Below, in pieces: positions 1-62,962 of a stretch of DNA of 62,962 bases. Within the stretch, counting starts at the first letter, position 1, and every line of letters begins with the position of its first letter. The notes beneath the pieces are model-generated. The model had not been told where the DNA came from. It did no database searches and saw nothing but the letters and a program-made list of their open reading frames with translations. The position numbers and the translations under genes were made by a program. Source of the stretch: an uncultured Polyangiales bacterium (GTDB lineage: Bacteria > Myxococcota_A > Polyangia > Polyangiales > CAYWAT01). The stretch spans positions 1 to 62,962 of the forward strand of contig CAYWAT010000002.1 in the NCBI GenBank assembly GCA_964456305.1. Reading direction: 5' to 3'.

Positions 1-216
1 GTTGGGTCTCCTCAAGCGACGCCCAATCTAAGTTGCCCTGGCCTGCTCAACAGGAGGGGTTGCAAGTAGCGGATAGACTCCTGAGTGGGCATATCGCTCT
101 CTCGGACTTCGTTGAGATCGACCTACAATCTCACGCAGACCTCTCCCACGACACAGCGCCTGCCTCTCACGCGTAGCGGCAGCACAGGGATACGCATTCG
201 AAAGAAAAAACTAAGT

Positions 217-1056
217 ATGCATAAAGACAGCGTTCAGAAAAACCATAGCGCTACGAGTACAGTGGCGAACTCGGTCAGCGACGTTCAGAGCAGCCCAGAC
301 CTTCGACAGCGTCCTATCAACAAGGTGGGCATCAAGGATATCCGTCACCCGGTGAAGATTGCGGATCGCGGGGGAAGGGAGCAGAGCACCGTGGCCGAGT
401 TCAACATGTACGTGAACTTGCCCCACGATGTTAAAGGGACGCACATGTCCCGGTTCATGGAGATTCTACACAGCCGCGAAAAAGCGATTTCGGTCCAATC
501 CTTTCGGGACATGCTTTTTGAAGTCGCGGAAAGTCTAAACGCGGACGAGAGCTACATCGAAGCACGCTTTCCCTACTTCATGGAAAAGACTGCCCCCGTT
601 TCAGGTGTCCCGAGTCTCATGGACTATCACGTCACCTTCGATGGACAGGTTAAGAACAAGGAGGTCTGCCAACGCACAAAGGTGTTGATCCCAGTGACGA
701 GTCTTTGTCCCTGCTCGAAGAAGATCTCGGCGTACGGGGCCCATAGCCAGCGCAGTCACGTGACGATCACCGCCGAAACCAACGCGTTGGTGTGGATTGA
801 AGAGATTATCGAAGTCGCGGAAAAGCTATCGTCCAGCCAGCTTTACGCAGTCCTCAAGCGACCAGACGAAAAATTCGTCACGGAGCAGGCCTACGACAAT
901 CCCAAGTTCGTCGAAGACTTGGTTAGGGACGTAGCCTTGGCACTGAGTCGTGACAGACGCATCACCAGGTTTGTGGTGGAGGTCGAGAACTTTGAGTCGA
1001 TTCATAACCATTCCGCCTACGCTCTTATCGAGAGTTCCCAAGACAGCGCTGGGTAG
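217..1056 (+). CDS. folE2: GTP cyclohydrolase I type 2 (FolE2 / GCYH-IB)
   Basis: ORF 85..1056. The motifs [18 protein letters not shown] and [21 protein letters not shown] are characteristic of FolE2. The in-frame ATG at 217 (MHKDS...) is preferred over the GTG at 85, whose 44-aa extension is low complexity. Confidence 0.85.
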
Positions 1057-1104
1057 GCGAGCTATCTTGGTGCGTTATCGTCGACACACGCTGAGGAGAG
1101 CCCC

Positions 1105-2670
1105 ATGTCCGAGCCCATAACAAGACGAAAATTCCTCCAGAACGCCGCTACCACCGCCACGGCCGTCCTTAGCATGCCGGTGTTTCTTGAAGCCTGCGGC
1201 GCCTCGATAAATACCGCTGGGGGCACGATGCCCAGTGAACTGAGCAAAGGGAAAAATCCCTTCATCGATATCTTCGGAATCGACGATGGCACCCTTCGGC
1301 GGACCCTCGCGACCCTTAGTGCCCGTGGCGCGGACCATGCCGACCTCTACTTTCAACGCAGCATGTCGAATTCCCTTCGCTACCAGGACGGAATCGTGTC
1401 GCAAGCGAGTACATCCATCGACCTCGGCGTTGGCCTTCGCTGCGTTGTGGGTGATCAAACTGGATATGCATACACGGAGGAGCTCACCGAGAGCGCGATG
1501 CACGCTGCTGCGCAGACCGCTGCCTTGATCGCGCACGGCAAAGCGGTTCCGGGACCTCAGCAGATCCGTCACAGAAAGTTGGGCGGAGGGTTCTACTCAA
1601 CCGAGTTGCCCTGGCGCGATGTCGGCATCGACAAGAAGCTGCCGATCGTTCGACGGGTGGCTGAACTCGCAGAGCGAAGGGATCCCGCGATCAAGAAAGT
1701 CGAGGTCCGCTGGTCGGATGGCGAGTCACGCGTGATGATCGCAACGTTGGACGGCAACGTGGTCTACGATGAGCGTCCCATGGCGAGTATGTCCGTGACC
1801 GTGACCGCAGAAAAGAACGGGAAAACACATTCGAACAGGGCTAATATTGCAGGTCGCCAAGGCCTTGAGTTCTATACCGAAGCGCAGCTCGAGTTAGTGA
1901 CCAAGCAGGCCGTGGATCGCACAATGATTCTCTTCGAAGCAGGCCGCCCACCTGCCGGGGAGATGCCGGTGGTACTCGCCGCGGGCCCCAGTGGCATCCT
2001 GCTTCACGAAGCGATCGGCCACGGCATGGAGGCCGACTTCAACCGCAAGGGCGTGAGCATCTATTCCGAGATGATGGGTAAAAAAGTTGCCGAAGATTTC
2101 GTCACGATTGTCGACGATGGAACGCTGGAGTTCGAGCGCGGTGCGATCAATGTCGATGACGAAGGCAAACCAGCGCAGCGCACGGTGTTGGTTGAGAACG
2201 GACACCTCCGTACCTACATGCACGATCAGATCAGCGCCAAGCAGTATGGGGTCAAGCCAACCGGTTCAGGACGCCGCCAGTCCTTTCGACACGCGCCAAT
2301 GCCGCGCATGCGTTGCACCTTTATGGAAGACGGACCTCACAGTCGAGAGGAGATCATCGCGAGCGTCAAGAATGGAATCCTGGCTGAGACCTTTACCAAC
2401 GGCCAGGTACAGATCGGTGCTGGCGACTACACCTTCTACATCAAGAACGGCTACCGAATCGAAGACGGCAAGGTGACGGAGCCGATCAAAGATATCAACA
2501 TCATTGGCAACGGACCTGAGACCTTGCGCAAGATCACCATGGCAGCGGCCGATGGTCATCTCGATACAGGCGGTTGGACCTGTGGCAAGAGCGGCCAAAG
2601 AGTCCCCGTCTCCCAGGGCATCCCGACGGTTCTTGTCTCTGCGCTCACGGTTGGAGGCGAAAATGCCTGA
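1105..2670 (+). CDS. tldD: TldD-family metalloprotease with twin-arginine (Tat) signal
   Basis: 521 aa. The HEAIGHGMEADF metal-binding motif and overall TldD-like sequence support the call. The N-terminus MSEPITRRKFLQNAATTATAVLSMPVFLEACG has a Tat-type RRxFL motif plus a hydrophobic stretch. Confidence 0.9.
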   Translation: MSEPITRRKFLQNAATTATAVLSMPVFLEACGASINTAGGTMPSELSKGKNPFIDIFGIDDGTLRRTLATLSARGADHADLYFQRSMSNSLRYQDGIVSQASTSIDLGVGLRCVVGDQTGYAYTEELTESAMHAAAQTAALIAHGKAVPGPQQIRHRKLGGGFYSTELPWRDVGIDKKLPIVRRVAELAERRDPAIKKVEVRWSDGESRVMIATLDGNVVYDERPMASMSVTVTAEKNGKTHSNRANIAGRQGLEFYTEAQLELVTKQAVDRTMILFEAGRPPAGEMPVVLAAGPSGILLHEAIGHGMEADFNRKGVSIYSEMMGKKVAEDFVTIVDDGTLEFERGAINVDDEGKPAQRTVLVENGHLRTYMHDQISAKQYGVKPTGSGRRQSFRHAPMPRMRCTFMEDGPHSREEIIASVKNGILAETFTNGQVQIGAGDYTFYIKNGYRIEDGKVTEPIKDINIIGNGPETLRKITMAAADGHLDTGGWTCGKSGQRVPVSQGIPTVLVSALTVGGENA

Positions 2671-3985
2671 TAACGCTGCCTTGCTTGAGGATGCCAAGCG
2701 AGCCGTGGAGCTTGCCAAGAAAGCGGGAGCAGTCGACGCATGGGCGGTCGCGCAGCACGAACGGGCCGCGGATACAGAGTATCGAGACGGCAAGCTCGAA
2801 AAGGTTCAGGAAAGTATCTCCAAGAAGCTCTCGCTTCGCCTCTACGTGAACGGTCGCTACTCAACCCACGAAACGACCGACTTACGTCTCTCCTCGCTTC
2901 GCGCCTTTATCACTCAGGCTGTCGCCCTTACCAAGCATCTCGAAAAGGATCGCTACCGCGAAATCCCCAACGCTACCTTGTTTCGCAATCGACCTGGCGC
3001 GGACTTGGGGATCGTCGACACGCGAGTTTTACAGATCTCACCCGGGGACCGCCTCGCCTGGTGCCAAGAGCTCTACAGCGCGACACGCGGAAGCAGTAAG
3101 GTAATCTCAAGCACGGTTGGCGTCTACGACAGCGCAAGCAGCACAGCCGCCGCAAGCTCCAATGGTTTTTTGGGAACTCACGACACGACGTCTCTATGGA
3201 TGGGAGGCAAGGTCACTCTCAAGGATGCAGGCGACAAGCGTCCACAGGGCTACTACTATGCCGGCGGACCTCGTTTCGACCTATTGCCCAACCGGCAAGA
3301 ACTAGGAGCCTCTGCGCTGCGCGAGGCGACGCGACAGCTTGGAGCCTCCCAAGGGCCTACCAAGCGCACGACCATGATCGTGGAAGCACGGGTTGCAGGT
3401 CGCTTATTGTCCCGTCTACTCCGCACCGCGACAGCATACTACTTTAGTCAAGATCAGACCTTCTGGAAGGACTCCATCGGCAAAGCAGTAGTCTCGAAGA
3501 AGCTATCGGTGACGGATGAGCCCCTGCTCCACGGCGCGAGTGGATCGCGTCATTTCGACGGTGAAGGGATCAGCGCGCGTTCTCTTCCCATCATCGATAA
3601 AGGCGTGCTCGCCAACATCTACGTGGATACCTACTACGGCAAGAAGATTGCGATGACGCCAACCACGGGCAGTCGGTCGAACTGGGTGCTTCCGGCCGGA
3701 GACCACTCACGTGATCAATTGGCGAAAGACGTGGGCAACGGAATCCTTGTCACGTCATGGCTGGGTGGCAACGCCGACGCGACAACGGGTGATTTTTCCT
3801 TCGGTGTACGGGGCCACCTCATCGAACAAGGCAACCTAACAAGACCTGTCAGCGAAATGAATGTCACCGGCAACTTACTCGACCTATTCAAGAAACTCGT
3901 TGCTCTAGGCAACGACCCCTGGCCCTACGGCTCCACGCGAACGCCCACGCTCGTCTTCGAGAATGTGCAGTTCAGCGGGGTGTAG
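2663..3985 (+). CDS. pmbA: PmbA/TldE-family protein (TldD partner)
   Basis: ORF 2504..3985. The ATG at 2663 (MPDNAALLEDAKRAVELAKKAG) overlaps the tldD stop (2668-2670), indicating coupling. The C-terminal GDFSFGVRG motif is typical of PmbA/TldD-fold proteins. No signal peptide is visible. Confidence 0.85.
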   Translation: MPDNAALLEDAKRAVELAKKAGAVDAWAVAQHERAADTEYRDGKLEKVQESISKKLSLRLYVNGRYSTHETTDLRLSSLRAFITQAVALTKHLEKDRYREIPNATLFRNRPGADLGIVDTRVLQISPGDRLAWCQELYSATRGSSKVISSTVGVYDSASSTAAASSNGFLGTHDTTSLWMGGKVTLKDAGDKRPQGYYYAGGPRFDLLPNRQELGASALREATRQLGASQGPTKRTTMIVEARVAGRLLSRLLRTATAYYFSQDQTFWKDSIGKAVVSKKLSVTDEPLLHGASGSRHFDGEGISARSLPIIDKGVLANIYVDTYYGKKIAMTPTTGSRSNWVLPAGDHSRDQLAKDVGNGILVTSWLGGNADATTGDFSFGVRGHLIEQGNLTRPVSEMNVTGNLLDLFKKLVALGNDPWPYGSTRTPTLVFENVQFSGV

Positions 3986-4125
3986 ACTCAGTTCGTCGAG
4001 CCGTCATCTTGGAGAGGTCTTATTCGTTCGGGCCAAAACGTGCATTGCTTTGGCGACATGGGCTGCCTCCGAATTATCGAGCGGCGTTCTTGACCGAACG
4101 TTCAATAATAGTTATCTTATTGTTT

Positions 4126-4713
4126 ATGGGTCGTCCGCGTGAATACGATGAGGAGGAAGTTCTCGAAGAGGCCATGTTGCTGTTTTGGTCGACTGGCTAC
4201 GAGGCAACCAGCATGAGCCACCTCGTGGAAGCGACGGGCTTGGCCAAAGGGAGTCTCTATCAGGCGTTCGGCGACAAACAGAAGCTTTTTCTCGAGGCTC
4301 TCGAGCGTTACCTCACACGGGGCCGGCAATACCTTCGCGAGTGTTTGGGCAGTGCGGAGAGCGGATACGCTGGCCTAAGCAACTGGATGCTCGAAAATGC
4401 TCGGCAGTCTACATGCAGTGGCATTCGCAAGGGGTGTTTTGCCGTTAATACAGCTGTGGAGCTCGCACCTCACAACCCAGTAGCTCGCAAGGTCCTGCAA
4501 GCGCATGAGCGAAAGATGGAGCAGCTCTATGAAGCGTGTATTGTTCGTGGCCTCGAAGACGGAAGCCTTTCCAGCTCAGTAGAGCCCGCGGCTTGTGCGC
4601 GATGGATCACCACGACGATCTACGGTTTACAGATTCGAGCCAAGCTCGGCATGACCCACAAGCAGGGCATTGAAACGGTCAAACAGGCTCTTGCTTCAAT
4701 CGCCTCAGGATAA
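4126..4713 (+). CDS. TetR/AcrR family transcriptional regulator
   Basis: ORF 4009..4713. From the ATG at 4126 the N-terminus MGRPREYDEEEVLEEAMLLFWSTGYEATSMSHLVEATGLAKGSLYQAFGDKQKLF is a classic TetR HTH. Confidence 0.85.
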   Translation: MGRPREYDEEEVLEEAMLLFWSTGYEATSMSHLVEATGLAKGSLYQAFGDKQKLFLEALERYLTRGRQYLRECLGSAESGYAGLSNWMLENARQSTCSGIRKGCFAVNTAVELAPHNPVARKVLQAHERKMEQLYEACIVRGLEDGSLSSSVEPAACARWITTTIYGLQIRAKLGMTHKQGIETVKQALASIASG

Positions 4714-4731
4714 GCCTCTTTTTTTGCACAA

Positions 4732-4753
4732 TTTACGACCAACCGGTCATAAA
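4732..4753. promoter_or_regulatory. Inverted repeat TTTACGACC-N4-GGTCATAAA (candidate TetR operator)
   Basis: Two 9-bp arms with one mismatch lie in the 75-bp gap between the TetR gene and the SDR gene, 36 bp upstream of the SDR ATG at 4789. Confidence 0.4.
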
Positions 4754-4788
4754 CATAGAAAACCACATAAACCGAAGGAAAAACAAAA

Positions 4789-5547
4789 ATGACAACAACA
4801 CATACAAACAAGACCTACCTCGTAACTGGCGGAACCACGGGAATTGGGGCCGCAACCGCTCGATACTTAGCCGAAGCTGGCGCAAGAGTAATCGCCACGG
4901 GGCGTTCCCCAGAAACGCTAGAAGCCGCAAAGAGAGCTGCACCGGCCAACGTTGAAATAATCGCGTCGGACGCCGGCGATTTGGCGGCGATCCAGAGCCT
5001 CGTCGAGCACCTCAAGACAAACTACGGCTCCATTGACGGCGCCTTTGTCAACGCTGGTATCGCTCCCTTCGCTCCGTTGGAGAACTGGACCGAAGAGCAG
5101 TTTGATGTCCTGTTCAACGTGAACGTTAAGGGACCGTTCTTCCTCGCCAAGAGCCTCGTCCCCATACTCAACCAAGGTAGCGCCATTGTTTTCAACACCT
5201 CGATGGTTCACGCCATAGGCATGGGCACGGCCGCGGCGTATGGTGGGACAAAGGGCGCTCTTCGGTCCATCGTCCGCTCACTCTCCGTAGAATTGGCTGA
5301 GAAAGGGATTCGCGTGACCGCTGTGGCGCCAGGTCCTATTGAGACACCAATCTACGGCAAACTCGGCATGGACAAAGAGCAACTCGAGGGCTTTGCAGCC
5401 CATGTGGTGAGCCGCGTGCCGATGAAGCGATTTGGCACTGCCGAGGACATCGCTGAAGCCACGGGCTTTCTGCTCAGCAGTAGTGCTCGCTTTATCACCG
5501 GCGAAGAACTGGTTGTGGACGGCGGCTGGGTGAACAACGTCGTCTAG
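4789..5547 (+). CDS. SDR family (short-chain dehydrogenase/reductase) oxidoreductase
   Basis: 252 aa. It has the TGGTTGIGAATA Rossmann motif, an NAG motif (FVNAGI) and a C-terminus typical of classical SDRs. Confidence 0.85.
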   Translation: MTTTHTNKTYLVTGGTTGIGAATARYLAEAGARVIATGRSPETLEAAKRAAPANVEIIASDAGDLAAIQSLVEHLKTNYGSIDGAFVNAGIAPFAPLENWTEEQFDVLFNVNVKGPFFLAKSLVPILNQGSAIVFNTSMVHAIGMGTAAAYGGTKGALRSIVRSLSVELAEKGIRVTAVAPGPIETPIYGKLGMDKEQLEGFAAHVVSRVPMKRFGTAEDIAEATGFLLSSSARFITGEELVVDGGWVNNVV

Positions 5548-5734
5548 CGCAGATCCGTCTAGTCGACTTGGATCGAAACGCCCTCGACACCATCAACGCT
5601 GCGCTACGTAGCGATTCGGTCGGTGTCGCGGGCGTGCAGATTCTGGCCGCGGTTGTTTACCATAGTGTCGGTAAGAAATCGCGACATCAACGATTGCAAT
5701 CGCTAATTGAAGCCCCCGGATTCCGAGAGACTAT

Positions 5735-6727
5735 TCAGCGCCGACAGAATCGTTGGCGATAATTGCTTGGTGCGACGTTGACCACGCGGTGGAACGAACG
5801 CCGCATCGAGTCAGCACTTCCGAATCCACATGTGGCTGCGATGGCATCAAGCGAGAGCTCGGTGTCTTCCAGGTATCTTCGGGCGGCCTCTACTCGAAGC
5901 TTATCGACAAAGGCAGCAGGAGTCTCTCCAACCGCCTTGCGGAACACACGAGAGAAATTGCGCGGGCTCATGCGAGCACGCTGCGCCATTGACGCAACGG
6001 AAAGGTCGGCGCTGAGGTTGTCGGAGGCCCATGAGACCAGCTCACTGATGGCGTCCTCTTCGACGTGCTGGGATTCCAAGGTGGCGCTGAACTGTGACTG
6101 TCCACCCGGCCGTCGCATGAAGACGACCAAGCGCCGCGCACAACGGAGTGCCAAATCTCGCCCCAAATCCTCCTCCACCAGGGCAAGCGCGAGATCGATA
6201 CCAGCCGTCACACCCGCCGATGTGTAGACGTTACCATCCTTCACGAAGATCGCGTCGGCTTGGACGTTGGTGTCCGGAAAGCGCTCAGAGAACTCCTTGG
6301 ATGCCTGCCAGTGGGTCGTCGCCTTCCTTCCATCAAGAAGTCCGGCCATCGCAAGGAAGAACGCGCCACCGCAAATGGACACGATGCGTCGAGATCTACG
6401 TGATAGGCGACGAATGAGCTTAGCTGGCTCGCCCGACGAATCGATCGTTAGGCGCAGATCAGCAGCTGGAACGATCAGGGTGTCGATAGCGCCGCGACAG
6501 GTCGTTGCATCGCGTTGGCTCGCGATAGATACGCCACCGTCAGAGCGGATCATGGCAGCGCCGTCTCCGCTGGCCAGCTCCAACCGGTAAGGCGAGACGC
6601 TACCGCCAAAGAGCCTGTTCGCCTGTAGGAAGACCTCCCATGGCCCAGTCAGGTCGAGAAGGGAAACTCGCGGAAATGCGAGGAAGACGAGGCGGCGAGC
6701 AGAACTAGAGCTGGGCAGGGTCTTCAA
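5735..6727 (-). CDS. GlxA-family regulator (DJ-1/PfpI domain + AraC-type HTH)
   Basis: 330 aa. The N-terminal half is DJ-1/PfpI-like (IVSICGGAFFLAMAGLLDGRKATTHW). The C-terminal half is an AraC HTH (MSPRNFSRVFRKAVGETPAAFVDKLRVEAARRYLE). Confidence 0.85.
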   Translation of the reverse strand: MKTLPSSSSARRLVFLAFPRVSLLDLTGPWEVFLQANRLFGGSVSPYRLELASGDGAAMIRSDGGVSIASQRDATTCRGAIDTLIVPAADLRLTIDSSGEPAKLIRRLSRRSRRIVSICGGAFFLAMAGLLDGRKATTHWQASKEFSERFPDTNVQADAIFVKDGNVYTSAGVTAGIDLALALVEEDLGRDLALRCARRLVVFMRRPGGQSQFSATLESQHVEEDAISELVSWASDNLSADLSVASMAQRARMSPRNFSRVFRKAVGETPAAFVDKLRVEAARRYLEDTELSLDAIAATCGFGSADSMRRSFHRVVNVAPSNYRQRFCRR

Positions 6728-6868
6728 TCCATCATCCCTTCAAATGGCAGAATATGTCGGATGAATGTCATTTACGCCATGAGTGATGTTAACCACACTC
6801 CTGCTCACGTCGCGGTCCTTCGACTCGACCGCTGAACGAAGGCCACCACCGAGGAGAAGACGATAGTT

Positions 6869-7288
6869 ATGACTGAAACCGAATCTACCGCCGCGAATGA
6901 GAGTAACGTGCAGAGGGCGCCCTTTGACTTGCCAACCATACACAAGGGGCAGAAGCTGGGGGTCGCCATGCTCCTCTACCCCGGCGTGACCCTCTTGAAC
7001 TTGCTTGGGCCTCAGACCCCTCTGGCACCTTCCTGCAACACCTATCTGATTTGGAAGAATATCGATCTGCTCGAGACGGACAGCGGTGTGGTCATGAAAG
7101 CGACGTCGACCTTCGACGATTGTCCCAAAGAGTTGGACGTGCTGTTCGTACCGGGAGGAGCGTTCGGTGTCATGGAAAACGATGAGGTGCTTCGGTTCCT
7201 TGCTGACCGGCGGCCGCGGCCGCGGTACGTTAAGCCTACGCTGCCCAGAGCAGCTAAGAATATGGCGGACTATAGACCGCTCGCCTGA
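6869..7288 (+). pseudogene. Truncated DJ-1/PfpI family gene (N-terminal ~115 aa only)
   Basis: LGVAMLLYPGVTLLNLLGP...LDVLFVPGGAFGVMENDEVLRFLADR matches the first half of DJ-1/PfpI proteins. Similarity is lost near 7205-7230 at a (CGGCCG)2 simple repeat, before the nucleophile-elbow Cys region. The frame ends at 7288. Confidence 0.6.
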
Positions 7289-7351
7289 GCCGAGCGGTGC
7301 GATACTGTCGTGCGGTTTAACACGCGAACCTGATACCTCGAGGCTTAGCGA

Positions 7352-8149
7352 ATGGAAATACTCAACGCGTGGACAGTGACTCGAGTCGTAAAGCTAGTCG
7401 CTCTGGCATGGTTCGTTCTGGGACTCAGCGGCTCGACTTTGCCTGCTTCGCGCGGTGTTCGCCTTCGGGCGACCTATTTGATTATGGTACCGGGATTCGT
7501 TGCAACCTACGGCACAGGCTGGCTCTTGATGAAGACAAGCGGTCGAAGCTTACTCACTCCGTGGCTTCTCGCTAGCGTCATCGCAGGCGCTTCAGCCTTT
7601 CATCTCGGCTTTCTTGTGAGTCATCGCGAGAAGCCGCGGCGCGTGACCACCATGCTGGCATGGGGCAGCCTCGCCGTTGCGATCGCCCTCATGAGCCTGC
7701 GGCCGGTCGGTGCCTTCATGATTGCAGGGGTGGTGATCGCGGGCCTCATTGTGGGCGCCTTGGCCAGCTTGCCCGCCTATCGAATCCCGACCCTCGCCTC
7801 GGACGACCGCGATGAGGTATGGAGAGGGCTACGCTGGATCACCTGGTTCGAAGCCGGCTCTCTTCTTCTCGTACTTGCGGCGATGCCATTGCGCCGCGCC
7901 CTAGGCTTCAGTCTCGATGACGGCACGGGGCTCGTCGGGTGGACGCACGGCGTGCTTGTGTTGGTCTTCATCCAGTCACTAAGCTCGGCGGTGCGTCTCT
8001 TCAGGTGGCCGCGCTCTGAGATTGCTTGGGGGATTCTCAGCGTAGTCGTCCCTGGAGCAGGCTTCTGGCTCGAGCGCCGAATGAGCCGTCGATTCGTGTC
8101 TGAGGCAGAGTCTCGAGAACGGGTGGAGCGAGACCGGATAGAGAATTAG
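7352..8149 (+). CDS. Integral membrane protein with C-terminal DUF3817-like domain
   Basis: 265 aa with about 8 hydrophobic segments. The C-terminal part LRWITWFEAGSLLLVLAAMPLRRALGF...GWTHGVLVLVF resembles DUF3817 (YdzA-like) proteins. Confidence 0.6.
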   Translation: MEILNAWTVTRVVKLVALAWFVLGLSGSTLPASRGVRLRATYLIMVPGFVATYGTGWLLMKTSGRSLLTPWLLASVIAGASAFHLGFLVSHREKPRRVTTMLAWGSLAVAIALMSLRPVGAFMIAGVVIAGLIVGALASLPAYRIPTLASDDRDEVWRGLRWITWFEAGSLLLVLAAMPLRRALGFSLDDGTGLVGWTHGVLVLVFIQSLSSAVRLFRWPRSEIAWGILSVVVPGAGFWLERRMSRRFVSEAESRERVERDRIEN

Positions 8150-8175
8150 TCCTTGGCTATGCCTTCAGAAAAAAA

Positions 8176-8205
8176 CGCCGTCGAGGTAACTTGCGATGGT
8201 GTTTT
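8176..8205 (+). terminator. Rho-independent terminator-like hairpin
   Basis: CGCCGTCG (8176-8183) pairs with CGATGGTG (8194-8201), giving 8 bp including 2 G-U in plus-strand RNA. TTTT follows at 8202-8205. The hairpin lies 27 bp after the stop of the 7352..8149 gene. Confidence 0.45.
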
Positions 8206-8210
8206 CGTGT

Positions 8211-8234
8211 AGCGCCCCCGGGAGGATTCGAACC
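8211..8234. repeat. 24-bp exact duplicate of the 3' end of tRNA-Arg(CCT) (att-like direct repeat)
   Basis: AGCGCCCCCGGGAGGATTCGAACC at 8211-8234 is identical to 8345-8368, which covers the last 22 nt of the tRNA plus 2 nt. No cloverleaf can be built around the first copy. Confidence 0.8.
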
Positions 8235-8346
8235 CAAACGCGCATCGCGAGTTTGCTCCGAAGCGTGTGAACGAAGTGAACGGTTCAGGTCATGACCTGA
8301 ACCAGCGTAGGTGGGTAGTAACCTACTCGAACCGATAGAAGTTCAG

Positions 8347-8420
<74 letters not shown>

Positions 8421-8815
8421 GTATCAAAAATTTAAGTCTTGATTTTTACTCCCCTCGACAGCCACGCATAGAAGCTTGACTATGCATGGTATATCTTGCC
8501 TGCAACTTCTTCAGCCTGGGTCCACGTGATACTGAGCTTCTGCTACCTATTCAACCGATGAGTTTCAATCGTAACTAGGATGAGCGAAGCAAAAGTCACA
8601 AGAAGAAGGCCGAACTGCTTCGTTGCACTCCAACACTTGCGTCTTCGGCAGTGGCTTTTGGCCATCGTTGAGCACCAGGAGAAAAGACGGCGAGGCCGGC
8701 AATAATCCACGTTCGGGCAATATCCCGTCAGAGCAAACGAACTGCAGAGCTAGAAACACAACCCAGCGACCTACGGAATTCTTTCATGAGGTCCGGGAAC
8801 AACTGGAATTCCGCA

Positions 8816-9492
8816 TCAAATCATCTTCCATAAGCATGACAGAGGCACGGCATGAAAGCCGTCGCCAAAGCGTACGGTAGAGTCTCCATCGTAGAGCACG
8901 ATGGCACCGCCAAAAGATTTCTTAGCTGCGGCTTTTAACTTGTGGAGGCCTTTGAAATCCTGGGCCGTGACCGTTGCAGCAGCCTTTACTTCGATACCGA
9001 ATACTTTGCCGCTGGCTTCGAGAACGATGTCAACCTCTGCCTTGTCCTTATCACGGAAATGGCTGAACGTTACGGGCTCTTCATACTAACTCGCATGACG
9101 CTGTAGCTCTTGGTACACGAAGGTCTCGAGCAAACACCCAAACAGTACGCGGTCATCCCAAAGGCTCTTTGCGCTCAGCCCCATGAGCGTGCAAGCAAGG
9201 CCTGTATCGGTGAGGTGAAGTTTGGGGGTTTTGATGAGACGCTTCTCTCGATGACGGTGCCAAGCGGGCAGTTCGTCTCGGCAACATAGCCCACGGGGTC
9301 GGCTCGGGCCGCTGCACGCTGCACGTCGTCATCGAAGGTGAAGTAGGAAAAGCCTTCTTCATCACCGACCAGGCGCGCCAACGTTGTTTTCCCACATTGA
9401 CGAGGCCCGTGAATCAGCACCACAGGTGAGTCCACTAAGGCTTCGGTAACACGTGGGTGGAGATACCGAGGATAGATGGCGTCGTCGCACAT
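8816..9492 (-). pseudogene. Degraded AAA-ATPase / DUF4143 family gene (frameshifted, internally deleted)
   Basis: The N-terminal fragment is ORF 9175..9492 (YPRYLHPRVTEALVDSPVVLIHGPRQCGKTTLARLV, Walker A). A middle piece is in another frame (LFGCLLETFVYQELQRHAS). The C-terminal piece at 8816..9085 has no start codon (YEEPVTFSHFRDKDKAEVDIVLEASGKVFGIEVKAAATV...). Total length is about 225 codons, versus about 400 for intact family members. Confidence 0.7.
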
Positions 9493-9602
9493 TACGTCCG
9501 TTTGCAGATTTTCTCTCGTCCAATTGCAAATTTTTATTCGTCCATTTGTAAGAAAACAAGGTCAAATCCTGGCTATGGTGAACGTCTCAAAGATCGTTCG
9601 AA

Positions 9603-10054
9603 AGCCATTTTGGCGTCGACGTCGCGGTGGGTGACCCGCTCAGTGCAGAACCTGATGAGACCAAGGGAAGTAATCTGCTTGCATTTGCAAGCATCGAATC
9701 CCCGTCGTTTTATCTCTATCCAATCGCTTCTCACATCGCCGAGAAAAAGACCGAACTCACGAGTGAAGAATTTGCCGGACATCGCTCTTTTGGCGAGCGT
9801 TGGAGAGCTTAACGCCCACCATGTACGCACGGCCTTGGAGCAGACATTTTCTTTTCGCGACACTCATACCTTGCCTCAAGAGCTACCTGAGCCGCCTGAC
9901 CTTTTGGACGGAGTCCTATCGTGCGATGGCCATCTCGGACGATCTCCGCTGGCGCACACTGAAAGACGTTCACACAGCAGCAGCGGCATTTCTGGCCCCC
10001 CTGCTTTCGAAGGCAGGTGAGACGCTGCATTGGTCACCCTCCGAATGGCAGTAG
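9603..10054 (+). pseudogene. Degraded AbiEii/AbiGii-family nucleotidyltransferase toxin gene (5'-truncated, about 2 frameshifts)
   Basis: Three frames carry consecutive AbiEii-like segments. They are FGVDVAVGDPLSAEPDET...YLYPIASHIAEK, then RVKNLPDIALLASVGELNAHHVRTALEQTFSFRDTHTLPQELPEPPD, then WTESYRAMAISDDLRWRTLKDVHTAAAAFLAPLL. There is no AbiEi antitoxin gene nearby. Confidence 0.6.
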
Positions 10055-10075
10055 GCTTGATGAAGTCGAACAGCC

Positions 10076-10606
10076 TCACCACTTAAACACATCATCGACT
10101 TTTTTCGGATCGATATCTTTTTTGATGGCAAGCGCCTGTAGAAGGCTACGAACAAAACCCAATGCACCTAGGGGCCACAATAAAAGGGCTGCGACAAGCA
10201 TCACCCAATACCCCAACCCCAAAGTAGAAAGCAGACCTTCGTCGGAGCCCTGCAAACTAAAGGCGCGGATTTGCAACAGAGCAGTAACTTCTGCCCCAAA
10301 ACCGAAAAGCGCTAGCAAAGCGTAAGAGATAACGGTGGGTTGCTTGAAGGCGATATGCGCCGCAACGACGGTCGCAAGCAATAGCGCAGTCGCGATGATT
10401 TTTCCGGGCTGGCTCCCGTCTTCGTGAGAAAAACGCCACGCACTGGACCATGATGTTGCTTCCTTGGCCTGCTTGTGATGAAGCGTTTCACTCTTCTGAT
10501 GAGACGTCGTTGTTTGGGCAAAAGGCAAAAGCGTTCCCGCAAGTCCTAAGAGAACAATAATAAGAGGACTGTATCGGTTTCTGGTAATCGTCGGTAAGAA
10601 TGTCAT
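10076..10606 (-). CDS. Hypothetical membrane protein
   Basis: ORF 10076..10636, with the ATG at 10606 (MTFLPTI...) preferred. It has about 4 hydrophobic helices and no recognisable family. It lies directly downstream of, and co-directional with, the DUF4130-UDG gene. Confidence 0.5.
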   Translation of the reverse strand: MTFLPTITRNRYSPLIIVLLGLAGTLLPFAQTTTSHQKSETLHHKQAKEATSWSSAWRFSHEDGSQPGKIIATALLLATVVAAHIAFKQPTVISYALLALFGFGAEVTALLQIRAFSLQGSDEGLLSTLGLGYWVMLVAALLLWPLGALGFVRSLLQALAIKKDIDPKKVDDVFKW

Positions 10607-10629
10607 CTGAACCCACAAAGTAGCACGCA

Positions 10630-12042
10630 CTAGCATGGCGTTTGTGAAAAGAGGGTCTTCGCTCTCTTCAAATCACCAACCAACGTGTCCCAGCATTGTT
10701 TAGCTTGGTTGGAGTTTTGTGGATCCTGCAGTTTACGGGGATGACAGGTCACCATCGCGGCTGCCGCCCAAGGCGTCTTGAATACCTGTCCACGCGGCTG
10801 CCGCAGATTGAGGTGTGCCCCTAACAACACACGTGCCGCATGCAGCCCTAAGCACAACACTACCTTGGGCTTTAGTTGCTCCAGCTCTGCGATGAGCCAG
10901 TTACGGCAGGCACCTTGTTGCGAAGCCCGCGGTCGTTTGCCCGAGTCCGAACCCATGTGTTTAAAAGCATGCGTCATATAAACATGCTCGCGCTCAATCG
11001 CCGCTACCTGCAAAGCATCCTCGAGCAAGGCACCGTGCCGTCCAGCAAAGGCATGGCCAGCACGGTGATCGTCGGCATGGGGGACATCGCCGAGCACAAC
11101 AAGGGAGGGATGATCAGACCCACAACCCAAAACGCTAGGCTTCGACTGACTGCAGCAACCACACGCACGACATTGACGCAGCTGCTGCTGCACATCGCTC
11201 AACGCGCGTAAAGGCTGACGCAACAAAGGCGCTGGCGAGGGCATCGTTTTCTGCATCGCGATCATTTCATCAACCTGCTGCTGCGCCTCCGCCAGCAAAC
11301 GTGGGATCTCCACCGTCTCTGGCAAGGTTGGCCAATGACGCTTAGGCATCTCGGACTGCATCGCCCGCACCATGACGCGCGTAGGATTAAAAATCGCACA
11401 GTAGTAATCGCGCCAGAGAGATTCGAGCACGTCACTTGTAGGCGCAGCGTGGCGCGGCTGTCCCGGTCCTAGTTGCCAACGCCTGCCATCAAAATGAAGA
11501 GACGCATCCGGAGTCAAAATAGACCAGCGCATATCGCTAAAGCGCTTGGCAAAAAAGGAAGCCACCAGGGGCAAAACCGGATGCTCAGGTTGATGCCAGG
11601 CAACAAAATGCGTCTCATCATCGTCGGTGTTAACCTGCCGAAAACGCACAAAGGCCTTGGTTTTGTGCGAACTGCGCCGCACCGCAGCATCCAAACGCAA
11701 TAGCTCTGCGACATCTGCATCCGCAGCCACGCGCAACACATGCGCTTCGCCGTGCAGCAATCGCCAAAGAAGACGATAAAGCAATGCGCAGCGTGACTCG
11801 CGACGATGGTGTGCAACACGACGTGCAATGCATAGAAAATCGCGCGGGACCTTAAGCTGCGCAGGCTCCTGGCGCGCGCATTTATTTGCCCAGTCGGGGT
11901 CATCAAAAAGCGAACCCGGCGCCAACCATTGAACACGCTCGGGAGGAATACGCTGCCCTAATAAATAGCGGGCACTAAGACGCCATGATTCCCACCCCAT
12001 CTCGATGGGCACAGTAAGATGTCGCGGTGATTTCGCGCTCAT
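10630..12042 (-). CDS. DUF4130 domain fused to a family-4/UdgX-like uracil-DNA-glycosylase-fold domain (partner of the DNA modification/repair radical SAM protein)
   Basis: 470 aa. The N-terminal ~260 aa resemble the conserved partner protein (…FVRFRQV…HFVAWHQPEHPVLPLVASFFAKRFSDMRWSILTP…). The C-terminal ~180 aa are UDG-like (CRAC…LVVLGDVPHADDHRAGHAFAGRHG…VYMTHAFKHM…GKRPRA…ACRNWLIAELEQLKPKVVLCLG…VTCHP). Confidence 0.75.
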   Translation of the reverse strand: MSAKSPRHLTVPIEMGWESWRLSARYLLGQRIPPERVQWLAPGSLFDDPDWANKCARQEPAQLKVPRDFLCIARRVAHHRRESRCALLYRLLWRLLHGEAHVLRVAADADVAELLRLDAAVRRSSHKTKAFVRFRQVNTDDDETHFVAWHQPEHPVLPLVASFFAKRFSDMRWSILTPDASLHFDGRRWQLGPGQPRHAAPTSDVLESLWRDYYCAIFNPTRVMVRAMQSEMPKRHWPTLPETVEIPRLLAEAQQQVDEMIAMQKTMPSPAPLLRQPLRALSDVQQQLRQCRACGCCSQSKPSVLGCGSDHPSLVVLGDVPHADDHRAGHAFAGRHGALLEDALQVAAIEREHVYMTHAFKHMGSDSGKRPRASQQGACRNWLIAELEQLKPKVVLCLGLHAARVLLGAHLNLRQPRGQVFKTPWAAAAMVTCHPRKLQDPQNSNQAKQCWDTLVGDLKRAKTLFSQTPC

Positions 12043-12060
12043 TGCATTCTCTGAACGCTC

Positions 12061-13320
12061 TTAAGTCTGAAGAGGCTGATCGAAGAGAGACAACTGCTGC
12101 GGCTTGACCTGCGCCTCGAGATTCGCGTGCTCCAACCATCGCAGCGGAGCAGGATTACGATCACGGGTGATCACAAAAGGAGCCACCTTACGCAGTGCAA
12201 CACGCATGCGCTGAAGCACAGTCATCGTGATGGGGATGTGACGACGCGAGGCGATGATCTTCTGCGCATTACGCACGCCCAAACCGGGAACGCGCAGCAG
12301 CAGTTCACGTGGTGCGGTATTGAGATCGACTGGAAAGAGTTCGCGATGCTTGAGAGCCCAGGCGAGCTTGGGATCGATATCGAGCCTTAAGTTGGGATCG
12401 GCCTCTGAGGCGATTTCATCCACGTCGAAGCCATAAAAGCGCAGCAACCAATCGGCTTGATACAGGCGATGCTCGCGTACGAGAGGCGGAGCCTTGGCTG
12501 GCATACCCGCTGCTGCAAAAGGAATGGGACTATAGCCGGAGTAATAGACCCGACGCATACGATAACGCGTGTAAAGATGATGGGCGGTATTCAGGACAAG
12601 GCGATCGGGTGAAGGCGTCGCGCCCACAATCATCTGGGTGCTTTGACCCGCGGGTGCGATCATCTCCTTGCGCTTGATACGCCTGGAGCGACGCGCTTGA
12701 ATGCTTTCGTCGATGGCTTCGCGCAGCGCCCCCATGCTCCCCTCGATTTGCTCGCCTTCTTTCTCGGGAGCGAGCCGGTTGAGATCGGCGCGAGAAGGCA
12801 ACTCGATGTTGACGCTCACGCGGTCGGCGTAACGCCCTGCTTTGCGAATCAGTGCATCGCTAGCGCCAGCAACTGCCTTGAGATGGATATACCCGGCAAA
12901 GGCCTCTCGCTCGCGCAAACGTTGAGCGATGCTGATCATCCGCTCCATCGTATCGTCCGCACTGCGACGGACGGCGCTGCTCAAAAACAAGCCTTCTATG
13001 TAGTTGCGACGATAGAAGTCGAGGGTCAGGGTCACGAGCTCGTCGGGCTCGAAGGTGGCGCGCTCTACCCCACTCGATCGACGGCTGACACAATAAGCGC
13101 AATCGTAAATACACACATTGGTCATCAATACTTTGAGCAGCGATATACAACGACCATCGGGGGTATAGCTATGGCAAATGCCCATCCCCTGAGTGCTACC
13201 CAGTCCTTTTTCATTGCGCCCCTTGGAGCCGCTGCTCGCACATGAGGCATCGTATTTGGCCGCGCTGGCGAGCACACGCAGCTTGCGATGAATAGACGGC
13301 TCGGGCATGGCCGCCATCAT
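12061..13320 (-). CDS. Putative DNA modification/repair radical SAM protein (with C-terminal helix-hairpin-helix)
   Basis: 419 aa. It has a CIYDCAYC (CX3CX2C) radical SAM cluster motif and a C-terminal HhH-like LNTAPRELLLRVPGLGVRNAQKIIASRR. Pairing with the DUF4130 protein is as described for this family. Confidence 0.8.
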   Translation of the reverse strand: MMAAMPEPSIHRKLRVLASAAKYDASCASSGSKGRNEKGLGSTQGMGICHSYTPDGRCISLLKVLMTNVCIYDCAYCVSRRSSGVERATFEPDELVTLTLDFYRRNYIEGLFLSSAVRRSADDTMERMISIAQRLREREAFAGYIHLKAVAGASDALIRKAGRYADRVSVNIELPSRADLNRLAPEKEGEQIEGSMGALREAIDESIQARRSRRIKRKEMIAPAGQSTQMIVGATPSPDRLVLNTAHHLYTRYRMRRVYYSGYSPIPFAAAGMPAKAPPLVREHRLYQADWLLRFYGFDVDEIASEADPNLRLDIDPKLAWALKHRELFPVDLNTAPRELLLRVPGLGVRNAQKIIASRRHIPITMTVLQRMRVALRKVAPFVITRDRNPAPLRWLEHANLEAQVKPQQLSLFDQPLQT

Positions 13321-13329
13321 GCAAGGACA

Positions 13330-13345
13330 CTGAACACTTGTCCAG
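13330..13345. promoter_or_regulatory. Near-palindrome CTGAACACTTGTCCAG (LexA/SOS-box-like)
   Basis: The site lies 10-25 bp upstream of the radical SAM start codon (13320), within a 45-bp intergenic gap. Its form is CTGaAC-N4-GTcCAG. On the gene strand it reads CTGGACAAGTGTTCAG. Confidence 0.35.
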
Positions 13346-13365
13346 TTTATTTGTGCTAAGTTTAC

Positions 13366-13905
13366 CTAACCCTGGTCAGCAGCCTCAGCTACTTTCTTGA
13401 GGCGCTGCAAACCGTCTTCGTAATAAGAGCCCACCATACCATCGATGCACAGGCCAAAGTAACGTCCGATGATATTCCAGCCGCTATCGCCTTGCATACC
13501 CCAGGTCACTTCTGTGCTCTGGCCCTTTTCTCTGAAACGCCAATAAGCCTGCGCTTGCCCCTGTTCTTTGAAATCCAGATCAATCACAATACGTGCAGGC
13601 GACTGACTTTCGACAATGGTCATCTTGCCCTCACCGCTTTCGTCTCCTTGCCACGTTGCCCACGCGCCCTGACCCGCCTCGGGACCGCCATAGGTGGTCT
13701 TCAGACTTGGGTCGGCGGCTTGCCATGGCGACCATTTTTCATTCTCGCGCAGGTTGTTCACCAGGTTGAAAATCACCGCGGGTTTTGCGTCCATGGATAG
13801 GCTGCGCTCAACCTCATAACCCGAGGGCAAAAACAAGCCCACCAGGAGAAATAGAGCCAGCACGATGCCTAAGCCTGCGAGTATGCGAATGACGATCCGT
13901 TTCAT
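13366..13905 (-). CDS. SRPBCC (START/polyketide-cyclase-like) family protein with N-terminal membrane anchor
   Basis: ORF 13366..13932, with the ATG at 13905 (MKRIVIRILAGLGIVLALFLLVGLFL) preferred. The body resembles SRPBCC-superfamily proteins. Confidence 0.6.
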   Translation of the reverse strand: MKRIVIRILAGLGIVLALFLLVGLFLPSGYEVERSLSMDAKPAVIFNLVNNLRENEKWSPWQAADPSLKTTYGGPEAGQGAWATWQGDESGEGKMTIVESQSPARIVIDLDFKEQGQAQAYWRFREKGQSTEVTWGMQGDSGWNIIGRYFGLCIDGMVGSYYEDGLQRLKKVAEAADQG

Positions 13906-13953
13906 GCGCCTGACTTCACACACGCGAAGCAACGCGTCAATGTAGGACGAGGC

Positions 13954-15483
13954 TCAGCCCTTGCTGTGCTCCTCGCCATCAAAACGCAGCGCAGTATCTT
14001 TATCGGCCGTGCGCGTATGCAACTCCACCGGCCGCTTCCATAAACGAACCAGCGACTCGAGGCATTTCTCGGCCCAGTCCATACGCAAGTCCATGCCCAT
14101 GTGATCATGCACCAGCATCAGTTCACCGCGATTGCCGTGGTTCGCGTTATCCACGTAAATGAAGGGGTTGCCGCCATTGGTGAGCGACGACAGAAGCTGC
14201 TCTTTGACTTGCATAAACTGGCGTGAGGCGATTTCCCAGCGCTCGTGTCGTGGGTTGTAGCCAAAGGCATACATCTTTTGCTCGGCGACAAACTCAGGCG
14301 TGAGAAACTCATCAATAAAGGTTAAGTCGTTGTACAGTGCGCGCACTTCAAATATTTTCTGCTTGCCCAAACCCGTGCGTCTATCCCAGTTGTTACGTCG
14401 AGAAAAGCTATCGCAGTCTTCCCACTCTTTGCCGAACTGACCGCGATTCCATCGCTCTTCAATGTGGCGATAAAGCTCCACGCCCAGTTTATAAGGATTA
14501 AGCTGACCTTGCTGAGTGACCAATACACCGGCACAACGATCGGCATAATCGATGATCTCATCATCCTGACAAAGCTCCTCTGTCATCAGCTTAGAGTGCC
14601 AGTATGTTGCCCATCCTTCATTCATGATTTTGGTCTGACGTTGCGGCAGAAAGTAATAGGCTTCGCGACGAATCATCGCCACCACGTCGCGTTCCCATCG
14701 TTCTAAGGGAGCATGCTGCAACATAAATCCCAGTACATCACGCACGCGAGTCTCGGGAAATTTCTTCTTTTTCTCTTTATCGTCGGCAAGCTTTTGGCGC
14801 TGTTCTTCGACGAATGATTCGGGATTGATAAAGGGATCCATATACGCGTGATCCACACGCAACCGAGGCAATTCTTCGGAGCTTTCTTCATCAACTGTGT
14901 CGCTTTGAGAAGACAGATCATGAGGCGCAAAAGGAAGCTGAGGATCGATCAGATTTTCCAGACTCAGGCAGGTGTCGATCAGCTCTTCAATCGCTTCGAT
15001 ACCCAAGCGGTTAATCCATCGGCGCATCGTTGCCGCGTGATTCGCAATCGTATCGATCCACTTGCGAATGCTCTGCCCGCGTTCACGGTCATATCCCTGG
15101 TCGGTAATGCGAAACGCGAAGTTGTTTTTGAAAAAATCGACGTGGGCGTAGACATGCGCCATCACCAGCTTTTGATCCACCCAGGTATTGCCCTCGAGCA
15201 AATACGCCACCGAGGGATTGTTGTTGATCACCATCTCGTAGATTTTCGATAAACCGTACTCGTAGTTTTTGGCGATGCGCTCGTACTCCATGCCAAAGCG
15301 CCAATGCGGATACCGGGTGGGAAATCCGCCATAGGCTGCAATCTCGTTCATTTGGCTGTAGTTCACCATTTCAAAGAGCACGGGATAAAAATCGAGACCA
15401 CAGGCCGCCGCTTGCTTTTCGATCTGCACCTGTAAATCGCGAATGTCGCTGGGCAGAGCGGTTTGATTGGCAAAGCGACTCAT
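13954..15483 (-). CDS. spoVR: SpoVR family protein
   Basis: 509 aa with full-length similarity to SpoVR/YcgB (…[36 protein letters not shown]…). It abuts yeaH with no gap. Confidence 0.9.
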
Positions 15484-16596
15484 TTATTTCCCCGTCCCAA
15501 GAAAGTCGCGAATGGACTCGATGATGGCGTCGCGATTGCGAATCTCACTAATGATCAAACGCGCATCATCTTTAAAATGCTGACTGAGATCTTTAAGGAA
15601 CTGCCCCGAACCGTAAGGACTTTCGACCTGGCCGTAACAAAACACATTGGCCACTGGCAGCAGCACATCTTGCATAAGGGTCAGACATTGCTGGGTGTCC
15701 TCGCCGCTCCAGTTATCGCCATCGGAAAAATGAAAGGGATAAATATTCCATTGCTCGCGCGGATAGTCGGTCTCGATGATCTTAGCCGCCAGCTGATAGG
15801 CCGAGGAAATCATGGTGCCACCCGACTCGCGTGTGCGAAAAAAGGTGTCGCGATCGACTTCACGCGCAACGGCGTCGTGAATGATATAACGTGTAGCCAG
15901 CTTGGGATAATGCTTACGCAGCCAAACATCGATCCAAAAGGTCTCTGTGCGCACAATGTCCTTTTGGTCCTGCCCCATCGATCCCGAGACATCCATCATG
16001 TAGATAATCACGGCGTTGGCGGCGGGCTCGTCGATCAGCTTGGGCGCCTTGTAACGCATATCGCTGCGCGAAGGAATGATCACCGGATTGCTGCGATCGT
16101 AGGTGCCCGATGAAATCTGACGACGCAGCGCCTGACGAAAGGTGCGCTTAAAGTGCTTGAGCGAGTTAGGGCCCACGGGACGAACGCCCACGTAACGACT
16201 CTTTTTTTCGTCCATCACTGGACGCCCTCGCGGCTCGATAGCTGGAAGCGCCAGGGCTTCGCCTAGAATATCGGCAAGCTCATCAAAACTCAGTTCGACC
16301 TCGAGAGGATGCTCACCCGGATCCTGCCCTGCTTCCCCAGCTCCAGAAGAACCCTCTTGAGGGTCGCCTCCCAAGGAATCCCCCACATCACCTTCACCCT
16401 GAGCCACCCCCCCCTGCTGCTTTTCAGCATGACGAAAGCGGGGAATGTCCACCTGTGGCAGAGGAATGGACACGCTTTTGTTGCCCTGACGTCCAAGCAA
16501 CTCGCCATGCGTCAGGTACTTGCGCAAATCTCTGCGGATGCGCCCGCGCACAATCTCGCGATAACGACTATGATCTTGACCGATTCGAAGTGCCAC
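15484..16596 (-). CDS. yeaH: YeaH/YhbH family protein (DUF444)
   Basis: 370 aa. [18 protein letters not shown]…[11 protein letters not shown]…[13 protein letters not shown] match YhbH/YeaH. The start is a GTG at 16596 with no obvious SD sequence. Confidence 0.85.
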
Positions 16597-16606
16597 GTTG
16601 TACGAT

Positions 16607-16716
16607 GATATCGCTTACGCAGCTCAGATACTAGAGCGAAAGCCGCCTACCAAATCGTAGCGATCACATCGGCATCTCGAATAGCCTGATCCTTGGTCAC
16701 AAGCTCAGCGTGATGT
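16607..16716. repeat. 110-bp direct repeat, copy 1 (orphan copy of the vapC 3' end plus downstream 40 bp)
   Basis: Aligns base for base with 18507..18616 at an offset of exactly 1900 bp. There are 106 identities out of 110, and the 4 mismatches are confined to 16621-16630. Confidence 0.9.
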
Positions 16717-16783
16717 ACCGATGGAGACTCACATTGATTGGCATTTCGATGATTCATGCAAACACCTCGCATGAGACTCAAAA

Positions 16784-18403
16784 CTACGTGCCACTGCGAA
16801 CACCGCTAAACAAGATCTCCATTTCTTTAGCGGCTTCTTCAAATGCTAGCGATATCTGACCGTTATGCTCAAACAAAAACTTGCCATGACTTGCCTTAAT
16901 AGGTCGGTCTAGAGGGAGCTTTCTAACGATCAATTTCTCTATCTCGCGAAGCTCTTTCTCACGTATGCATATCTCAACATAATCAGAAATTCTAAATCCC
17001 ATTCCATAAATGCTTTTAAATCCATCAAGCGAAGCAGGATTTGTCCGTGCAACTTCATCAAAGTGAAAACGTGCCATCAGCTGAGGATCTATTAAATTTG
17101 CCTCGGTGTAATCGCGACAAAATCTTTGATATGTCCTTCCCGATCGCTGGGTGCTGCTGATTACAAAAGGTAAGTCTATCGAAGACAATCCCATTGTTGC
17201 TGTTAATACCACGGCAAGAGAATCTGCTTCTATTTCTACAGAAGCAGGATGGAGTCCATCAAAATTTTTCAAGACCTCAAACGTAGTTTCTTCAAGCTGA
17301 TTTATTGCTTTATCAGCGCTTTGATGTGGATTAGAAAAAGCCTGATTAAGTGAATTTCGACGCACGGGCGAAATCACAATATTATCAATCATTGAAAAAA
17401 TAACTTTCTCAACGAAATCCTGATTCAGCTGACATTGGCTAAGAAGAGCAAGAAACACTCGCCCCCTTGCCTGAAGTTCATTGATGTAGCCCTCTGAGTC
17501 CAGAACTCCTGTGCCAGCATGGTCACCTCCAATACCTACGTAGTCAAAAACCGATGATGCACCTCTAACCAGGCCACTAGGATTGGGATGATGACAAATA
17601 AATTCAGTGCCTTTGTCTCCGTACACATGAGCCCACAAAACCCAATAAGCCATCGATGTTGTCCAGATTGACGTCGCGTTTTTCCCTGCTCCAACCATTG
17701 CAATCATGTTGCGCAAATCGAAGTAATCAATACGATCAAGATCCCGCTTAACGTCTACAAGTCGCTGAGAACTATCAATGACATTGAGAAATGAACCTGC
17801 ATAATAGTCTATATAGCGGTTTCCATGACCATAAAACAAATGAGATAATTCATGAGCTAAAACGATAGTAATGAACGTTTCATTGCGTTGATCATGTGGG
17901 ATGAATGAAAGATACCCTTGGTCGATAAAAATAGTCCACCAAGTCTTAACGGCAGGTCTTTGCGAAGGATCAGTAGAGTTAACAATCCGGGCACCAGCAT
18001 TATCGGTATCAAGAATCACAATCTCTGGCATGCCCAGTTCACGTATTGGATCATCTGGATCAAGACGCTTGAGTAAGGTCGAATAGACCTCGTAAAGCAC
18101 TCGTTCGAGATACGCATAGCTTTTGGGCGCATCACGCCGCTCGACAACTTCTGCACCAAGCAGATAAAGCAAATCGGCTCGCTCCGAGGCGGAAGCTTCG
18201 CTCCACTTGATCACGAACCTAGGATCAATATGCGAACGATTTTGCGCTAATGCGATCTCAGCACGACGCTGGAGATTTGCTCTGATAGCAGCAGTGCTTT
18301 TAGCATCCACATCTCCCGGGTTTGCAGTACCGCAAGCCCATAGTGAACACAGCATCAATAAACACAAAAATCCAATAGCGCAGTGGCTTACTCTTAAGCA
18401 CAT
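16784..18403 (-). CDS. Lipoprotein, divergent M48-like zinc metalloprotease
   Basis: ORF 16784..18409 (TTG), with an ATG at 18403. It has a lipobox LCSLWAC, an HELSHLFYGH (HExxH) motif and a downstream VEIEADSLAV resembling the E-x-E-A-D motif of M48 peptidases. The gene is visibly AT-richer than its neighbours. Confidence 0.6.
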   Translation of the reverse strand: MCLRVSHCAIGFLCLLMLCSLWACGTANPGDVDAKSTAAIRANLQRRAEIALAQNRSHIDPRFVIKWSEASASERADLLYLLGAEVVERRDAPKSYAYLERVLYEVYSTLLKRLDPDDPIRELGMPEIVILDTDNAGARIVNSTDPSQRPAVKTWWTIFIDQGYLSFIPHDQRNETFITIVLAHELSHLFYGHGNRYIDYYAGSFLNVIDSSQRLVDVKRDLDRIDYFDLRNMIAMVGAGKNATSIWTTSMAYWVLWAHVYGDKGTEFICHHPNPSGLVRGASSVFDYVGIGGDHAGTGVLDSEGYINELQARGRVFLALLSQCQLNQDFVEKVIFSMIDNIVISPVRRNSLNQAFSNPHQSADKAINQLEETTFEVLKNFDGLHPASVEIEADSLAVVLTATMGLSSIDLPFVISSTQRSGRTYQRFCRDYTEANLIDPQLMARFHFDEVARTNPASLDGFKSIYGMGFRISDYVEICIREKELREIEKLIVRKLPLDRPIKASHGKFLFEHNGQISLAFEEAAKEMEILFSGVRSGT

Positions 18404-18506
18404 AAGCAATCCAACTTCTTATAAGAACAACAGTAAGAACGAAAAGAGGCGCTAAGTTAGCACCGCCCCTAATCAGGTCAATGCAGCAATAAGCTTGCGA
18501 CGCGAG

Positions 18507-18616
18507 GATATCGCTTACGCGACCCAGATGCTAGAGCGAAAGCCGCCTACCAAATCGTAGCGATCACATCGGCATCTCGAATAGCCTGATCCTTGGTCAC
18601 AAGCTCAGCGTGATGT
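18507..18616. repeat. 110-bp direct repeat, copy 2 (resident copy overlapping the vapC 3' end)
   Basis: See copy 1. This copy covers the last 23 codons plus stop of vapC (18547-18616) and the 40 bp downstream of it. Confidence 0.9.
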
Positions 18617-18933
18617 GCCAACGCGGTTGAAACAATTAACCTATCCGCTGGATCTGCATGCATGTGATCGCCAAGTTGAGTGGACGCCGCTGCAATACTT
18701 GGAGTTAGAGGCAGTAAATTAACGCGAGGCTCTGCAAGTGCATTCTCCATCCACAGTACCACCTCGCAGTTGAGCTCGATGCGCTTTTTAGCCACCAGCA
18801 TACACATCTCCCAGCAGCTAATGGCAGCGATGCCAATGCGCTCACTTGCGTTGATACTCTCAAGTGCTTGGTCACTAAGACGATGCGGGTCGCTCATCCA
18901 CCAGATCCACGCGTGCGTATCAAGTACGATCAC
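18547..18933 (-). CDS. vapC: Type II toxin, PIN-domain ribonuclease VapC
   Basis: 128 aa. MIVLDTHAWIWW…, and conserved acidic residues (D5, E41-like, D-rich C-terminus) typical of PIN. It overlaps the upstream antitoxin by 4 bp. Confidence 0.85.
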   Translation of the reverse strand: MIVLDTHAWIWWMSDPHRLSDQALESINASERIGIAAISCWEMCMLVAKKRIELNCEVVLWMENALAEPRVNLLPLTPSIAAASTQLGDHMHADPADRLIVSTALAHHAELVTKDQAIRDADVIATIW

Positions 18934-19160
18934 GCGTTAGCGTCCCAGGCTTCATCGATCGGGGAAACAATATCGTCATGATATTTTACGCTACCCCGCA
19001 GTGACATGGGATCTCTAGAACTTAGAGGGACGAGCTTCGCGATAGGGCGCCCTCGTTTGGTAATCGTAAAACTTTTCCCTCGTTTAACTTGTTCAAGCAA
19101 TTGTGAGAGGTGAGTTTTAACCTCGAAAGCGCCCAATGATTTACCAAATTTCACCATCAA
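18930..19160 (-). CDS. Type II antitoxin, Phd/YefM family
   Basis: 76 aa. FEVKTHLSQLLEQVKRGKSFTITKRGRPIAKLVP is a Phd/YefM-type N-terminal fold. It overlaps the vapC start by 4 bp. Confidence 0.8.
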   Translation of the reverse strand: MMVKFGKSLGAFEVKTHLSQLLEQVKRGKSFTITKRGRPIAKLVPLSSRDPMSLRGSVKYHDDIVSPIDEAWDANA

Positions 19161-19256
19161 ACCAGTTTGCGACTAGTTCGTAATGAACACAAGCCTTATT
19201 GAGAGTCCTATTCTCTCACGAAGAAGTGCAATAGCTAAGTGGACTGAAGCGGTGAA

Positions 19257-22200
19257 CTACCAGCCAGCCCCCTCTACAATCACCTTTTCGCTACGGCTGC
19301 GGCCAAAGGTTTCGGGGTGGTAGATTTCCCGAACGTGGGCAGGGGCAGCAAGGAATTGCCCCGGTGTGGTCGCACGCGTGGTGTAGGTATAGATATACAC
19401 GCCGGCAGCAAGCTGAGTGGCCATGACTTCGGCGCCTTGATTGCGCAGGTTGTGATGATCGTACCAAGCAGCAGGCATGATCCCATATCGATGTATCGTC
19501 GAAGCACGTGCATTGGTGCGCACTGGCATAGGCATAAAGGGCGGCTTGGGGTCTTGAGGATAAAGGGCCAAGTTGGGATTTTCGGGCTCAAGCCCTGCGG
19601 GCAAGGCATCGCGCACAGCCACATGGGATCGACGATCGTAAACCACTAAGGTAAGCCGCACGCGGACGCGGGACCCGGCACGCACATGCCAAGCGCCCTT
19701 TGCATAATGCACATCGTCGGGATCATCCGCGCCTTCATAACGACGCTCGATCGCAAAGCCATGATCCACAGCCGCTTGTTTCATTTGCTTGGGCGCATAC
19801 TGCATGCCCAGACGGTAATAGAGACGACCTTGCCCCTGTTTACGCAGCAAGACATCCATCCACTGCGGATGCTTAACCAACTCCGCCATGGGCACATGCT
19901 GCGCGTTGCGGTCACCAATGCGACGCAGGGTTTTCGCCGTCAACAACTGCGGTCCCAGCCATGCGCGCACATTCATGATCGCAGAAGCTTTCTTTGAAGC
20001 TGAGCGCGGACGCTCATAACGCTGGAAATAGTCGCTCAAGGCCAACGCCATAAAGCTATCTTCCTGACTATTGCCGACTCGCCGATGCTGGTAATGCTGC
20101 GTCAATCCACGCACGAGTTTGGCAATCGCATCATGCTGAGGCGCAACCCTCATCAAGCCCGCAAGCAGCAATGCGTCTGCCCTTCGCTCCGAATGCAACA
20201 GCATATAGGCCTGCTCATCGTACTGCGTCACCACATGCGCGGTTGCCGCGCTTTCGACGATGCGATTGTTTAAGTAAACCAGCACACGTTCCACTTCAGC
20301 TTTGTCGCTTGCGATCACCGGCAGCAACCAAGCCATCGCCTCGACAGGCAGCTCCTTTAAAGGAAGTGAGTGCAATAGCTCCAACGCGAAGGGCAAGGGC
20401 TTGATAGAAGCACCATCGTTGAGATGCTGCACATACAACGCATAGGCTCTCAGCGTTGTCCGCACAGGCACGGATGCGCTGGCAACGTTGCCGTGATTCT
20501 GTGCAAGGGAAGCAACGTAACGCAGCAAGGGCTTCTTCAAGATCTCTGGGACCAGATGCCCTGCTTTTTCTGCACGCAACAAGGCATGCGCCACATGAAT
20601 GCTAGCAAAGGGCGAGGTGGGCAAAGACAATCCAGGCCACACGGCAAAGCTGCCATCGCGATGCTGCAAGGCTTGCAATCGACGCAGTTGAGCGCCTAAG
20701 GCCTCTGCAGCGTGCTTGGACGAGGGCAAGTCAGAAGCACCAAGCGCCTGCTGCACTTCCGCCAAGGCCAAGCGTGTGATCATGCGTGACGCAATGGCCT
20801 CGGGAAAATGCCAAGCTTCTTTTTCGAGCCCAGTGTAAGCATCGCGCAGCACATGTAACTGCGTGCGACTAAAACGCAGATCGAGACCGCCAAACTCAGG
20901 CCATGCATCCTGCGGTGGCTTAAGCGCATAACGTCGCGCACCTTCATCAAGCTCCCCATAAGTAGCAACGCTCTCTTCGGTAGCCGGGGTCCAAACAGGT
21001 AGAGTCACCTCGGCGGCATCGCGCAACACCTCATCCTGTGCAGCAGAACGCCCTGTCGCCACCCACTGCAAACGGGCCTCACCCACCTGATTTGCCCGCG
21101 CCTTAAAACGCAGCTCGCGACGCACACCAGCAGGCAAGTGCAGACGATATCCTCTCACAGCGTCCAGCTTTAGATCACGACTGCGCAGCCCCACCTGCAC
21201 ATCAAGTGCACGGGAACTCTGATTGCGAATGAGCAACGGGATTTCCGCCCGATCACCTAGGTTGAGCAAACGCGGCGCCGAAGGCTGCAGCATCAATGCT
21301 TTGCGCACCGTCAGCGCACTCTCGCCCTTGCCGAAGAAATCTTTGTCGTGTGCTGCAAAGGCAATCACGCGATAGCGCGTGAGATTATGCGGCAGCGTCA
21401 AGCTCTGCTGTACGCGACCCTGAGCATCACTGCGCAGCGCGGGCGCAAAAAGAGCCAAGGCACGAAAATCACGCCGTACAGAGACTCCCGGCATAAGCTT
21501 GTTAGTTCTCGCGGCGTATTGGTTTTGAGCGACAGCGCTGCCCTCCAATGCATCCACATCCAGACTTTGAGCGCTCGCTCTGGCCATGTCCGTATGATCT
21601 TTATGAGCCTGACCATCTCGCCTTTTCGTTTTGTCCTGCTCGACCAGGGCCAAAACATGACGTCGTAGTTCATCACTCCAAACCCCAGGACCACGTCGAT
21701 GAAAAAATACATCTAAGGGATTCGCAAAATTGGCATCGCTGAGCGCAAGCACGGCTTCATCCACCACCAATAAAGCTACCTCAGCGTTGGCTGCAGGACG
21801 TCCATCGTGACGATTGACCTGCACCTTTAGACGCACCGGCTCACCTGGCTCGGCCACCTTAGGGATGGACTGCACCTGCGTTGTCAGCTTTTGATGCACA
21901 GGCGGGATAGCCAGCTCCACCTGTCCCGAAGCATGGCCAATATCGCCTTGCGCCGTTGTACCACGCATACCAACCGCGTGAACCTGCACATGCACATTGG
22001 GTGTAAAGGCAGCCTCCAAAGGTACCTCAATGAGGGCATGACGCTCACTTACGCGCTTTTGCTCTTGATGCACGATACCGTTGCGCATCCAGGTGATAAA
22101 AAGTTGAGCTGGTGCGAAAGGAAGCTGCAGGGCCACCCGCGCGGTATCACCCGGGCGATACGCCTCCTTGTCCGGCATCATGGTTACGCGATCTGCGTTA

Positions 22201-25200
22201 ACCCGAGCGTTGGGCAGAGTCACGTCCCCCACCACCCAATAACGCATCACGCTCTCATTAGAACGCCCAGCGCGATCGTGAGTGCGCGCGATGATGCGAT
22301 ACATGCCCGCCTTCGCGATGGGCCAACTGCAATGCCCCGCCTTCGTCATCGAGGTCGTGCGACATTGCTGCATCTCCTTGGCCTCTTCGTGCCAGCGCCC
22401 CTTGCGAAACCTTCCTTCTAAGCGCGCCACCTGGATATGAATGGGATAACCCTGCTGAAGCTCACCATCGATAGTGGTCACGATGCTCTCGATGCGCAGC
22501 ATCTCCCCAACCCGCACGAAATTCTGCGGCGTACGCAGACCCACGTAAACCTTCGCAGGGTGCAACAGCAACGCGTGACGCGCCGTCCAGGCCTGGCGAT
22601 TGAGATCCTGCACCTGGGCTTCAATCGCTATCTGACGCGGGCGCACCGGATCCATGCCTTGCCAGTCGAGGCGCAGCGTGTGCTTTCCGTGTGCGTTGGT
22701 CCGGCCCTCATAACGTTGCCTGGTGGCGGCCTGCGGCATGCGCCAGTCCTCAAACCACCAGGGATTCCATTCGCCAAAATGAAAGTCATCTTGATTAGGC
22801 GGCCTAAAATGTCCCTTCTGGGAGCGCACTGTCCACTTGACCGAAGCGTTGGCCAGCCCTCCACCCGCATAATAGTTAGCCTGCACGGTGGCCTCGCTGG
22901 GTTCTTTGAGCAGATGGAAAGCCTTTGCCATATCCAGCGACACTTCAAACTCCGGTCGCCGATAGCTCTGCACCTGCACATGATGAATAGTGATATGGGG
23001 AGAGCGCTGACGATCTTTAGAGGGCTTGCTGGCGTACAACGTCACCGTTGCCGTCCCTAGATTGGCCTCCTTAGGAAAAGTAGTCTTAAGATCGAAGCCG
23101 CCCAATGTGCTCAGCTTCAGCGGACCCTCACTCAGGACATTGCCACGTGCTCCGGTGAGGCGATAAAAAAGGTTGCGCGGCAGTTCAGCGAGCCCCGCAA
23201 TGCCGCCGCGCGGACGCATGTCCAGCTTACGCAGCCAACCTTTGAGACGAAGAGCCTCGCCTGGCTGATAAACGCCTCTGTCGTCGGTGATAAAGCTCTG
23301 CCAGCGCGGACTTTGGGCTTGATGAGGATGATAGGCATGAGGCAACAAAGCCCTGTCCTCGCCATGCTGCACCTCGATCAATGATCGACCTTCCGAATCT
23401 TTTTTCGCCTTTGGACCGAGCTTAAACTGAGCCATTCCGGCTGCGTTCGTCCGCGCTTCAACGCCCAAAGGACGGACACGCACCTGCGCATTCGCGATGG
23501 GTTCACCCGTCTTTAGAGAGGTCACCGCCACCTGCAGTGTCGTATCGTCTTGCCATGAACTAATGCCCAACTGCGTTGACTGCACCCACAGCACGCGATG
23601 GGCTGGATCATGAACCGGTCGCTTAGACGAAGAAGCTGAACGTAGCTCGACGATCAGATGTCCTTGGCCTCGATTATTGAGCCAACGCGAGAGCGATAAA
23701 TCCGTGGCGACTTGCCCGCTTTTCCAGCCCGCCGGAACCTTTACATCCTGAGTCGCCAGCAAGGTGCCCGGCCACTGCACCAGCACGCGTGGGTCGCCCT
23801 TGGCATTAAAGCCATAACGCTGTGTACGACGTAGAGCTTTGTAGTAGTCGGGCCACTGGTGAGGCTCGACACGTCGCACCTTAGCCCGCAACCTCGGCAA
23901 GCCTTGCGAAAGCACTCTGAGCTTGGGGACTGCGGCCCAAGGGTTGAGCACCAACTGCTCTCGATGCAGCGCAATGCTTGGTCGTACTGGTTGCACCCGC
24001 ATTGTTACAGGCTTTGTCGCTCCCAGCGTTTGACCAAAAACATCGCGCAGGGTTGGCGGCAAGTTGAGCTTGTACACGGTATCGGCCTGCATCTTGCCAG
24101 ACAGCACCAAGCCCCAAGGGTTCACCTGCAGCTCAAGCCCATCAACCACTGGCTGCACCTGGATATCGCGCACATCGATAGCCTGCTCCGCCAGGGCGTG
24201 GTTGAAGTTAATGTGCCAACTGTCCTGTGCTCTGCATGGGCGCTTCGCGTTGCAATTCGCCCCCTTGAAAGCCAGGGGACCGTAGGTTTGAAAGCTGTGC
24301 GTGAATGCCCGCGCACTAAGACGAGGGCCTTCCTGAGACGGAGCCCCGGCTTTGATACGCAGCTGCACCTTACTGCCTCTGGGCAGAGCCTGTGTTGGCA
24401 ACAAGGTCAGAGTTCTGGTTTGCAGCTCATCAACATGCGCTGCCTTGAGTTGAGCCTGAGCTTTGGGGTGCGCCTTGAGATCGGCAGCCGTAGCCTGACG
24501 CAGCGCATAAGAGCGACCTCGGCTGCGTAGCTCGACCCATTCCAGGACTTTGTGGGCATCAATCGCTTGGTTGAAACGCAGGATCATCGGCGTTTGATTT
24601 GAGTATTCACCCTTAGACGGAGGCCACACCTTGCTCACCTCGAGAGCAGGTGTCGTAAAACGCGTCGTGTACGAGCGCCGAAGGGTCTTACCCGCCGCAG
24701 ACTTCAATCCTGCGGGGATTTTCAGGGTGTACGCGGTCGCCATCGGAAAGCGTCGTGTTTTTCCCTGACTTCGAGGCTCAAAAAGCAGGGTGCGCGTCCC
24801 CACCCAACGCCATTGTCCCGGCGGTTGCGGCTCAAGACGAATAGCCGGCAAGGAACTGCGGGCATCGATATGCGCCGCAAGAGCAACCATAGGCTGGGAA
24901 AAAACAATGCTCAGATGCGAGGCAATATCAACATCACCCTTGGGCGTGACGCGTATTACCTTAAGAGGGCCAGAATCGTCGCGATCTTCAGGTGCAGCAG
25001 CGTTAGTCGGAAACGCAGTCTGCACAGGGACCTCATCCTGCTGTGGCCGCGGCATAGACGTGGATGGCAACGCAAAGGTTTTCTTAGACGGCGCAGGTTT
25101 AGCGCTTGGCTCAGCGAGGCCAGCAAAAAGAGGTGTGACGTGTTCAGAATCAAGAGTCTCTATTGAGTCGCTGTCATCGTCAGCGATCGAGGACTTTACC

Positions 25201-25385
25201 GCTGCAGAGTCGTTGGATGCGCTTTGCTCTAGCTTGAAGACAAGACCATCGTCCTTGCTTTTGCTCTGCTCTTGCGCGGACTCGATAGGAGGCAGCGGTA
25301 ATGCTTGCGAGCCTGGCGATAAACTTTGACTGCAGCCCAAGCCTAGCGCGATAACGAAAGTGATGAGCGATCGCATACTTTGCAT
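19257..25385 (-). CDS. Alpha-2-macroglobulin family lipoprotein (2042 aa, no thioester motif)
   Basis: It has a lipobox ALGLGCSQS. A2M hallmarks are VVDEAVLAL, RRDFRALALFAP…, LPHNLTRYRVIAFA, HRDGSFAVWPG and DALPAGLEPENP. The C-terminal ~1000 residues contain no Cys at all, so no CxEQ thioester is possible. Confidence 0.85.
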   Translation of the reverse strand: MQSMRSLITFVIALGLGCSQSLSPGSQALPLPPIESAQEQSKSKDDGLVFKLEQSASNDSAAVKSSIADDDSDSIETLDSEHVTPLFAGLAEPSAKPAPSKKTFALPSTSMPRPQQDEVPVQTAFPTNAAAPEDRDDSGPLKVIRVTPKGDVDIASHLSIVFSQPMVALAAHIDARSSLPAIRLEPQPPGQWRWVGTRTLLFEPRSQGKTRRFPMATAYTLKIPAGLKSAAGKTLRRSYTTRFTTPALEVSKVWPPSKGEYSNQTPMILRFNQAIDAHKVLEWVELRSRGRSYALRQATAADLKAHPKAQAQLKAAHVDELQTRTLTLLPTQALPRGSKVQLRIKAGAPSQEGPRLSARAFTHSFQTYGPLAFKGANCNAKRPCRAQDSWHINFNHALAEQAIDVRDIQVQPVVDGLELQVNPWGLVLSGKMQADTVYKLNLPPTLRDVFGQTLGATKPVTMRVQPVRPSIALHREQLVLNPWAAVPKLRVLSQGLPRLRAKVRRVEPHQWPDYYKALRRTQRYGFNAKGDPRVLVQWPGTLLATQDVKVPAGWKSGQVATDLSLSRWLNNRGQGHLIVELRSASSSKRPVHDPAHRVLWVQSTQLGISSWQDDTTLQVAVTSLKTGEPIANAQVRVRPLGVEARTNAAGMAQFKLGPKAKKDSEGRSLIEVQHGEDRALLPHAYHPHQAQSPRWQSFITDDRGVYQPGEALRLKGWLRKLDMRPRGGIAGLAELPRNLFYRLTGARGNVLSEGPLKLSTLGGFDLKTTFPKEANLGTATVTLYASKPSKDRQRSPHITIHHVQVQSYRRPEFEVSLDMAKAFHLLKEPSEATVQANYYAGGGLANASVKWTVRSQKGHFRPPNQDDFHFGEWNPWWFEDWRMPQAATRQRYEGRTNAHGKHTLRLDWQGMDPVRPRQIAIEAQVQDLNRQAWTARHALLLHPAKVYVGLRTPQNFVRVGEMLRIESIVTTIDGELQQGYPIHIQVARLEGRFRKGRWHEEAKEMQQCRTTSMTKAGHCSWPIAKAGMYRIIARTHDRAGRSNESVMRYWVVGDVTLPNARVNADRVTMMPDKEAYRPGDTARVALQLPFAPAQLFITWMRNGIVHQEQKRVSERHALIEVPLEAAFTPNVHVQVHAVGMRGTTAQGDIGHASGQVELAIPPVHQKLTTQVQSIPKVAEPGEPVRLKVQVNRHDGRPAANAEVALLVVDEAVLALSDANFANPLDVFFHRRGPGVWSDELRRHVLALVEQDKTKRRDGQAHKDHTDMARASAQSLDVDALEGSAVAQNQYAARTNKLMPGVSVRRDFRALALFAPALRSDAQGRVQQSLTLPHNLTRYRVIAFAAHDKDFFGKGESALTVRKALMLQPSAPRLLNLGDRAEIPLLIRNQSSRALDVQVGLRSRDLKLDAVRGYRLHLPAGVRRELRFKARANQVGEARLQWVATGRSAAQDEVLRDAAEVTLPVWTPATEESVATYGELDEGARRYALKPPQDAWPEFGGLDLRFSRTQLHVLRDAYTGLEKEAWHFPEAIASRMITRLALAEVQQALGASDLPSSKHAAEALGAQLRRLQALQHRDGSFAVWPGLSLPTSPFASIHVAHALLRAEKAGHLVPEILKKPLLRYVASLAQNHGNVASASVPVRTTLRAYALYVQHLNDGASIKPLPFALELLHSLPLKELPVEAMAWLLPVIASDKAEVERVLVYLNNRIVESAATAHVVTQYDEQAYMLLHSERRADALLLAGLMRVAPQHDAIAKLVRGLTQHYQHRRVGNSQEDSFMALALSDYFQRYERPRSASKKASAIMNVRAWLGPQLLTAKTLRRIGDRNAQHVPMAELVKHPQWMDVLLRKQGQGRLYYRLGMQYAPKQMKQAAVDHGFAIERRYEGADDPDDVHYAKGAWHVRAGSRVRVRLTLVVYDRRSHVAVRDALPAGLEPENPNLALYPQDPKPPFMPMPVRTNARASTIHRYGIMPAAWYDHHNLRNQGAEVMATQLAAGVYIYTYTTRATTPGQFLAAPAHVREIYHPETFGRSRSEKVIVEGAGW

Positions 25386-25436
25386 GCGCGCAGGCTATCA
25401 CAGGCCATGGCTCTGAGCGCTTATCGCGCAACGCGT

Positions 25437-26309
25437 TTAAACCTGCAGGTACACCAGCAAAAATACGCAGGCGCTCCATAGGCATAAGTTCGCTAAAAAA
25501 GGCGTGTCGCGCAGCATTTGGTCGGTGGGACTGACCGGGCTACGCCGCATCACCAGTTTGGCAAAACGCAGCATCCCATACGAAGCGGGCAAAACGGTCA
25601 CAGCAAGATAATCCGTGCCCAGCGCCTGTCGCGTTTCTTTGCTCAAGGTTGTCAGAAGATAGCAACCCAAGGTTGCCAACGCGCAAAGGAGAAGCAGGGT
25701 TTGCAAGATTTTCGGACTATAAAAACGCAGGACCTGTCGCTGATGCTTAGAGTGCTCGCCCTGCATCACCTCGTGCAAACGTTTGCCAAAGCCCAAGAAA
25801 AGAGAGAGCAGCAGCGTAATCCCATAAAGTGCGGCAGTGGTATCGATGCCTGTGGCCACCGCACCGCCGAACACTCGCAACTCAAAGCCTAACGCAATGC
25901 AGAGCACATCCACGTAAGCGATGCGTTTTAAACGCGTGGTGTAAGCAACATTGAGCAGGGCGTAACAGGCAATCACCATCGCCAACAACGGGCGAAGAAC
26001 ATAGGCCAGACCAAGCGTCAGCAAAGCCAATACCAGAGCCGTGCTAAGGGCGGTGCGAATGGAAAGCTGTCCGCTGGCAATAGGTCGCAGGCGCTTGCTT
26101 GGATGAAGGCGATCCGCCTCGTAATCGAGGCTGTCGTTAAGCAGATAAACCGCGCTTGATATCGCGCAAAAGCACCCCAGCGCCCCAAGCGCCCGCTGCA
26201 TCAATGACCACTCGGTCAAGGCCTGGGCAAAGACCACCGGAATGAGCACGAAGCCGTTTTTGACCCACTGATGGGGCCGCATCGCGCGTAGGAGCGCCCA
26301 CCCACTCAT
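25437..26309 (-). CDS. UbiA-family prenyltransferase (decaprenyl-phosphate phosphoribosyltransferase-like)
   Basis: 290 aa and polytopic. It has the LNDSLDYEADRLHPSKRLRPIASGQL (NDxxDxxxD) motif and an N-terminus LRAMRPHQWVKNGFV typical of this UbiA subgroup. Confidence 0.8.
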   Translation of the reverse strand: MSGWALLRAMRPHQWVKNGFVLIPVVFAQALTEWSLMQRALGALGCFCAISSAVYLLNDSLDYEADRLHPSKRLRPIASGQLSIRTALSTALVLALLTLGLAYVLRPLLAMVIACYALLNVAYTTRLKRIAYVDVLCIALGFELRVFGGAVATGIDTTAALYGITLLLSLFLGFGKRLHEVMQGEHSKHQRQVLRFYSPKILQTLLLLCALATLGCYLLTTLSKETRQALGTDYLAVTVLPASYGMLRFAKLVMRRSPVSPTDQMLRDTPFLANLCLWSACVFLLVYLQV

Positions 26310-26413
26310 GCGCGCGGATGTGAAGCCTTAGAGCAAAAAGGTCAATAGCGAAGGGCGCCGATGTCCTCCTTAGGTGGGTTACTGCCTAGCTTCGCGGGCG
26401 CCGATAAAAAGAA

Positions 26414-26953
26414 CTAATTCTGATAATAGAAATGAGAGTTACACCCTTTCAAATCAACAAATCCTCCCCCAGAGAACCAAACAGTCGCCATTCCATCTTC
26501 TTCAGGAAGAGCAGTTTCTGAGATGGTTCTCTCATAAGGGTCAGAATCTTGACCATTTATTGTTATTTTCAAATGAGCACGGGTGTTATCATCTTTTGTC
26601 TCTGTTGGCTTGTAATAGAGACGTTTTTTATCGTATTCAGGCGCTGGTTTAGGAAGCATTTCCATGACATCTAAAGACATAAATATAAAATCATTTTTGG
26701 CACTCACAAACAGCTGACGCTTAGCTTCCAAACTCGAGCCAAACATCTCTATGCCAATCGGCACGGATTCAAAAGAATGAGCCTCAACATTAGGAGATTT
26801 CATCCAGTTATAGCTACTGCAGGTCCATTTCCTTTCCACCGTATATTCCCGAGGAGTTCGTTTTTCCAAGGCCAAGTCACTTCTGCTTGTTTCTGATACC
26901 GAGCAGGCATTAGCCAAGGAAATCAATCCTATAAAAACCATTAGTTTTTTCAT
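26414..26953 (-). CDS. Hypothetical lipoprotein (AT-rich islet)
   Basis: 179 aa. It has a signal peptide plus lipobox MKKLMVFIGLISLANAC. No family was recognised. Local composition is clearly AT-richer than the flanks. Confidence 0.6.
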   Translation of the reverse strand: MKKLMVFIGLISLANACSVSETSRSDLALEKRTPREYTVERKWTCSSYNWMKSPNVEAHSFESVPIGIEMFGSSLEAKRQLFVSAKNDFIFMSLDVMEMLPKPAPEYDKKRLYYKPTETKDDNTRAHLKITINGQDSDPYERTISETALPEEDGMATVWFSGGGFVDLKGCNSHFYYQN

Positions 26954-27246
26954 AACAACACCTAATCAATATTGAGATTTCGACAAAAATGTTGATTACG
27001 ACCTTGGTCATCTGTTGCCAAATTCAATCAACATCATTGCAAACAAAAGTTCACAAAGATTTTGAAATAAGAACGAAGTCTGTTTTTTCAAATGAGTCGA
27101 AAGCCGGGCGTCAGATTGACCGATCGCAGAAGCTCACTGCGGCGCGCTCTAGGTCATCGCAAGAGCCGTATCCCATACCAACGCATTGCCAAGGGCGTGG
27201 TTGTATGGGATTGCAGCCTCTCAATTTAGGGGACTCAAGAGCACAC

Positions 27247-28926
27247 ATGGCCGAATACATTTACACCATGCAAGGCCTCAGCAAGACGCATCCACCCAAG
27301 AAGGTGGTGGTCGAGCAGGTTTATCTGTCATTTATCCCAGGCGCTAAAATCGGCGTGATCGGCGCCAACGGAACCGGCAAGTCAAGCTTGTTGCGCATCA
27401 TGGCCGGCGAGGACACCGAGTTTCAGGGCGAGGTATGGCGACGTCCGGGAAGCACTGTGGGTTACTTATCGCAGGAGCCCACGTTGGGAGATGCAAACAC
27501 AGTGCGGGAAGCGGTGGAGCTCGCCGTAGAGCCAACCCGCACCATGCTGCGCGAGTTCGAAAGCCTCAGCATGAAGCTGGGCGAACCCATGTCCGACGCG
27601 GAGATGACCAAGCTGCTCGAGCAGCAAGCCACCTTGCAAGACCGCATCGATGCCAGCGATGCCTGGAACCTCGACCACAGCCTCGAGCTAGCGATGGACG
27701 CACTGCGCTTACCGCCTCCTGACGCAGACACCAGCACCCTGTCCGGCGGTGAGCGCCGCCGCGTCGCCTTGTGCCAGACCCTGTTGCGCCGCCCCGATTT
27801 ACTGCTGCTGGATGAGCCCACCAACCATCTTGATGCCGAATCGGTGAGCTGGCTGGAGTCGCACCTCGAAGCCTATCCAGGCACCATCGTGGCCATCACC
27901 CACGATCGCTACTTCCTCGATAATGTCGCCGAGTGGATTTTGGAGCTCGAACGCGGCCGCGCCATTCCCTTCGAGGGCAACTACTCCGCATGGCTGGATT
28001 CGAAGCAAAAACGCCTGGCCCAAGAAGAGAAGCAAGACTCCGCGCGCCAACGCAAAATCGCCCAAGAGCTGGAGTGGATTCAGGCTGCTCCCAAAGCACG
28101 TCAGGCCAAGAGCAAAGCGCGCATCAATGCCTTCGAGGCGCTGGTCAGCGAGCAAAACCAAGTGCGGCGCGACCCCAACGAAATCCGCATTCCCCGTGGA
28201 CAACGCTTGGGCGACATGGTGCTCGAAGTGCGCGGTCTGCAAAAAAGCTTTGGCGACCAACTGCTCTTTGAAGACCTCAACTTCAAGCTTCCCAAGGGCG
28301 CTATCGTAGGCATCATCGGTCCCAATGGCGCGGGCAAATCCACCTTCTTCCGCATCTTGGTAGGCGATCAAAAACCCGATGCAGGCGAGGTACGCATCGG
28401 TGAAACGGTGGACCTGGCCTATGTTGACCAAAGCCGCGACGCCTTGGTGGACGCGCATAATGTATGGCGCGAGATCAGCGGCGGCACCGACGAAGTGGAC
28501 TTCGGGGGTCAAAGCATCGCGTCACGCGCCTACGTATCCTGGTTTAATTTTCGCGGTAGCGACCAGCAGAAACTCATCAAAGACCTGTCCGGCGGTGAGC
28601 GCAATCGCGTTCATCTGGCCAAGCTCCTCAAAAGCGGTGGCAACGTGTTGCTCTTGGATGAGCCTACCAATGATCTGGATGTCGAAACTCTGCGCGCCTT
28701 GGAGTCGGCCCTGCTTGAGTTTGCTGGCTGTGCCTTGGTCGTAAGCCACGATCGCTGGTTTTTGGATCGCATCGCCACGCATATCTTGGCCTTTGAAGGA
28801 GATAGTAAAGTGGTGTGGTTCGAGGGCAGTTATCAAGATTACGAGGCCGATCGTCGCAAACGGCTTGGTTTGAGCGAGGCGACTCCCCAGCGTACTCGCC
28901 ATCGCAAACTGCATCGCAACGGTTGA
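27247..28926 (+). CDS. ettA: Energy-dependent translational throttle protein EttA (ABC-F)
   Basis: ORF 26989..28926. From the ATG at 27247, MAEYIYTMQGLSKTHPPKKVVVEQVYLSFIPGAKIGVIGANGTGKSSLLRIMAG aligns with the EttA N-terminus. Two ABC cassettes are present and the length is 559 aa. Confidence 0.9.
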   Translation: MAEYIYTMQGLSKTHPPKKVVVEQVYLSFIPGAKIGVIGANGTGKSSLLRIMAGEDTEFQGEVWRRPGSTVGYLSQEPTLGDANTVREAVELAVEPTRTMLREFESLSMKLGEPMSDAEMTKLLEQQATLQDRIDASDAWNLDHSLELAMDALRLPPPDADTSTLSGGERRRVALCQTLLRRPDLLLLDEPTNHLDAESVSWLESHLEAYPGTIVAITHDRYFLDNVAEWILELERGRAIPFEGNYSAWLDSKQKRLAQEEKQDSARQRKIAQELEWIQAAPKARQAKSKARINAFEALVSEQNQVRRDPNEIRIPRGQRLGDMVLEVRGLQKSFGDQLLFEDLNFKLPKGAIVGIIGPNGAGKSTFFRILVGDQKPDAGEVRIGETVDLAYVDQSRDALVDAHNVWREISGGTDEVDFGGQSIASRAYVSWFNFRGSDQQKLIKDLSGGERNRVHLAKLLKSGGNVLLLDEPTNDLDVETLRALESALLEFAGCALVVSHDRWFLDRIATHILAFEGDSKVVWFEGSYQDYEADRRKRLGLSEATPQRTRHRKLHRNG

Positions 28927-28934
28927 GGCAAACG

Positions 28935-30389
28935 ATGCCTGCGCAAGGCCCTCAGCCATCGCATGGTCCCGTCGCTGTGATCGGTGCGGGGGTAGGCGGA
29001 CTGGCCGCGGCACTCGCACTGCGTCAACAAGGCTTTGAGGTCCAGCTTTTCGAAGCCAGCGATCGCGTGGGCGGCATCGCGGCACCCATGACCCTGGATG
29101 AAAGCCCCTTCGATGCCGGCCCTTATGTGATTTTGGATCGGGCTAGCCTCGATGATGTCTTCAATCGACTGGGCCTCGAGCTTGAGACCAGCGCCGGGCC
29201 ACTGACTCGCCTCAAGTCGGTCTACAGCGTTCATTTCGCCGACGACGAAGCGCCTCTGCACATTCACGCTGACAAAGAGCGTACCGCGGCGGAGCTTAAT
29301 CTACGCTGGCCGGGCAGTGGGCAAGCTTACCTGCGCTTTATTAAGGAGAGCTACGCCATTTATCAAAAACTGCGGCCGTTGCTTTTCATCAGTCGACCAG
29401 GAATGCGCGACATATGGCGTGCGGGTCTGATGCGAGAGATCTCCTTTCTGCTCGCCCCCGCGCTGCGTATCTTGCAGCAAAGCGAACTCCCCGCCCCCGT
29501 GATCCGTGCGCTGGGTGTTTGGGCCCAGCTGGGCGGACAACGTTTGCATGCAGCCCCCAGTCCCGTGGTGTTGATTCCCGCTATCTTTCACGAACTTGGA
29601 GCATGGGTTCCTCAGCGCGGCATGAGCGCTATCACCGAAACCCTACATCAAGCAGCCTGCGACAGGGGGGTGCAAATCCACACCAACACGCCCATCAAAT
29701 GCATCGTCACCCAGAAAAAACGCGTGCGCGAACTGCTCACCAAGGAGGGCCTGCGCATTCCTGTACAAGCCGTGGTGTCGAATGTGGGCGCCCTCGCCAC
29801 GTATCTTTCGCTCATCGAAAGTCCCGCGCTCAACAAACACCGACGCATCTGGGAAAGCCTGCCACTGCAATCGCCAGGTATTGCGGTGTACCTCAAAGTA
29901 CGCGGTGCATCCGCCTCGCAATACCTCAAGTTTTGGTCACCCAACAACGACGACTGGAGCACCCTGCGCATCGATCCCGAAGCCCTTCGAGGCGAGCCTG
30001 TGGATGCATCACATTGGCGCCCCATGCGTTTGCTCGGACATATGGACTACGGCGAAGCCGAGCTTCTGGGCGAACAGGGGCAAGACGAATACGTGGAGCA
30101 TCTGATCGACACGGCCTGGTGGCGCGAAGGCTTAGACGAGGTGCGTGTCTTAGCCACCCGCACACCGCACGACTGGGGTCGAGCCTTATCGATGTACGCC
30201 AATGCGGTTAGCCCAGCGCTCACCGGTCAGTTCATGCGCTCCGGGCGTTTTCACCACCGCTCGCCTTATATCCGCGGCCTATACCTCACCGGCAGCTCGA
30301 CCCACCCAGGCCAATGGGTCAGCTACTGCGCCATTTCGGGCCTGCTTGCAGCCGAATGCCTCACCACCGACCACCGCAAAAAACGATGA
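28935..30389 (+). CDS. Phytoene-desaturase-family (CrtI-like) NAD(P)/FAD-dependent oxidoreductase
   Basis: ORF 28815..30389, with the ATG at 28935. It has the dinucleotide fold VAVIGAGVGGLAAALALRQQGFEVQLFEA and a C-terminal YLTGSSTHPGQWV typical of the CrtI/amine-oxidase family. Confidence 0.75.
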   Translation: MPAQGPQPSHGPVAVIGAGVGGLAAALALRQQGFEVQLFEASDRVGGIAAPMTLDESPFDAGPYVILDRASLDDVFNRLGLELETSAGPLTRLKSVYSVHFADDEAPLHIHADKERTAAELNLRWPGSGQAYLRFIKESYAIYQKLRPLLFISRPGMRDIWRAGLMREISFLLAPALRILQQSELPAPVIRALGVWAQLGGQRLHAAPSPVVLIPAIFHELGAWVPQRGMSAITETLHQAACDRGVQIHTNTPIKCIVTQKKRVRELLTKEGLRIPVQAVVSNVGALATYLSLIESPALNKHRRIWESLPLQSPGIAVYLKVRGASASQYLKFWSPNNDDWSTLRIDPEALRGEPVDASHWRPMRLLGHMDYGEAELLGEQGQDEYVEHLIDTAWWREGLDEVRVLATRTPHDWGRALSMYANAVSPALTGQFMRSGRFHHRSPYIRGLYLTGSSTHPGQWVSYCAISGLLAAECLTTDHRKKR

Positions 30390-30452
30390 ACACCCATCTC
30401 GGCTAAACACCCTCTTTGCTGGTACTGGACCGCCCTCAATTTGCGTTGAGCC

Positions 30453-30604
30453 TGAGCGCGCCCGGACCACAGCGACGAAGGCGTATTAAAGATACGTCGA
30501 CCTCCAGCTCCGCCGCACTCTGCTGCCCTGCTTACGCAGGCGCTCGCTTCGCTCGCACGCATCGTGAGGAGCGAACGCAAGCCAGGTTCAGAGTGAAGTG
30601 AGAG
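30453..30604. repeat. Interspersed intergenic repeat, copy A (inverted, diverged relative of 37779..37995)
   Basis: Three blocks match the reverse complement of copy B. Block 30453-30486 (34 nt) equals rc of 37933-37966 exactly. Block 30535-30560 (26 nt) equals rc of 37867-37892 exactly. Block 30588-30604 equals rc of 37788-37804 at 16/17. Confidence 0.85.
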
Positions 30605-30651
30605 TGGGCTAGTGTTTCGACAGTGAGCCCTAGCCAGGCTACCCTGCGGCC

Positions 30652-31668
30652 ATGCCAACCCTCGGAAAAACGACGGTGCTCGGAACGGGCGCGTGGGGTA
30701 CCGCGCTCACCTGTGCCCTTGCTCGCGCTCAGGCAGAAACACAGGTGCAGGCGCCGCTCGCGCTTTGGTCCAACGACACCCAGGCGCTGCAGCAGCTAAG
30801 AGAACAGCGCAGCTCGCCCCAGCTACCCGGCATCACCTTGCCCGATCACATCGCGCTTCCCGACAGCCTCGACGAGGCCTTGCACGACACCCAAACGCTG
30901 GTGCTTGCCGTGCCTTCGCAGGTGATGCGCACTGTCGGTCAAACGCTGCTCCCTTTTCTGCAGCGCCCACGCAACAGTCCCTGTTTGCTGATCAACGTGG
31001 CCAAAGGCATCGAAGCTTCGTCTTTACTATTGATGCACGAAGTTATCGCCCACGTCCTTGCTCAAACACCGTATCGTTACGTCACACTTTCCGGTCCCAC
31101 CTTTGCTCTCGAGACCGCAGAGGGTCGTCCCACCAGCGTGGTCGCCGCATCCTTTTGTACAGATGATGCCCAAAGCGCAGTCCAGCTGTTTCGCTCGCAA
31201 AACTTGAATGTCTATCCCAGCGACGATCCCATCGGTGTTGAACTGGGAGGCTCGCTCAAAAACGTATTCGCCATTGCAGTGGGCACCTGTGATGCCTTGA
31301 ACTTGGGGTTCAACGCACGGGCCGCGCTCATCACGCACAGTCTTGAGGAGATGGGTCGCATCGCCGCCGCCAAACAAGGCAAAGCCGCAACCTTAGCAGG
31401 CCTTGCCGGTATGGGTGACCTTATCCTCACCGCCACAGGCGACCTCTCGCGCAACCGTCGCGTGGGCATGGAACTCGCCCAAGGCAAAACACTGGACGAG
31501 GTACTCAAAACCCTTGGCCATGTCGCCGAAGGCGTCGACACCGCCCGCAGCGCCCACGCCCTCGCCCAACAACTGGGCGTGCACACCCCCATCATCCACG
31601 CCGTCTACCGCATGCTGCACGAGCACTATCCCGTCAAACAAGCCGTCACAGACATGCTGGCGGGCTAG
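30652..31668 (+). CDS. gpsA: NAD(P)H-dependent glycerol-3-phosphate dehydrogenase
   Basis: 338 aa. VLGTGAWGTALTCALA, SGPTFALE, GSLKNVFAIAVG and GDLILTATGDLSRNRRVG are GpsA signatures. Confidence 0.9.
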   Translation: MPTLGKTTVLGTGAWGTALTCALARAQAETQVQAPLALWSNDTQALQQLREQRSSPQLPGITLPDHIALPDSLDEALHDTQTLVLAVPSQVMRTVGQTLLPFLQRPRNSPCLLINVAKGIEASSLLLMHEVIAHVLAQTPYRYVTLSGPTFALETAEGRPTSVVAASFCTDDAQSAVQLFRSQNLNVYPSDDPIGVELGGSLKNVFAIAVGTCDALNLGFNARAALITHSLEEMGRIAAAKQGKAATLAGLAGMGDLILTATGDLSRNRRVGMELAQGKTLDEVLKTLGHVAEGVDTARSAHALAQQLGVHTPIIHAVYRMLHEHYPVKQAVTDMLAG

Positions 31669-31691
31669 GACACAGTGAAGCGGTTCGGGTC

Positions 31692-31895
31692 TTAATCAGT
31701 TTTGCCCAAACGGGCCATTTGCAGGCTGCGTTCAAGTCGCTCTAAGGGCGAGCGTTCGAGCTGAACCAGAGTGTGATAAAAGTCGCTTACATCGGTGTTT
31801 GGATAAAGCCGTGCAAGTTCATGCGCACGACGCCATAGTCTCTCGTTTTTGGCAATCCATTCAGAGTCTTTGGGGTCGAGCTTGTCTTCACGCAT
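31692..31895 (-). CDS. Hypothetical small protein
   Basis: A 67-aa ORF, charged and helical-looking. There is no family assignment and no overlapping alternative. Confidence 0.35.
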   Translation of the reverse strand: MREDKLDPKDSEWIAKNERLWRRAHELARLYPNTDVSDFYHTLVQLERSPLERLERSLQMARLGKTD

Positions 31896-31935
31896 GAGAG
31901 CTTAGTGTATCACAGGGCTTAACAAGCGAAATGAT

Positions 31936-33213
31936 CTAAGCCCTTTGCTTTGCGCCGTTGCCAACGACTTTAAGCAGCATCAGCAGCACGATCACACTGC
32001 TTGCAGCAATGCAGATCAGGATGTTCGTGAAGGACACATGCCAGCGATGGAAGAGCATGATCATCAGGGCCGCAATCACCATGGCCAAGGCGTTGAGGAT
32101 GTTGTTGCTGGCAATGATACGCGAGCGCATGCTGACCTCGGCGCGATGCTGCATCTGGGTGTAGAGAGGCACCACAAAGGCGCCGCCACAAAAGGCGATC
32201 ATCAACCAGGAGAGACACACCTGCCAGGCCATGGGCAGACGCAGAAAGAGCGCCAGCTCAAGAAAGTCGGCCTCAAGCGCAGGCGTAGGCCACGCGCTCA
32301 CCAGCCAGGCGAGATGCAGGGTGAAGAGAGCCAAGCCCAGCACCGCCACCTTCATCCACAGGGCGGCTTTGGGTTGACGAAAAATCCACGCGCCCAACCA
32401 AGAGCCAGCGCCGATGCCGAAGCAAAAGAGAGCCAACGCCAAGGTCGAGACCTTACTGGCCACATGAAACACCTGAGTGCACAGGGTGGGCAGCAGGGTG
32501 AGAATGGCCAGACCATAAAACCAAAACCAAGACACCCCCAGCATGGCGACGCAGAGCTGCATATCCCCTCGCATGGAGCGCCACGACTGCATCACCGGCG
32601 CGATGGGGTTCAAGGTGATGCGCAACTGGGGAGCGCGGGCCGGTAGCACGTGAATGCCGCGACTGACAAGCACGCCAAGACAGGCCAAACCGATGATCCA
32701 CAGGCTAAACAAGTAGGCCCGAGGCGCCTCGCCGCCGAGATAACCGCCCACCAAGGTGCCTAGCAAAATCGCAGCGAAGGTGCCCAGCTCGACCCACGCG
32801 TTCGCACTGGCCAGCTCTTTCTCCCTCACCAGCTCGGGCAGCATGCTGTACTTCGCAGGACCAAAAAAGGCCGACTGCGTTCCCATCAAGAATAGGGTTC
32901 CCATCAGTACAGGCGTGCTGTTCAGAACAAAGCCAAGGCTTGCGAGTCCCATAATAAGGATCTCCAGCTCCTTGACGCGCCTTACGAGCAGGGTCTTGGA
33001 GTAGCGATCGGCCAACTGCCCCGCCAAGGCCGAGAACAAAAAGAAGGGCAAGATGAAAAAAGCCTGGGCCAGGCTCACCAGCATCAGCGGCTTTAAGCCC
33101 AGCATGCTGAAGTGGCCGTAGGTAAAGCCCAAAACGAGGATGTTCTTAAAGACATTATCGTTAAAGGCACCCGCGAACTGGGTGGCAAAGAACCAAGGAA
33201 AAGAGCGTTTCAT
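31936..33213 (-). CDS. MFS transporter, lysophospholipid transporter (LplT)-like
   Basis: ORF 31936..33264, with the ATG at 33213 (MKRSFPWFFATQFAGAFNDNVFKN). FGPAKYSMLPELV and SALAGQLADRYSK resemble LplT. The start overlaps the stop of the upstream endopeptidase gene as ATGA. Confidence 0.7.
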   Translation of the reverse strand: MKRSFPWFFATQFAGAFNDNVFKNILVLGFTYGHFSMLGLKPLMLVSLAQAFFILPFFLFSALAGQLADRYSKTLLVRRVKELEILIMGLASLGFVLNSTPVLMGTLFLMGTQSAFFGPAKYSMLPELVREKELASANAWVELGTFAAILLGTLVGGYLGGEAPRAYLFSLWIIGLACLGVLVSRGIHVLPARAPQLRITLNPIAPVMQSWRSMRGDMQLCVAMLGVSWFWFYGLAILTLLPTLCTQVFHVASKVSTLALALFCFGIGAGSWLGAWIFRQPKAALWMKVAVLGLALFTLHLAWLVSAWPTPALEADFLELALFLRLPMAWQVCLSWLMIAFCGGAFVVPLYTQMQHRAEVSMRSRIIASNNILNALAMVIAALMIMLFHRWHVSFTNILICIAASSVIVLLMLLKVVGNGAKQRA

Positions 33214-34028
33214 CGCGGCGGACGACCAGGATACCAGCGATGAAAGGGGGCGCGGTCTTGGCAAGCAGGGCGACTGTTGGGCGGACAGTAGATGCGCAGA
33301 TGAAAATGATTGCGATGCTTGTGACCCTTGGCGGGCTGCACCATCAAACGATCTGCACGGCGAATCACGGCGGCTGGGGCGCGGCGTTTTTTGGCCTCAC
33401 GCAGGAGCAAACGCTTGATGCGATTGGCCACGAAGATGTACTGCACCCGGGCATCGCCATCCACCACCAGACGCGCGATGAGCTCCCAGTTACGGGCCCG
33501 GTCAAAGCGCAGCATCTGGTTGGGTTTCAGTCCTCGGCCTTGGCCATTAAAGGCTGCAAAAGCAAAGGGGGCATAAGGTTTATCGTGGGCATCGAGCATA
33601 TAAAAGGCGATGTCCACATCACGGCCGTTCTGATGCGAGTGATGTCCTGGAATCGGGCCCCCCTGCCGCGCCGAGAGCTCGCCCACCGAGAGCTTGGCCC
33701 CGGGCAGGCGCTGGTGGACCCGCCAGGCCGCCCTCTCGACCAGCTGCACCAGCTCCCAGGTGCCATAAAAGTTGTCCCCCTGCCGCGCATATTCGGTCGT
33801 GTAGCGAATGTAAGGCGACTCCATTAGTTTGACGCCCTTCCGCAAGCGTCCGCGCCAGGGATAGCCCTGCGATTTACTGCGATGCGATAAAGGGCGTGCC
33901 TGCGGTCCACGGGTCACATCGCGGTACCGGGTATCCGGCTTGGCCAGGGCGGAGTCGACCTGAGTCAGGAGCAAGGCAGCTGCGATGCAGATCATCACCA
34001 TCCGACTCGCCCCTTGCAATCGCTTCAT
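33210..34028 (-). CDS. Penicillin-insensitive murein endopeptidase (MepA / peptidase M74-like)
   Basis: ORF 33210..34112, with the ATG at 34028 giving the signal peptide MKRLQGASRMVMICIAAALLLTQVDSALA. GHHSHQNGRDVDIAFY and HKHRNHFHLRIYCP match MepA metal-binding motifs. Confidence 0.75.
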   Translation of the reverse strand: MKRLQGASRMVMICIAAALLLTQVDSALAKPDTRYRDVTRGPQARPLSHRSKSQGYPWRGRLRKGVKLMESPYIRYTTEYARQGDNFYGTWELVQLVERAAWRVHQRLPGAKLSVGELSARQGGPIPGHHSHQNGRDVDIAFYMLDAHDKPYAPFAFAAFNGQGRGLKPNQMLRFDRARNWELIARLVVDGDARVQYIFVANRIKRLLLREAKKRRAPAAVIRRADRLMVQPAKGHKHRNHFHLRIYCPPNSRPACQDRAPFHRWYPGRPPR

Positions 34029-34348
34029 CTTCGCCTGCTCAAATGACAAGCCCGAGCGTTCGCATATAGACGGCCCTCTTGTCAAGAAAGGCCCCGGGAA
34101 CGGCTCAAGCACGATGGTTGGCGCACAACTGTCTACACCTAACCCCAGATCCCAACCTGCTTGCTAAAAATCAGGGACTGAAGACCCTATTGCAGCGGGG
34201 AACCTGGGTGATTTGCAGCCCATTTCTGGCCTAAATGCTCAATAAAGCAGGTGTCCCAAGGTGGCACAGTTGTTGATACATACATGTAAGTGAGCTTTTG
34301 CACCACCACTGCATGTGCGTTGTGCCAGCCCACCTCAGGGAGACCACC

Positions 34349-35947
34349 ATGAACCAGTCATTTTCATCCACCACTTATCTTAAGCGCTCCGCCGGCCATA
34401 TATTGGCATTGCTTCTCTTGGCGATCGGCACCTTGACCCTTGCCGCATGCACCCAGAGCGCATCAGGACGCAGGGCGGATCAAAGCGTGCTTTGCGATGG
34501 TTCCGTAAGCTGCGAGCTCCCGGGTGAATGCATGCGCGGGGTTATCGCCTGCAACGACGATGGCACCACCCTTTGCAGTGCAGCAGGTCCCTTCCCCGCG
34601 GGCACCACCACCAGCAACGGCAAAGTCTGCGATGGCTTTGGCAATACCGCAGATACCCTCACGGTGGGCAGCCCTTGCATCCAGTTCGAAGAGCCCTGCA
34701 AGAAAGGCGTCATCCAGCCTTCTGCCGACAGTCGCTTTCAATGCCAGGCAAGCACGGAGATTCTTCCTTTTGGCAGTGCCTGTCCCGAGGGTTATTGCGA
34801 TGGCAGTGGTCTTTGCATCACCGAAGAAAGCGGCTCGCGCGTCGACGATAATGGAACCCCTATCGCCGTGAGCTGTCAGCTCCCCGGTAGCAGTTGTGCC
34901 GCCGGTCAGGTCTTTTGCCGCGACGAAGAAGAGCAAACCAATTGCTACTGCAACGTTGTGGATACCAGCGGTTGCGATCTCACCTGTATGGTCACTGACA
35001 CCATCGGAACCTTGGATGGTCAGACCACCCTTGCTCGCCCAGCCGCCGTAGGCACCGTCTGCGATGGTGGCTTTTGCGACGGCTTTGGCAAATGCGTGGC
35101 CTGCGCCAATGCAGGTCAACCCTGCCGCAGCAACGATGGCTGCAGCGCAGGCACGATTGTGTGCGAGGGCGAAGTCAGTCGCTGCGAGCCCGATGCTGCC
35201 GCCGGTGCCGAGCCCACCGGGCGCCTCTGTGGCGAGGAAGCGGCTGGCTACTGCGATGGCAATAATATGTGCGTGGCCTGCAAAAACGCGGGCAGCGCCT
35301 GCCGCGTCACCCAAGATGCGAGCTGTTCAGCCGGCATTATCGTCTGCATGGACGACCAAGAGCAAGGCGTGTGCATGCCCGTCGCTGAGGGCAACAGCAC
35401 CTGCGGTGTGATTACCCCGCCCGACAACACCCCAGGCCCTGGTGGTCCCGGTGGAACGCCTGGCGATGGACAGCCGGTTTGCGAAGCAGGAAGCGACGCC
35501 AACAACGACGGCATCCCCGATGTCAAACAGATTCCTGGCTGCTTGCCTCCTAGCGCCAATCCCTTCAACTGCGGTGGCCATGACTACGTCTATGCCTTCC
35601 AAGACCGTGGTCCTGGTGAATTCACCTGGGAAGCTGCTCTCGAGGTATGCAACAAACTGCCTGGCTATCGCATGGTGTGGATTGAATCAGCCGTCGAGAA
35701 CGAGTGCATCAAGCAAAACACCGTTGCCAAAGTCGACAAAGATGTGTGGATCGGTCTGCGCAATCAAAATGGTGTTTGGCGATGGCAGCCCAATGGCCCC
35801 AGCCTTGCCGAAACAGGCTTCACAGACTGGGAAGATTCGGGCAAAGACTGCGCGAATATCGATGACCGCAACTACTGGGGTTGGGATGTGCAGGACTGCA
35901 ACCACGATACGCAAGAGTGGGTGGTGTGCGAGCAGATCGCTCCTTAA
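34349..35947 (+). CDS. Cys-rich repeat lipoprotein with C-terminal C-type lectin domain
   Basis: ORF 34298..35947, with the ATG at 34349 after AGGGAGA. It has a lipobox LTLAAC and repeated C..G.CDG.G.C modules. The C-terminus WEAALEVCNKLPGYRMVWIESAVENECI…VWIGLRNQNGVWRWQPNG…DCANID…WDVQDCNHDTQEWVCE is C-type-lectin-like. Confidence 0.75.
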   Translation: MNQSFSSTTYLKRSAGHILALLLLAIGTLTLAACTQSASGRRADQSVLCDGSVSCELPGECMRGVIACNDDGTTLCSAAGPFPAGTTTSNGKVCDGFGNTADTLTVGSPCIQFEEPCKKGVIQPSADSRFQCQASTEILPFGSACPEGYCDGSGLCITEESGSRVDDNGTPIAVSCQLPGSSCAAGQVFCRDEEEQTNCYCNVVDTSGCDLTCMVTDTIGTLDGQTTLARPAAVGTVCDGGFCDGFGKCVACANAGQPCRSNDGCSAGTIVCEGEVSRCEPDAAAGAEPTGRLCGEEAAGYCDGNNMCVACKNAGSACRVTQDASCSAGIIVCMDDQEQGVCMPVAEGNSTCGVITPPDNTPGPGGPGGTPGDGQPVCEAGSDANNDGIPDVKQIPGCLPPSANPFNCGGHDYVYAFQDRGPGEFTWEAALEVCNKLPGYRMVWIESAVENECIKQNTVAKVDKDVWIGLRNQNGVWRWQPNGPSLAETGFTDWEDSGKDCANIDDRNYWGWDVQDCNHDTQEWVVCEQIAP

Positions 35948-36016
35948 TAAGATGAACCCGGAGGGTATTGAGACAAGCAACCAAACTTGAATAGTTCTTA
36001 CATTAAGGAATTCTCA

Positions 36017-36244
36017 ATGCCCACAGCCACTCTCACCAGCAAAGGCCAGATTACACTCCCCAAGTCCGTGCGCGAGTTAATGGGCGTGGATACCGGAGAC
36101 CAGATCGCATTTCGGATCCAAGAGGATGGAAAGATCTATGTGGAACCTGAAAACATCGATCTCATGAGCCTAAAAGGAATTCTGAAAACCTCTGTGCGCG
36201 GCATCACAGTGGAGGACATGAATGAAGTCATTGCAGAGAAGTAG
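36017..36244 (+). CDS. AbrB/MazE/SpoVT-family antitoxin-like DNA-binding protein
   Basis: The ATG at 36017 sits 7 nt after AAGGAA. MPTATLTSKGQITLPKSVRELMGVDTGDQIAFRIQEDGKIYVEP is a SpoVT/AbrB swapped-hairpin motif. Confidence 0.8.
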   Translation: MPTATLTSKGQITLPKSVRELMGVDTGDQIAFRIQEDGKIYVEPENIDLMSLKGILKTSVRGITVEDMNEVIAEK

Positions 36245-36245
36245 G

Positions 36246-36335
36246 ATTGCAGAGCACGCCTTATCAGCCGGATTCACACAGGTAGCCACATTCGACAAAA
36301 AGCTTCTTAAAGAAGAACGTTTTGTGTCTCCGTAG
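36246..36335 (+). pseudogene. Remnant of a PIN-domain (VapC-like) toxin gene (last ~29 codons only)
   Basis: The frame starting 2 nt after the antitoxin stop reads IAEHALSAGFTQVATFDKKLLKEERFVSP*. This resembles the C-terminus of VapC toxins. There is no start codon and no N-terminal PIN residues. Confidence 0.5.
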
Positions 36336-36359
36336 CAACTCGGTTTTAACAAGGGTCCC

Positions 36360-37295
36360 TTAGACCTTAGCAATCCACTCGGCGCTGCGCGCGTGCTCGC
36401 CAGAGACGGCTTGGAAATAGGCCTCTTGCACGCGGGCGGTGACCGGGCCACGCGTACCCGCTCCCACCTGACGACCGTCCACTTCTCGCACGGGCGTCAC
36501 TTCGGCAGCGGTGCCGCACATGAAGACCTCGTCGGCGATGTAAAGCTCATCGCGCGAGACTAAACGCTCTTCCACAGGCAGCCCGAGGTCGGCGATCAAC
36601 TGCAGCACCGTCTCACGTGTGATCCCCCCCAAGATAGAAATGCCCAAGGGCGGGGTCACCACCTTGCCCTGTCGTAGCAAGAAGATGTTCTCGCCGGAGG
36701 CCTCACACACATAGCCCTGTGCATCCAGCATGATGGCCTCGTCGAAACCCAAGGTGAGAGCCTCGCGTTTGGCCAGGATGGAGTTGACGTAATGACCGAC
36801 GGCTTTGCTTTTGGCCATTTGGGCGTTCACGCCGGTGCGCTGAAAGGAGCTGACCTTGGCCCGAATGCCTTTCTTGAGACCCTCTTCGCCCAGATAGGCT
36901 CCCCAGTTCCATGCCACCACCGCGACCCGCGTGGGGTTGTTCATCGCGCCGAGACCCATGGCGGCATCGCCCAAAAAAGCGATGGGACGCAGGTAACAAC
37001 TGCCCAGCTTGTTGACCCGCACCGTCTCCAGGCAGGCCTCGGTGAGTGTCTCGACATCGTAGGGCATCTCGAGGGTGAGAATCTTGGCCGAGTCCACCAG
37101 GCGCTCCAGATGCTCACGCAGCCTGAAGATGCCGCTGCCGCCCGTCTTGAGTTCGTAACAACGAATGCCCTCAAAGACGCCAAAGCCATAATGCAAGGTG
37201 TGCGTAAGCAGGTGAACTTGCGCCTTGTCCCAGTCTACGAGTTCGCCATCAAGCCAGATTTTCGCCACTTTATCGACCATACTGGGGCCCACCAT
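36360..37295 (-). CDS. ilvE: Branched-chain amino acid aminotransferase
   Basis: 311 aa (alternative ATG at 37280). It has class IV aminotransferase motifs (FEGIRCY, …EASGENIFL…, GITRETV). Confidence 0.9.
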   Translation of the reverse strand: MVGPSMVDKVAKIWLDGELVDWDKAQVHLLTHTLHYGFGVFEGIRCYELKTGGSGIFRLREHLERLVDSAKILTLEMPYDVETLTEACLETVRVNKLGSCYLRPIAFLGDAAMGLGAMNNPTRVAVVAWNWGAYLGEEGLKKGIRAKVSSFQRTGVNAQMAKSKAVGHYVNSILAKREALTLGFDEAIMLDAQGYVCEASGENIFLLRQGKVVTPPLGISILGGITRETVLQLIADLGLPVEERLVSRDELYIADEVFMCGTAAEVTPVREVDGRQVGAGTRGPVTARVQEAYFQAVSGEHARSAEWIAKV

Positions 37296-37384
37296 AGCAG
37301 CTTTGTGTCACCCAGCCTGCGCTTTTGCTCCCCCCAGCGCGCACTTTGCTTCGGACACCTTGCATCTCTCGGCTACACAGCTCT

Positions 37385-37494
37385 CACCCTTGGCGTTGGT
37401 ACCCTGCACCCTTCGATCACCCAGGTCGCACCCTTGGCTCTGACAGCGTGCACTTTTTGCGCATCCAGGTCGCACCTCGCTTCGATCACCTTGC
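37385..37494. repeat. 22-bp-phased direct repeat array 1 (core CACCCTT)
   Basis: CACCCTT starts at 37385, 37407 and 37429. Degenerate copies CACTTT and CACCTC start at 37451 and 37473. All starts are exactly 22 bp apart. Confidence 0.75.
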
Positions 37495-37547
37495 CGCCCG
37501 GGGTCTGCATACCCTAACCTTTGCTCCGATGGCACTGCTCCCACCGC

Positions 37548-37767
37548 GCACCACCCCTGTCCGAGGGGTGGACTGGTGCCATCTGACCATGGGACCACCT
37601 TGGCCGGAGGGGTGGACCACCTACAACTGACCCCAGGACCACCCTTCACCGAGGGGTGGACCACCTTCGCCGGAGCATGGGAGCGGCGACATCTGACCCC
37701 AGGACCACCCTTGCCGGAGGGGTGGACCACCCCTGTCCGAGCAGGGGACCACCCTTCGCCGAGCAAA
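37548..37767. repeat. 22-bp-phased direct repeat array 2 (about 10 units, core GGACCACC(C)TT)
   Basis: GGACCACC starts at 37592, 37614, 37636, 37658, 37702, 37724 and 37746. Degenerate units start at 37548, 37570 and 37680. Every start is a multiple of 22 bp from the others. Confidence 0.85.
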
Positions 37768-37778
37768 AAATCCAGCAC

Positions 37779-37995
37779 TCGAGATCGCTCTCGCTTCACT
37801 CTGACCTTGGCTTACGGCCGGCTGCTAAGCAAAGCGACGACTGCGAAGCATCAGACTCTGTGGGCTGCGTGCGAGCGAAGCGAGCGCCTGCGAAGCAGGT
37901 AGCAGCACCTAACAATTAAAGAGTATCTCTCTATACGCCTTCGTCGCTGTGGTCCGGGCGCGCTCAAGTTCAAAGCAAAGCGAGAGCGATCTCGA
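37779..37995. repeat. 217-bp MITE-like element / long hairpin with perfect 18-bp terminal inverted repeats (copy B)
   Basis: TCGAGATCGCTCTCGCTT (37779-37796) is the exact reverse complement of AAGCGAGAGCGATCTCGA (37978-37995). The interior shares three blocks with 30453..30604 in inverted orientation. No target-site duplication is obvious. Confidence 0.75.
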
Positions 37996-38161
37996 CTCTG
38001 TGGTTTTCCCGTTGGCACTCTTATCTCCGCTTACCGACGGCCTGAGCGTGTCAGCCGATAGCTATCGCCAGGTACCAGGAGCGAAATCAGCAAGGGGCAG
38101 AGCAGGATGAGAGCCACCGATGCCGCTTGCTCCCGCAATCCGAAGCGCTTAACCCTCAGCG

Positions 38162-39091
38162 ATGCAGCCCGCAGACGAACCCAGCATGCTTCGCTTCGAG
38201 GAGGTCTCCTATCATTACGGCACGCTAAACGCCCTCGACCAGCTATCCCTAGTGCTGCCCAAGGCCAACATCGGCTTATTGGGTCCCAATGGCGCAGGCA
38301 AAAGCACCTTGCTGCGGCTGATTTTAGGGCTTCTGCAGCCCTCTTCGGGTCAGGTGCAGGTCTTTGGCCAGTCCACGGCCAGCGAGAGCTTAGAGATTCG
38401 CGCCCAACTTGGCTACATGCCCGACCGCGATCCCTGGATGCCTCAGCTCACGGCCTTTGAAATGCTGCGTTTTGCCGCAGAACTGAGCGGTATTCCGGCT
38501 AAGCGGGCCAAGGCAAGGGCCCATGATGTGCTCGATTTTATGGGTCTGGGCGAAGCCAGACATCGCAAACTGGAAACCTTTTCCACCGGGATGCGCCAGC
38601 GCGCCAAACTCGCCCAAGCCTTAGCAGGTGATCCCAAGCTCATCCTGCTGGACGAGCCCACCAGCGGACTTGACCCCGAGGGGCGCGACGCCATGCTCTC
38701 GCTGATCGCCAGCCTGCCCCAGCGCACCGGCATCGTTGCCCTGCTGGCCACGCATATCCTGCCCGATGTGGAACACTGCTGCAGTCACGCCATCGTCCTC
38801 AACAGCGGCAAGCTCCTACACCAGGGCAGTTTGGACGAACTGCTCAACCCCACGGCCCAGTGGTATGAGCTGCGGGTCAAAGGCGACAAAGACCACGCCA
38901 TGGCGCACCTGCAGCAACTGGGCTGCGAGGCCAAATCCGCAGACGCCGAGCTAATCGTGGTGCGCATCCCCCCGCATACCGACGCAAGCGGCCTCTTTGA
39001 TCAGCTGCTCCAGGCGAAACTCGCGCCGCGGCACTGGGCCCCACGCCGTCAGGGGCTGGAAGCCTTGTTTATGGACAATGCCGGCGATTGA
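38162..39091 (+). CDS. ABC transporter ATP-binding protein (ABC-2/exporter type)
   Basis: 309 aa. It has Walker A GPNGAGKSTLLR, the signature FSTGMRQR and Walker B LILLDEPTSGLD. No permease gene is adjacent. Confidence 0.85.
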   Translation: MQPADEPSMLRFEEVSYHYGTLNALDQLSLVLPKANIGLLGPNGAGKSTLLRLILGLLQPSSGQVQVFGQSTASESLEIRAQLGYMPDRDPWMPQLTAFEMLRFAAELSGIPAKRAKARAHDVLDFMGLGEARHRKLETFSTGMRQRAKLAQALAGDPKLILLDEPTSGLDPEGRDAMLSLIASLPQRTGIVALLATHILPDVEHCCSHAIVLNSGKLLHQGSLDELLNPTAQWYELRVKGDKDHAMAHLQQLGCEAKSADAELIVVRIPPHTDASGLFDQLLQAKLAPRHWAPRRQGLEALFMDNAGD

Positions 39092-39158
39092 AGGTATGCC
39101 CGCCCCTCTCGTTATTCATTCGGTTGGTCCGCCAACCTAGCCTAAAAAAGGAGAAACC

Positions 39159-39779
39159 ATGCCTTACTCTGTCTACCAAAGCGTCGCGCTTTGGCGTCAC
39201 GCGGCGTTTTTCACCCTAGGTGCCTTAGCCCTAAGCGCCTGCGGCGGCAGCCAACAGTTTTCCGACACCATGCCCATCCAAATCGGCGCACACGAGCCCG
39301 AACCCGAAGAGAAGGCGCCCCCTAGGGTCGAAGTGGAGGACAACAAAATCGTCATCCACGAGAAGATCCAGTTCGAGGTGGATAGCGCCGTTATCAAGCA
39401 AGAGTCCTTTGACCTACTCGCTGAAATCGCCAGCGTCATGAAAGACAATATACACATCAAAAAAGTCCTCATCGAAGGCCATGCCAGTGCAGATGGCGAT
39501 GAGAAGCACAACATGGAGCTCTCGCAAGAGCGAGCCAAGTCGGTGATGAATCACCTCATCGAAACCGACAAAGTGGATGCCGGGAAATTGAGCGCCAAAG
39601 GCTTTGGCGAAACCGTCCCCCTAATCAAAAGTAATAAAGAAGACCCTAAAAATCGCCGGGTGGAATTCACCATCACCGAGCAGGACGTGACCACCACCAA
39701 ATATGAAGTGGATCCCACCACAGGGGAACAGCGCGTCATCGAGAAAGATACCGAAACCCACACCCACGACGGCAAGTAA
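39159..39779 (+). CDS. OmpA-family lipoprotein
   Basis: AAGGAG lies upstream. It has a lipobox ALALSAC and an OmpA-like C-terminal domain (IEGHASADGDEKHNMELSQERAKSVMNHL…NRRVEF). Confidence 0.8.
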   Translation: MPYSVYQSVALWRHAAFFTLGALALSACGGSQQFSDTMPIQIGAHEPEPEEKAPPRVEVEDNKIVIHEKIQFEVDSAVIKQESFDLLAEIASVMKDNIHIKKVLIEGHASADGDEKHNMELSQERAKSVMNHLIETDKVDAGKLSAKGFGETVPLIKSNKEDPKNRRVEFTITEQDVTTTKYEVDPTTGEQRVIEKDTETHTHDGK

Positions 39780-39794
39780 GAGAGGAGCACCATC

Positions 39795-40187
39795 ATGCGA
39801 AACTATTCAACCCTTCTCTTGGCAACCTTTGGCATCCTCGGTGGATTGGCCCTGCAAGGCTGCTCTTACCATGCACGCGGTCCCGAGGACTATCGCAGCG
39901 ACACACGCCGTGCGATCGAGTCCAGCCGTGAAGAAATCCGCACCTGCTACGACGAAGTCCTCAAGAAAAAGCGCAAGGCCGCCGGCACGGTGGTGGTGAG
40001 CTTCAAGGTGGAGAAGAAGACCGGGCAGTTTAAGGACGTACAAGTGGACGAAAGCGCGACCACCGCGCCCGAGCCTATCGTCGAATGCGTGATGAACATA
40101 CTCAGCAACCTCATTCTCGACCCACCCGATGCACGAGATGGCATTGCCGAGTCCTTCACGCTCGAGTTCACGCCTCCCAAGACGTGA
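39795..40187 (+). CDS. Lipoprotein with AgmX/PglI C-terminal-like (TonB-C-like) domain
   Basis: 130 aa. It has a lipobox GLALQGCS. EIRTCYDEVLKKKRKAAGTVVVSFKVEKKTGQFKDVQV resembles the AgmX/PglI C-terminal domain. Confidence 0.55.
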   Translation: MRNYSTLLLATFGILGGLALQGCSYHARGPEDYRSDTRRAIESSREEIRTCYDEVLKKKRKAAGTVVVSFKVEKKTGQFKDVQVDESATTAPEPIVECVMNILSNLILDPPDARDGIAESFTLEFTPPKT

Positions 40188-40281
40188 TCGTTGCACAGGC
40201 CACGGCGATGATGTGTAGGCACTGTCGCCGTGCGTTCTGCGTTTGGGACACCATCTATCTCTTAACTTACTCCAGAGCGTC

Positions 40282-41232
40282 ATGATGTCCGACGCTAGCG
40301 ATGCCGCAAAACAAGAGCTCCCGCGCCAGGGATGCTGCGCCATCATCGGCGAGCCCAATGTGGGCAAGTCCACCTTTCTTAATCGCGTCCTCGATCACAC
40401 CCTTGCGATCACGGCACCGATTCCAGGCACCACCCGCGTGTGCCTACGCGGCAACTGGCTGCAAGCCGAACCGCCCACGTCGATCGCTTTTCTCGACACA
40501 CCGGGCATGGCGAAACCCAAACATGCCTTGGACAGCTACATGCTTCAGCAGGTCTACGACGGCCTGGCTCAAAGCGATGTCTGGCTCTGGATAGTAGCCA
40601 CATCCTCTGCCTATCAGGCCGAACGCGCCGCAAAGATTGCCCAATCCACACTCGCCCAGCGCATCCAAAAGGGCAACTGCCCCCTGGTGATCGCCATCAA
40701 CAAAGTGGACACGCTGCGCGACAAGTCGCAGCTCCTGCCCTGGATCCAGTTTTACCAAGACACCTTCAACCCCATCGCCGTGATGCCCATCTCTGCCCGC
40801 AGCGGCAACGGCATCGATGAACTGCTCGCCCTTTTGCGCAACGAACTGCCCACCGTGACCAAGCTGGACGACGACGAAGCGCTAAGCAATCGGCCCATGC
40901 GCTTCTTTGCCGCGGAAATCATTCGCGAGGCCTGCTTGCAGCAGCTGCGCGATGAGCTGCCCTACGGCATTGGCGTCTATATCGAGCGCTACACCCAAGA
41001 GGACCAACGTTTGCACATTGCCGCCACGCTGGTGGTCAACAAAGAAAGCCACAAGCGCATGGTCATCGGACGCCAAGGGCAGTGTATCAAGAGCATCGGC
41101 ACCCAAGCACGCAAGCAGCTTGAGGGCATGGCGGGTCAAAAGGTCAATCTGCGCGTGTGGGTCAAAGTCATAAACGAGTGGGTGCACGACGCCGCGCGCA
41201 GCGCCCACATCGCAGAGGGAGATGCCCCATGA
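40282..41232 (+). CDS. era: GTPase Era
   Basis: ORF 40243..41232, with the ATG at 40282. It has G1 GEPNVGKSTFLN, G3 DTPG, G4 NKVD and a C-terminal KH domain (…VVNKESHKRMVIGRQGQCIKSIG…). Confidence 0.9.
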   Translation: MMSDASDAAKQELPRQGCCAIIGEPNVGKSTFLNRVLDHTLAITAPIPGTTRVCLRGNWLQAEPPTSIAFLDTPGMAKPKHALDSYMLQQVYDGLAQSDVWLWIVATSSAYQAERAAKIAQSTLAQRIQKGNCPLVIAINKVDTLRDKSQLLPWIQFYQDTFNPIAVMPISARSGNGIDELLALLRNELPTVTKLDDDEALSNRPMRFFAAEIIREACLQQLRDELPYGIGVYIERYTQEDQRLHIAATLVVNKESHKRMVIGRQGQCIKSIGTQARKQLEGMAGQKVNLRVWVKVINEWVHDAARSAHIAEGDAP

Positions 41233-42713
41233 CAAAGCGACGGAGAAAAGACCAGCCCAAGCAACCGCGCTTAATCTCCTCGACGGTTTCCCCGGAGGCC
41301 ATGGCCACCTATCCGATTGTGAGCCTGGTGGGCCGCCCGAACGTCGGCAAGAGCAGCGTATTCAACCGCCTGAGCGGCAAACGACTCGCCGTGGTGGAAG
41401 ATATCGCCGGGGTGACCCGCGATCGTCACTATGCTTGCGTCAATCTCGACGGGTACCCCTGCGTATTGGTGGACACGGGCGGATTTGACCCCGAGACCAC
41501 CGATCCCATGCACCAAGGCATTGCCCAGCATGTGCGTGAAGCCATCGCCGAAAGCGATGTGATCGTTTGCGTGCTTGAGGCCACCACCGAACCCACGCCC
41601 TTGGACCAGCAGGTCATCGCCCTTTTGCGCCAAAGCGACAAGCCTGTCGTTTATGTGGGCAACAAGGCCGACTCGGTGCGCCAAGAACTGCTGGCAACCG
41701 CTCATTACGCCCTAGGTCTTGACCACCTATTGCCCATTTCGGCAGCGCATGGTCACGGCATGGCCACCCTACGACAAGCGGTAGTTGCGCATCTACCCGA
41801 CGAATACCGCACCCACAGCGCCACAGATAAGAGCGAGAGTCACGACGCGGAAGCGCAAGAGCCTGCGCTAGAACAGCAAGACAGGCAGGATAACCACGAC
41901 AGCGTCGCCGAAAGCATTCCCCACATCACGCTGGTGGGGCGTCCCAATGCGGGCAAGTCCTCCCTGGTCAATCGTCTGCTGCGCACTCAGCGCCACTTGG
42001 TGGACGACCGCCCAGGCACCACGGTGGACAGCATCGACAGCTACATCGAGTCCCAGCAAGGCAGCCTCATCGTTACCGATACCGCTGGGATGCGCCGTAA
42101 AAGCCGCGTCGCGCGTGGTGTGGAGTCCAAAAGTGTGGTGCAGAGCGTTAGCAGCATGCAGCGCAGCGATGTGGCGGTGCTGATGGTCGATGGGACGGAG
42201 GGCATCGCTGAGCAGGATACCAAGATTGTCAGCCTCAGCGTCGACCGTGGCTGTGGCTTGGTGGTGGGTCTCAACAAAGCCGACCTGCTGAGCGAAACCG
42301 AGTTGCGCCAAGCACGCCAAAGCATCCGCGAAACCCTTGCCTTTGCCCCATGGGCCCCCCTCATCACCCTCAGTACCAAGACGGGGCGAGGCATCCCGCA
42401 GCTCTTACGCGCGGTGCATCAAAGCTTCGAGCAGCAACGCAAACGCATTCCGACGGCAGCGCTGAATCGCTTCTTGGAAAACATGCTGATGCATCACCCG
42501 CCGCCTGCCTATGGCACCAAAGTGGTGCGCTTCTACTACATGACCCAGGCGGAAACCAAGCCGCCTCTCTTCGTCATCATCACCAACGAGCCCAAAGGCA
42601 TCCACTTCAGCTACCAGCGCTACATGATTAACCAACTACGCGACGCCTTTGGCTTTAAAGGAACCCCCATCCGCGTCGTCTACCGCGCCAAAAAGAAACG
42701 TATGTTGACTTAG
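41229..42713 (+). CDS. der: Ribosome biogenesis GTPase Der (EngA)
   Basis: ORF 41157..42713. The ATG at 41229 overlaps the era stop. There are two GTPase domains (GRPNVGKSSVFN, GRPNAGKSSLVN) plus a KH-like C-terminus. Confidence 0.9.
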   Translation: MTKRRRKDQPKQPRLISSTVSPEAMATYPIVSLVGRPNVGKSSVFNRLSGKRLAVVEDIAGVTRDRHYACVNLDGYPCVLVDTGGFDPETTDPMHQGIAQHVREAIAESDVIVCVLEATTEPTPLDQQVIALLRQSDKPVVYVGNKADSVRQELLATAHYALGLDHLLPISAAHGHGMATLRQAVVAHLPDEYRTHSATDKSESHDAEAQEPALEQQDRQDNHDSVAESIPHITLVGRPNAGKSSLVNRLLRTQRHLVDDRPGTTVDSIDSYIESQQGSLIVTDTAGMRRKSRVARGVESKSVVQSVSSMQRSDVAVLMVDGTEGIAEQDTKIVSLSVDRGCGLVVGLNKADLLSETELRQARQSIRETLAFAPWAPLITLSTKTGRGIPQLLRAVHQSFEQQRKRIPTAALNRFLENMLMHHPPPAYGTKVVRFYYMTQAETKPPLFVIITNEPKGIHFSYQRYMINQLRDAFGFKGTPIRVVYRAKKKRMLT

Positions 42714-42730
42714 ATTTGGCCTTACAACGC

Positions 42731-43057
42731 TTATTCTTGATTTTCGCAGGTGTTATCAATCGTTATGGTACCTAAATGTTCACAGAACTTCTCTATTCTG
42801 CGCCGTTGGCAGGTATAATAGCGTCTTTCAGTCTTGATCATACTCCTATCCGGACATTGAACCCATATCAATGAGTCTGGGCAGTCATCATCAGTTTCAC
42901 ATCGCTCTCCTTCAGAGGTGAGATCTGGACCTTGAAAATTAGGGTCTTTTGCTTTTTCAGTTTCTCCGATGCCATCGACATCGGCTGCACAAGCACTGAG
43001 TCCACAAAGACTAAATACAACGCCTAAAATAATCATGTTTTTTGTAATATATTTCAT
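42731..43057 (-). CDS. Hypothetical Cys-rich lipoprotein (AT-rich islet)
   Basis: 108 aa. It has a lipobox FSLCGLSAC and 8 further Cys residues in the mature part. Local sequence is AT-rich. Confidence 0.55.
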   Translation of the reverse strand: MKYITKNMIILGVVFSLCGLSACAADVDGIGETEKAKDPNFQGPDLTSEGERCETDDDCPDSLIWVQCPDRSMIKTERRYYTCQRRRIEKFCEHLGTITIDNTCENQE

Positions 43058-43299
43058 TCTAATCCTTACTTCTAAGTTACTGATATTCTAAAATAAATAA
43101 CTATATTCAAATCTGCTTATACCACATTTTTATACATAATGCCAGTGGGTAAGTCTAACACACCGCTGAACTGACATAATTTTTATCACTTACCTTTGCC
43201 CACATTGCGGGCCTGCAGTGTCTCATGAGTAGCAGATGAAATTCGTTGCACTAAGGCAATGATTTCTTGCTTATTTTTATATTCTCATGGGATTTTAGT

Positions 43300-43737
43300 A
43301 TGAAAAAATTAGTGATTGTGTCCTTGTTTTTATTCTTAGCATCAGCGTGTAGTAATGTAGAAGGAAGCGGCTTTGACGAAAGTACGAAGTCAAACAATTT
43401 TAGCTTCGATTGTGATAATGAACATATTGAATCATCTGTTTTTTCTCAAGGAAATGACCTTTACTTTGTCGCTACAAGCAAAGAAGAAAACGGAGAGTAC
43501 TTTGTCACCAAGAGTCCTATGAAGTTCGAGTCATGGGCAGGAAATGGGACTCATATCTTCTCTTCATCCTGGGAATCAGGAAGCCATGCAACAATCGTGA
43601 GAAAGAAGAGTGGCTCAGATGATCAGGAGCATGACATCGATAAAATCCATGTGGTTGTATCAGGCGGAAAAACTAGAAAGATATCTCTTTTTGAGATCGG
43701 AGAATCAAATCCATTCTGGCCAATAGATTGCTACTAA
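43300..43737 (+). CDS. Hypothetical lipoprotein (AT-rich islet)
   Basis: ORF 43267..43737, with the ATG at 43300 giving MKKLVIVSLFLFLASAC (signal plus lipobox). No family was recognised. Confidence 0.6.
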   Translation: MKKLVIVSLFLFLASACSNVEGSGFDESTKSNNFSFDCDNEHIESSVFSQGNDLYFVATSKEENGEYFVTKSPMKFESWAGNGTHIFSSSWESGSHATIVRKKSGSDDQEHDIDKIHVVVSGGKTRKISLFEIGESNPFWPIDCY

Positions 43738-43740
43738 CAT

Positions 43741-43787
43741 AAAAAATGCAGGCATCGTGCTAAGGAAGCACAAGCACTTTGCCTGCA
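43741..43787 (-). terminator. Rho-independent terminator (shared by convergent genes)
   Basis: TGCAGGCATCGTGCT (43747-43761) pairs with AGCACTTTGCCTGCA (43773-43787) at 13 of 15 positions. On the minus strand the stem is followed by TTTTTT (43741-43746). It lies immediately after the stop of the 43789..45162 gene. Confidence 0.65.
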
Positions 43788-43788
43788 C

Positions 43789-45162
43789 TTATTTGATCTT
43801 ATACTCAAACAATCGAAGTTTACGAAAACACATTTCATAGATAAGAACAGCAAATACGACTGCATACTGTGCAATGGTGTATGCCGTCGATTCAATCCAA
43901 ACTTGCGTCTCTTGCCAATGATCTAAAGGCAAATAAGTAAACAAAACCAACCCTGACCAACACACCACAGCCCAACACCCTGTGCATGCCTCAATCGCTA
44001 AAAGCCAAAGCAAATACCAAGGATGCACCTGCGGCGAACAAAGCAACAGCGCTAACAGCAAAAAACGCAGCTTAGTCAATACATGCATCCTGGGTTGCCT
44101 TCGCAAAACGAGCGCAACACCTATCCATAGACACCCAACGGTAGCACGCGCAAGCAATGACAATGTGGTCGGTGACGCCGTACTCAATGCTTCAAATAAG
44201 GCATAAACAAGAGCAAAGATACTGGCATTGCCCTGCCATTCACGCGCGTAGTGCCCCACACCGCTATGCGTCCAGGCAGCATCGCCACTGCTCAGAGGCA
44301 AAAGCGCAAAGAGCAGGCTCAGTCCAATCAATGCTAGACCTTGGCGCCAATAACGCCGCGGCCATACCACCACAAGCAGCACCCCGATAAGCTTCAGCCC
44401 ACTTGCGCCCAGCGCAGCCAAAGCCGCCGACCAAAAACGGCGCCGATGCATGCACCAAGCACAAAGCAGCACAAAAAAACCAATCCAGGCATCAAAGTGG
44501 CCATTAAGGGCAGTCTCGCTCAGCGCCAGCGGATTGAGGCCGTAAACCAAACAAACCCGCCTTCGATGCATCGTCGGCCAATTGCGACCTATGACAAAGA
44601 GCAATGCCAACGTTGCCAAATGTCCCAGCCAAGCCAGCAACTTAACACTCCAGGGTGCATGACCAAGGAGCTCGGCAACCGCGAAAAAAAGCTGCGCTAA
44701 GGGAGGATAAATCGTGGGTACATGCTTGTGATTGATCAGCGCCCACAAAGAATCACGCAAGGGCATTAGCGCTGGCGCATCAGGAGCGTGCGCATAGGGA
44801 TTGAGGTCGCGAAACAACAAACGCGCATCCCATAAGTAGCGATACACATCATCGGAAAGCGCCGGCGGCACAGGAATCAGGAGCGCCGCAGCAAGCAGAT
44901 TGAGCGACGCGACACCTGCAAAAAGGTACAAAGACGACAACGCATTCCAGGGTTTGCAAGCCAGGAGCAAGACATAAGCAACAAAAGCCAAAGCAAGGGG
45001 CAGCAGAACCCAAAGCACCGCAAGCTTAGCAAAAGCGGCCCAAGCACTAAGCGCAAAAGCGATCAACCACAGCAACGCAGCCAGCGCTGCTAAGTGCAGA
45101 CGAAGCGCAGGCGGGCTACTCAAGATGAACGGTGCCCACAAAGGCCCGCTGATTGGGAACAA
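43789..45162 (-). CDS. Polytopic membrane glycosyltransferase (GT-C fold, DUF2029/GT87-like)
   Basis: 457 aa with more than 10 TM segments. The loop motif SDDVYRYLWDARL…NPY is typical of DUF2029/PIG-M-like mannosyltransferases. The start is uncertain: TTG at 45162 or TTG near 45123. Confidence 0.6.
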   Translation of the reverse strand: MFPISGPLWAPFILSSPPALRLHLAALAALLWLIAFALSAWAAFAKLAVLWVLLPLALAFVAYVLLLACKPWNALSSLYLFAGVASLNLLAAALLIPVPPALSDDVYRYLWDARLLFRDLNPYAHAPDAPALMPLRDSLWALINHKHVPTIYPPLAQLFFAVAELLGHAPWSVKLLAWLGHLATLALLFVIGRNWPTMHRRRVCLVYGLNPLALSETALNGHFDAWIGFFVLLCAWCMHRRRFWSAALAALGASGLKLIGVLLVVVWPRRYWRQGLALIGLSLLFALLPLSSGDAAWTHSGVGHYAREWQGNASIFALVYALFEALSTASPTTLSLLARATVGCLWIGVALVLRRQPRMHVLTKLRFLLLALLLCSPQVHPWYLLWLLAIEACTGCWAVVCWSGLVLFTYLPLDHWQETQVWIESTAYTIAQYAVVFAVLIYEMCFRKLRLFEYKIK

Positions 45163-45820
45163 GGGTGCTGTTGATCATCCCCACCACGCTACCCATGGCA
45201 GCAACCGTCGCGGTCACCGTCGTAGGCCCGGCGTTGGTGTTGCATGTGCCCCAGTAGTAAAGCTCAACGCGGTAAGGCCCGGCGCTGGGTAGCTTTTGAT
45301 GCCAGCTGATGCTCTCAAGCCGCGGATGCTCCAAGGTTGCATCACACGCACCACGTCCCTCATGATCAAAGCTGCCCCCTGATGCACTGTCGCGATGCTG
45401 GTGGTTGATAATCTCACCAGCTGGATCGGTTACATAGAGGTCAATATCGGCATCGGAATTCCAAGCAGCCGTGATTTGCAGGTTGCCCAAGGCAAAACCA
45501 CAGCCCTCATCGACCCGTCCATCACAGGTGTCGTCAATACCATTGCATTGCTCTTTGGCAGATTCTCGGCATTCAAAACCCATCACTGAAGCGCCTTTCG
45601 CAGCATTGATGTAGGCCTTTGCAAGCGACTTTGAAGAGGCCTGATTGTCCGAGTTGTAACTACTCTGAGCACCACCCAGCTGCACCTCTTTCTTGCCCCC
45701 CGAGGACGCACATCCTCCTGCTGCAAACGACAAAAAAAGAGCAAGTGTCAGAAAATATCGAGATTTTTCAGTCACACCTGTACGACAACGCTTGTGAATC
45801 GAGGCAAAATGCGGTTTCAT
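45116..45820 (-). CDS. Secreted lipoprotein with CxxxDDxCDGxxDEGC motif
   Basis: 234 aa. It has a lipobox SFAAGGC and the motif CNGIDDTCDGRVDEGCG, a putative metal-binding repeat common in myxobacterial secreted proteins. The C-terminal beta-rich domain is unassigned. Confidence 0.6.
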   Translation of the reverse strand: MKPHFASIHKRCRTGVTEKSRYFLTLALFLSFAAGGCASSGGKKEVQLGGAQSSYNSDNQASSKSLAKAYINAAKGASVMGFECRESAKEQCNGIDDTCDGRVDEGCGFALGNLQITAAWNSDADIDLYVTDPAGEIINHQHRDSASGGSFDHEGRGACDATLEHPRLESISWHQKLPSAGPYRVELYYWGTCNTNAGPTTVTATVAAMGSVVGMINSTLVPNQRAFVGTVHLE

Positions 45821-45878
45821 AATAAGAGGCCTGTTCTTGCAATGCGTGTACGAAGGGCTCTGTGGCGATTGTTAGACT

Positions 45879-46223
45879 ATGAAGAATCTTGAAGCAATTG
45901 ATAACGAACTTGCTCTATTAGGAAAATCAAATTCTGAAATCGAAGCGATTCTCAGACGCGCAACAAAATCTCCAAAAGAACGTAGTGATAGCGATACACA
46001 ACCACCGGAGGCACCTTTCCAAGAAGATTTGCGCAAGACCATAGAGAAAGCGAGAGAGTCGCTGCGTGTCAAAGGAAAGCGCTCAAGAATAGACTCCATC
46101 GTCGTCTCACTTAATGACCTGGACGACAATGGGTCGCAGGAAGAAGGCAGTGAAGAGTCGACCACGGTGAGCGGTCTACCCGTAAGCTTGGCTAAACTGG
46201 TTAAGGATTACACCAACATGTAG
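45879..46223 (+). CDS. Hypothetical acidic protein
   Basis: A 114-aa ORF that is AT-richer than its surroundings. No family was recognised. The stop codon abuts the 3' end of tRNA-Arg(ACG). Confidence 0.35.
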   Translation: MKNLEAIDNELALLGKSNSEIEAILRRATKSPKERSDSDTQPPEAPFQEDLRKTIEKARESLRVKGKRSRIDSIVVSLNDLDDNGSQEEGSEESTTVSGLPVSLAKLVKDYTNM

Positions 46224-46297
<74 letters not shown>

Positions 46298-46319
46298 AAG
46301 AAATCCGCACAAAATATCG

Positions 46320-46411
<92 letters not shown>

Positions 46412-46512
46412 CGTGAACGGGGCACTGGTATAGGAGGCAGCCGAGTTATGTCAACCCGCTCTCTTCACTCCAAGGCCAAGCTTGGAGCAAACCGAAACGA
46501 GTTAGGCCTGAG

Positions 46513-47427
46513 TTAAGCCTTGGCCTGATAAATGGCCATCATATCGCGCAGTAGTTTGACAGCATCACCGCGCGAACGCTGGAAGGCGTTACGTCCCACA
46601 ATCGCGCCATCGCCACCACCTGCAGCAATCTGGCGCGTATCTTCAAGTAGCTCTTCCGTTCCCTTAGCGGGACCACCTGAGAAAATCACGATGCGTTTGC
46701 CATTAAAGGCCGACTGCATGACGTGACGAATGCGATCCTCAAGAGTTGCAACGGGGATATTCTCGTAAAACTTGCGCGATACATCCAAGCCGATGTGCTC
46801 TGTGGGCGGCTTTACTTTGACGATATGCGCTCCCAACTGACAGGCCACTTGGGCCGCATAGGCAATCACATCCACCGCTGTTTCGGCCTTGGAATCAAGC
46901 TTCGCGCCACGGGCGTAAGCCCACACAATAGAAGGCAGTCCAGCATCACGAGCTTCAGCGATGAGGTCACGAATCTGCTGATACATCACATTACGCTCAC
47001 CACTGCCGGGATAAATGGTAAAGCCAATGGCCGAGCAGCCTAAGCGCACGGCCTCACGCACCGACGAGGTCAACGCCGAGCAGGGCTGCGCAGGACCACC
47101 CAGGCTATCGCTGTTATTGACTTTGAGAATGAGCGGCAACCGACCTGCGTACTTGGGTGCGATAAGCTCGAGAAAACCAAGAGGCGCAGCATAGGCGTTG
47201 CATCCTGACTCCACTGCTAGGCTTGGATGATACTCAGGATCGTAACCCTCAGGGTTAGGTGAAAAGCTGCGCGCTGGTCCGTGTTCAAACCCTTGATCCA
47301 CGGGCAGAATGACCATTTTACCAGTACCGCCTAAGGTTCCATGGTCGAGGATGCGACGCATGTTGCCAAGAATAGCGGGGGATTCTCCCTGATAATTGCT
47401 TAAAGTCCGTTCCACAGCTGCACTCAT
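46513..47427 (-). CDS. Class I fructose-bisphosphate aldolase (FbaB/DhnA family)
   Basis: 304 aa. ILPVDQGFEHGP…, LKVNNSD…, GFTIYPGS… and VKVKPP… align with E. coli FbaB-type class I aldolases. Confidence 0.8.
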   Translation of the reverse strand: MSAAVERTLSNYQGESPAILGNMRRILDHGTLGGTGKMVILPVDQGFEHGPARSFSPNPEGYDPEYHPSLAVESGCNAYAAPLGFLELIAPKYAGRLPLILKVNNSDSLGGPAQPCSALTSSVREAVRLGCSAIGFTIYPGSGERNVMYQQIRDLIAEARDAGLPSIVWAYARGAKLDSKAETAVDVIAYAAQVACQLGAHIVKVKPPTEHIGLDVSRKFYENIPVATLEDRIRHVMQSAFNGKRIVIFSGGPAKGTEELLEDTRQIAAGGGDGAIVGRNAFQRSRGDAVKLLRDMMAIYQAKA

Positions 47428-47491
47428 GTTTTATCTCCGTTGAGGTTAATATACGCACCCCAACCTAAATTGGGTTTAGACGGTGCGACGG

Positions 47492-47578
47492 CGGAGGAGA
47501 AGGGATTCGAACCCCTGGAACCCTTGCAGGTTCGGCGGTTTTCAAAACCGCTGCCTTCGACCACTCGGCCACTCCTCC
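47492..47578 (-). tRNA. tRNA-Ser (anticodon TGA)
   Basis: Reverse complement GGAGGAGTGGCCGAGTGGTCGAAGGCAGCGGTTTTGAAAACCGC… with a long variable arm, a T loop TTCGAAT and acceptor GGAGGAG/CTCCTCC. Confidence 0.9.
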
Positions 47579-47751
47579 AAGCGCGGTGGATCGCCTTAAA
47601 ATGACAGCGACCTAGTGCACGCTCGTGAGCCATCGCTTAGCGCAAAACCCAGGCTTCACAAGAGCAGGAAAGTAGCAAATCAGAGATGCCCTTACTTTTG
47701 ACGGCTTTATCTAAGCCGCGTTGGTCTCACGAAAAACAGTAAACTGCTTAA

Positions 47752-47792
47752 GCTAAAATTAAACTCGGAGCTTCATCCAATAAAGCTCCGAG
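47752..47792 (-). terminator. Rho-independent terminator of hpf
   Basis: A perfect 10-bp stem CTCGGAGCTT (47764-47773) / AAGCTCCGAG (47783-47792) with a 9-nt loop. On the minus strand it is followed by TTTAATTTTA. It lies 36 bp after the hpf stop. Confidence 0.75.
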
Positions 47793-47827
47793 TGGTTAAG
47801 ATGATGCGATGAATGAACTTAAGACGC

Positions 47828-48169
47828 CTAACTCACGGCGTTTTCGACGTAGTCCAAGTCATCTAGGGCTTGTCCCTGACGTCGGCGCGTCGTGCGCGTT
47901 GCACTATGGTCGCGCAGCTGACGGTCGAGTTTGTCCACAGCGAGGTTGATCGAGGCGTACATATCCTCTGACTCCTCGCAGCTTTGATAGCGCGCACCAC
48001 GAGCGTGAATACACATATCAGCACGATGGATGTGGCGCTCGGTAATCACCGTTACCTCGATTTCAGCTGAACGGGGCAAATACTTTTCAAGCTTTGCCAG
48101 TTTATCCCGCGCGTGCAGTTTGATTGCCTCAGATGAGTCAACGTTACGAAAATTGAAGAGAATGCGCAT
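47828..48169 (-). CDS. hpf: Ribosome hibernation promoting factor (short HPF/RaiA)
   Basis: 113 aa. AAGGAGG lies 5 nt upstream. The sigma-54 modulation protein / S30EA family pattern is present (…KLAKLEKYLPRSAEIEVTV…HRADMCIHARGARY…). Confidence 0.85.
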   Translation of the reverse strand: MRILFNFRNVDSSEAIKLHARDKLAKLEKYLPRSAEIEVTVITERHIHRADMCIHARGARYQSCEESEDMYASINLAVDKLDRQLRDHSATRTTRRRQGQALDDLDYVENAVS

Positions 48170-48339
48170 TCAGCCTCCTTGAGTGTGTGGAATTGTGGAT
48201 GATGTGTGTGAAAGAATCTGTATCAGTTGTACCTTGTGCTTGTCACTCATTAATTGAAATGACCTCCTTTTTTAAGCTATGTGAAAGCACGTCAACCTAT
48301 CTATAAATATAACACAGCAGCAGGCAGAGTATTTCGACC

Positions 48340-49815
48340 TTAGAAGTATTTTTTGCGTTTTGAGGAACTCAAAATCCCCAGCATTTCGCGGTATTTTGCC
48401 ACAGTACGCCGGGCAATCACAATACCGTCTTGTGCAAGCATCTCTACAATCTTCTGGTCCGAAAAGGGTCGCTTAGGATTCTCGCCATCCACAATCTTAC
48501 GAATCGCCTGCTTCACACTCTCCGACGCAATATCATCGCTATTATCACGGCGAATAGCGCTGTTGAAAAAGAACTTCAGTTCGAAAATACCCCGCGGAGT
48601 ATGGACATACTTGCTATTGGTCACGCGAGAAATCGTGCTCTCGTGCATGCCCACGGTATCGGCAACATCCCGCAACACCATAGGCTTGAGGTGCTCGATG
48701 CCTTTTTCAAAGAAATCACGCTGTTTTTCGACAATACATTCGGTCACTTTGATGATGGTTTTGCGCCGTTGGTCAATGCTGCGAATCAGCCATTGCGCAC
48801 TGCGTAGTTTATTCTGAATGTATTCCTTCGCTTGCGGGTCATCGACCATCGCGCTGCGGTAGAACGCACTAATCTTCAACTTGGGCATACCGTCGTCATT
48901 GGCAACGACGAAGTAATCATCACCCACCCGATGAACATGCACATCGGGGGTAATATAAGGCGAGGCAACCGTATTGTAGTGCCGTCCTGGTCGTGGATTG
49001 AGGTCCATAATGCTTTGCGTAATGTCGTAGACCTCCTCCACATCAATGCCCAAGGCGCGTGCGATATGATCGTAGTTGCGCCGTTCTAAATCATTAAGGT
49101 GCCCATCGATCACCTTGAGCACGAGCTCGTCCATCCCGTAATGCAGGGCTTGCACATATAAGCACTCTTTTAATGAACGTGCGGCAACGCCGATGGGATC
49201 AAAACGCTGCAGCATCTTGAGCACTTCTTCGGCATCTTCAGGATCGATCTCCGCATCTTCGGCTAAGCGCGGGACGATCTCTTCTTCGGACATGTCCTCA
49301 ATGCGTAGGTAGCCGTTATCGCTTAGGTTCCCAAACACAAGTGTGGCAAAGCGCTTTTCCTCTTCAAGCCATTCCCCCATACCCAGTTGCCAGGTAAGGT
49401 GCTCGCTAAGATCACGCGTGTTTGAAAGCGTCGCTTCAGCGTTGGGCTGGTCATCCGCGCTTTGCGATGCAAGCCGAAAGGAAGGCGGACTGCCCTCAAG
49501 GGAATGATTTTCAAGGTAACGCTCCCAGTCGATGTCTTCGGTTTTGCGCTCGTTGACTTTGAGGTGTTCTTCGATGGCACGATCGTCAGAGGCGATTTGC
49601 GATTCAATCGACGCGCTCTGCTCGCCTTGGTCATTGCTTTGTGTGCTTGCTTCGCCTTGGTCACGTTGGTCCTCCAAAATAGGATTTTCCAACATCTCCT
49701 CACGCACCATGTCGCTGAGTTCAAGACGTGACATTTGCAGAAGTTTGATGGCTTGTTGCAACTGGGGAGTCATCACCAGTTGCTGTGAAAGTCGAAGTTG
49801 TTGCTTAATTTCCAT
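48340..49815 (-). CDS. rpoN: RNA polymerase sigma-54 factor
   Basis: ORF 48340..49836. The ATG at 49815 is preceded by GAGGAGG. It has N-terminal MEIKQQLRLSQQLVMTPQLQQAIKLLQMS, the C-terminal RpoN box ARRTVAKYR and an HTH. Confidence 0.9.
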   Translation of the reverse strand: MEIKQQLRLSQQLVMTPQLQQAIKLLQMSRLELSDMVREEMLENPILEDQRDQGEASTQSNDQGEQSASIESQIASDDRAIEEHLKVNERKTEDIDWERYLENHSLEGSPPSFRLASQSADDQPNAEATLSNTRDLSEHLTWQLGMGEWLEEEKRFATLVFGNLSDNGYLRIEDMSEEEIVPRLAEDAEIDPEDAEEVLKMLQRFDPIGVAARSLKECLYVQALHYGMDELVLKVIDGHLNDLERRNYDHIARALGIDVEEVYDITQSIMDLNPRPGRHYNTVASPYITPDVHVHRVGDDYFVVANDDGMPKLKISAFYRSAMVDDPQAKEYIQNKLRSAQWLIRSIDQRRKTIIKVTECIVEKQRDFFEKGIEHLKPMVLRDVADTVGMHESTISRVTNSKYVHTPRGIFELKFFFNSAIRRDNSDDIASESVKQAIRKIVDGENPKRPFSDQKIVEMLAQDGIVIARRTVAKYREMLGILSSSKRKKYF

Positions 49816-49974
49816 AGGCAAAACCTCCTCGTTCACGGCTTAAGTTATGTACGCTAATAAATCTCATAAACGCTCGATTCCGTTTATGATCCCTAACTCT
49901 TTGACGAAGGGCAAACCAATTTATGAAAATTGGTCTTATTTTTGCGTTGTCTCAAACTGTGCCAAGTTACGCTA

Positions 49975-50994
49975 TCAATAGCTATATTCGCTGAGTTTCA
50001 CCTTGCCTCTAAAGGTCCAGTAGACCGCCGAGGTATAAGCAAGGACCAAAGGCATCCCAATCGCAGCCATCAGAGTCATGATTTTGAGTGTTTTCTCAGA
50101 CGATGATGCGTTGCGAATCGTCAGCGAATACGCATGCCCCAAGCTGCTAACCACCAGATTGGGATAAAGTGCAACACCCAAAAGACCAACCAGCGCTGCG
50201 ATCGTCGCCACCGAACTAGCAAAGGCATAGCCCGGTCGACCACGAAAAATAGCGCGCGGAATGTTAGCGATGGCAATCACATTGATGGCAACAATCAACC
50301 AAGCGATGGGATAGGTCTCAAAGTGACGTGTGACTTCGGGCAAGCGCACCAAGGTGGCAATTGTCACACCGATATAAGCCAGCATGAACAAACCAAACCC
50401 GCGCCACATCCAGGGTACTAGGCGAGCCTGTAAATCGCCCTCGGTTTTGAGATAAAGATAGATGGCACCGTGCATGACAAACAGAAAAACACTCATCACC
50501 CCCACTGCTAATGCATAAGGGTTGAGCAAATCGAGCAACCCACCCTGAAAAATACCGCGTTCACCGATAGGCAACCCGCCGAGCACATTGCCCACAGCAA
50601 CCCCCATCAAAAAGCTGTTGAGAAAGCTGGCGATTGCAAAGGCGTAATCAAAGCTGCGACGCCATGCGGATGACTGGCTTTTGGAGCGAAATTCGATCGC
50701 AACCGCACGAAAGATAAGCCCCGTCAAGAGCAGCATAAAAGGCAGGTAAAAAGACGAAAACACGCTGGCATAAACCGTGGGAAAGGCCGCAAATAAAGCC
50801 CCGCCAAAGGTCACTAGCCAGACCTCATTGCCATCCCAAAGGGGGCCGATGGAGTTGATCACCAGGCGGCGTTCTTCGTCGGTCTTAGCGACCAAAGGCT
50901 GCAACATGCCCACGCCAAAATCGAAACCATCCAGCACGGCATAACCAAAGAGCAAGACACCAAGGATCAAAAACCACACACTTTGCCAGTCCAT
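49975..50994 (-). CDS. cydB: Cytochrome bd ubiquinol oxidase subunit II
   Basis: 339 aa and polytopic. The N-terminus WFLILGVLLFGYAVLDGFDFGVGML is typical of CydB. Confidence 0.9.
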   Translation of the reverse strand: MDWQSVWFLILGVLLFGYAVLDGFDFGVGMLQPLVAKTDEERRLVINSIGPLWDGNEVWLVTFGGALFAAFPTVYASVFSSFYLPFMLLLTGLIFRAVAIEFRSKSQSSAWRRSFDYAFAIASFLNSFLMGVAVGNVLGGLPIGERGIFQGGLLDLLNPYALAVGVMSVFLFVMHGAIYLYLKTEGDLQARLVPWMWRGFGLFMLAYIGVTIATLVRLPEVTRHFETYPIAWLIVAINVIAIANIPRAIFRGRPGYAFASSVATIAALVGLLGVALYPNLVVSSLGHAYSLTIRNASSSEKTLKIMTLMAAIGMPLVLAYTSAVYWTFRGKVKLSEYSY

Positions 50995-50997
50995 GCC

Positions 50998-52434
50998 CTA
51001 CTTCCTCTGCTCTTTTGAATCGCGACGTGTAGGCCACAAGCTCGTTTTACGATGCCTGAGTCGTTCGGCCGCGAGTTCGGTCCAGCCCTCATCGCTCGGA
51101 TCTTGCGACCTGGTATCAAAGCCCTGAGGCCCCGCTTGGATTTTGTGATTCATCACGAAGAGCCACAAAGCGACGATGAGCGCATAAATGAAACCAAAAA
51201 GTGCAATGGAACTGATGACCATCTGCGCTGTTACCGATTCGCTCAGGGCATCACTGGTGCGCAATAGGTTGTAAACGATCCAGGGCTGTCGTCCCACCTC
51301 TGTAGAAATCCATCCCACTTGATTGCCGATGTAAGCCAAGAGCACCGAGCCCACATAGGTCCAAAGCAGCCAACGCTGGTTGAACAACGAACCACGCCAC
51401 CAAAGCACACAACTGAGCAAGGTAAGGGCGATGAAGAAGATACCGATGGCCACCATGAGGTGATAGGTCTGGAAAACGATGGTGGTATTGGGCCAATCTT
51501 CGCGCGGGAAGGCATCTAAGCCAGTAACAGATGCGTTTGTATCACCGTGTACCAGCCAGGAAAGCATCTGGGGAATTTTGATGCCAAAACGAATGCCACC
51601 CGTGTCATCGTCGGGAATTCCCCAAAGGTACATATCTGCGGCACCGGTGCGATAGTGTCCCTCAAACGCAGCCAGTTTAGCCGGCTGATGCTCGGCAACA
51701 ATATCGGCCTGCAGGTGCCCCGTAAACAGGGCTGCTAGTGAGCTGAAAGTCGCCAGCACCAAGGCAACCTTAAAGGTGCCGCGCGCGAAATCGAGATGGC
51801 GTTTCTTGAGCAAGTACCAAGCGCAAATGCTCAGCACGAAAAAGGACCCTAAGATTAGCGCCCCGACCCATACATGCAATAAGCGGGCAACCGAGGAAGG
51901 ATTGAAGACCATCGCCCAAAAATCGACAATCTCGGCACGCGCCTGCAAGCCTTCACCTACGATGTGAAAACCCGCCGGGGTTTGCATCCACGAGTTGGCG
52001 ATCACGATCCAAATAGACGAGAAGACGCTACCCAGAAACACCATCCAGGTGGCGAATAAGTGCATACGCGGCCCTACCCGATCCCAACCAAAGACCAGTA
52101 CCGCGAGAAAACCCGACTCTAAGAAAAAAGCAAAAATACCCTCAGCCGCCAAAGCCGAGCCAAATACATCGCCTACATAACGGGAGTAAGCGGCCCAGTT
52201 GGTGCCGAACTCAAATTCCATGACGATGCCGGTGGCAACGCCCAGACCAAAATTGACAGTGAAAAGCTTGGTCCAAAACTTGGCCATATCGCGATAACGC
52301 GCATCCTTCTTGAGCACATACATGCTCTCAAGACCCACCATCACCGCACCTAACCCAATGGTCAGAGGCGGGAATAAGTAATGCACCATGATGGTGAGGG
52401 CGAATTGGACACGCGAGAGAATCTCAACGTCCAT
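50998..52434 (-). CDS. cydA: Cytochrome bd ubiquinol oxidase subunit I
   Basis: ORF 50998..52440, with the ATG at 52434 ([27 protein letters not shown]). It has a Q-loop and the [12 protein letters not shown] motif. Confidence 0.9.
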
Positions 52435-52564
52435 GCACACTCACCTGCAACAAAGCCACGTCAGGAGCTTGGGCCCAAACAAGCGCGGCGGCAAATTTTT
52501 TAAAGAGAACTCAGCATATCAAACGAGGGCCTAAGCGCAGGGAAGCTCAGAATACCATAAGAGC

Positions 52565-53020
52565 TCAATCACTCTGCTTTTGCGGCACAGTGAGCACAGG
52601 AATGGTCGAGGTACGCACCACCCGCTCGGCAATGCTGCCCATTAAAAGATGGGTGATGCCTGTGCGGCCGTGGGTGCCCATGACGATCATGTCAGCCTTA
52701 ACCTCATCCGCGTACTGGTGAATGCTCTCGTGCGGCACCCCCTGCGTAATCCTGTATTCGATGACAACGCCCTGATCGAGGTAAGGCTTGAGCATGGCAT
52801 CGAGCTCCCGTTGCGCCGCACTTGATACCTGCTCCGTAAACTCAGGCCCCGCCATGACCGCACCGTCGGGGAACAAATAGGTGGGCAAGGGATATACGTG
52901 CACCACATGCAAGGTAGCCTGAAGTTTTTTGCCTAAGTCGAAGGCATACTCAAAGGCGCGAATGGATGTGGGTGAAAAATCAACAGGGACAACAATATTC
53001 TGAATCGCAGGCATGCTCAT
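52565..53020 (-). CDS. Universal stress protein (UspA family)
   Basis: ORF 52565..53272, with the ATG at 53020 or 53014. IVVPVDFSPTSIRAFEYA… and …MIVMGTHGRTGITHLLMGSIAERVVRTSTIPVLTV are USP motifs. Confidence 0.85.
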   Translation of the reverse strand: MSMPAIQNIVVPVDFSPTSIRAFEYAFDLGKKLQATLHVVHVYPLPTYLFPDGAVMAGPEFTEQVSSAAQRELDAMLKPYLDQGVVIEYRITQGVPHESIHQYADEVKADMIVMGTHGRTGITHLLMGSIAERVVRTSTIPVLTVPQKQSD

Positions 53021-53102
53021 TCTCCAGTGCTTGGAAGTCCAACGAAAGTGTACCCATTGGCTTATAAAAGTGCAGTTGAAAAAACTATCAGATAATTTTT
53101 TA

Positions 53103-54935
53103 TTACAGAGCAGCACCCTCATCTTCGACGCGTACGGAGACCGACAGGCGTTCACCGCGGCCGCCTTTGTAGATAGTGCCCGAGGTTGGCGTCGCATCGA
53201 TGTAGTTACGTCCTGCTGCCACGCAGACGTGATCGAGATTGACCAGGCAACCATTGGTAGGGTCGTAGCCACGCCAGCCTTCCCACGGCAGGTACACTTC
53301 TAGCCAGGCATGAGACGCTTCGGATTGGATGGAGTTGTCGTAGTTAGCGCCGGTGTAGATATAACCGATGCGGTAACGCGCTGGCACACCCAGCAGACGC
53401 GCCAGGCAGATAAACAAATTGGCAAAGTCCTGACACACGCCGCGGCGATGGACGTAGATTTCAAACGGTGTGGTTTCCAAGGTGGTGGACTCGGACACAT
53501 ACGCAAAGTCACGCCGTATGGTGCGATTGATATCGTTAAGCGTTTCCACCAAGTCGTCTTGTTGTCGCGTGGCAAAACTCGTAGCGAAATCGGATAGCTC
53601 ACGTAGCTGCGATTCGGGCAACTCCGGCGGCAAGAGATAAGGCATCATCATCTGACGTTGCCAGGGCATCCACACCAACGGCAGCGTAGTGGTGCGATGG
53701 CCGATGGAGGCATTGCGGTCACGAATACGGATACGCGATTGCGCCAATACACGCAGCTCGGTGTAAGGCTCGCGCACCTTCATCCGCACCGTTTGATTGC
53801 CAAAGACGTCTTCAAAGGTGTAGCTCATGCCCTGCGGACTGATGTCTAAGGTATGCTCAAGCACCTCTTGATACACATCGTGCACGGGACGCAAACGAAA
53901 CACATGGGTGCTGTGCTCCACCGGCGCATCGTATTGATAGAGCGTCTCATGCGTAACCCTCAGCACGCGGCTTTGCACTGACTCGCTCGGACTGGGCCCC
54001 GCTTGATGAAACTCAGAATTATCGGCCTGCATGCGCACCGACGCCTCGCGCATCAGTTGCGGCGCCGGTTCGGAGTCACGCCTTAACATCGGACTGGCGT
54101 GACTGGCCGAAGGCGCAGAGGCTGCAGACTCGTCCTTGCCCGGCGTACTTTGCCAAATCACCTGCCCCAAACGAACGACCACCATCTCTCCAGGCGCCAA
54201 ACTAGACCAGGCATGCTCAGAGAGAGGATGGGTCGCCACCAGCACCATACTGCGGTTGTTATCCAGCGAATTATCCAACTGCAGCGAGAGGGCACGATTT
54301 TTGAGCGCATGTCGATGTGGCGGACAGCAACGACATAGATACAAACTGCTCTCGGCCTGACGATCACGATAGGCGATCAGATCTTGGCCGTCGGTCATGA
54401 TGAGATTAAGCGAGCCCAACGCGTTGAGCTGCTCGAACCACTGATGCAAAGCGGTCCATTGAATGCCATCGAGCTGCCGCGCATTCGCCCGTTGCAGCTG
54501 AGCCATCAACCAACAAAAAATGTACTCCGAGTCGGTTTGCCCAGTGGGTTCAAAAAACACGGGCGAGCCTAGTGAAAACTGCCGCAGCGCTTCTGCATTA
54601 AGTTGCCCGTCATGCGCAAAAAGCCAGTCGCGGCCTGCATAACTGCGACAAAAAGGATGCATGTTCTCTTGGCTAGACTGCCGCGTATCGCTGCGAATAT
54701 GACAAAGGAAGAGATTGGTACGAAAGTGCTCCCAGTCGCGCAAAATGCGACTGAACACCGTATCGCCTGTGGGTAGAGGGTCTTTGATAACCATCGCCGC
54801 AGACTCACCACGCGGGTACCAACCAAAGCCCCAACCCATCGGCGAGATATGACCCGCAGCCATGTGATCATGCGGCTCCAGCGTAATGGTCGGCGATGCC
54901 GCCGCATCGAAAGAGATGGCCAGCAGGTCACTCAT
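53103..54935 (-). CDS. Fusion protein: class-II (Ntn) glutamine-amidotransferase-like domain + transglutaminase (Bact_transglu_N + core)
   Basis: 610 aa. The N-terminal MSDLLAISF…GWGFGWYP…LCHIRSDT…MHPF…WLFAHDGQL…GQTDSEYIFCW is YafJ/EgtC-like. The C-terminal RVLRVTHETLYQYDAPV… plus RGVCQDFANLF…SHAWLEVYLP…GYDPTNG is a transglutaminase Cys-His-Asp core. The start is fixed by an ATGA overlap with the alpha-E stop. Confidence 0.8.
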   Translation of the reverse strand: MSDLLAISFDAAASPTITLEPHDHMAAGHISPMGWGFGWYPRGESAAMVIKDPLPTGDTVFSRILRDWEHFRTNLFLCHIRSDTRQSSQENMHPFCRSYAGRDWLFAHDGQLNAEALRQFSLGSPVFFEPTGQTDSEYIFCWLMAQLQRANARQLDGIQWTALHQWFEQLNALGSLNLIMTDGQDLIAYRDRQAESSLYLCRCCPPHRHALKNRALSLQLDNSLDNNRSMVLVATHPLSEHAWSSLAPGEMVVVRLGQVIWQSTPGKDESAASAPSASHASPMLRRDSEPAPQLMREASVRMQADNSEFHQAGPSPSESVQSRVLRVTHETLYQYDAPVEHSTHVFRLRPVHDVYQEVLEHTLDISPQGMSYTFEDVFGNQTVRMKVREPYTELRVLAQSRIRIRDRNASIGHRTTTLPLVWMPWQRQMMMPYLLPPELPESQLRELSDFATSFATRQQDDLVETLNDINRTIRRDFAYVSESTTLETTPFEIYVHRRGVCQDFANLFICLARLLGVPARYRIGYIYTGANYDNSIQSEASHAWLEVYLPWEGWRGYDPTNGCLVNLDHVCVAAGRNYIDATPTSGTIYKGGRGERLSVSVRVEDEGAAL

Positions 54936-55957
54936 TGCGCGAACTTAGAGCGTTGCACCGTCGTGCAGGAGTCGAAGTATTCTCGATGAATCAAGGTGCA
55001 TATCTGATCGGTTTCATCGATGACGCGGGCCAACTCACGATGCAAACCACGGGCAAGCACATCGCGGGTGGAGCTTCCCTCAAGCCAGCTTACCAAGCTT
55101 GCTAAGGTTTCTGTGGCTTCTGAATGCTCACTCTGCGTCAAGGTCTGGATGCGCTGGAGAAAATGCAGCGCGCGATGCAGGCAGTGATAAACCGAGCGCG
55201 GAAAACGCTCTTCTTTGAGCAAAAAGGTGGCCACATCGTGCCCCGAAATGCCGCTTTGATAACAGCGCGAGTAGTTATCGTCCCCCGCACACGAGCGCAG
55301 CAAAGCCAACCACTGTGCCGACTCGAGGGGATTATCGGTATCGTCCTGCCACGCGGATCCTCCCTCTGCAGGAGGAAGAAGGGAATCGGGGCGCAAAGCG
55401 TGGTACTTCACATCGAGAATGCGCGCGCTTTGACCAGCGCGCTCGAGCAGCATACCAAGACGCATAAAATCAAAGGGCTGATCGTGCAGCATAGTGCTGT
55501 GACATAAGCCTTGGAAAAGCCCCACAGCATCGCGCACATGCTGATAAAAAGCGTCGGGATCGCTTTGATAGACACGCCGACCTTGGCCCCCTTTAAGCCA
55601 ATGCCACAGGGCATTAACCGACTCCCAGACCTCAATGCTGATGACTTCACGACTGGTGCGCGCATTTTCGCGAGCCCAGCGCACGACATTGATAATGCTA
55701 ACCGGACATTCCGAATCCCAGGTCAAATAGGCCTGCACTAACTCGGCGTCATCGATAGCGCTGGGATTATGTTGATAACGCGCATAAAAGCGCTCGTCCT
55801 CGCCGGTGACCACAATGGCGGGATGCCAGTGACCGCGATGCTGCGGGTTGATATCGAGCAGAAAGGCGCGGTTAACACGGATCAAACGACTAATGCTCTC
55901 CGCGCGCTCCAAATAGCGATGCAGCCAAAAACAGCTGTCGGCGACACGGGAGATCAT
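54932..55957 (-). CDS. Alpha-E domain protein (DUF403)
   Basis: 341 aa. MISRVADSCFWLHRYLERAESISRLIRVN is the typical alpha-E N-terminus. It has ATGA overlaps on both sides. Confidence 0.85.
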   Translation of the reverse strand: MISRVADSCFWLHRYLERAESISRLIRVNRAFLLDINPQHRGHWHPAIVVTGEDERFYARYQHNPSAIDDAELVQAYLTWDSECPVSIINVVRWARENARTSREVISIEVWESVNALWHWLKGGQGRRVYQSDPDAFYQHVRDAVGLFQGLCHSTMLHDQPFDFMRLGMLLERAGQSARILDVKYHALRPDSLLPPAEGGSAWQDDTDNPLESAQWLALLRSCAGDDNYSRCYQSGISGHDVATFLLKEERFPRSVYHCLHRALHFLQRIQTLTQSEHSEATETLASLVSWLEGSSTRDVLARGLHRELARVIDETDQICTLIHREYFDSCTTVQRSKFAQ

Positions 55958-57423
55958 GCTGCCTGGTCCTCAAGAACCCAGGTGTCTTTCGAGCTGCCGC
56001 CTTGGCTGGAGTTCACCACGTACGACCCCGCGGTGGAGGCCACCCGGGTCAGGCCACCGGGAAGCACCCAGCTGGAATTACCGGTGACCACAAAAGGACG
56101 CCAATCGACACGACGGGGGACAATCCCGTCGCGCGTCCAGGTAGGACATGAAGAGAGCTGAATCAAAGGCTGCGCGATGTACATGTGCGGGGTGGCTTTA
56201 ATGCGTTCGGCAAAATCCGCCAGCTCGCTGTGACTGGCATTGGGACCGATCAAAATACCGTAGCCTCCAGAGCCATCGACGCGCTTCACCACCATCGAAG
56301 CCAAGTGCGAAAGCACATGTTGACACTGCGTGGGATGTACACAGCTAAAGGTTTCCACCTGCCCCAGTAAGGGTTCTTCGCTGAGGTAAAAACGAATCAT
56401 GGCTGGGACGTAAGGATAAATGCCCTTGTCATCCGCCACGCCATTACCGATGGCATTCGCCAAGGTAACCTGGCCACGCGCATATGCACGCACCAGTCCT
56501 CGCACGCCAAGCAAACTATCACGACGAAAAGCATCGGGGTCGAGAAACTCGTCGTCGATGCGCCGGTAAATGACATGCACGCGTTGCGGCCCCGCCGTGG
56601 TTTTCACAAAAACCTGATCATTGTGCACAACGAGATCGGAAGGATGCACCAGCTCACAGCCCATGCGCCGCGCCAAAAAGCTGTGCTCAAAATACGCCGA
56701 GTTGTATGGCCCTGGGGTAAGCACCACCACCCGTGGTGTACCCTCCTTGATAGGCGACAGCTCATGCAGCGCTTTGCGCAGCTGGGCGGGATAAGCATCC
56801 ACCGAACGCACCGGCACTTCCGAGAGCACCGAGTCCATCACCCTCTTCATCACACCGCGATTTTCCAGCACATACGATACGCCAGAGGGACAGCGCAGAT
56901 TGTCCTCAAGCACCAAGAAATTACCCGCCGTATCCCGTAACAGATCAATACCGCCTACGTGCGCATAAACACCCCCCGCTGGTTTAAACTCGCGCGCGGT
57001 GGGCAGATACCCCTTGGACTGCAGCACCAGTTCGCGAGGAATCGCTCCCTCGGCGAGAATGCGTTGTGGGCCATAGATATCTTGCAAAAAGGCGTTGAGC
57101 GCTTGCACCCGTTGAATCAGGCCCCGCTGTACATGTCTCCAACTTGCAGCGTCAATGATGCGGGGAATGATATCAAAGGGGAAAATCCGCTCGCCCCCTT
57201 TGCGATCGGAGTTGACTGAAAAGGTGATGCCTCCGGTCAACAAAGCTCGGCTCGCAAGGCGCTGACGCGTTCGCAGACTGGATTCGCCCATGCCCTCGAT
57301 CAGCTGCAGTGCCCGAGCCATGCACTCACGCGGTTGTCTCTCAGCGGTGAGAGCTTCGTCAAAGGTACTCGGCGGCGGGTGATAACTGGCAAAGCTAGAT
57401 GCGGCAAAATCGGCGACACTCAT
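55954..57423 (-). CDS. Circularly permuted type-2 ATP-grasp protein
   Basis: ORF 55954..57630, with the ATG at 57423 (MSVADFAAS…) preferred. The longer form would overlap the upstream lipoprotein gene. FPFDIIPRII…, LANAIGNGVADDKGIYPYVPAMIRFYL… and VVKRVDGSGGYG are typical of the COG2308 family. Confidence 0.85.
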   Translation of the reverse strand: MSVADFAASSFASYHPPPSTFDEALTAERQPRECMARALQLIEGMGESSLRTRQRLASRALLTGGITFSVNSDRKGGERIFPFDIIPRIIDAASWRHVQRGLIQRVQALNAFLQDIYGPQRILAEGAIPRELVLQSKGYLPTAREFKPAGGVYAHVGGIDLLRDTAGNFLVLEDNLRCPSGVSYVLENRGVMKRVMDSVLSEVPVRSVDAYPAQLRKALHELSPIKEGTPRVVVLTPGPYNSAYFEHSFLARRMGCELVHPSDLVVHNDQVFVKTTAGPQRVHVIYRRIDDEFLDPDAFRRDSLLGVRGLVRAYARGQVTLANAIGNGVADDKGIYPYVPAMIRFYLSEEPLLGQVETFSCVHPTQCQHVLSHLASMVVKRVDGSGGYGILIGPNASHSELADFAERIKATPHMYIAQPLIQLSSCPTWTRDGIVPRRVDWRPFVVTGNSSWVLPGGLTRVASTAGSYVVNSSQGGSSKDTWVLEDQAA

Positions 57424-57544
57424 AAAGCAGTGCCTAGTCTTATCACAGCTCGACTGCCTTTGTCTGCATTGATGAGAGGGCTTTGCGTGCACTCGGTTGA
57501 GCAATGCAAATCCACCGCTCGACGACCATTGATGACCATTTAGG

Positions 57545-58465
57545 TCAAGGCAGTTCCATCGTGACTTCCTCGGCTTCCATGTTGAAAAAGAGCATCCAAC
57601 CGGTGACGCCGTAGAGGCTGTCTTGCGCATTGTCAGGCAAAAGCTGGCTTAGGGGAACGTTGCCTAGGGAAGTAGGAACCATGACTTTTTGGGCATCCTG
57701 GTCAGTCAAGAAACCAGCAAGCACACCTTCGCCGAGGCTTTTAGGCGATGCATCATCGTCACCTTCTGTGTACTGAGCCGCCATAACCGGAGCATAGAGT
57801 TCGATGCTCAGACCATCGCCAAGAGCTAGGTTAAAAGAGGGCAACACGGCGTTGTTGTCATTTGGGTTAACCACCTGACTGACGAAACAGGGCGCCTCGG
57901 GTTGATTGAGTCCCGGTTGCTGAATAGTCCCATCCGGTGGCGTATAACAGCTTCCTTCATCGCGCTTTTCCATCGCAGCCGCCAAGCCTTTGACTTTGTC
58001 GGGTTCGTCATCGCTCAGCATCAACTCACAGGACCACGCTTGGGTGCTGTCGTCTCTGCTGCATGTGGTTTGAGCTACGGCAAAGCGCTCTGCCACCGCA
58101 TCGTCGCCTTCTTGCAGGGCAAGCACCACGTGCAAATCGGATTGCAGCTGTGCTGCGACCCTTTGGTCAACCTGCTCTTTGAGCGTGGTCGTGATCAAGT
58201 TCGCATTGGGATCGATGAGCTCCAAGTGATGCACTCGATACCAAGTCGCCGAGGCAAAGTCGCTCGGGTCAAAATGACTCAGCTGAGTATCAAACAAATC
58301 GGGATCGGGCTCTTCAATGGGGTTGAGTTGAGGATTTTTGTCCTCGTCTGGAACCACAGGAGCCGTGCCGGATGACTCGCTGCTTTTGCTACAAGCACCA
58401 CCAAGCAATGTAAGTGCAAATGATAAAAGAATAAATTGCAATAAAGGACGAAAGGTATCTCGCAT
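57545..58465 (-). CDS. Hypothetical acidic lipoprotein
   Basis: ORF 57545..58498. The ATG at 58465 sits 7 nt after GGAGAG. It has a signal peptide plus lipobox MRDTFRPLLQFILLSFALTLLGGAC. The mature part is rich in D/E/P, and no family was recognised. Confidence 0.6.
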   Translation of the reverse strand: MRDTFRPLLQFILLSFALTLLGGACSKSSESSGTAPVVPDEDKNPQLNPIEEPDPDLFDTQLSHFDPSDFASATWYRVHHLELIDPNANLITTTLKEQVDQRVAAQLQSDLHVVLALQEGDDAVAERFAVAQTTCSRDDSTQAWSCELMLSDDEPDKVKGLAAAMEKRDEGSCYTPPDGTIQQPGLNQPEAPCFVSQVVNPNDNNAVLPSFNLALGDGLSIELYAPVMAAQYTEGDDDASPKSLGEGVLAGFLTDQDAQKVMVPTSLGNVPLSQLLPDNAQDSLYGVTGWMLFFNMEAEEVTMELP

Positions 58466-58507
58466 AATAGATCTCTCCAAGTACAGAAAATTATGCAAGA
58501 CGCGTTC

Positions 58508-61216
58508 CTAAAGGGCAACGATCACCGTCGCATCGCTACCTTGGCTTCCTTCGAGAGAGCTCAGCTGGTTGAGTCTTTCTCCCACCTTGCGCGCTCCAGG
58601 CATGTGATGTTGCCGCATTAAGGCATAGGCTTCGCGCAAATCCTGGCGAGCGGACTCGTGTTGATTGCGCTCCATATAGTAGTAACCGCGATCGCCCAAA
58701 ACGTGGGCAAGGTAGCGTGGACTGCCAATGCCTCGAAAAAGAGCAATCGCCTGCTCAAAGCAATGCAACGCGGGATCGCTCTCAGGAATGCCTGCGTCAA
58801 ATAAGGTTTGCGCATGAAATCGAGCTTGGGCTGCATAAGCCTGCGCCATACATGCATCGCCGCCGTAGTGCTCGGCCAGCTCACCAGCGTGTTTGAGCAA
58901 AGCCGATGCCTGAGGATCGCGCACCCGCATCGCCAGTTCACCGAGATTGCGCGTCACCTCTGCCTGTGAACGCAAATCACCCAGGGCCTCTGCCAAATGA
59001 ATGGCCTCATCCAGATAACGTTGCGCTTCGTCGTAACGCCCACTGCGCAACATGACTTCGCCGAGATTGTTCAGCACAAAACATTGAACTCGCCGATCAT
59101 CAATATCGTAGGCTTGCTCCAAAGCCACCGTCCAAGCCGCAATCGCAGCCGACCAAGCTTCGCGTTCAAAGGCAATGGCTCCCAGCATATTGTGAGACTG
59201 CGGCAGACCGTGATGGTCGTTCACCTCCGTCCGCAATTCAAGCGCGCGCCGTACATGTGCTTCGGCCTCATCGAGCTCGCCGCGCATCAACTCGATGCTT
59301 CCCAAGGTCGACAAAGACTGTGCTTCTCCACGCGGATCTTGATGCACCCGCCGGATATGCAGCGCTTCCTCAACGCCCGCGAGCGCCTCCGTCGGATTGC
59401 CTTTGAGGTATTGAATCTGGGCCAAGTCATCCAGCGTCGCTGCAACACCGCGTAAATCACTCACCGAGCGAAACAAGGTCAAAGCAGCATCTAAATAAAG
59501 ACAGGCCTGCTCATCCTGCCCTTGATGGCGATACACCCGCGCGATGCGATTGAGTGCCGCGCCCCCCTTGCCTGGCGTTCCCAGTCGGTAAGCCAGCGCC
59601 GACATGTGCGCGAAGCTAGCCAAGGCATCGTCGTAAGCGCCCAAGGTGGTCAGCAAAGAACCATGCAAATGCAAAGCTTGAGCATAGCTGTTGCTACCTC
59701 GATCCTGCATGGTTGCCAGCGCCTGAGTGCTCCACCGCAGCGCCGCATTGGTCTGCTGACGCGCATGCGCATCGACCGCAGCGCGCAGATAGGCATGGCC
59801 TGCGCGATCGAGCTCACCCGCCTCCTGCCAATGCGCAGCCAGCATCGCCATCACGTGATCGGGGTGGCTCTCCTCCACCACCTCAAGCCAACGTGCCACC
59901 GCATGATGACAATGTTGACGTGTTGAGGTCTCGAGACGCTGCATCGCGCATTCACGAATATGGCGATCGAGAAAAAGATACTCTTCATTGCCCGCCACAT
60001 CAGAGCTCTCGCTGCAGGCAAGAAAACCCTTATCCACCAGACTGCGAAGTTCCGTTCGCAAGCGGTGCAGGTCGTCATTGGACCAACACGCCAAGGGATC
60101 ATCCTCGGCTAAGGCTTCAGCATCATCCTGTTCGGCGCGCAATTGCGCGAGCACCGCACCATCCCAAAAGACCTCACCCACGACTGCAGCACATGTAAGC
60201 ACGCGCATTTCAGCATCGCTCAAGCTCTCGAGACGTGCGCGAATCGCATCGTGCAAATCGATGGGCAAACCACCCGCCTGCAGACGAACATCGTCGATAC
60301 GCAGCTCACCCTCTACCTCAACAAAGACATCGCTGTCGTTGAGGGCAAATACCAACTGCCGCAGAGTCCCCGGATTGCCTTGCGAACGATGCAGCAGCGC
60401 CGCACTAAACTCATCGGGGATCGTGACCAGCCCCGGCAGCATATGCTGCAGCATCGCCTCAACATTGTCTTGGGTCAGGGCTTCGATGGGCATACTGGTC
60501 ACACCATCAAGAGGCGCAATGGCACTGACCCGCTGTGCAACGGGATGGTCACCCGTCAGCACAATCGCCACAGGCGCACGCGCCTCGCTCAGTATCCCCA
60601 GCATATCCCAGGCCTCTTCATCTGCATGATGCATGTTGTCGATGAGCAAAACCCAGGGCTCGACCTGCGCATCCCATTCCAAAAACTGGCGCAACGCTCG
60701 ACATGCTCGGCCATGGAGGTGTTCGGGATGTTGGGTCAGCGAGCTCAGAAAGGCGCTCTCGGGAAAACTCACACCCGAGACATGCGCCAACAAATGCGTC
60801 ATCCGCAGCTTCTCCGCCGGGTTGGCGATGGGCAGTAGTTGCGCCACCGCATTCGCGAGCTCGATGTGCACATCGGGACTGGAGGCGCTGCCAGAAATAC
60901 CAAAACGTTGCCGCAACATGCGATCGAAGGGGGCGTACATATGCCGCCCCTGTTGACTCCGACACGCACTGTACATCACCCGCAGCGGCGCCTCATGCTG
61001 CAAAGCCATATCGCGGGCGACACCCAACAGCCTGGTCTTGCCCGAGCCCGCGTGTCCCTCAAGCACAGTGATCGTTGTGCGGCCGCTATGCAGCGCGCGC
61101 TGAATGCCGCGCCTAAGCACATCCACTAAGACCTGCTGCCCCACCAAGGGCAAGGCAGGTTCGTCGATCATAAACTCGCCCGTGGACTCACGCGCGGGAG
61201 AAGCCGAATCTGTCAT
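58508..61216 (-). CDS. STAND-type AAA ATPase (AAA_16-like) with C-terminal TPR array, no recognisable effector domain
   Basis: 902 aa. It has Walker A GHAGSGKT and Walker B WVLLIDNMHHAD, then about 500 aa of TPR-like repeats (…AQALHLHGSLLTTLGAYDDALASF…, …LNNLGEVMLRSGRYDEAQRYLDEAI…). Only about 45 aa precede the P-loop. Confidence 0.75.
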   Translation of the reverse strand: MTDSASPARESTGEFMIDEPALPLVGQQVLVDVLRRGIQRALHSGRTTITVLEGHAGSGKTRLLGVARDMALQHEAPLRVMYSACRSQQGRHMYAPFDRMLRQRFGISGSASSPDVHIELANAVAQLLPIANPAEKLRMTHLLAHVSGVSFPESAFLSSLTQHPEHLHGRACRALRQFLEWDAQVEPWVLLIDNMHHADEEAWDMLGILSEARAPVAIVLTGDHPVAQRVSAIAPLDGVTSMPIEALTQDNVEAMLQHMLPGLVTIPDEFSAALLHRSQGNPGTLRQLVFALNDSDVFVEVEGELRIDDVRLQAGGLPIDLHDAIRARLESLSDAEMRVLTCAAVVGEVFWDGAVLAQLRAEQDDAEALAEDDPLACWSNDDLHRLRTELRSLVDKGFLACSESSDVAGNEEYLFLDRHIRECAMQRLETSTRQHCHHAVARWLEVVEESHPDHVMAMLAAHWQEAGELDRAGHAYLRAAVDAHARQQTNAALRWSTQALATMQDRGSNSYAQALHLHGSLLTTLGAYDDALASFAHMSALAYRLGTPGKGGAALNRIARVYRHQGQDEQACLYLDAALTLFRSVSDLRGVAATLDDLAQIQYLKGNPTEALAGVEEALHIRRVHQDPRGEAQSLSTLGSIELMRGELDEAEAHVRRALELRTEVNDHHGLPQSHNMLGAIAFEREAWSAAIAAWTVALEQAYDIDDRRVQCFVLNNLGEVMLRSGRYDEAQRYLDEAIHLAEALGDLRSQAEVTRNLGELAMRVRDPQASALLKHAGELAEHYGGDACMAQAYAAQARFHAQTLFDAGIPESDPALHCFEQAIALFRGIGSPRYLAHVLGDRGYYYMERNQHESARQDLREAYALMRQHHMPGARKVGERLNQLSSLEGSQGSDATVIVAL

Positions 61217-61356
61217 CGCTTAATTACGCCTGACTTTGACGGCAACAATCAAGAGGACTCTTACATCAGGGCATGTCGAAGGCATGCTCCGGAGACTCCA
61301 AGGAAAGAAGAAAGGACCGACTTGGAGCCTCCGTGCCGCCTATTTAAAGACGCTGT

Positions 61357-61959
61357 TTACTTCTTTTTGTGCAGCTCGAGCTTGATGGTGATGTCGATGT
61401 CGTTGCCCACCATCAGGCCGCCCTTGTCGAGGCTCTTGTTCCACTTTACGCCGAACTTCTGGCGGTTAATGGTGGTGGACGCTTCCGCGCCACGCGCCGG
61501 CACCTTAGCCATGGGATGCATCACGGGCTTGCTTACCTTGCTGACCTTCAGGGTAACGGGCTTGGTGGTGCCACGCATGGTGAGCTTGCCTTGGACCTTG
61601 TAGCCCTTGCCAGCCTTTGTGATCTTGGTGGACTTGAAGACCATTTTGGGGTGCTTCTTGGCATCAAAAAAATCGGCAGAGAGCAAGTGCTTGTCGCGCT
61701 TTTTGTCACCGCTATTAACCGAAGCAACCCCGATTTCGGCTTCGATTTTAGAGGCTTTGAGGTTTTTGTCATCAAGCACCACGGTGCCTTTGACATCGGA
61801 GAAGCTGCCCTCGACGGTGGCTACCATGAGGTGGCTCACTTCAAATTGAGCCGACGAGTGCGAGGTATCGATGACCCAGGTTTCGGCATCGGCGGCGGCT
61901 GTGCCGAAGCCCAGTGCGAAGGTGCTTAAACAGGCGATGAAAAAAAGAGAGGGTTTCAT
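61357..61959 (-). CDS. YceI family periplasmic protein
   Basis: ORF 61357..62001, with the ATG at 61959 giving the signal MKPSLFFIACLSTFALGFGTAAA. WVIDTSHSSAQFEVSHLMVATVEGSF… is the YceI signature. Confidence 0.85.
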   Translation of the reverse strand: MKPSLFFIACLSTFALGFGTAAADAETWVIDTSHSSAQFEVSHLMVATVEGSFSDVKGTVVLDDKNLKASKIEAEIGVASVNSGDKKRDKHLLSADFFDAKKHPKMVFKSTKITKAGKGYKVQGKLTMRGTTKPVTLKVSKVSKPVMHPMAKVPARGAEASTTINRQKFGVKWNKSLDKGGLMVGNDIDITIKLELHKKK

Positions 61960-62116
61960 AACGAGAGTTCCTTTTCGTGATGGGGTGCGATTGCTGGCCA
62001 ACCTAACTGCCTCTCAAGCAAGTGCAATTGTTTGCCAGCATGTGTCTGCGTTCTATGGTTGACTCCACGACTCTGTTACTGGAATTCGTCGTTGCATCGC
62101 TTACAGGTAGGTCTTC

Positions 62117-62962
62117 ATGTCGTCGTCTTGGAAAGCTGAAACCCAGGCCATTCACTCGGGAGAGCTTCATCCACGTGTGGAGGGGGCCATCACCATGCCT
62201 ATCTTTCAAAGCTCCACCTTTGTCCTAGGCGATGCCCAAGATTATCGCGACATCCGTTACATCCGCCTCAACACCACACCGAATCACCGCGCCCTCGCGC
62301 AAAAAATGGCCGCGCTTGAGGGCACCGAAGAAGCCCTCGTCACCAGCTCGGGCATGGCCGCCATCACCGGTGCATTGCTCAGTCAACTGCGCGCGGGCGA
62401 TCATGTAATCGCCCAAAATCACATCTACGGCGGGACCTACAAAGTCTTCCAGGGCTTGGTGCAGCGCTACGGCATCAGCGTGAGCTTCGTATCCTTGGAT
62501 GATCCAGATAGCTGGGAGGATGCCTGCCAAGCCAATACGCGGGCCTTTTATGTGGAGTCGATCACCAACCCCTGGCTAGAGGTGGGCGATCTCAAAGGCG
62601 TGGTGGACTTTGCCCAACAGCGCGGCTTGGTCTCAATGATCGACAACACCTTTTTAAGTCCCGCGATGTTTCAGCCGGCAGCGATGGGTTTTGATCTGGT
62701 GCTGCACAGCGCGTCGAAATACTTGAATGGCCACTCCGACCTGGTCGCGGGTGTGATAGCTGGCTCCACCCAGCACCTGAATGCGGTGAGCGACCTCATG
62801 AACTTGCTTGGTCCCTGTCTCGATCCCCATGCCTGCTTTTTGCTGCAGCGCGGACTCAAAAGTCTGCCCATGCGCATGCGCGTGCAGTGTGCCCAGGCGC
62901 AAGAATTGGCACAGATGCTCGACCAGCATCCCGAGGTGGACAGGGTCTTTTATCCGGGTCTT
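62117..62962 (+). CDS. Cys/Met-metabolism PLP-dependent enzyme (cystathionine gamma-synthase/lyase family), 3'-truncated by the window end
   Basis: This ORF is absent from the ORF track because no stop is reached. The ATG at 62117 opens a 282-codon frame running to 62962. Motifs are MSSSWKAETQAIHSGE…, TSSGMAAITGAL…, and HSASKYLNGHSDLVAG (the PLP-lysine motif). Confidence 0.85.
   Translation, partial: MSSSWKAETQAIHSGELHPRVEGAITMPIFQSSTFVLGDAQDYRDIRYIRLNTTPNHRALAQKMAALEGTEEALVTSSGMAAITGALLSQLRAGDHVIAQNHIYGGTYKVFQGLVQRYGISVSFVSLDDPDSWEDACQANTRAFYVESITNPWLEVGDLKGVVDFAQQRGLVSMIDNTFLSPAMFQPAAMGFDLVLHSASKYLNGHSDLVAGVIAGSTQHLNAVSDLMNLLGPCLDPHACFLLQRGLKSLPMRMRVQCAQAQELAQMLDQHPEVDRVFYPGL

Follow-up and report, generated by a model that had tools for sequence, protein, structure and literature searches.

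A radical-SAM/DUF4130 operon from a deep-branching member of the Myxococcota with a degenerate UdgX-like domain and a candidate LexA box

Related systems

The closest described relatives of the operon discussed here consist of a radical-SAM protein and a DUF4130 protein. The pair is represented by TIGR03916 and TIGR03915 (COG4277 plus a DUF4130 'putative DNA repair protein'), and the DUF4130 protein is often fused to a UDG domain (TIGR03914). According to TIGRFAMs, about 60% of the family members have no UDG domain. The two-gene module is widespread.

For Verrucomicrobia, Alphaproteobacteria and Bacteroidetes, such operons have been published as being under SOS or damage-response control, and the COG1573-COG4277 operons described by the Erill laboratory contain the same two genes preceded by a LexA-type box appropriate to the taxon (PMC8565304). 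Damage-response control is also found in Moraxellaceae, where one regulator governs both damage-response and defence genes (PMC12392091). In 33 of 49 alphaproteobacteria-like loci, an exact GTTC-N7-GTTC is present within 150 nt upstream, as compared to 0.6% of background windows, and the orthologous operons of other phyla carry LexA boxes of their own types in the same location. No mention of the operon was found in the paper on the M. xanthus LexA regulon (PMC9705874), from the text of which the words 'Radical SAM' and 'uracil' are absent.

Aravind and colleagues tied the family to mutagenic polymerase and ImuB-C contexts, and drew an analogy to spore photoproduct lyase (PMC3765255). The SplB-like lyases (COG1533) are also radical-SAM enzymes that act on DNA and are repeatedly SOS-regulated, but they form a different family, the HhH tail and the obligate DUF4130 partner being features of the present system. 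SPL in the PDB was matched neither by the single sequence of our radical-SAM protein nor by its family profile.

The UDG domain has two well-described relatives. UdgX of M. smegmatis (6AIL, 6AJO) is a stand-alone protein that binds uracil-DNA covalently. The PDB holds UdgX mutants at E52, Q53, H109 and R184, which are the residues studied for function. Deletion of the UdgX loop, its change from RRIH to SSAS, or the R107S substitution abolishes binding (PMC4787834). The family-4 UDGs of Thermus and Thermotoga (UDGa) have an alpha/beta fold with an Fe-S cluster, the motif A GE[AQ]PG and a uracil-binding Asn.

Organization of the operon

The operon is located in a window of 62,962 nt, the whole stretch of DNA that was analysed. 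The host is a deep-branching member of the Myxococcota, a placement that comes from other genes in the window. Its lineage has no close relative among sequenced organisms, identity to the best homologs being 68% for the radical-SAM protein and 50% for the fusion. Reading of the window confirmed three ORFs on the minus strand (13320..12061, 12042..10630 and 10636..10076), with the following features:

12061..13320, minus strand: radical-SAM/HhH protein, 419 aa (TIGR03916, 547.9 bits, cutoff 343.5)
13090..13113, minus strand: CX3CX2C [4Fe-4S]/SAM cluster motif CIYDCAYC (C70/C74/C77), cysteines invariant in the 26-sequence alignment A2
12241..12330, minus strand: helix-hairpin-helix (HhH) DNA-binding motif, residues 331-360 (Pfam HHH_3, E 9e-6, 26.1 bits, just below the Pfam threshold of 27)
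10630..12042, minus strand: DUF4130 protein fused to a degenerate UdgX-like UDG domain, 470 aa (TIGR03915, 184.4 bits, cutoff 112.25)
11314..11997, minus strand: DUF4130 domain, residues 16-243, 60-62% identical to the nearest relatives
10076..10636, minus strand: orphan 186-aa ORF with four hydrophobic segments (hydropathy, weak codon-position GC pattern)

The HMM scores uphold the earlier assignment of the gene pair to TIGR03916 with TIGR03915/TIGR03914. The gene order is that of the family, with the fusion lying directly downstream of the radical-SAM gene in 83 of 84 related loci; further features shared with the family are the CX3CX2C motif and the HhH. The family profile of the radical-SAM protein matched the HhH of ComEA at E 0.01, and RuvA weakly. 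The fusion matches Pfam PF13566 and PF03167 as well. Unlike in the typical pair, the UDG domain does not reach the cutoff of TIGR03914 (120.9 bits, cutoff 189.95) and its defining motifs are missing; its score for the family-4 UDG model TIGR00758 is likewise under the cutoff (81.8 bits, cutoff 125.3).

Upstream of the operon lie DUF444, SpoVR and SRPBCC genes, which are co-directional with it and separated by short gaps. The only noncoding DNA before the operon is a 45-nt spacer, and read-through transcription from this string of genes into the operon is possible. The downstream neighbourhood contains a gene fragment and a duplication of a tRNA 3'-end. The small membrane protein gene mentioned in the earlier note is indeed the next one downstream in the same direction, and its start overlaps the stop of the fusion by 7 nt (ATGCTAG). 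Nevertheless, it lies outside the conserved cassette: it has no tblastn match in the 84 related loci and no homolog among 5.8 billion proteins, and it belongs to none of the families in Pfam, NCBIfam, PADLOC or PHROG.

The degenerate UDG domain

The C-terminal domain of the fusion comprises the following features:

10660..11199, minus strand: UdgX-like family-4 UDG fold, residues 282-461, catalytic and uracil-binding residues lost
11077..11091, minus strand: degenerate motif A, GDVPH for GEQPG by homolog comparison (E52 to D, Q53 to V and G55 to H, UdgX numbering)
10924..10974, minus strand: THAFKHM for TNAVKHF, followed by the collapsed loop GSDSGKR/PRA (5-residue deletion of R-[I/L]-H-x-K)

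The resemblance of this domain to UdgX, pointed out in the earlier note, is borne out by both sequence and fold. The M. smegmatis UdgX is the closest solved relative of the fusion (E 1.4e-24). UdgX structures are also the best Foldseek matches (E ~5e-16, target TM ~0.8) of an AF2 model of the domain, the mean pLDDT of which is 89, a confidence raised partly by the canonical homologs in the alignment. The family-4 structures 1UI0, 1L9G and 1VK2 are matched with a sequence E of ~1e-16 and a fold target TM of 0.86-0.88, and the alpha/beta fold with its Fe-S cluster is common to these enzymes and the present domain. The four Fe-S cysteines (C291, C294, C379 and C397) and the His-Pro of motif B (H434-P435) are kept, as in UdgX.

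In contrast, the GEQPG, Asn, KRRIH and R184 of UdgX correspond here to GDVPH, His, a deletion and Asp, and the motif A and uracil-binding Asn of the family-4 enzymes are both missing. In 119 homologs, the E, the P and both G residues of motif A are invariant, and the Q is present in 117; the Asn of TNAVKHF is invariant, and with few exceptions RR[IL]H is found in the loop. The nearest relatives of the fusion (50% identity) retain GEQPG, TNAVKHF, KRRLH and HP[AS]. The substituted residues (UdgX numbering) are E52, Q53, N91 and R184, the last being the DNA-wedge Arg, and the PFVGPAG segment carries P to A/R changes. The changes noticed earlier in motif A and in TNAVKHF are thus real, and the motifs are not intact when aligned with family-4 UDGs and UdgX. 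The loop, which the earlier note read as KRPRA in place of KRRIH, is altered, but by a deletion of five residues rather than by substitution, and the deletion takes out the equivalent of the covalent His109.

The extent of the loss is greater than was claimed. Of 50 columns with a conservation of 95% or more among the 119 homologs, the domain deviates in 19, while the homologs themselves deviate in 0.56 on average and in 5 at most. No sister protein sharing the degenerate state was found in 1.84 billion representatives.

The decay is confined to the UDG half of the fusion. Compared with the nearest relatives, the DUF4130 half shows 60-62% identity and the UDG half no more than 37-38%, whereas between one relative and another both halves have diverged to the same degree. 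In the DUF4130 half, 2 of 45 highly conserved columns are altered, as compared to a mean of 0.6 and a maximum of 3 in the homologs, and in the radical-SAM protein, 66-68% identical to its nearest relatives, 7 of 144 are altered (homolog maximum 8); judging by these columns, both are normally conserved. The ORF of the UDG half is intact over ~190 codons, and its codon-position GC is like that of the DUF4130 half.

In UdgX, the residues changed here (N91, the KRRIH loop and R184) take part in the binding of uracil-DNA as well as in cleavage. By analogy with the UdgX mutants, uracil-DNA binding should be absent in the present protein, and its UDG domain would have lost the ability to capture uracil-DNA. 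Because the changed residues serve binding too, a structural or Fe-S remnant is likelier than a lesion reader. The earlier suggestion of a lesion- or base-binding module is partly supported; the binding residues of UdgX are themselves lost. What is unusual about this family member is its UDG-like domain, stripped of nearly every residue for uracil recognition or trapping.

The palindrome upstream of the operon

The spacer in front of the radical-SAM gene contains one feature:

13330..13345, no strand assigned: imperfect 16-bp palindrome CTGGACAAGTGTTCAG (gene strand CTGGACA-AG-TGTTCAG), candidate Myxococcota-type LexA operator

The palindrome is immediately upstream of the operon, as had been noticed, with a spacing to the ATG at 13320 of 9 nt and not 10. 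The LexA consensus CTRHAMRYBYGTTCAGS, confirmed in M. xanthus (PMC9705874), is that of M. xanthus and possibly not that of the host; the palindrome agrees with it in 15 of 17 positions on the plus strand and in 14 of 17 on the gene strand, the latter value reproducing the earlier count. This IUPAC consensus is loose. The window contains two sites with at least 15 matches, and mononucleotide shuffles contain 2.2, so that agreement with the consensus does not by itself exceed the chance level. There is a single exact copy of the symmetric core CTGNACNNNNGTNCAG in the window; with one mismatch allowed, there are 3 sites, as compared to 2.15 expected. The palindrome overlaps a -35-like hexamer, TGGACA. 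The promoter-like arrangement TGGACA-17-CATGAT, found once with 2.0 expected, is not significant by itself.

The palindrome is, however, conserved in one ortholog. At the Polyangiales locus L022, a box identical in 15 of 16 positions occupies the same place upstream of the orthologous gene between unrelated flanks, a match with a chance of ~3e-4 when equiprobable bases are assumed and all the upstream regions examined are counted. However, no box of this type was found in six other Myxococcota loci (L005, L006, L030, L061, Archangium L205 and Sorangium L206), and what the two closest relatives carry is a weak form of it (13 of 17). Overall, 2 of the 9 Myxococcota or related loci examined have a Myxococcus-type box.

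Since published work already places the operon family under SOS control, control of the present operon by LexA via the candidate box is likely. The proposal of SOS control made earlier is plausible, being strengthened by the L022 box, by the myxobacterial host and by the LexA boxes of the family, and weakened by the six loci without a box. The operon would then differ from the COG1573-COG4277 operons described in other taxa in having a box of the Myxococcus type.

Alternative explanations

A change of specificity would be compatible with the fold, the Fe-S ligands and the open frame that have been retained. The UDG-like domain might have been re-tooled, with D319, H322, H358 and H362 forming a pocket for another damaged base or for a metal, so that the complex would still be targeted to lesions, in line with the earlier note. 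An independent fusion (P0281, 39% identical overall) shares the E to D and N to H changes and the loss of the loop His, and TH replaces TN in other representatives too. P0281, however, retains most of the other conserved residues, and the 19 altered positions, R184 and the PFVGPAG prolines among them, are not a focused subset. A loop deletion of this kind abolishes DNA binding in UdgX (PMC4787834), and the state is common to no clade, so that nothing points to purifying selection for a new motif. Re-tooling is therefore unlikely. If instead the whole cassette were a decaying, non-functional remnant in the host lineage, the heavily degenerate UDG half and the gene fragment and tRNA duplication downstream would be accounted for, but not the two intact ORFs, nor the 60-68% identity with essentially all family-invariant residues kept in the radical-SAM protein and the DUF4130 half. 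This makes such an explanation hardly credible.

The palindrome might be the site of another regulator, part of a plain promoter with TGGACA as its -35, or a chance repeat, in which case the operon might be constitutive or co-transcribed with the SpoVR and SRPBCC genes. The chance-level consensus match, the box missing from most Myxococcota orthologs and the short spacer behind a co-directional gene are all consistent with this, and neither lexA, recA nor any other SOS gene is present within the window. Furthermore, the palindrome has two mismatches to the consensus, and the M. xanthus recN box, also with two mismatches, does not bind LexA in vitro (PMC9705874). Against these observations stand the L022 box, the dyad symmetry, in which the half-sites GTTCAG/CTGGAC are those usual for a box of the Myxococcus type, and the LexA boxes of the operon family across phyla, and we consider this explanation rather unlikely. 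The same boxes, together with the mutagenic polymerase and ImuB-C contexts (PMC3765255), speak against the pair being a system of DNA modification or anti-phage defence rather than repair. The unsolved chemistry, the curated family name of 'modification/repair' and the Moraxellaceae regulator that spans damage-response and defence genes (PMC12392091) would allow such a role, but PADLOC gave no match for any protein of the operon, and no mobile-element or defence-island genes were found adjoining it. We regard a defence or modification role as very improbable.

Proposed function of the operon

By combining these observations, the locus can be described, with somewhat better than even confidence, as a chromosomal LexA-controlled damage operon with a UDG domain that no longer captures uracil-DNA. 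LexA bound to CTGGACAAGTGTTCAG, over the -35-like hexamer, would repress transcription, and RecA-stimulated cleavage of LexA would relieve the repression. The first gene supplies a radical-SAM enzyme carrying a non-specific HhH DNA-binding module, and the second its obligate DUF4130 partner. Judging from the literature on the family, the two proteins probably form a heterodimer; for a homologous pair, a complex obtained with AF3 has been described in a preprint (bioRxiv 10.64898/2026.08.19.745780). The heterodimer may act on damaged nucleic acid, probably single-stranded DNA, by means of a radical derived from SAM.

In most fused members of the family, the C-terminal domain is a genuine trap of the UdgX type for uracil or AP sites. 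In the host lineage, the UDG domain, having no uracil-recognition Asn, motif-A Glu/Gln, covalent His loop or wedge Arg, would persist as an appendage to the DUF4130 protein with a structural or Fe-S role. If this is true, the degenerate UDG domain would represent a natural intermediate toward the family members that lack a UDG domain.

Organization of the locus

The cassette is encoded on the minus strand, where a radical-SAM gene and a TIGR03915 gene on the common strand are separated by 18 nt. The features of this part of the window are:

16596..15484, minus strand: DUF444 gene, upstream of the cassette
15483..13954, minus strand: SpoVR gene, upstream of the cassette
13932..13366, minus strand: SRPBCC/polyketide-cyclase-like gene, upstream of the cassette
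13320..12061, minus strand: radical-SAM/HhH gene, ORF of 419 aa
12042..10630, minus strand: DUF4130-UdgX-like fusion gene, ORF of 470 aa
10636..10076, minus strand: small membrane ORF of 186 aa, its ATG overlapping the fusion stop codon (ATGCTAG)
9175-9492, minus strand: AAA_14 ATPase fragment of 105 aa

The spacer between the SRPBCC stop codon and the first radical-SAM ATG is only 45 nt long. The 419-aa protein is a TIGR03916 radical-SAM 'DNA modification/repair' protein. It scores 547.9 bits against a curated cutoff of 343.5, and its CX3CX2C cluster motif (C70/C74/C77) is invariant in an alignment of 26 family members (alignment A2), which was also used as a profile. The 470-aa protein matches TIGR03915/DUF4130 over residues 16-243 (184.4 bits, cutoff 112.25) and PF13566 with an E of 3.4e-35. 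The assignment to these two families in the earlier note was thus right, as both scores exceed the curated cutoffs. The TIGR03916/TIGR03915 pairing recurs in 83 of the 84 related loci, and the radical-SAM/HhH and DUF4130 pair is conserved here. According to TIGRFAMs, about a fifth of prokaryotic genomes carry the pair.

An HHH_3 match at residues 331-360 of the radical-SAM protein (E 9e-6, 26.1 bits) is marginally below Pfam's 27, and the family profile matches the HhH of ComEA with an E of 0.01. Searches of the PDB with the sequence and the 26-member profile found no solved structure for this family; the matches are confined to the cluster motif of HydE/HydG and to the HhH of ComEA and RuvA. 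The single-sequence structure model (pLDDT 35) is unusable.

The small membrane ORF encodes four hydrophobic segments and has a weak codon-position GC pattern. It follows the operon in the same direction, as had been pointed out, but it is not a conserved part of the cassette. No counterpart is present in the 84 related loci, no homolog was found among 5.8 billion proteins, and Pfam, NCBIfam, PADLOC and PHROG hold no matching family. The ORF is a lineage-specific orphan, possibly co-translated with the fusion gene, and it was ruled out as a component of the cassette. A defence-system or phage origin of the cassette was also rejected, as PADLOC gave no match and PHROG only a weak match to the UDG fold.

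The window carries Era, Der, RpoN, CydAB, GpsA and tRNAs and is chromosomal. The best Der matches with a source name all come from Myxococcota or an unclassified deltaproteobacterium (among them Sandaracinus, Sandaracinaceae, Polyangiaceae and Polyangiales) and are only 48-54% identical; no record of the exact sequence of the 419-aa protein was found. The host thus belongs to a myxobacterial lineage that branches deeply and has no close relative among sequenced genomes.

Several features of the surroundings can be described. The 3' end of the tRNA-Arg(CCT) gene (8346-8420, minus strand) is present in a perfect 24-nt copy, AGCGCCCCCGGGAGGATTCGAACC on the plus strand, at 8211-8234 and 8345-8368, 134 nt start to start, which looks like the att-site scar of an integrative element. 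Between this tRNA and the orphan ORF, the gene-poor 8421-10075 stretch (about 1.6 kb) contains only short overlapping ORFs and the truncated AAA_14 ATPase fragment, and is probably the degraded remains of an inserted gene. DUF444 adjoins SpoVR (13954-16596), as in prkA-yeaH-ycgB clusters. The next ORF upstream (16784..18409, 541 aa) does not encode PrkA; its product is without a Pfam match, begins like a lipoprotein and contains a metallopeptidase-like HELSH motif. Farther upstream, some kilobases from the cassette (19257-25385, minus strand), a gene encodes a bacterial protein of 2042 aa that resembles alpha-2-macroglobulin, with MG2, bait-region, A2M and bMG10 domains. The 91-nt tRNA-Gly(GCC) called by ARAGORN at 48844-48934 (minus strand) lies within the RpoN ORF (48340-49836), is unconfirmed by Rfam, and is probably a false positive.

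Degeneration of the UDG domain

The most solid finding of the analysis is that the UDG-superfamily domain of the fusion protein (residues 282-461) is degenerate. Its best solved relatives are the structures of M. smegmatis UdgX, the covalent uracil-DNA binding protein, both by sequence (E 1.4e-24) and in a Foldseek search with the AF2 model (E about 5e-16, target TM about 0.8), so that the likeness to UdgX proposed earlier holds. The mean pLDDT of the AF2 model is 89, canonical homologs guiding the model. The scores for both relevant families are below the curated cutoffs: 120.9 bits against 189.95 for TIGR03914 (the UdgX family) and 81.8 against 125.3 for TIGR00758 (family-4 UDG). Family-4 UDG is marked by GE[AQ]PG and a uracil-binding Asn; the window protein reads GDVPH and, where TN would be expected, TH.

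The 470-aa protein was aligned with the best 119 of 3,160 homologs. Motif A, as defined for UdgX (PMC4787834), is GEQPG in these homologs, with the E, the P and both G invariant and the Q present in 117 of 119; the window protein reads GDVPH. T-N-x-V-K-H-F, in which the N is invariant, has become THAFKHM. In the loop that reads RR[I/L]H in the homologs, a deletion of five residues takes out R-[I/L]-H-x-K, including the covalent His109. The earlier note had read the first two alterations from the sequence (GDVPH for GEQPG, THAFKHM for TNAVKHF), and the alignment bears them out; the KRPRA that it gave for the KRRIH loop is the product of the deletion. Motif B is HPS(S/A)(L/I)L(R) in the UdgX family, and the homologs retain its H-P-[S/A]; the window protein has HPRKLQD, and only H434-P435 remain of it.

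Counterparts of UdgX residues in the window protein
UdgX E52: D319
UdgX Q53: V320
UdgX N91: H358
UdgX H109: deleted
UdgX H178: kept as H434
UdgX R184: D440

The decay is confined to one half of one protein. When deviations are counted at columns at least 95% conserved among homologs, the UDG domain deviates at 19 of 50 (homologs: mean 0.56, maximum 5), the DUF4130 half at 2 of 45 (mean 0.6, maximum 3) and the radical-SAM protein at 7 of 144 (mean 1.6, maximum 8). Identity to the nearest relatives is 60-62% for the DUF4130 half and only 37-38% for the UDG half, whereas among these relatives themselves the two halves have diverged equally. The nearest relatives (50% identity overall) keep intact UDG motifs, so the decay postdates the split from them. 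When the UDG half alone served as query in an exhaustive HMMER search of 1.84 billion representatives, only the protein itself came out below an E of 1e-30; the next match is 40% identical. The four Fe-S cysteines (C291, C294, C379 and C397) are kept, the codon-position GC of the UDG half resembles that of the DUF4130 half, and the reading frame is still intact.

In UdgX, substitutions of H109 convert the protein into an excising enzyme, while even the binding of DNA is lost with R107S, with SSAS in place of RRIH or without the loop (PMC4787834). The UDG domain of the window protein has therefore probably lost uracil-DNA recognition and trapping, and appears to persist as a folded, Fe-S-bearing appendage. 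Judged by the UdgX mutants, an assay for an SDS-stable complex with uracil-DNA is predicted to be negative.

The degenerate domain might, alternatively, represent the UdgX fold in a second state that is functional and would steer the radical-SAM/DUF4130 pair to a non-uracil lesion without suicide cross-linking. A few partly degenerate UdgX domains do exist that arose independently elsewhere. P0281, a DUF4130 fusion (locus L207, 55-1506), has GDQPG, THAVKHF and no loop His. It has the E-to-D and N-to-H changes and the loss of the His loop in common with the window protein, to which it is only 39% identical overall. The defining motifs are also partly lost in the UdgX-like proteins P0275 and P0269. 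These domains keep the idea of re-tooling alive, but we regard it as improbable. If it were true, comparison of the two states would reveal the target of the unsolved radical-SAM pair. An inactivated domain is the reading adopted below.

A candidate operator upstream of the radical-SAM gene

The gene strand carries CTGGACAAGTGTTCAG at 13345..13330, 9 nt from the ATG. The half-sites of this box, CTGGAC and GTTCAG, have dyad symmetry. The operon is preceded by just 45 nt of non-coding DNA; the box falls within this spacer, and a -35-like TGGACA overlaps it. The box is non-coding in the window: upstream there is a TAG in frame, and between this TAG and the ATG no start codon occurs. The palindrome was ruled out as a terminator by its 2-nt loop and the lack of a T-run. 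A sigma-70 scan gave one match (TGGACA-17-CATGAT) against 2.0 expected, and the promoter match was dropped as evidence because the count does not exceed the expectation.

The M. xanthus LexA consensus given in the earlier note, CTRHAMRYBYGTTCAGS, agrees with the published one (PMC9705874). The box agrees with it at 14 of 17 positions on the gene strand and at 15 of 17 on the other. The window contains two sites with at least 15 of 17 and shuffles give 2.2, so the consensus score alone is no evidence. The argument comes from elsewhere. In a Polyangiales MAG (locus L022), the orthologous gene, which probably starts with GTG, is preceded at a distance of about 18 nt by ACTGGACAAGTGTTTAG. This sequence is identical to the window box at 15 of 16 positions; the flanks are unalignable, and identity between the encoded proteins is only 51%. 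With equiprobable bases and roughly 28,500 upstream positions in the 84 loci, a match like this would arise by chance with a probability of about 3e-4. Location, dyad symmetry and conservation in L022 together appear to raise the box above chance. A longer footprint could not be drawn from relatives of L022, none being closer than about 50% identity.

Several observations weigh on the other side. The two closest relatives (L001 and L004) have only weak 13/17 versions of the box, and no comparable box is present in six other Myxococcota loci (L005, L006, L030, L061, L205 and L206), which belong to three Polyangiaceae, a Myxococcaceae MAG, Archangium and Sorangium. LexA did not bind an M. xanthus box with two mismatches (PMC9705874). 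Pfam scans of about 45 ORFs and tblastn with E. coli LexA and RecA sequences found no SOS genes in the window. A metagenome scan for the 16-mer of the box, CTGGACAAGTGTTYAG, gave at least 120 matches, and among the matches listed none precedes a radical-SAM, lexA or recA gene. The box is a dyad at the promoter, shared with L022, and a candidate operator; that LexA controls the operon through it is moderately probable.

Two of the metagenome matches lie within family-4 UDG-like coding sequence (contigs L091, 1607-1622, and L106, 8465-8480), where the 16-mer would probably be translated as L-D-K-C-L, within the conserved LLDxxL segment; they were judged coincidental, not regulatory. Altogether, the matches listed are chance-like. 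In Archangium (L205, about 1700-1725) and the Myxococcaceae MAG (L006, upstream of 4733), ACGTCA(G)-containing sequences occur shortly before the radical-SAM start and perhaps serve another regulator.

SOS control across the operon family

Operons of this family are repeatedly SOS targets, and before the radical-SAM gene each group has a box type of its own. Of 49 alphaproteobacteria-like loci, 33 have an exact GTTC-N7-GTTC, the alphaproteobacterial LexA box, no more than 150 nt upstream, against 0.6% of background windows. The radical-SAM gene is preceded by TGTTC-N4-GAAC in an Akkermansiaceae locus, by CTGT-N8-CCAG in a Variovorax locus (L073) and by TTCGC-N6-TTCGC repeats in acidobacterial loci (L013 and L015). 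This survey is in line with the literature, which describes the COG1573-COG4277 operon as under LexA control in Verrucomicrobia, Alphaproteobacteria and Bacteroidetes (PMC8565304) and also reports membership of the genes in the damage response of Moraxellaceae (PMC12392091) and gene-neighbourhood ties to SOS components (PMC3765255).

Two further loci deserve mention. A MAG labelled Janthinobacterium lividum (L025) has a direct repeat, ATTCGC-N5-CTTCGC, before the radical-SAM gene (upstream of 4667), which resembles the acidobacterial repeats, unlike the Variovorax box, and may stem from mis-binning or horizontal transfer. In an alphaproteobacterial locus (L059), a LexA/UmuD-like S24 peptidase gene (4329-4739) is found directly upstream of the radical-SAM gene; its product matches residues 55-198 of E. 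coli LexA (E 4e-13).

Function and implications

By combining these data with the literature, it is possible to sketch how the operon might work. DNA damage would release it from LexA repression. The radical-SAM and DUF4130 proteins, to judge from the family literature, would then form a heterodimer. A high-confidence AF3 complex has been reported for a homologous pair, in which DUF4130 is like the nucleotide-binding region of DHH/RecJ-type proteins (bioRxiv 10.64898/2026.08.19.745780). The heterodimer would perform radical chemistry on nucleic acid, probably single-stranded (bioRxiv 10.64898/2026.08.19.745780). The fusion appears to carry an inactivated UdgX-type domain, and in this lineage the core activity would proceed with no need for uracil or AP-site trapping. 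TIGRFAMs describes about 60% of family members as having no UDG domain, a figure that such a trap-free activity fits.

The cassette and its SOS wiring are already known; what is new is the present instance, from a poorly sampled lineage, and the variant UdgX domain, which appears thoroughly inactivated. Apparent LexA-type control reaches a branch of Myxococcota, with the candidate operator conserved in two very divergent genomes. The locus alone does not solve the chemistry and gives mild leverage on whether the UDG trap is accessory. It can be regarded as a natural dissection of the fusion, with normal constraint on the radical-SAM and DUF4130 parts and a UdgX-type trap that has been given up. 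The dissection speaks for the capture of uracil or AP sites being accessory to the core activity and not needed for it.

Follow-up and report, generated by a model that had tools for sequence, protein, structure and literature searches.

A compositionally foreign lipoprotein gene between direct repeats of a vapC toxin gene end in an uncultured Polyangiales bacterium

The elements e14 and phage 21 integrate inside the icd gene of Escherichia coli and carry a surrogate 3' end for it, and elements of this type are 15-40 kb long and encode their own integrase. Campbell-type integration is known mainly from plasmids and laboratory constructs. CIMEs (cis-mobilizable elements) are a described class of decayed integrative elements in which attL and attR persist while the genes for integration and transfer have been lost (Guedon et al. 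2017, PMC5704250). At the locus described here, found in a stretch of 62,962 nt that was analysed at its full length (the window), foreign DNA is likewise enclosed by direct repeats, the 3' end of a target gene being restored by one of them, and the insert has no integrase and would potentially be excisable only with help in trans. It differs from CIMEs in its size of only 1.9 kb, its single cargo gene and its long repeat (110-117 bp), in having its target at the 3' end of vapC, a toxin gene, rather than in a tRNA or housekeeping gene, and in that neither an intact relative nor a helper or excision product is known for it. As in e14 and phage 21, the presumed element-borne 3' end completes the gene, the far junction retains an orphan 3' fragment, and few differences separate the two near-identical copies. 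Unlike those elements, the locus lacks an integrase, and its two copies do not differ at all in their coding part (100% identity). Campbell-type integration, too, leaves the inserted DNA between two direct copies of the homologous patch.

A repeat search carried out over the window has revealed a direct repeat of 117 nt, 95% identical, with a spacing of 1900 bp between its copies A and B (Table 1). Alignment of positions 16607-16716 with 18507-18616 gave 106/110 identities. An earlier sequence-only reading of this DNA had described repeats of this identity at a 1900-bp offset, with all four mismatches in the decamer 16621-16630, and both descriptions were reproduced by the alignment. The same reading had assigned to the resident copy the last 23 codons of vapC, the stop and 40 bp downstream, and had placed the orphan copy 11 bp upstream of yeaH. 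The stop, the 40 bp and the position just upstream of yeaH were correct, but the part of the vapC reading frame contained in copy B amounts to its final 22 codons plus a single base, and the distance to the GTG start is 10 bp. A perfect core of 86 bp is shared by both copies (16631-16716 in copy A, 18531-18616 in copy B), and used as a probe it matched exactly two sites in the window, with 0 expected by chance. Apart from tRNA-derived repeats, the vapC-end pair is the only long dispersed direct repeat in the window. The boundary of copy A at 16716/16717 is sharp, terminal comparison detected no similarity past the repeat ends, and neither filler nor microhomology beyond 'GG' was present at the junction.

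Table 1. Features of the vapC-yeaH region, in window coordinates.
Feature	Position	Strand	Remarks
spoVR	13954-15483	-	Pfam
yeaH (DUF444)	15484-16596	-	GTG start; downstream of insert
Repeat copy A	16603-16719	-	Orphan vapC 3' fragment; ends 10 bp upstream of yeaH start
Chimeric ORF, 44 aa	16647-16781	-	22 insert-end residues + 22 VapC C-terminal residues; 36 aa in another assembly
Unique part of insert	16717-18506	-	1790 bp; GC 0.437; without terminal inverted repeats
Cargo gene, 539-aa predicted lipoprotein	16784-18403	-	Intact; lipobox LWAC; alternative TTG start at 18409
Terminator-like hairpin and T-run	18448-18464	-	In insert, between vapC and cargo gene; consensus scan only
Repeat copy B	18503-18619	-	Resident; last 22 codons of vapC, stop (18547-18549), ~44 bp downstream
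vapC (PIN-domain toxin)	18547-18933	-	PF01850, E = 3.2e-17
vapB (Phd/YefM antitoxin)	18930-19160	-	PF02604, E = 1.8e-9; TIGR01552, E = 1.9e-10

The differences between the two copies are not spread at random. Within the 110 bp, the mismatches are located at 16621, 16622, 16624 and 16630 (4 mismatches inside 10 of 110 positions, clustering P = 0.0015), and the 117-nt repeat has two additional edge mismatches at 16606 and 16717. Five of the six are crowded into 28 nt at one end of the repeat (Fisher P = 0.0007). For six mismatches distributed over 117 positions, an uninterrupted identical stretch of at least 86 has P = 0.0016. In the decamer the four substitutions, all transitions, are of mixed kinds (a/g, g/a, t/c, a/g) and adjoin the 86 clean bases; they lie 3' of the vapC stop codon, and in copy B the cluster is found within 27 nt of the insert junction. 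The coding part of the repeat, 70 bases, is 100% identical between copies and thus carries no synonymous-difference signal. Mismatches confined to the edge, together with the 86-bp core, fit a crossover within a partly diverged patch and argue against random decay.

The DNA between the repeats is compositionally foreign. Its unique part has a GC content of 0.437, compared to 0.552 across the window, the GC3 of the cargo ORF is 0.369 compared to 0.53-0.67 in neighbour genes, and for deviation in GC and tetranucleotides the insert ranks in the top two of the 1.8-kb stretches of the window, so the calculation against the flanks bears out the AT-richer character noticed initially. These deviations are those expected of an integrated element of foreign origin. 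The insert has no terminal inverted repeats, its terminal alignment score being no better than that of shuffles. The view that the repeats are not transposon target duplications, for which they are far too long, is upheld. The chimeric ORF at the insert end is probably accidental. Similar flanking repeats were also looked for around the other AT-rich islets of the window (26414-26953 and 42731-43737) and none was found. Among known RNA families, only tRNAs were detected in the window (Rfam, gathering threshold).

The vapB and vapC genes overlap by 4 bp (18930-18933) and, with the domain matches given in Table 1, constitute a type II toxin-antitoxin (TA) VapBC module. A Pfam scan of the 42 plausible ORFs of at least 150 aa in the window, from which ORFs overlapping scanned genes on the other strand or frame were left out, revealed no integrase, transposase or reverse transcriptase, in agreement with the initial statement that the window has no recombinase; 10 of these 42 ORFs, including the 539-aa cargo, match no family. 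No integrase was present within 16 kb on one side and 44 kb on the other side of the insert. An integrase is needed for an autonomous element and is absent by definition from a CIME.

The cargo protein contains the motifs HELSHLFYGH (HELSH at residues 184-188) and EIEADS (E-I-E-A-D at residues 390-394), and these motifs and the lipobox reported from the sequence-only reading were all present in the 539-aa translation. Only one distant homologue, P0002, was found among ~15 billion proteins; it is remote (E = 5e-6 in a full HMMER search of 1.84 billion representatives) and keeps both HELSH and EIEAD, which are ~200 residues apart. The P0002 gene adjoins hflX, with neither TA genes nor repeats there. 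A word-indexed search with the cargo gene returned the query itself alone, and neither the gene nor the repeat was found in viral contigs, plasmids or phages. The description of the protein as M48-like came from the motifs alone, and no significant profile match accompanied it: searches against Pfam and NCBIfam gave no match at E <= 0.1 to 1, PF01435 (M48) included, and the best PDB match of a two-member profile was 3c37, an M48 peptidase, at E = 1.4. An AlphaFold2 model calculated from the two-sequence alignment had a pLDDT of 36.6 and was unusable. In sequence the cargo resembles M48 zinc metallopeptidases, such as the lipoproteins LoiP and YcaL or PDB 3c37, in an HExxHxxxxHG-type motif (AHELSHLFYGHG, compared with AHEINHAVARHG in 3c37), a later E-x-x-A-D motif and a lipoprotein signal. 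The distance between motifs in M48 peptidases is ~60-75 residues, in contrast to ~200 in the cargo protein. The cargo represents a near-singleton HExxH lipoprotein family, with two members among those ~15 billion proteins. An alpha-2-macroglobulin (A2M) gene adjoins the cargo gene.

Comparison with relatives for an empty site, with vapC directly followed by yeaH, and a search for further copies of the repeat or the protease gene had been proposed as checks. Neither an empty site nor an excised circle, a donor or a second copy of the repeat or the cargo gene was found in any collection searched. Exact-protein look-ups of the cargo, VapC and YeaH retrieved the same occupied locus alone, in four other assemblies. 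The relatives available for comparison are distant: among 185,579 species genomes the best YeaH relative is 71% identical, and no vapBC, cargo gene or A2M was detected near any of the YeaH relatives. The best VapC relatives are 57% identical in JGI metagenomes and 60% identical in a set of 5.8 billion proteins. The cluster of the window VapC has a single member sequence, and all of its contigs correspond to the window locus.

The same geometry was found at other vapBC loci. In the isolate genome of Dolichospermum planctonicum UHCC 0167 and two related contigs (L139, L140 and L089), an acetyltransferase gene is followed by vapBC and by an orphan 200-220-bp acetyltransferase 3' end, which is the same order of intact gene, insert and orphan 3' copy as in the window, also with no recombinase nearby. 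The VapC of L139 (P0040) is a homologue of the window VapC, 54% identical. The roles are exchanged, however: in Dolichospermum the TA pair is the insert and the acetyltransferase gene the target, whereas in the window vapC is the target and the lipoprotein gene the insert. The Dolichospermum structure is common to three strains and therefore old. In L089 the 9/9 codon differences between the two copies are synonymous, and another TA island, L085, contains nested gene-end duplications with synonymous differences only. With thresholds of 90% for identity and 300 bp for spacing, direct repeats occurred at ~9/49 vapC loci (counted by eye from listings), compared to 2/80 control loci (P = 0.003). 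An orphan vapC 3' fragment was found at none of the 49 metagenome loci with vapC homologues, so the vapC end is not demonstrably a recurrent attachment site. The literature on TA-linked gene-end duplications yielded no direct precedent, only a general IME/CIME review.

Both junctions of the insert are real. The same arrangement was found in five contigs from four other assemblies, all five of them occupied. One of them, L001, a scaffold from another pipeline, is 99.986% identical to the window over 14.5 kb (2 mismatches) and spans the whole arrangement. The k=141 contig L002 joins the vapC-specific flank to the insert by way of the copy-B variants, L138 runs from the end of the insert through the copy-A variants into yeaH, and the window arrangement is also that of L135 and L136. 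No contig shows an alternative join at the repeat. The window is itself a metagenome contig, and one MEGAHIT assembly is interrupted in copy A, with L002 extending to 16638 and L138 beginning at 16735, as could be expected if the assembler had threaded a small circle or a strain variant with a shared repeat into the chromosome. Against such an artefact, which is considered very improbable, the 86-bp core is shorter than k = 141 and than the read length, L002 and L138 each tie copy-specific variants to the insert, and L001, L135 and L136 concur. The assembly duplication that had been named as the case refuting the sequence-only reading is thus excluded by independent contigs across both junctions. 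The MEGAHIT break was also considered as a hint of population heterogeneity and discarded, being explained by an 86-bp repeat at modest coverage, and the contig ends correspond to the occupied state.

The best explanation of the locus, held with roughly even confidence, is that a foreign circular DNA integrated next to vapC by one reciprocal crossover across a shared patch of ~110 bp. A homologous patch of this length on the incoming molecule would have paired with the chromosomal vapC 3' end and its trailing 40 bp, and the crossover would have taken place within the 86-bp stretch identical in both partners; a stretch of this length is a sufficient RecA substrate. The product would have the order intact vapC (with a tail partly derived from the element), insert, orphan vapC 3' fragment and yeaH, and the direct repeats would be an attL/attR-like pair around an element without integrase. 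The roles of the copies, B completing vapC and A being an orphan, match an attL/attR pair in which one repeat completes the target gene. The decamer at 18521-18530 would be the incoming version and that at 16621-16630 the original chromosomal one. The event may have been a one-off RecA-dependent Campbell insertion, or the insert may be a minimal or decayed CIME-like integrative element whose integrase acted in trans or has since been lost. The sequence-only reading had proposed Campbell-type or site-specific geometry; the mismatch pattern fits it, but mechanism and mobility stay a matter of deduction. Both junctions, the geometry of the repeats, the intact state of the cargo gene, its foreign composition and the lack of a recombinase are observed directly, and the occurrence of the same geometry around vapBC homologues elsewhere speaks for integration. 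Since the searches returned no empty site, circle, donor or second copy, it is from the scar that we infer the circular intermediate, the crossover, its enzyme and any mobility. Loss of the insert today would probably require either a trans-acting enzyme or homologous recombination of the two 86-bp cores. Against integration stands that a circle with no more of vapC than its last 23 codons would have to be created by an earlier event, and we know of no source for a natural 1.9-kb non-replicating circle of this kind. The integrase-free flanks and the lack of orphan vapC 3' fragments at the other vapC loci also count against it. A perfect core with edge mismatches can also arise secondarily, because the Dolichospermum copies are homogenised by gene conversion. 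For the same reason the identity of the repeats does not imply a recent event, equally similar Dolichospermum repeats persisting across strains via gene conversion.

Among known repeat-based systems, an integron cassette with attC, a diversity-generating retroelement with its template and variable repeats (TR/VR) and a transposon were considered, and an origin in any of them is extremely improbable. TA modules are common as integron cassettes and some loci with vapC homologues resemble cassette arrays (L102), but the repeat lacks an attC hairpin fold (z-scores -0.3 to -1.6), neither copy has GTTRRRY or RYYYAAC core sites in it or close to it, there is no intI, only two repeat copies exist in 63 kb with no attC array, and the repeat holds true PIN-domain coding sequence. 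The position of the repeat at a gene 3' end is reminiscent of the variable repeat of a retroelement of this type, yet the mismatches are not adenine-specific and lie outside the coding part, and no reverse transcriptase was found. A transposon or insertion sequence was rejected on the lack of terminal inverted repeats and of a transposase and on the length of the duplication, 110-117 bp. A doubtful possibility is that copy A is the remnant of a second, near-identical copy of a mobile vapBC module, with both modules extending ~40 bp beyond the stop codon of vapC. Codon -23 of vapC-2, beside yeaH, would then have been fused by a deletion or rearrangement to the DNA that follows the lipoprotein gene, the repeat would be a by-product, and the 'cassette' would be an old neighbour of vapBC-1. 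The gene prkA, which is located within 10 kb upstream in 66/74 relatives, was not found anywhere in the window, where yeaH and spoVR stand without it, and the DNA upstream of yeaH has therefore undergone rearrangement. This course is also favoured by the atypical composition of vapBC (GC3 0.44 in vapB and 0.535 in vapC), by the frequent presence of this family in variable, repeat-rich TA islands and by the 16716/16717 boundary, which resembles a deletion endpoint. It requires, however, at least three events (vapBC duplication or a second insertion, gain of the AT-rich gene, and deletion), no second vapC of at least 90% identity exists in the assemblies holding the organism (the next best is 60%), and alone it leaves unexplained that the strongest composition outlier coincides exactly with the inter-repeat interval.

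An unlikely course is a long target duplication in situ, in which a staggered double-strand break or a collapsed fork took up foreign DNA and ~115 bp of the target were duplicated by end joining with fill-in or by template switching. Later mutation or error-prone processing of the ends would then account for the edge mismatches, and the core would have stayed identical by gene conversion. Repeats around vapBC elsewhere differ in length (36, 40, ~200 and ~240 bp), which argues that there is no single fixed site-specific core, and the proximity of the clustered mismatches to the copy-B insert junction also favours this course. Gene conversion between copies has been seen in Dolichospermum, and later allelic recombination could give synonymous-only differences. 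On the other side, we know of no bacterial mechanism that routinely gives target duplications of at least 100 bp, four transitions in one decamer beside 86 clean bases are unlike independent later mutation, and the junction is as clean as described above.

Taken as single-crossover integration, the locus is a real but fairly ordinary trace of gene acquisition. If this reading is right, it would be a minimal example of a single foreign gene gained without a mobility gene of its own, with the tail of a toxin gene serving as homology or attachment patch, and the two identical 86-bp cores should permit precise loss of the insert, restoring the vapC-yeaH junction. A wider reading, speculative and distinctly unlikely at present, is that the ends of TA genes and of their neighbours are landing pads for small (~1-2.5 kb) integrase-less cassettes and that TA islands grow by serial capture. 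Each cassette may bring a surrogate copy of the end of its target gene; the window insert, the Dolichospermum vapBC insert and the nested units of L085 may be products of one still undescribed capture mechanism, which could be a trans-acting recombinase or a homology-primed process. If so, an addictive TA module would shield the adjoining cargo from loss. The presence of long gene-end duplications with synonymous-only differences around vapBC homologues in unrelated bacteria suggests that TA neighbourhoods recurrently gain cassettes, and this observation on vapBC modules elsewhere may be more useful than the window locus itself.

A repeat search has shown that the 63-kb window contains one long direct repeat, besides tRNA-derived similarities and a local tandem array. 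Its two copies (A and B in the table) are 117 nt long, 95% identical and spaced 1900 bp from start to start, and an 86-nt repeat probe found exactly two sites in the window, with none expected by chance. Alignment of 16607-16716 with 18507-18616 gave 106/110 identical positions, with mismatches at 16621, 16622, 16624 and 16630 and two more at the edges (16606 and 16717), leaving a perfect core of 86 bp (16631-16716); no similarity was found past the repeat edges on either side. The four mismatches are clustered in one decamer (P = 0.0015), and the clean run is also improbable (at least 86 among 117 positions with six mismatches, P = 0.0016). Copy B is the genuine vapC end, with its last 22 codons plus one more base, its stop codon and the next 40 bp. 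The orphan fragment is copy A, which together with the insert end gives a 44-aa ORF that is probably accidental. The sequence-only reading had described the 106/110 identity, the 1900-bp offset, the placing of all four mismatches in 16621-16630 and the pairing of a vapC 3' end with an orphan copy, all of which were borne out by the alignment, the repeat search and the gene positions; the gap between the orphan copy and yeaH, given there as 11 bp, was measured as 10 bp.

Features of the repeat-bracketed region, with every gene on the minus strand and in transcription order, and bracketing repeats at three other loci
Feature	Position	Strand	Remarks
Alpha-2-macroglobulin gene	19257-25385	-	Pfam
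vapB (Phd/YefM)	18930-19160	-	Pfam
vapC (PIN domain, E = 3e-17)	18547-18933	-	Pfam
Repeat copy B	18503-18619	-	directly after vapC in transcription order
Spacer, 97-103 bp		-	after copy B; terminator-like hairpin 18464-18448
Cargo ORF, 539 aa	16784-18403	-	one intact ORF
Spacer, 67 bp		-	between cargo ORF and copy A
Repeat copy A	16603-16719	-	10 bp before yeaH
yeaH (DUF444)	15484-16596	-	Pfam
spoVR	13954-15483	-	
L139 repeats (Dolichospermum planctonicum UHCC 0167)	3415-3633 / 4432-4651		
L140 repeats (related metagenome contig)	3371-3571 / 4388-4588		
L089 repeats (metagenome locus)	1313-1513 / 2358-2558		

The DNA between the repeats has a GC content of 0.437 versus 0.552 in the whole window, and the GC3 of the cargo ORF is 0.369 versus 0.53-0.67 in the neighbouring genes, in agreement with the AT-richer cassette first noticed from the sequence. 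This interval is among the two most deviant 1.8-kb stretches in the window, and vapBC is also somewhat AT-shifted.

Four other assemblies contributed five more contigs with parts of the locus, all agreeing with the window. One of them covers the whole structure (L001, 99.986% match over 14.5 kb), another links the alpha-2-macroglobulin gene, vapC, copy B and the insert (L002, a k=141 contig), and a third, whose start lies in the insert 19 bp from its end, crosses copy A and enters yeaH (L138). Since the identical core of 86 bp is shorter than k and than the read length, the reads support both junctions together with their diagnostic variants. An assembly duplication, named earlier as the finding that would overturn the cassette, is therefore very unlikely, as independent contigs cover both junctions. 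The empty site was in none of the five contigs covering the locus, and no empty site, donor or close relative was found in the collections searched.

Integration by a single reciprocal crossover with a circular DNA is the best-supported reading and is held with middling confidence, the circle and the crossover being what we infer. An incoming circle would have carried a patch of about 110 bp homologous to the chromosomal vapC tail, and one reciprocal crossover between both, placed within the 86-bp stretch identical in the two partners, would have integrated it; the decamer 18521-18530 would then come from the incoming DNA, with 16621-16630 as the original. Such an event would explain why direct repeats are present, why the interval between them coincides with the composition outlier, why vapC is intact and why the mismatches are clustered on one side. 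The enzyme may have been RecA, using the 86 bp of identity as in Campbell-type integration, or a site-specific integrase that acted in trans or has since been lost, which would leave a CIME-like remnant (an integrative-element remnant keeping attL/attR, as defined in PMC5704250); both fit. The cassette capture by single crossover proposed from the sequence is thus partly supported, in that geometry and composition fit and the artefact alternative has been excluded.

Copy A could instead be what is left of a second vapBC after a deletion or rearrangement that cut it short and also placed yeaH here. The nearest YeaH relatives belong to Polyangiales/Myxococcota MAGs and are only 70-71% identical, so the source organism has no close sequenced relative; in them the prkA end sits a few bases upstream of yeaH. 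Among the 74 relatives with enough upstream sequence, prkA was located at most 10 kb upstream of yeaH in 66 and was missing in 8. It is absent from the whole 63-kb window, although yeaH-spoVR (13954-16596) is present, which means that the region upstream of yeaH underwent a rearrangement at some point. This missing prkA favours a second vapBC, but the number of events required and the lack of a second vapC of at least 90% identity in the same assemblies make it unlikely. Somewhat less probable again is a long in-situ target duplication during break repair, homogenised later by gene conversion; the varying repeat lengths at other vapBC loci would agree with it, but the mismatches are clustered and such a duplication has no known bacterial mechanism.

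An origin as integron cassette with attC sites, diversity-generating retroelement (DGR) or transposon is the least probable of all. The repeat shows neither an attC hairpin fold (z-scores -0.3 to -1.6) nor RYYYAAC / GTTRRRY cores, it includes genuine PIN-domain coding sequence, and intI is absent. The differences between copies are mixed transitions downstream of the stop codon and a reverse transcriptase is absent, at odds with a DGR. Against a transposon stand the missing terminal inverted repeats and transposase as well as the length of the duplication, tenfold too great for a transposon target, as had been argued before. The reported lack of a recombinase also held: a Pfam scan of 42 ORFs of at least 150 aa, leaving out overlapping ORFs on the other strand or frame, found none of any kind among the plausible genes of the window.

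Other repeats were observed in the window. An inverted pair at 30428-30486 / 37933-37991 (59 nt, 88% complementary, 35-nt perfect core TGAGCGCGCCCGGACCACAGCGACGAAGGCGTAT) flanks 7.4 kb with gpsA, an MFS transporter, an M74 peptidase, a 549-aa unknown protein and a class IV aminotransferase, and may consist of two repeat elements or mark the borders of a segment that can invert or move. A tandem repeat at 37583-37765 (22-nt unit, 44- and 66-nt super-units, GGACCACC..., 76-82% matches) lies in or beside a 163-aa ORF without Pfam match (37308-37799, minus strand). Rfam detected only tRNAs in the window; ARAGORN called a 91-nt tRNA-Gly at 48844-48934, within the sigma-54 (rpoN) ORF 48340-49836, which is probably a false positive because Rfam misses the same site.

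The 539-aa cargo product carries the lipobox (LWAC), HELSH and later EIEAD motifs originally pointed out. It matched no Pfam or NCBIfam model, and a word-indexed search of 5.8 billion clusters returned only itself. With HMMER, a full scan over 1.84 billion representatives gave one remote relative (P0002, E = 5e-6), aligned over its full length with 25% identity and sharing the lipobox, HELSHL, E..AD and several C-terminal positions; its gene adjoins hflX in an unrelated MAG, with no toxin-antitoxin (TA) module nearby. When all PDB sequences were searched with a profile built from both proteins, the single match was the M48 peptidase 3c37, aligned at the HExxH motif with a non-significant E = 1.4, and the AlphaFold2 model was unusable (pLDDT 36.6). 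To call the product an M48-like zinc lipoprotein protease is therefore a sensible guess based on its motifs. AT-rich islets between housekeeping genes, at 42731-43737 (GC 0.38-0.43) and 26414-26953 (GC 0.40), encode small orphan proteins, two of them with lipoboxes (108 and 156 aa); no repeats flanking these islets were found. Together with the cargo gene, they suggest that AT-rich lipoprotein genes have been acquired repeatedly.

Self-comparison of 49 metagenome loci with VapC homologues, with yeaH loci as control, revealed many long direct repeats near TA genes. Pairs of at least 35 bp within 5 kb numbered 44 in 0.27 Mb of vapC loci versus 20 in 1.42 Mb of controls, the latter mostly low-identity tandem repeats. 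Counted by locus, repeats that are at least 90% identical and at least 300 bp apart were found in about 9/49 vapC loci, a count read off listings and not script-derived, versus 2/80 control loci (P = 0.003). An orphan vapC 3' fragment was present in none of the 49 loci, and the vapC end is therefore not demonstrated as a recurrent target.

Three cases repeat the geometry of the window: L089, Dolichospermum (L139/L140) and L085. In L089, vapBC stands between a hexapeptide acetyltransferase gene, which comes first, and a 198-bp orphan that repeats the 3' end of this gene; 9/9 codon differences between the two ends are synonymous. The same structure occurs in the isolate genome of D. planctonicum UHCC 0167 (L139) and in a high-coverage metagenome contig (L140). 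In L089, L139 and L140 the vapBC pair is a homologue of the one in the window, and the bracketing repeats are 200-220 bp, duplicate the upstream acetyltransferase 3' end and differ synonymously. The intact and orphan copies in Dolichospermum share variants as a mosaic, which indicates gene conversion, and repeats of this type remain 95-98% identical across diverged strains. As gene conversion keeps such repeats alike, the perfect core in the window is no proof of a recent event. The third case (L085 2686-7728, near-identical in L083) is a high-GC TA island (hicB-like, MNT, mazEF, higBA, vapBC and relE/parE-like genes) with several nested long direct repeats duplicating gene ends: an orphan 66-bp nucleotidyltransferase 3' end directly after vapC, a 234-bp duplication of mazE-3'/mazF-5' flanking the higBA pair, and an ABC-transporter 5' fragment in three copies with synonymous differences only. 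No integrase was found within the 12 kb examined, and the island gives the impression of cassettes added one after another at a single gene end.

At another vapC locus (L102 1127-5715), a 165-190-bp element occurs six times upstream of the vapC homologue, in copies 88-94% identical and 0.8-1 kb apart. The element forms a long, imperfect palindrome (GCCAATGCTGCATGCGCG...CGCGCATGCAAAACATTGGC), and the locus resembles a cassette array whose repeat is unusual.

That a common mechanism lets TA neighbourhoods take up small integrase-less cassettes with surrogate gene ends finds some comparative support in these loci and is considered improbable. The insert in the window is foreign DNA within att-like direct repeats, lacking a recombinase of its own, a class already known, and inserts bracketed by long duplications of neighbouring gene ends recur around this vapBC family, also in a finished isolate genome.

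Follow-up and report, generated by a model that had tools for sequence, protein, structure and literature searches.

A 22-base repeat array between ilvE and an ABC transporter gene is part of a six-copy intergenic repeat in an uncultured Polyangiales bacterium

Repeat DNA between ilvE and an ABC transporter gene

The window analysed here is a stretch of 62,962 nucleotides from contig C2 of a 2.7-Mb genome assembly (213 contigs, 96% complete, 54.5% G+C). Within it, a 22-base repeat array is flanked on the left by the divergent gene ilvE, which encodes a branched-chain aminotransferase (36360..37295, minus strand; supported by its open reading frame, Pfam PF01063 and homologues), and on the right by a gene for an ABC transporter ATPase (38162..39091, plus strand; open reading frame and PF00005) that is co-oriented with the element described below. 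These two genes are the immediate neighbours of the array, in agreement with an earlier remark that no rep or par gene lies nearby. All 866 bases between them are occupied by one copy of the element, a 217-base MITE and a further repeated module, Z. Given that repeat DNA fills the whole gap, we infer that the promoters of both ilvE and the ABC gene must lie inside it.

The adjoining 217-base inverted-repeat element reported in the first-pass annotation proved to be a genuine MITE (37779..37995), with 31-base inverted arms that are 87% complementary and well over 100 related copies or fragments genome-wide (BLAST). It represents a separate and very abundant family, distinct from the 22-base element, and is inserted in the tail of the window copy, where both of its flanks continue the tail found unbroken in the copy on contig C14 (CCAGCACTCTG...). 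Module Z (38012..38113, plus strand) ends 48 bases before the start codon of the ABC ATPase gene. It recurs at 97–100% identity at C109:1-102 and C177:1-55 and at 85% identity at C151:100-159, in the last case directly after an array tail.

The array is strictly phased. In a 22-base register layout, the octamer GGACCACC starts at 37592, 37614, 37636, 37658, 37702, 37724 and 37746, with degenerate units at 37548, 37570 and 37680, and CACCCTT starts at 37385, 37407 and 37429 in a register shifted by 13 (that is, −9) bases relative to the octamer, all of which reproduces the first reading of the sequence. The window holds 10 matches to the octamer compared to 1.23 expected, a number reached in none of 100 shuffles. 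Across 37328-37767, self-identity was 0.445 at lag 22, 0.51 at lag 44 and 0.457 at lag 66, compared with 0.28 ± 0.021 (maximum 0.36) for shuffled sequence, while lags 21 and 23 stayed at background level. Tandem Repeats Finder (TRF) likewise returned periods of 22, 44 and 66 for the array, whose 44- and 66-base higher-order repeats are built from the 22-base units. The initial description of a strict 22-base repeat was therefore accurate in kind but low in number: degenerate periodicity begins at ~37328, and ~20 units, not ~15, span 37328 to 37767. The accompanying idea that all sites share one face of the DNA applies to neighbouring units but not to the whole array, unless the helical repeat is near 11; at 10.5 bp per turn, the 22-base period turns successive sites by ~34 degrees.

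The element opens with a leader (37300..37349, plus strand), defined by the six-copy alignment and by BLAST and nhmmer homology that starts at 37294-37323 depending on the copy. Its onset lies 5–17 bases from the ilvE start codon (37295), and it contains a block, TGCTCCCCCCAGCGCGCAC (37326-37344), that is near-invariant in all six aligned copies. The leader is followed by a first sub-array of about nine C-rich 22-base units (37350..37547, plus strand), delimited by the register layout, the unit consensus and lag identities (0.38 at lag 22 and 0.46 at lag 44). Its consensus, taken from the copy on contig C132, is CTCACCCAGCTCGCACCCTTCG; the CACCC core is confined to the plus strand, and the sub-array closes with three degenerate units that join it to the second sub-array.

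The second sub-array (37548..37767, plus strand) comprises ten 22-base units with 44- and 66-base higher-order repetition (identity of 0.52 at lag 22 and 0.62 at lag 66), and its unit cores consist of GGACCACC at positions 1-8 and C.GA(G/C) at positions 14-18. A 44-base double unit of the array reads GGACCACCCTTGCCGGAGGGGT GGACCACCTACAACTGACCCCA. Four 21-base palindromes of the form CCACCC-loop-GGGTGG are embedded here, the first being CCACCCCT-GTCCG-AGGGGTGG (37551..37571, plus strand), capable of forming a hairpin with an 8-pair stem and a 5-base loop, with equivalents at 37595-37615, 37639-37659 and 37705-37725. The first tail module, GAGCAAAAAATCCAGCACTC... (37763..37785, plus strand), aligns with the tails of the copies on contigs C14, C98, C132 and C151 and is interrupted in the window by the MITE.

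Six intergenic copies confined to one lineage

Genome-wide searching, as the first-pass annotation had recommended, recovered the whole tract in several places. Using BLAST and an nhmmer profile, we found the region ~37300-37785 six times in the genome (homology from 37294 or 37312 to 37781), each copy being ~470–570 bases long, and octamer clusters at 22-base spacing were present on seven further contigs. Full copies lie in the window on C2, at C14:17470-18029 (minus strand) and at C132:6176-6737, and the others are split at contig ends into 5' parts (C61, C143 and C153) and 3' parts (C98 and C151), such that five of the eight element pieces sit at contig ends. Two independent ENA metagenome assemblies (ERZ23498700 and ERZ27264745) contain identical ilvE-proximal and ABC-proximal sequence, with contigs breaking inside the repeats; the element is therefore no artefact of the present assembly.

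All copies have in common the leader, the CACCC sub-array, the GGACCACC sub-array with its four palindromes and a tail opening with GAGCAAAAAA(T/G)CCAGCA, and the order of unit types is identical in every one. They differ by gain or loss of whole units (+44 bases in C143 and −22 bases in C61), and some units have switched type through multi-base changes. The two halves form a mosaic: between the C2 and C132 copies the second sub-array is 98% identical and the first only 83%, and across copies the first sub-array ranges from 78 to 92% identity. Beyond the array, tail modules are shuffled, with X (CCTGGGTGAGCG...), Y (CCAGTGGGCAAAAAA...) and Z occurring in an order that differs among copies.

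Every copy is intergenic and lies beside unrelated genes, including ilvE and the ABC ATPase gene and those for a TPP-dependent enzyme, a HEAT-repeat protein, a 4HBT thioesterase and methionine aminopeptidase (map). The copy on C151 abuts a convergent gene whose product, from a look at its N-terminal sequence, is possibly a membrane protein or lipoprotein. Four of the six copies occupy divergent gaps, and for the other two the preceding gene is co-directional; the downstream gene is co-oriented in three of the four cases where it is visible. It had been anticipated that the motif might turn out to be a genomic repeat and not a locus-specific site. Six dispersed copies largely bear this out, although they are all intergenic.

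This distribution bears directly on the proposal that the array is an iteron-type replication origin or a ParR/ParB-type centromere. The tandem direct units do fall within the 17–22-base range of iterons and resemble those of the R6K gamma origin, which has seven 22-base iterons. However, the element is present as six dispersed chromosomal copies of ~20 units each and not as one dedicated locus, and it sits in ordinary housekeeping neighbourhoods; no rep, par or evident DNA-binding gene was found among the immediate flanks of the copies, those of the window copy being ilvE and the ABC ATPase gene, and no AT-rich unwinding stretch was seen on reading 37296-38161. We consider an origin or centromere role very unlikely and set this part of the earlier interpretation aside.

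Comparison between copies also clarified whether the array encodes a repeat protein, for which one candidate is a 163-codon open reading frame on the minus strand (37308-37799). Long open frames do exist on both strands. Against coding, the 22- and 44-base indels between copies shift every frame, the 45 substitutions between the C2 and C132 copies are spread evenly over the codon positions of the long minus-strand frame (16/15/14), the open reading frames of other copies are broken across different frames and Pfam gave no match for any open reading frame overlapping the element. The array is non-coding, as had been argued from its period, and a protein-coding repeat gene is scarcely credible.

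Outside this genome we found no relatives of the element. The triple-octamer pattern was absent from 40 relatives, and the whole element was absent from 300 genomes of the same order and from 400 genomes sampled from the phylum, one of which held a degenerate form of the pattern; the hairpin pattern had 0 matches when metagenomes were scanned. No other member of the bacterium's family was among the genomes searched; for ilvE, the closest proteins come from Sandaracinaceae and Polyangiales MAGs, share 72% identity and lie in non-syntenic regions. Across 185,579 species scanned, 22-base arrays with GGACCACC turned up in three other MAGs (Myxococcales DBS2-1.bin68, a Loclat delta-proteobacterium bin and AMR_MDS_0291). 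Their likeness to the element beyond the octamer, judged by eye, failed a shuffle test (P 0.4–0.9), and we regard them as unrelated. A literature search on the motif and on 22-bp repeats in myxobacteria yielded nothing useful.

Constrained unit cores and what may read them

To describe variation among copies, between-copy diversity was folded onto the 22 positions of the unit. In the second sub-array, positions 1-8 (GGACCACC), 14 (C) and 16-18 (GAG/GAC) hardly vary from copy to copy, whereas positions 9-13, 15 and 19-22 are variable; 9 of 120 core columns vary compared with 40 of 100 non-core columns (Fisher 9e-9). Because misaligned paralogous units could mimic such constraint, the comparison was repeated on plainly orthologous units only (37548-37701, five copies plus a short overlap of the sixth), with the same outcome (1/84 core versus 15/70 other columns variable; Fisher 3e-5). 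Information content within the array and diversity between copies were inversely related (Spearman's ρ = −0.78 for the second sub-array and −0.48 for the first), and the hairpin loops are among the variable positions, the stems being retained across copies.

The unit cores are thus under sequence constraint, as the suggestion of multi-site recognition in the first-pass annotation would predict. The pattern of core conservation requires selection, which could come from the host or act on a master copy whose propagator has to recognize it. In both cases, since the cores barely vary between copies, the units are probably recognition sites, most likely for a protein.

A regulator-binding platform is a possible reading of the array. 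In its fuller form, the copies would be host docking tracts, each coated over ~200–450 bases by a regulator or nucleoid-associated protein that sets the activity of flanking promoters. Such a role would suit a layout with about one site per two helical turns and two short constrained blocks per unit, ~11–12 bases apart, in which phase is kept and indels occur only in whole units. It would also suit the placement of four of the six copies in divergent promoter gaps, including one that must contain the ilvE and ABC promoters, the presence of several other multi-copy families of 21-base units in the genome and the retention of old copies, judged by their first halves, in only 2.7 Mb of DNA. Yet no candidate protein adjoins any copy, the flanking genes share no function, slippage alone also produces whole-unit indels and selection on a mobile master copy could equally account for the constrained cores. 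The family is also missing from the order- and phylum-level genome sets, such that any reader protein would be lineage-specific, and the arrays of other genomes that carry the same octamer have nothing else in common with it. Overall, we judge a host docking platform to be rather unlikely as the primary explanation.

Recognition could instead operate on RNA. Under this alternative the plus strand would be transcribed, alone or as a 5' leader of the downstream gene, and its repeated hairpins with GGA-containing loops would bind an RNA-binding protein. Conserved stems with variable loops are consistent with this, as are the co-oriented downstream genes in three of four visible cases and the strand bias of imperfect pairs: all 18 non-Watson–Crick stem positions are T-G on the plus strand (C-A on the other), and trace to about three independent events. 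Against RNA, Rfam gave no match at E ≤ 1, folding z-scores were −1.5 for the plus strand and +0.5 for the minus strand, and RNAalifold on four copies returned a covariation term of +0.69 and no covariation, with two helices broken in C14. Scans of four copies for sigma-70 promoters and terminators detected none that was conserved, and a convergent gene abuts one copy. The genome, 96% complete, has no match to PF02599 and hence no CsrA gene, which together with the lack of an Rfam match led us to reject a CsrA sponge of the CsrB/RsmZ type. A structured RNA is improbable on this evidence. We also dismissed the sigma-54-like TGGCAC sequences that some copies and module Z contain, as on reading their GG-to-GC spacing is 12–13 and not 10.

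The palindromes might alternatively be the substrate of a transposase. The genome encodes a single Y1 (IS200-type) transposase, which could recognize CCACC...GGTGG single-stranded hairpins (CCACCCCTGTCCGAGGGGTGG) and spread or maintain them, as in REP/BIME systems. An 8-pair stem with CCACC/GGTGG outer arms and a 3–7-base loop occurs at only 16 sites in the genome, 13 of them in copies of the element; one of the 16 is the right-end hairpin, CCACCGGC-TGTTA-GCCGGTGG, which lies 50 bases after the only Y1_Tnp gene (C7:19554-19985). The same type of hairpin is found beside tnpA genes with 50–54% identity in three other genomes of the order, and the shuffled tail recalls BIME architecture. The match is limited, however, to five outer stem pairs and to geometry (stem and loop length), local alignment of the IS ends with the element was at chance level and in the three other genomes that hairpin is not dispersed. 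There is no GTAG-type tetranucleotide 5' of the hairpins, which are preceded by GGA or GCA instead, and 13 hairpins at six loci are far fewer than in REP families. We estimate the probability of coincidence at roughly 1–2%, for a resemblance that was noticed post hoc. The hairpin tie to the IS200-type tnpA is a weak lead, and a Y1-driven system is, on balance, a distant prospect.

No terminal inverted repeats were found, the only inverted match being 8–12 bases between an arm unit and the tail (CGATCACCCAGG / CCTGGGTGATCG); the tail retains one inverted copy of the arm-unit core (CCTGGGTGA), perfect over 12 bases in C14. An inverted leader core was absent from all tails at ≤3 mismatches (the best candidates need four or five), and a terminal inverted match of ~45 bases seen by eye was supported neither by alignment statistics nor by the mismatch search. 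In the six-copy alignment the boundaries of the element, the 5' one included, are too fuzzy for a clear target-site duplication to be discerned. No rve-type transposase was found in the genome and none qualified as a partner, the single IS200-type tnpA having no extended sequence in common with the element. The copies are up to 22% diverged, yet they have been kept in a small genome with their cores constrained, a combination no less compatible with a host function than with a selfish element.

A minisatellite-bearing interspersed repeat

The closest known element is BrickBuilt of Porphyromonas gingivalis, followed by the mosaic BIMEs of enterobacteria. BrickBuilt is a spacer-less minisatellite of 23-nt units with a leader and a tail, present in 19 intergenic copies; its unit number varies, it has promoter activity, and it occurs only in P. 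gingivalis and P. gulae (Klein et al. 2015, PMC4596501). It carries 11–12-base terminal inverted repeats that match IS5-family elements, and some copies have target duplications (PMC4596501). Both elements consist of spacer-less imperfect tandem units of about two helical turns (23 versus 22 nt) with conserved and variable positions, and in both the copies share a leader and tail and vary in unit number. Both are also limited to low tens of copies or fewer in a single lineage, are always intergenic, occupy promoter regions and lack an internal transposase. In contrast to BrickBuilt, the present element has two unlike sub-arrays, palindromic units and shuffled tail modules. Having found neither IS5-like terminal inverted repeats nor clear target duplications, we do not class it as a MITE, although by analogy it may work like BrickBuilt. 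With the promoters of ilvE and the ABC gene placed inside repeat DNA, the element probably affects expression of both genes, as has been demonstrated experimentally for BrickBuilt.

With the BIMEs and REP–RAYT systems of enterobacteria and pseudomonads, the element shares intergenic mosaics of hairpin-capable palindromes with modules in variable order, and a single-copy Y1 transposase whose hairpin has the same outer stem. It differs in having six copies and not hundreds, a strict tandem direct phase in place of alternating REPs and no GTAG, and the Y1 gene here, which is IS200-like, has neither copies of the element at its flanks nor any extended sequence in common with it. BOX elements of Streptococcus pneumoniae are modular as well (A-B(n)-C), with variable tandem internal units, and are intergenic, hairpin-capable and able to influence neighbouring genes. 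While the modular anatomy is alike, the BOX unit is 45 bases long, its copies are far more numerous and there is no sequence relation.

Considering all of the evidence, our preferred explanation, to which we assign a probability of about 60%, is that the array forms the central part of an intergenic repeat that is non-coding, lineage-specific and dispersed in six copies. In kind this would be an interspersed repeat bearing a minisatellite, comparable to BrickBuilt and mosaic BIMEs, with unit cores that serve as recognition sites. Because orthologous units in different copies are more alike than neighbouring units, and because unit types follow one another in the same order in all copies, the whole array would have been assembled once, before copying, and then spread as one unit. 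The contrast in identity between its halves and the switches of unit type suggest that recombination or conversion has taken place among copies and units; later change may have proceeded by slipped or unequal recombination in 22-base steps, combined with conversion between copies. Each unit would be a site for a sequence-specific protein, either the propagator of the element or a DNA-binding protein of the host.

The element appears to be one of several families with units of ~21–22 bases in this lineage. Genome-wide, TRF detected arrays with periods of 21 (51 arrays), 42 (23) and 84 (9), which fall into several multi-copy non-coding families. One of these, of the fold-back type, has about nine copies, in which YCGCACA / TGTGCGR units spaced 21 bases apart make up the opposed arms. 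The coexistence of such families forms the basis of a broader and more speculative idea, which we think unlikely: that the 22-base units and those of at least four other multi-copy 21-base families are docking sites for an undescribed set of sequence-specific DNA-binding proteins that builds, spreads or reads the arrays.

These results have several implications. Minisatellite-bearing interspersed repeats have rarely been described in bacteria, with BrickBuilt as the main worked example, and the present case is from the Myxococcota. Genome scans call for caution here, since an array whose phasing suggests an origin or centromere when a single window is viewed may belong to a dispersed family; repeats of this type also break short-read assemblies. 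For the bacterium itself, repeat DNA can form the entire control region of a housekeeping gene pair, and as the locus is arranged the promoters of ilvE and the ABC operon must, we believe, have been either supplied or displaced by it. Because the unit cores are constrained, a trans-acting reader protein is predicted and can be put to the test. If the broader docking-site idea is true, the arrays would not be inert repeats; selection on their cores would preserve them as a system, specific to this lineage, that organises or controls intergenic DNA.

Tail modules and an inserted MITE

In the window's copy of the 22-base element, a 217-base MITE (window positions 37779-37995) from a separate inverted-repeat family is inserted into the tail. 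Related copies or fragments of this MITE number well over 100 across the 2.7-Mb genome. When the sequences flanking this MITE are joined, they restore an intact tail as found in contig C14 (CCAGCACTCTG...); an ACTC/CTC duplication may be present. Further along, shortly before the ABC ATPase gene begins, lies the ~100-base repeat module Z (38012-38113), which together with X and Y belongs to the tail modules that occur in shuffled order. Contigs C109 and C177 both begin with a match to module Z at 97-100% identity, and positions 100-159 of C151 match it at 85% identity.

Other repeats and a transposase gene in the same genome

A second repeat family in this genome has approximately nine copies, each a fold-back element of ~400 bases in which a conserved center lies between two runs of 21-base units that oppose each other and have the cores YCGCACA and TGTGCGR (for example, C14:27143-27534, C87:4590-4982, C11:4573-4900, C29:1260-1668 and C154:3660-4113). 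Applied to all contigs of the genome, TRF revealed an excess of tandem arrays with periods of 21 (n = 51), 42 (n = 23) and 84 (n = 9), which can be sorted into four or more additional multi-copy families, including GGTGCAACGCCCTCTGCGCTC on contigs C19, C21 and C158 and ACGATTAAGGGGTCCGACC on contigs C59, C134, C136 and C182. On C90 and C104, a few of the 84-base arrays resemble Asp-rich repeats of coding sequence. TRF also identified a further 22-base tandem repeat within the window (9495-9548), comprising 2.5 copies of CGTCCATTTGCAAATTTTCACT and unrelated in sequence.

The genome additionally carries a single-copy gene for an IS200-type Y1 transposase (C7:19554-19985), with a right-end hairpin at C7:20035-20055 (CCACCGGC-TGTTA-GCCGGTGG). 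Its left- and right-end hairpins are conserved beside tnpA genes of 50-54% identity in three other genomes of the same order.

Minisatellites in other MAGs

Long and very homogeneous intergenic minisatellites with 21-22-base units were present in three other MAGs: Myxococcales DBS2-1.bin68, AMR_MDS_0291 and Loclat bin-17204. Examples are GGAYCACCYGCCTCGACCACCC, with at least 15 units at several loci, and TCAACGTCCGCTCAGGACCACC, with ~25 or more units. Apart from one octamer, these minisatellites appear unrelated to the 22-base element.

The ilvE start codon

The start of ilvE (window positions 37278-37295) is ambiguous. The ORF opens at 37295, but its homologues are shorter by five residues, which points to the second ATG, at 37280. 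With either start codon, the ilvE 5' untranslated region extends into the repeat element.

Follow-up and report, generated by a model that had tools for sequence, protein, structure and literature searches.

A YafJ-like domain without the cysteine nucleophile is fused to the transglutaminase of a compact ATP-grasp/Alpha-E/transglutaminase operon

The described system closest to the locus analyzed here is the ATP-grasp/Alpha-E/transglutaminase 'Anbu' operon, which consists of COG2308, COG2307 and COG1305, in some cases joined by Anbu (Valas & Bourne 2008, PMC3235984); the same operon is treated by Iyer et al. 2009, as cited in PMC6376114 and PMC5666114. In the accessible literature on the Anbu operon, the one reported activity is that of the Yersinia ATP-grasp, which releases phosphate from ATP; none is reported for Anbu, and pull-downs of the Yersinia Anbu operon proteins yielded no stable complexes (PMC6376114). 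The searchable literature yielded no assigned function for the ATP-grasp/Alpha-E/transglutaminase system or for the fusion protein described below, with which the locus is a variant of this known system.

The window (the whole stretch of DNA analyzed, 62,962 nucleotides) carries three genes of this kind on the minus strand, at positions 53103-57423. A circularly permuted ATP-grasp of 489 aa, a putative ATP-dependent amide ligase (55954-57423), is followed by an all-helical Alpha-E protein of 341 aa (54932-55957) and by a fusion protein of 610 aa (53103-54935). The longest ORF of the ATP-grasp extends to 57630; the protein collection has the 489-aa form. Two ATGA overlaps on the minus strand can be read in the sequence: the ATP-grasp stop overlaps the Alpha-E start at 55954-55957, as it also does in loci L003 and L002, and the Alpha-E stop overlaps the fusion start at 54932-54935, a 4-nt overlap found again in the Haliangium and Planctomycete loci. 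The three genes form one translationally coupled operon. Neither an Anbu gene nor a DUF2126 gene, a second ATP-grasp or a second Alpha-E was found in the 63-kb window.

The ATP-grasp matched the Pfam profiles CP_ATPgrasp_2 (E 1.3e-159) and CP_ATPgrasp_1 (E 2.4e-136), and its closest solved chain was 3n6x (E 9e-147), labelled 'putative glutathionylspermidine synthase'. The Alpha-E protein covered the full Pfam profile (E 1e-80). Its residues R14, E17 and R18 were invariant among 49 homologues, E17-R18 being the ER motif ('RYLERAE'). The AlphaFold2 model of this protein (pLDDT 90.9) had no structural neighbour in the PDB, the best Foldseek match having an E of 0.66.

The fusion protein begins with a domain of class-II-amidotransferase (Ntn) fold, residues 1-272 (54120-54935, minus strand, as are all coordinates of this protein), which matched positions 1-266 of the 272 of the Pfam profile GATase_4 (E 1.2e-64) and lacks the Cys nucleophile. 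A Ser/Ala/Pro-rich low-complexity linker follows (about residues 273-317; 53985-54119); it corresponds to gap-rich alignment columns, varies in length among homologues and is predicted to be disordered (pLDDT <50 at residues 270-317). The C-terminal half is composed of Bact_transglu_N (residues 325-402; 53730-53963; Pfam E 4.2e-21) and Transglut_core (residues 451-559; 53259-53585; Pfam E 4.9e-20). The catalytic triad of the latter, Cys501 (codon 53433-53435), His542 (53310-53312) and Asp558 (53262-53264), was invariant in 59 aligned homologues. An AlphaFold2 model of the whole protein (pLDDT 84.8, pTM 0.85) was compared with solved structures by Foldseek. The N-terminal half matched 1te5 (TM 0.81), EgtC (4zfj/4zfk/4zfl; TM about 0.7, E about 1e-10), PurF and 1mb9, and the C-terminal half matched the transglutaminase-like 3isr (TM 0.82).

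An earlier note on this DNA, made from the letters alone, had placed the three genes at these positions, coupled them through the ATGA overlaps and assigned them to the ATP-grasp/Alpha-E/transglutaminase system, and in all this it was borne out by the ORF coordinates, by the overlaps themselves and by the recovery of all three families with Pfam profiles. The domains that it had named were returned as GATase_4, Bact_transglu_N, Transglut_core, Alpha-E and CP_ATPgrasp; the motifs that it had quoted, GVCQDF, SHAW and YDPTN, were all located in the C-terminal half of the fusion, and the predicted structure of the N-terminal half agrees with the YafJ/EgtC-like fold that it had proposed.

The fused architecture is neither rare nor peculiar to this genome. 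It was found in more than 150 independently assembled homologues, and all 119 of the other matches listed in the homologue search have it. Carriers occur among the Myxococcota, Planctomycetes, Wallbacteria, Obscuribacterales, Chlamydiota, Nitrospina, Acidobacteria, Verrucomicrobia, Alphaproteobacteria and Francisella. They include cultured Corallococcus, Algimonas and Francisella strains, and one fused homologue lies on a 9,446,314-bp contig named Haliangium ochraceum. In a quick tree, the fused transglutaminase domains formed one exclusive clade. The fusion is conserved and of single origin. An assembly or frameshift error merging two genes into the 610-aa ORF would be suggested only by the low-complexity linker, nothing else in its support having been found; this explanation, to which we give practically no weight, is refuted by the recurrence of the architecture in more than 150 independent assemblies and by the exclusive clade. 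The fused proteins are labelled 'class II glutamine amidotransferase' by NCBI and 'transglutaminase-like putative cysteine protease/predicted glutamine amidotransferase' by JGI.

The ATP-grasp/Alpha-E pair adjoins most fusions. Among 23 fusion loci, the window included, the recurrent neighbours were the ATP-grasp (16), Alpha-E (17) and a large transglutaminase-DUF2126 protein, and there were no others; in Haliangium, a Planctomycete and Wallbacteria the genes again follow each other as ATP-grasp, Alpha-E, fusion. At 61 loci of unfused transglutaminases, no stand-alone amidotransferase gene was found beside the transglutaminase, and Anbu adjoined it in six; the amidotransferase and Anbu Ntn folds therefore occur mostly in different versions of the system. 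The amidotransferase domain is nevertheless not a clean replacement of Anbu, since one fusion locus (L013) carries both and the large transglutaminase-DUF2126 amidoligase gene is added in about 10 of 22 fusion loci.

Ser2 of the fusion (codon 54930-54932) aligns opposite Cys2 of E. coli YafJ, at the Ntn nucleophile position, which is Cys2 also in EgtC. This position was readable in 131 of the 152 fused homologues surveyed and was occupied by Ser (97), Thr (28), Pro (4), Gly (1) or Lys (1), and never by Cys. In the unfused YafJ-like relatives it was Cys in 73/73, all starting 'MC', and the oxyanion-hole Asn was present in 71 of them. The window fusion has Asp109 (codon 54609-54611) in place of this Asn, 'HDG' instead of the 'HNG' of YafJ; its closest relatives, P0002-P0006, have Asn (HNG). 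The Ser-type fusions keep the Asn in 54/97, with Ser (24), Asp (6), Ala (4), Gly (3) or Thr (3) otherwise. Around the pocket, the motifs HxR, THPF and TDSE, common to YafJ, are highly conserved. Of the non-Cys members, 83% retain the pocket Arg and 91% the TDSE Asp; the window fusion keeps both (Arg81 and Asp135), whose counterparts in PurF and GlmS bind the alpha-carboxylate and the alpha-amino group of glutamine.

Ser2 and Asp109 had been overlooked in the earlier note. The EgtC equivalog TIGR03442 scored 53 bits on the fusion against a cut-off of 218. Because Cys2 and the oxyanion Asn are replaced and this score lies below the cut-off, the EgtC-like catalytic machinery and 'trim' chemistry proposed for the N-domain are not to be assumed. 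The same score, 17% identity and the missing Cys2 rule out EgtC as the identity of the domain. In the PDB entry titled 'EgtC_C2A with natural substrate', Cys2 is the residue removed for substrate trapping.

Our tentative reading is that the operon is a compact ATP-grasp/Alpha-E/transglutaminase-like amide-bond system in which the N-domain of the fusion serves as a recognition module or a weak Ser hydrolase. The catalytic steps and the nature of the substrate we infer as follows. The ATP-grasp, probably with Alpha-E as a non-catalytic partner (a role given to Alpha-E purely by inference, and one against which the outcome of the Yersinia pull-downs counts), would activate a carboxylate by means of ATP and join it to an amine, so that a protein or small molecule would acquire a peptide, isopeptide or gamma-glutamyl-type bond. 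This linkage would be cleaved, deamidated or transferred by the C-terminal half of the fusion, a papain-like enzyme with intact Cys-His-Asp, and the N-domain would recognise free glutamine, glutamate or a gamma-glutamyl-like moiety and present it to the thiol enzyme, being itself at most a weak Ser hydrolase. The loss of the Cys nucleophile and of the oxyanion Asn, with the R81 and D135 positions kept, makes such a recognition or presentation module the most likely role of the N-domain, which is probably not a genuine glutaminase; the C-terminal half is most likely a putatively active thiol enzyme fed by it. Counting for recognition are also the invariant transglutaminase triad, the absence of Cys from the nucleophile position of 152 fused proteins, the Pro, Gly or Lys found there in a few members, the relaxed oxyanion position among Ser-type fusions, the retained Arg/Asp pocket and the precedent of a Cys-less class-II fold in beta-lactam synthetase.

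Against recognition, Ser or Thr in 125 of the 131 readable fusions is more conserved than a dead site predicts, and the same count favours a working Ntn amidohydrolase with its nucleophile switched from Cys to Ser/Thr, trimming the amide, gamma-glutamyl or peptide, that the ATP-grasp would form. Ntn hydrolases require their nucleophile at a free N-terminus; 70 of the 97 Ser-type proteins start exactly with 'MS', as here, and Met removal would expose the Ser. In the Thr subclade, 24 of 28 proteins have an N-terminal extension of 11-58 residues with a conserved '[KR]xEHxx' directly preceding the Thr, which propeptide autoproteolysis would free, and the pocket is nearly complete (Asn 28/28, Arg 27/28, Asp 28/28); judging from this pattern, the subclade may be a self-processing hydrolase. 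The conserved HxR, THPF and TDSE motifs and the mostly separate distribution of the amidotransferase and Anbu folds fit as well, and the N-domain would then correspond in function to Anbu, a Thr-Ntn protein. However, the oxyanion Asn is gone in 43% of Ser-type fusions (Asp in the window fusion), the nucleophile position is taken by Pro, Gly or Lys in some members, 12 Ser-type proteins with one extra residue before the Ser (e.g. 'MRS', 'MKS', 'MYS') would need processing with no evident signal, and an Anbu gene adjoins the fusion in L013. We also know of no class-II amidotransferase-fold enzyme using Ser or Thr, and consider the switch possible but doubtful. It amounts to the ligate-then-trim idea of the earlier note with different chemistry; of that idea the domains, operon and system stand, and EgtC-type trimming is not to be taken for granted. 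A true amidotransferase would instead pass glutamine-derived ammonia to the acyl-phosphate made by the ATP-grasp, the amidated carboxylate then being a substrate of the transglutaminase. The class-II fold, the retained glutamine-binding Arg/Asp positions and the known logic of pairing a ligase with an amidotransferase, as in MurT/GatD, speak for it, but Cys is absent throughout the fused family, the oxyanion residue is degenerate and the domain is joined to the transglutaminase, not to the ligase, leaving this explanation very improbable. We retain the recognition module or weak Ser hydrolase as our working interpretation.

The locus agrees with the Anbu operon in its three families, in their order and in the overlaps between the genes; it differs in having no Anbu, which in that operon is a separate downstream gene (e.g. 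L042), and in the YafJ-type Ntn-fold domain that precedes the transglutaminase in the same polypeptide. Extended clusters, presumably including Rv2566-Rv2569c of M. tuberculosis, contain genes for an ATP-grasp+Alpha-E fusion protein and for the large transglutaminase-DUF2126 protein, a 'putative amidoligase'. The unfused transglutaminases that come nearest, at about 35% identity, are encoded in such clusters, whereas the window has the minimal three-gene form. The stand-alone class-II proteins YafJ and PA1307 (1te5) match residues 1-272 best in both sequence and fold, but have neither Ser2 and Asp109 nor a fused transglutaminase. EgtC, the gamma-glutamyl amidohydrolase of ergothioneine synthesis, shares the fold and differs in sequence (17% identity, no Cys2 in the fusion, TIGR03442 at 53 bits). 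Glutathionylspermidine synthetase/amidase, a bifunctional ATP-grasp ligase and thiol amidase, resembles the system in that an ATP-grasp amide ligase from one structural lineage (3n6x) is combined with a papain-like thiol hydrolase, which might undo the ligation; here, in contrast, ligase and hydrolase are separate, and Alpha-E and an extra Ntn-fold domain are present. Beta-lactam synthetase (1mb9), whose Cys-less amidotransferase-like domain we take to be inactive, likewise joins a Cys-less class-II fold to another catalytic domain, but its partner domain is different, and the Ser/Thr preference and the Thr-subclade extension of the fused family have no counterpart there.

Three genes on the minus strand of the window encode an ATP-grasp protein (55954-57423, 489 aa in the form present in the protein collection), an Alpha-E protein (54932-55957, 341 aa) and a 610-aa fusion protein (53103-54935). 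An ATGA stop/start overlap was read from the sequence at both junctions, in agreement with the three-gene operon described in the earlier note. The domain identities proposed there were reproduced by Pfam profile searches: the ATP-grasp protein matched CP_ATPgrasp_2 (E 1.3e-159) and CP_ATPgrasp_1 (E 2.4e-136), both profiles over full length, and had its closest match in 3n6x (E 9e-147), which structural genomics deposited as 'putative glutathionylspermidine synthase'; the second protein matched the Alpha-E family (E 1e-80), with E17-R18 of its ER motif invariant. In the fusion, GATase_4 spans residues 1-272 (E 1.2e-64), Bact_transglu_N lies at residues 325-402 (E 4e-21) and Transglut_core at residues 451-559 (E 5e-20); the Cys-His-Asp triad C501/H542/D558 of the core was invariant in the alignment. 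The operon thus holds an ATP-grasp, an adjacent ER-motif Alpha-E and a Bact_transglu_N protein with a Cys-His-Asp transglutaminase, and these three ATGA-coupled families place it in the ATP-grasp/Alpha-E/transglutaminase system, as had been proposed.

The AlphaFold2 model of the fusion, computed with 59 homologues as input, had a pLDDT of 84.8 and a pTM of 0.85, with disorder confined to a Ser/Ala/Pro-rich linker at residues 270-317. Foldseek matched the N-terminal half to the YafJ-like 1te5 (TM 0.81) and to EgtC (TM about 0.7), which bears out the YafJ/EgtC-like fold predicted for this domain, and further to PurF and GFAT; the C-terminal half matched 3isr, a putative cysteine protease of Cytophaga hutchinsonii (TM 0.82). 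The Alpha-E model was all-helical (pLDDT 90.9, pTM 0.90). No relative of Alpha-E was found in the PDB by sequence or by fold (best Foldseek E 0.66, TM <0.35), and its fold appears to be without a solved representative.

The possibility that the 610-aa ORF is an assembly artefact joining two genes was rejected, and its probability is practically negligible: the same architecture recurs in over 150 proteins, and the transglutaminase domains of the fusions make up a clade of their own. The three Pfam domains were common to all 119 best database relatives, one of which is encoded on a 9,446,314-bp contig named Haliangium ochraceum by the sources. A wider scan of one genome per species yielded full-length fusions in Myxococcota, Obscuribacterales, Algimonas (Alphaproteobacteria), Waddliaceae (Chlamydiota), Nitrospina, Acidobacteria, Verrucomicrobia, Corallococcus and Francisella. 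In the neighbour-joining tree of transglutaminase domains, a quick distance tree with no support values, one clade held all 92 fused tips and contained neither unfused transglutaminases nor large DUF2126-type proteins; the tree points to the fusion having arisen once. The architecture is already in the databases, where NCBI sources call the fusions 'class II glutamine amidotransferase' and JGI lists them as 'transglutaminase-like putative cysteine protease/predicted glutamine amidotransferase'; no paper discussing the fusion was found in the searchable literature.

The neighbourhoods of fused and unfused transglutaminase genes were compared at loci sampled by similarity to the window transglutaminase, and the frequencies that follow are not unbiased. 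Among 23 fusion loci, the window included, the recurrent neighbours were Alpha-E (17 loci) and ATP-grasp (16 loci); approximately 10 of the 22 other loci also had a gene for a transglutaminase-DUF2126 protein of some 1100 aa ('putative amidoligase'). The arrangement ATP-grasp, Alpha-E, fusion was found with 4-nt overlaps in Haliangium and in a Planctomycete as well, and this gene order also in Wallbacteria. At a few loci the fusion stood alone within 8 kb. All-against-all clustering of the ORFs of the 23 fusion loci, in which a small conserved tag ORF or any other neighbour was sought, returned nothing beyond the genes for ATP-grasp, Alpha-E and the large transglutaminase, and shadow frames.

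Within 8 kb of the unfused transglutaminases, a stand-alone amidotransferase-fold gene was found at 0 of 61 loci, and the gene of Anbu, a proteasome-like Ntn protein, lay near 6 of the 61. Anbu and the transglutaminase-DUF2126 protein are non-obligatory partners of the system; neither was matched elsewhere in the 63-kb window (by profile and by query, respectively), which also held no second copy of any operon component. At locus L013 (7743-14244), on a Myxococcota chromosome, the fusion directly adjoins a minus-strand gene for Anbu (9856-10686; match to Pfam Proteasome at E 5e-10), so the two types of Ntn fold are able to co-occur; this locus also carries the large transglutaminase-DUF2126 gene, and ATP-grasp and Alpha-E are absent within 8 kb.

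The flanks of the window operon look unrelated to it and are not conserved at other fusion loci. Downstream lie a universal stress protein gene, 82 nt away, and genes for cytochrome bd oxidase and RpoN. Directly upstream is a gene for a 317-aa protein without a Pfam match (57545-58498, minus strand), whose hydrophobic N-terminus ending '...LLGGAC' resembles a lipoprotein signal, and beyond it one for a 902-aa AAA_16 ATPase with TPR repeats (MalT-like TPR region; 58508-61216, minus strand); neither gene was conserved beside other fusion loci. Scanning for sigma-54 promoters (TGGCAC-N5-TTGCW) gave 49 matches against 47.7 expected, with none in the stretch 57424-57545 upstream of the operon, and neither the sigma-70 nor the terminator scan rose above chance. 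The three operon proteins had no match among the anti-phage defence models of PADLOC. Elsewhere in the window, all on the minus strand, are genes for a 2042-aa bacterial alpha-2-macroglobulin (19257-25385; MG2, bMG3, bait-region, A2M and bMG10 domains) and a SpoVR-like protein (13954-15483, E 1e-130), a 370-aa ORF adjoining the latter (15484-16596), a nearby 541-aa ORF without a Pfam match at E 1e-5 (16784-18409) and four tRNA genes, besides which Rfam matched nothing in the window (8347-8420, 46224-46297, 46322-46411 and 47492-47578).

In class-II amidotransferases, and likewise in YafJ and EgtC, all of them Ntn hydrolases, the Cys right after the initiator Met serves as nucleophile; for EgtC this is mirrored in the PDB title 'EgtC_C2A with natural substrate'. 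When the fusion family was aligned with E. coli YafJ, taken from the MG1655 genome, Ser2 of the window fusion fell opposite Cys2 of YafJ ('MSDLLAIS' against 'MCELLGMS'), a loss of Cys that the earlier note had overlooked. This is a property of the whole family: Cys occupied the position in 0 of 152 transglutaminase-fused proteins, whereas it was present in all 73 unfused relatives. The fused proteins had Ser (97), Thr (28), Pro (4), Gly (1) or Lys (1), with a gap in 2 and 19 unreadable. Stand-alone genes of the Ser or Thr type were considered and rejected, as the non-Cys candidates without a transglutaminase match resemble truncated fragments of fusions. Several proteins of the homologue collection (P0146, P0147, P0149, P0157, P0180, P0203, P0217 and P0231) start 'MPNLL...', with Pro at the nucleophile position; an N-terminal Pro exposed by removal of Met could represent a dead site or some other chemistry. 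In another member of the collection, P0230 (811 aa), a Ser-type amidotransferase-like segment at residues 644-764 lies behind about 640 residues of other sequence; this could reflect either another kind of fusion or read-through in the gene call.

The rest of the site was retained unevenly. At the oxyanion site the window fusion has His-Asp109-Gly; YafJ and 1te5 have His-Asn-Gly, and the nearest relatives of the window fusion have Asn. The oxyanion Asn ('HNG') was retained in 97% of Cys-type proteins versus 57% of non-Cys proteins. Among the latter, 83% retained the 'HxR' Arg and 91% the 'TDSE' Asp, and the window fusion has both (R81 in HIR, D135 in TDSE). Mapped by motif and not by structural superposition, these positions presumably correspond to R73 and D127 of PurF, ligands of the alpha-carboxylate and alpha-amino groups of glutamine, as in GlmS.

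The window N-domain therefore has the fold, the GATase_4 match and the Arg/Asp positions of a class-II amidotransferase, and it lacks the Cys nucleophile and the oxyanion Asn-Gly. EgtC orthology was rejected as well, with a score of 53.1 bits against the TIGR03442 equivalog cut-off of 218.65. Judged from these sequence features, the domain has a class-II amidotransferase fold but should not be classed as an amidotransferase or as EgtC. With Ser2 for Cys, Asp109 for Asn and a score below the cut-off, EgtC-like chemistry cannot be taken for granted.

The Ser type (n = 97) includes the window fusion. Exactly 'MS' starts 70 of these proteins, in which removal of Met would expose Ser, and one extra residue precedes Ser in 12. 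Their oxyanion position was occupied by Asn in 54, Ser in 24, Asp in 6, Ala in 4, Gly in 3, Thr in 3 and others in 3. The Thr type (n = 28) carries an N-terminal extension of 11-58 residues in 24 proteins, closed by a conserved '[KR]xEHxx' motif immediately ahead of Thr, and its pocket is nearly uniform: Asn 28/28, Arg 27/28, Asp 28/28. Such sequences are what would be expected of a self-processing Thr-Ntn hydrolase. Proteins with the extension include P0044, P0050, P0059, P0065, P0066, P0069, P0072-P0078, P0084, P0089, P0094, P0097, P0102, P0108, P0116 and P0120. At two Thr-type loci, L085 (fusion at 7001-8938) and L086 (7001-8935), the fusion gene and the ATP-grasp/Alpha-E pair are in convergent orientation. 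Monophyly of the Thr type was not supported: in the neighbour-joining tree the smallest clade with all Thr-type tips also includes many Ser-type tips.

We propose that ATP-grasp would spend ATP on forming an amide bond, with Alpha-E as accessory partner; the transglutaminase-like domain would then cleave, deamidate or transfer the linkage, and the N-domain would bind a moiety (glutamine, glutamate or gamma-glutamyl-like) for presentation to the thiol enzyme. Taken as a whole this mechanism is a serious possibility that falls a little short of being probable. The evidence on catalysis by the N-domain is split. The strong preference for Ser or Thr argues for a function at the nucleophile position, as would be expected if the domain were an active Ser/Thr-Ntn 'trimmer' that parallels Anbu. 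Catalysis of the glutaminase kind is made less likely, for the Ser type at least, by the variable oxyanion residue and by the few proteins with Pro, Gly or Lys in place of the nucleophile. We consider the trimmer, the main rival, rather unlikely. It would keep the ligate-then-trim idea of the earlier note with altered chemistry: system membership and domains stand, and EgtC-like trimming cannot be presumed, given the missing Cys2 and the oxyanion Asp109. A true ammonia-donating amidotransferase, to which the fold and the Arg/Asp positions would be suited and in which the Cys nucleophile is lost, is a very improbable reading of the fusion.

For the window N-domain, with Ser2 and Asp109, we favour a role in ligand recognition, in which it would be non-catalytic or weakly catalytic. 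The N-domain might instead be a genuine Ntn hydrolase in which Cys was swapped for Ser or Thr, the Thr type maturing, like a proteasome subunit, by cleavage of its conserved propeptide; we regard this as conceivable and, on balance, doubtful. No enzyme of class-II amidotransferase fold is known to us to work without Cys; such a hydrolase would, as far as known, be the first and a convergent stand-in for Anbu, and the substrate that has long been sought for the system would then probably be a tag or metabolite of gamma-glutamyl or glutamine type.

The ATP-grasp/Alpha-E/transglutaminase system occurs in many bacterial phyla and has been linked, via Anbu, to the origin of the proteasome; predictions dating from 2008-2009 have it both writing and erasing amide-linked tags; Iyer et al. 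reportedly were among those who described it, in 2009. A description is given by Valas & Bourne (PMC3235984). A Yersinia homologue of the ATP-grasp liberates phosphate from ATP, and homologous operons were reported to be induced by nitrogen limitation (PMC6376114); the role of the operon was unconfirmed in the 2017 Anbu structure papers (PMC6376114, PMC5666114). The only newer result found is that of a 2026 preprint, in which Rv2411c and Rv2567 of M. tuberculosis were tested solely for GABA-trehalose synthesis, an unrelated reaction, and were both negative. As the earlier note had held, no substrate for the system was found in the searchable literature, nor any functional assignment for the Pfam/DUF families, Rv2409c-Rv2411c, Rv2566-Rv2569c, YafJ or Anbu.

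The fused variant offers a concrete handle on this system: a domain of glutamine- or gamma-glutamyl-binding ancestry, with conserved Arg/Asp positions, is joined covalently to a thiol enzyme, and this ancestry and conservation narrow the substrate search to glutamine, glutamate and gamma-glutamyl-bearing molecules. The interesting parts are the Cys-less Ntn-fold domain and the Thr type with its conserved extension; the hypotheses they raise are directly testable, and the family-wide change from Cys to Ser or Thr bears, like the Thr type, on Ntn-hydrolase enzymology either way. It has been remarked that some Ntn hydrolases are glutamine amidotransferases, which is notable beside the transglutaminase of the Anbu operon (PMC6376114), and in the fusion family this link is realised in nature. 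The window operon is a widespread, single-origin variant of the known system, and the window copy is an ordinary member of a large family.
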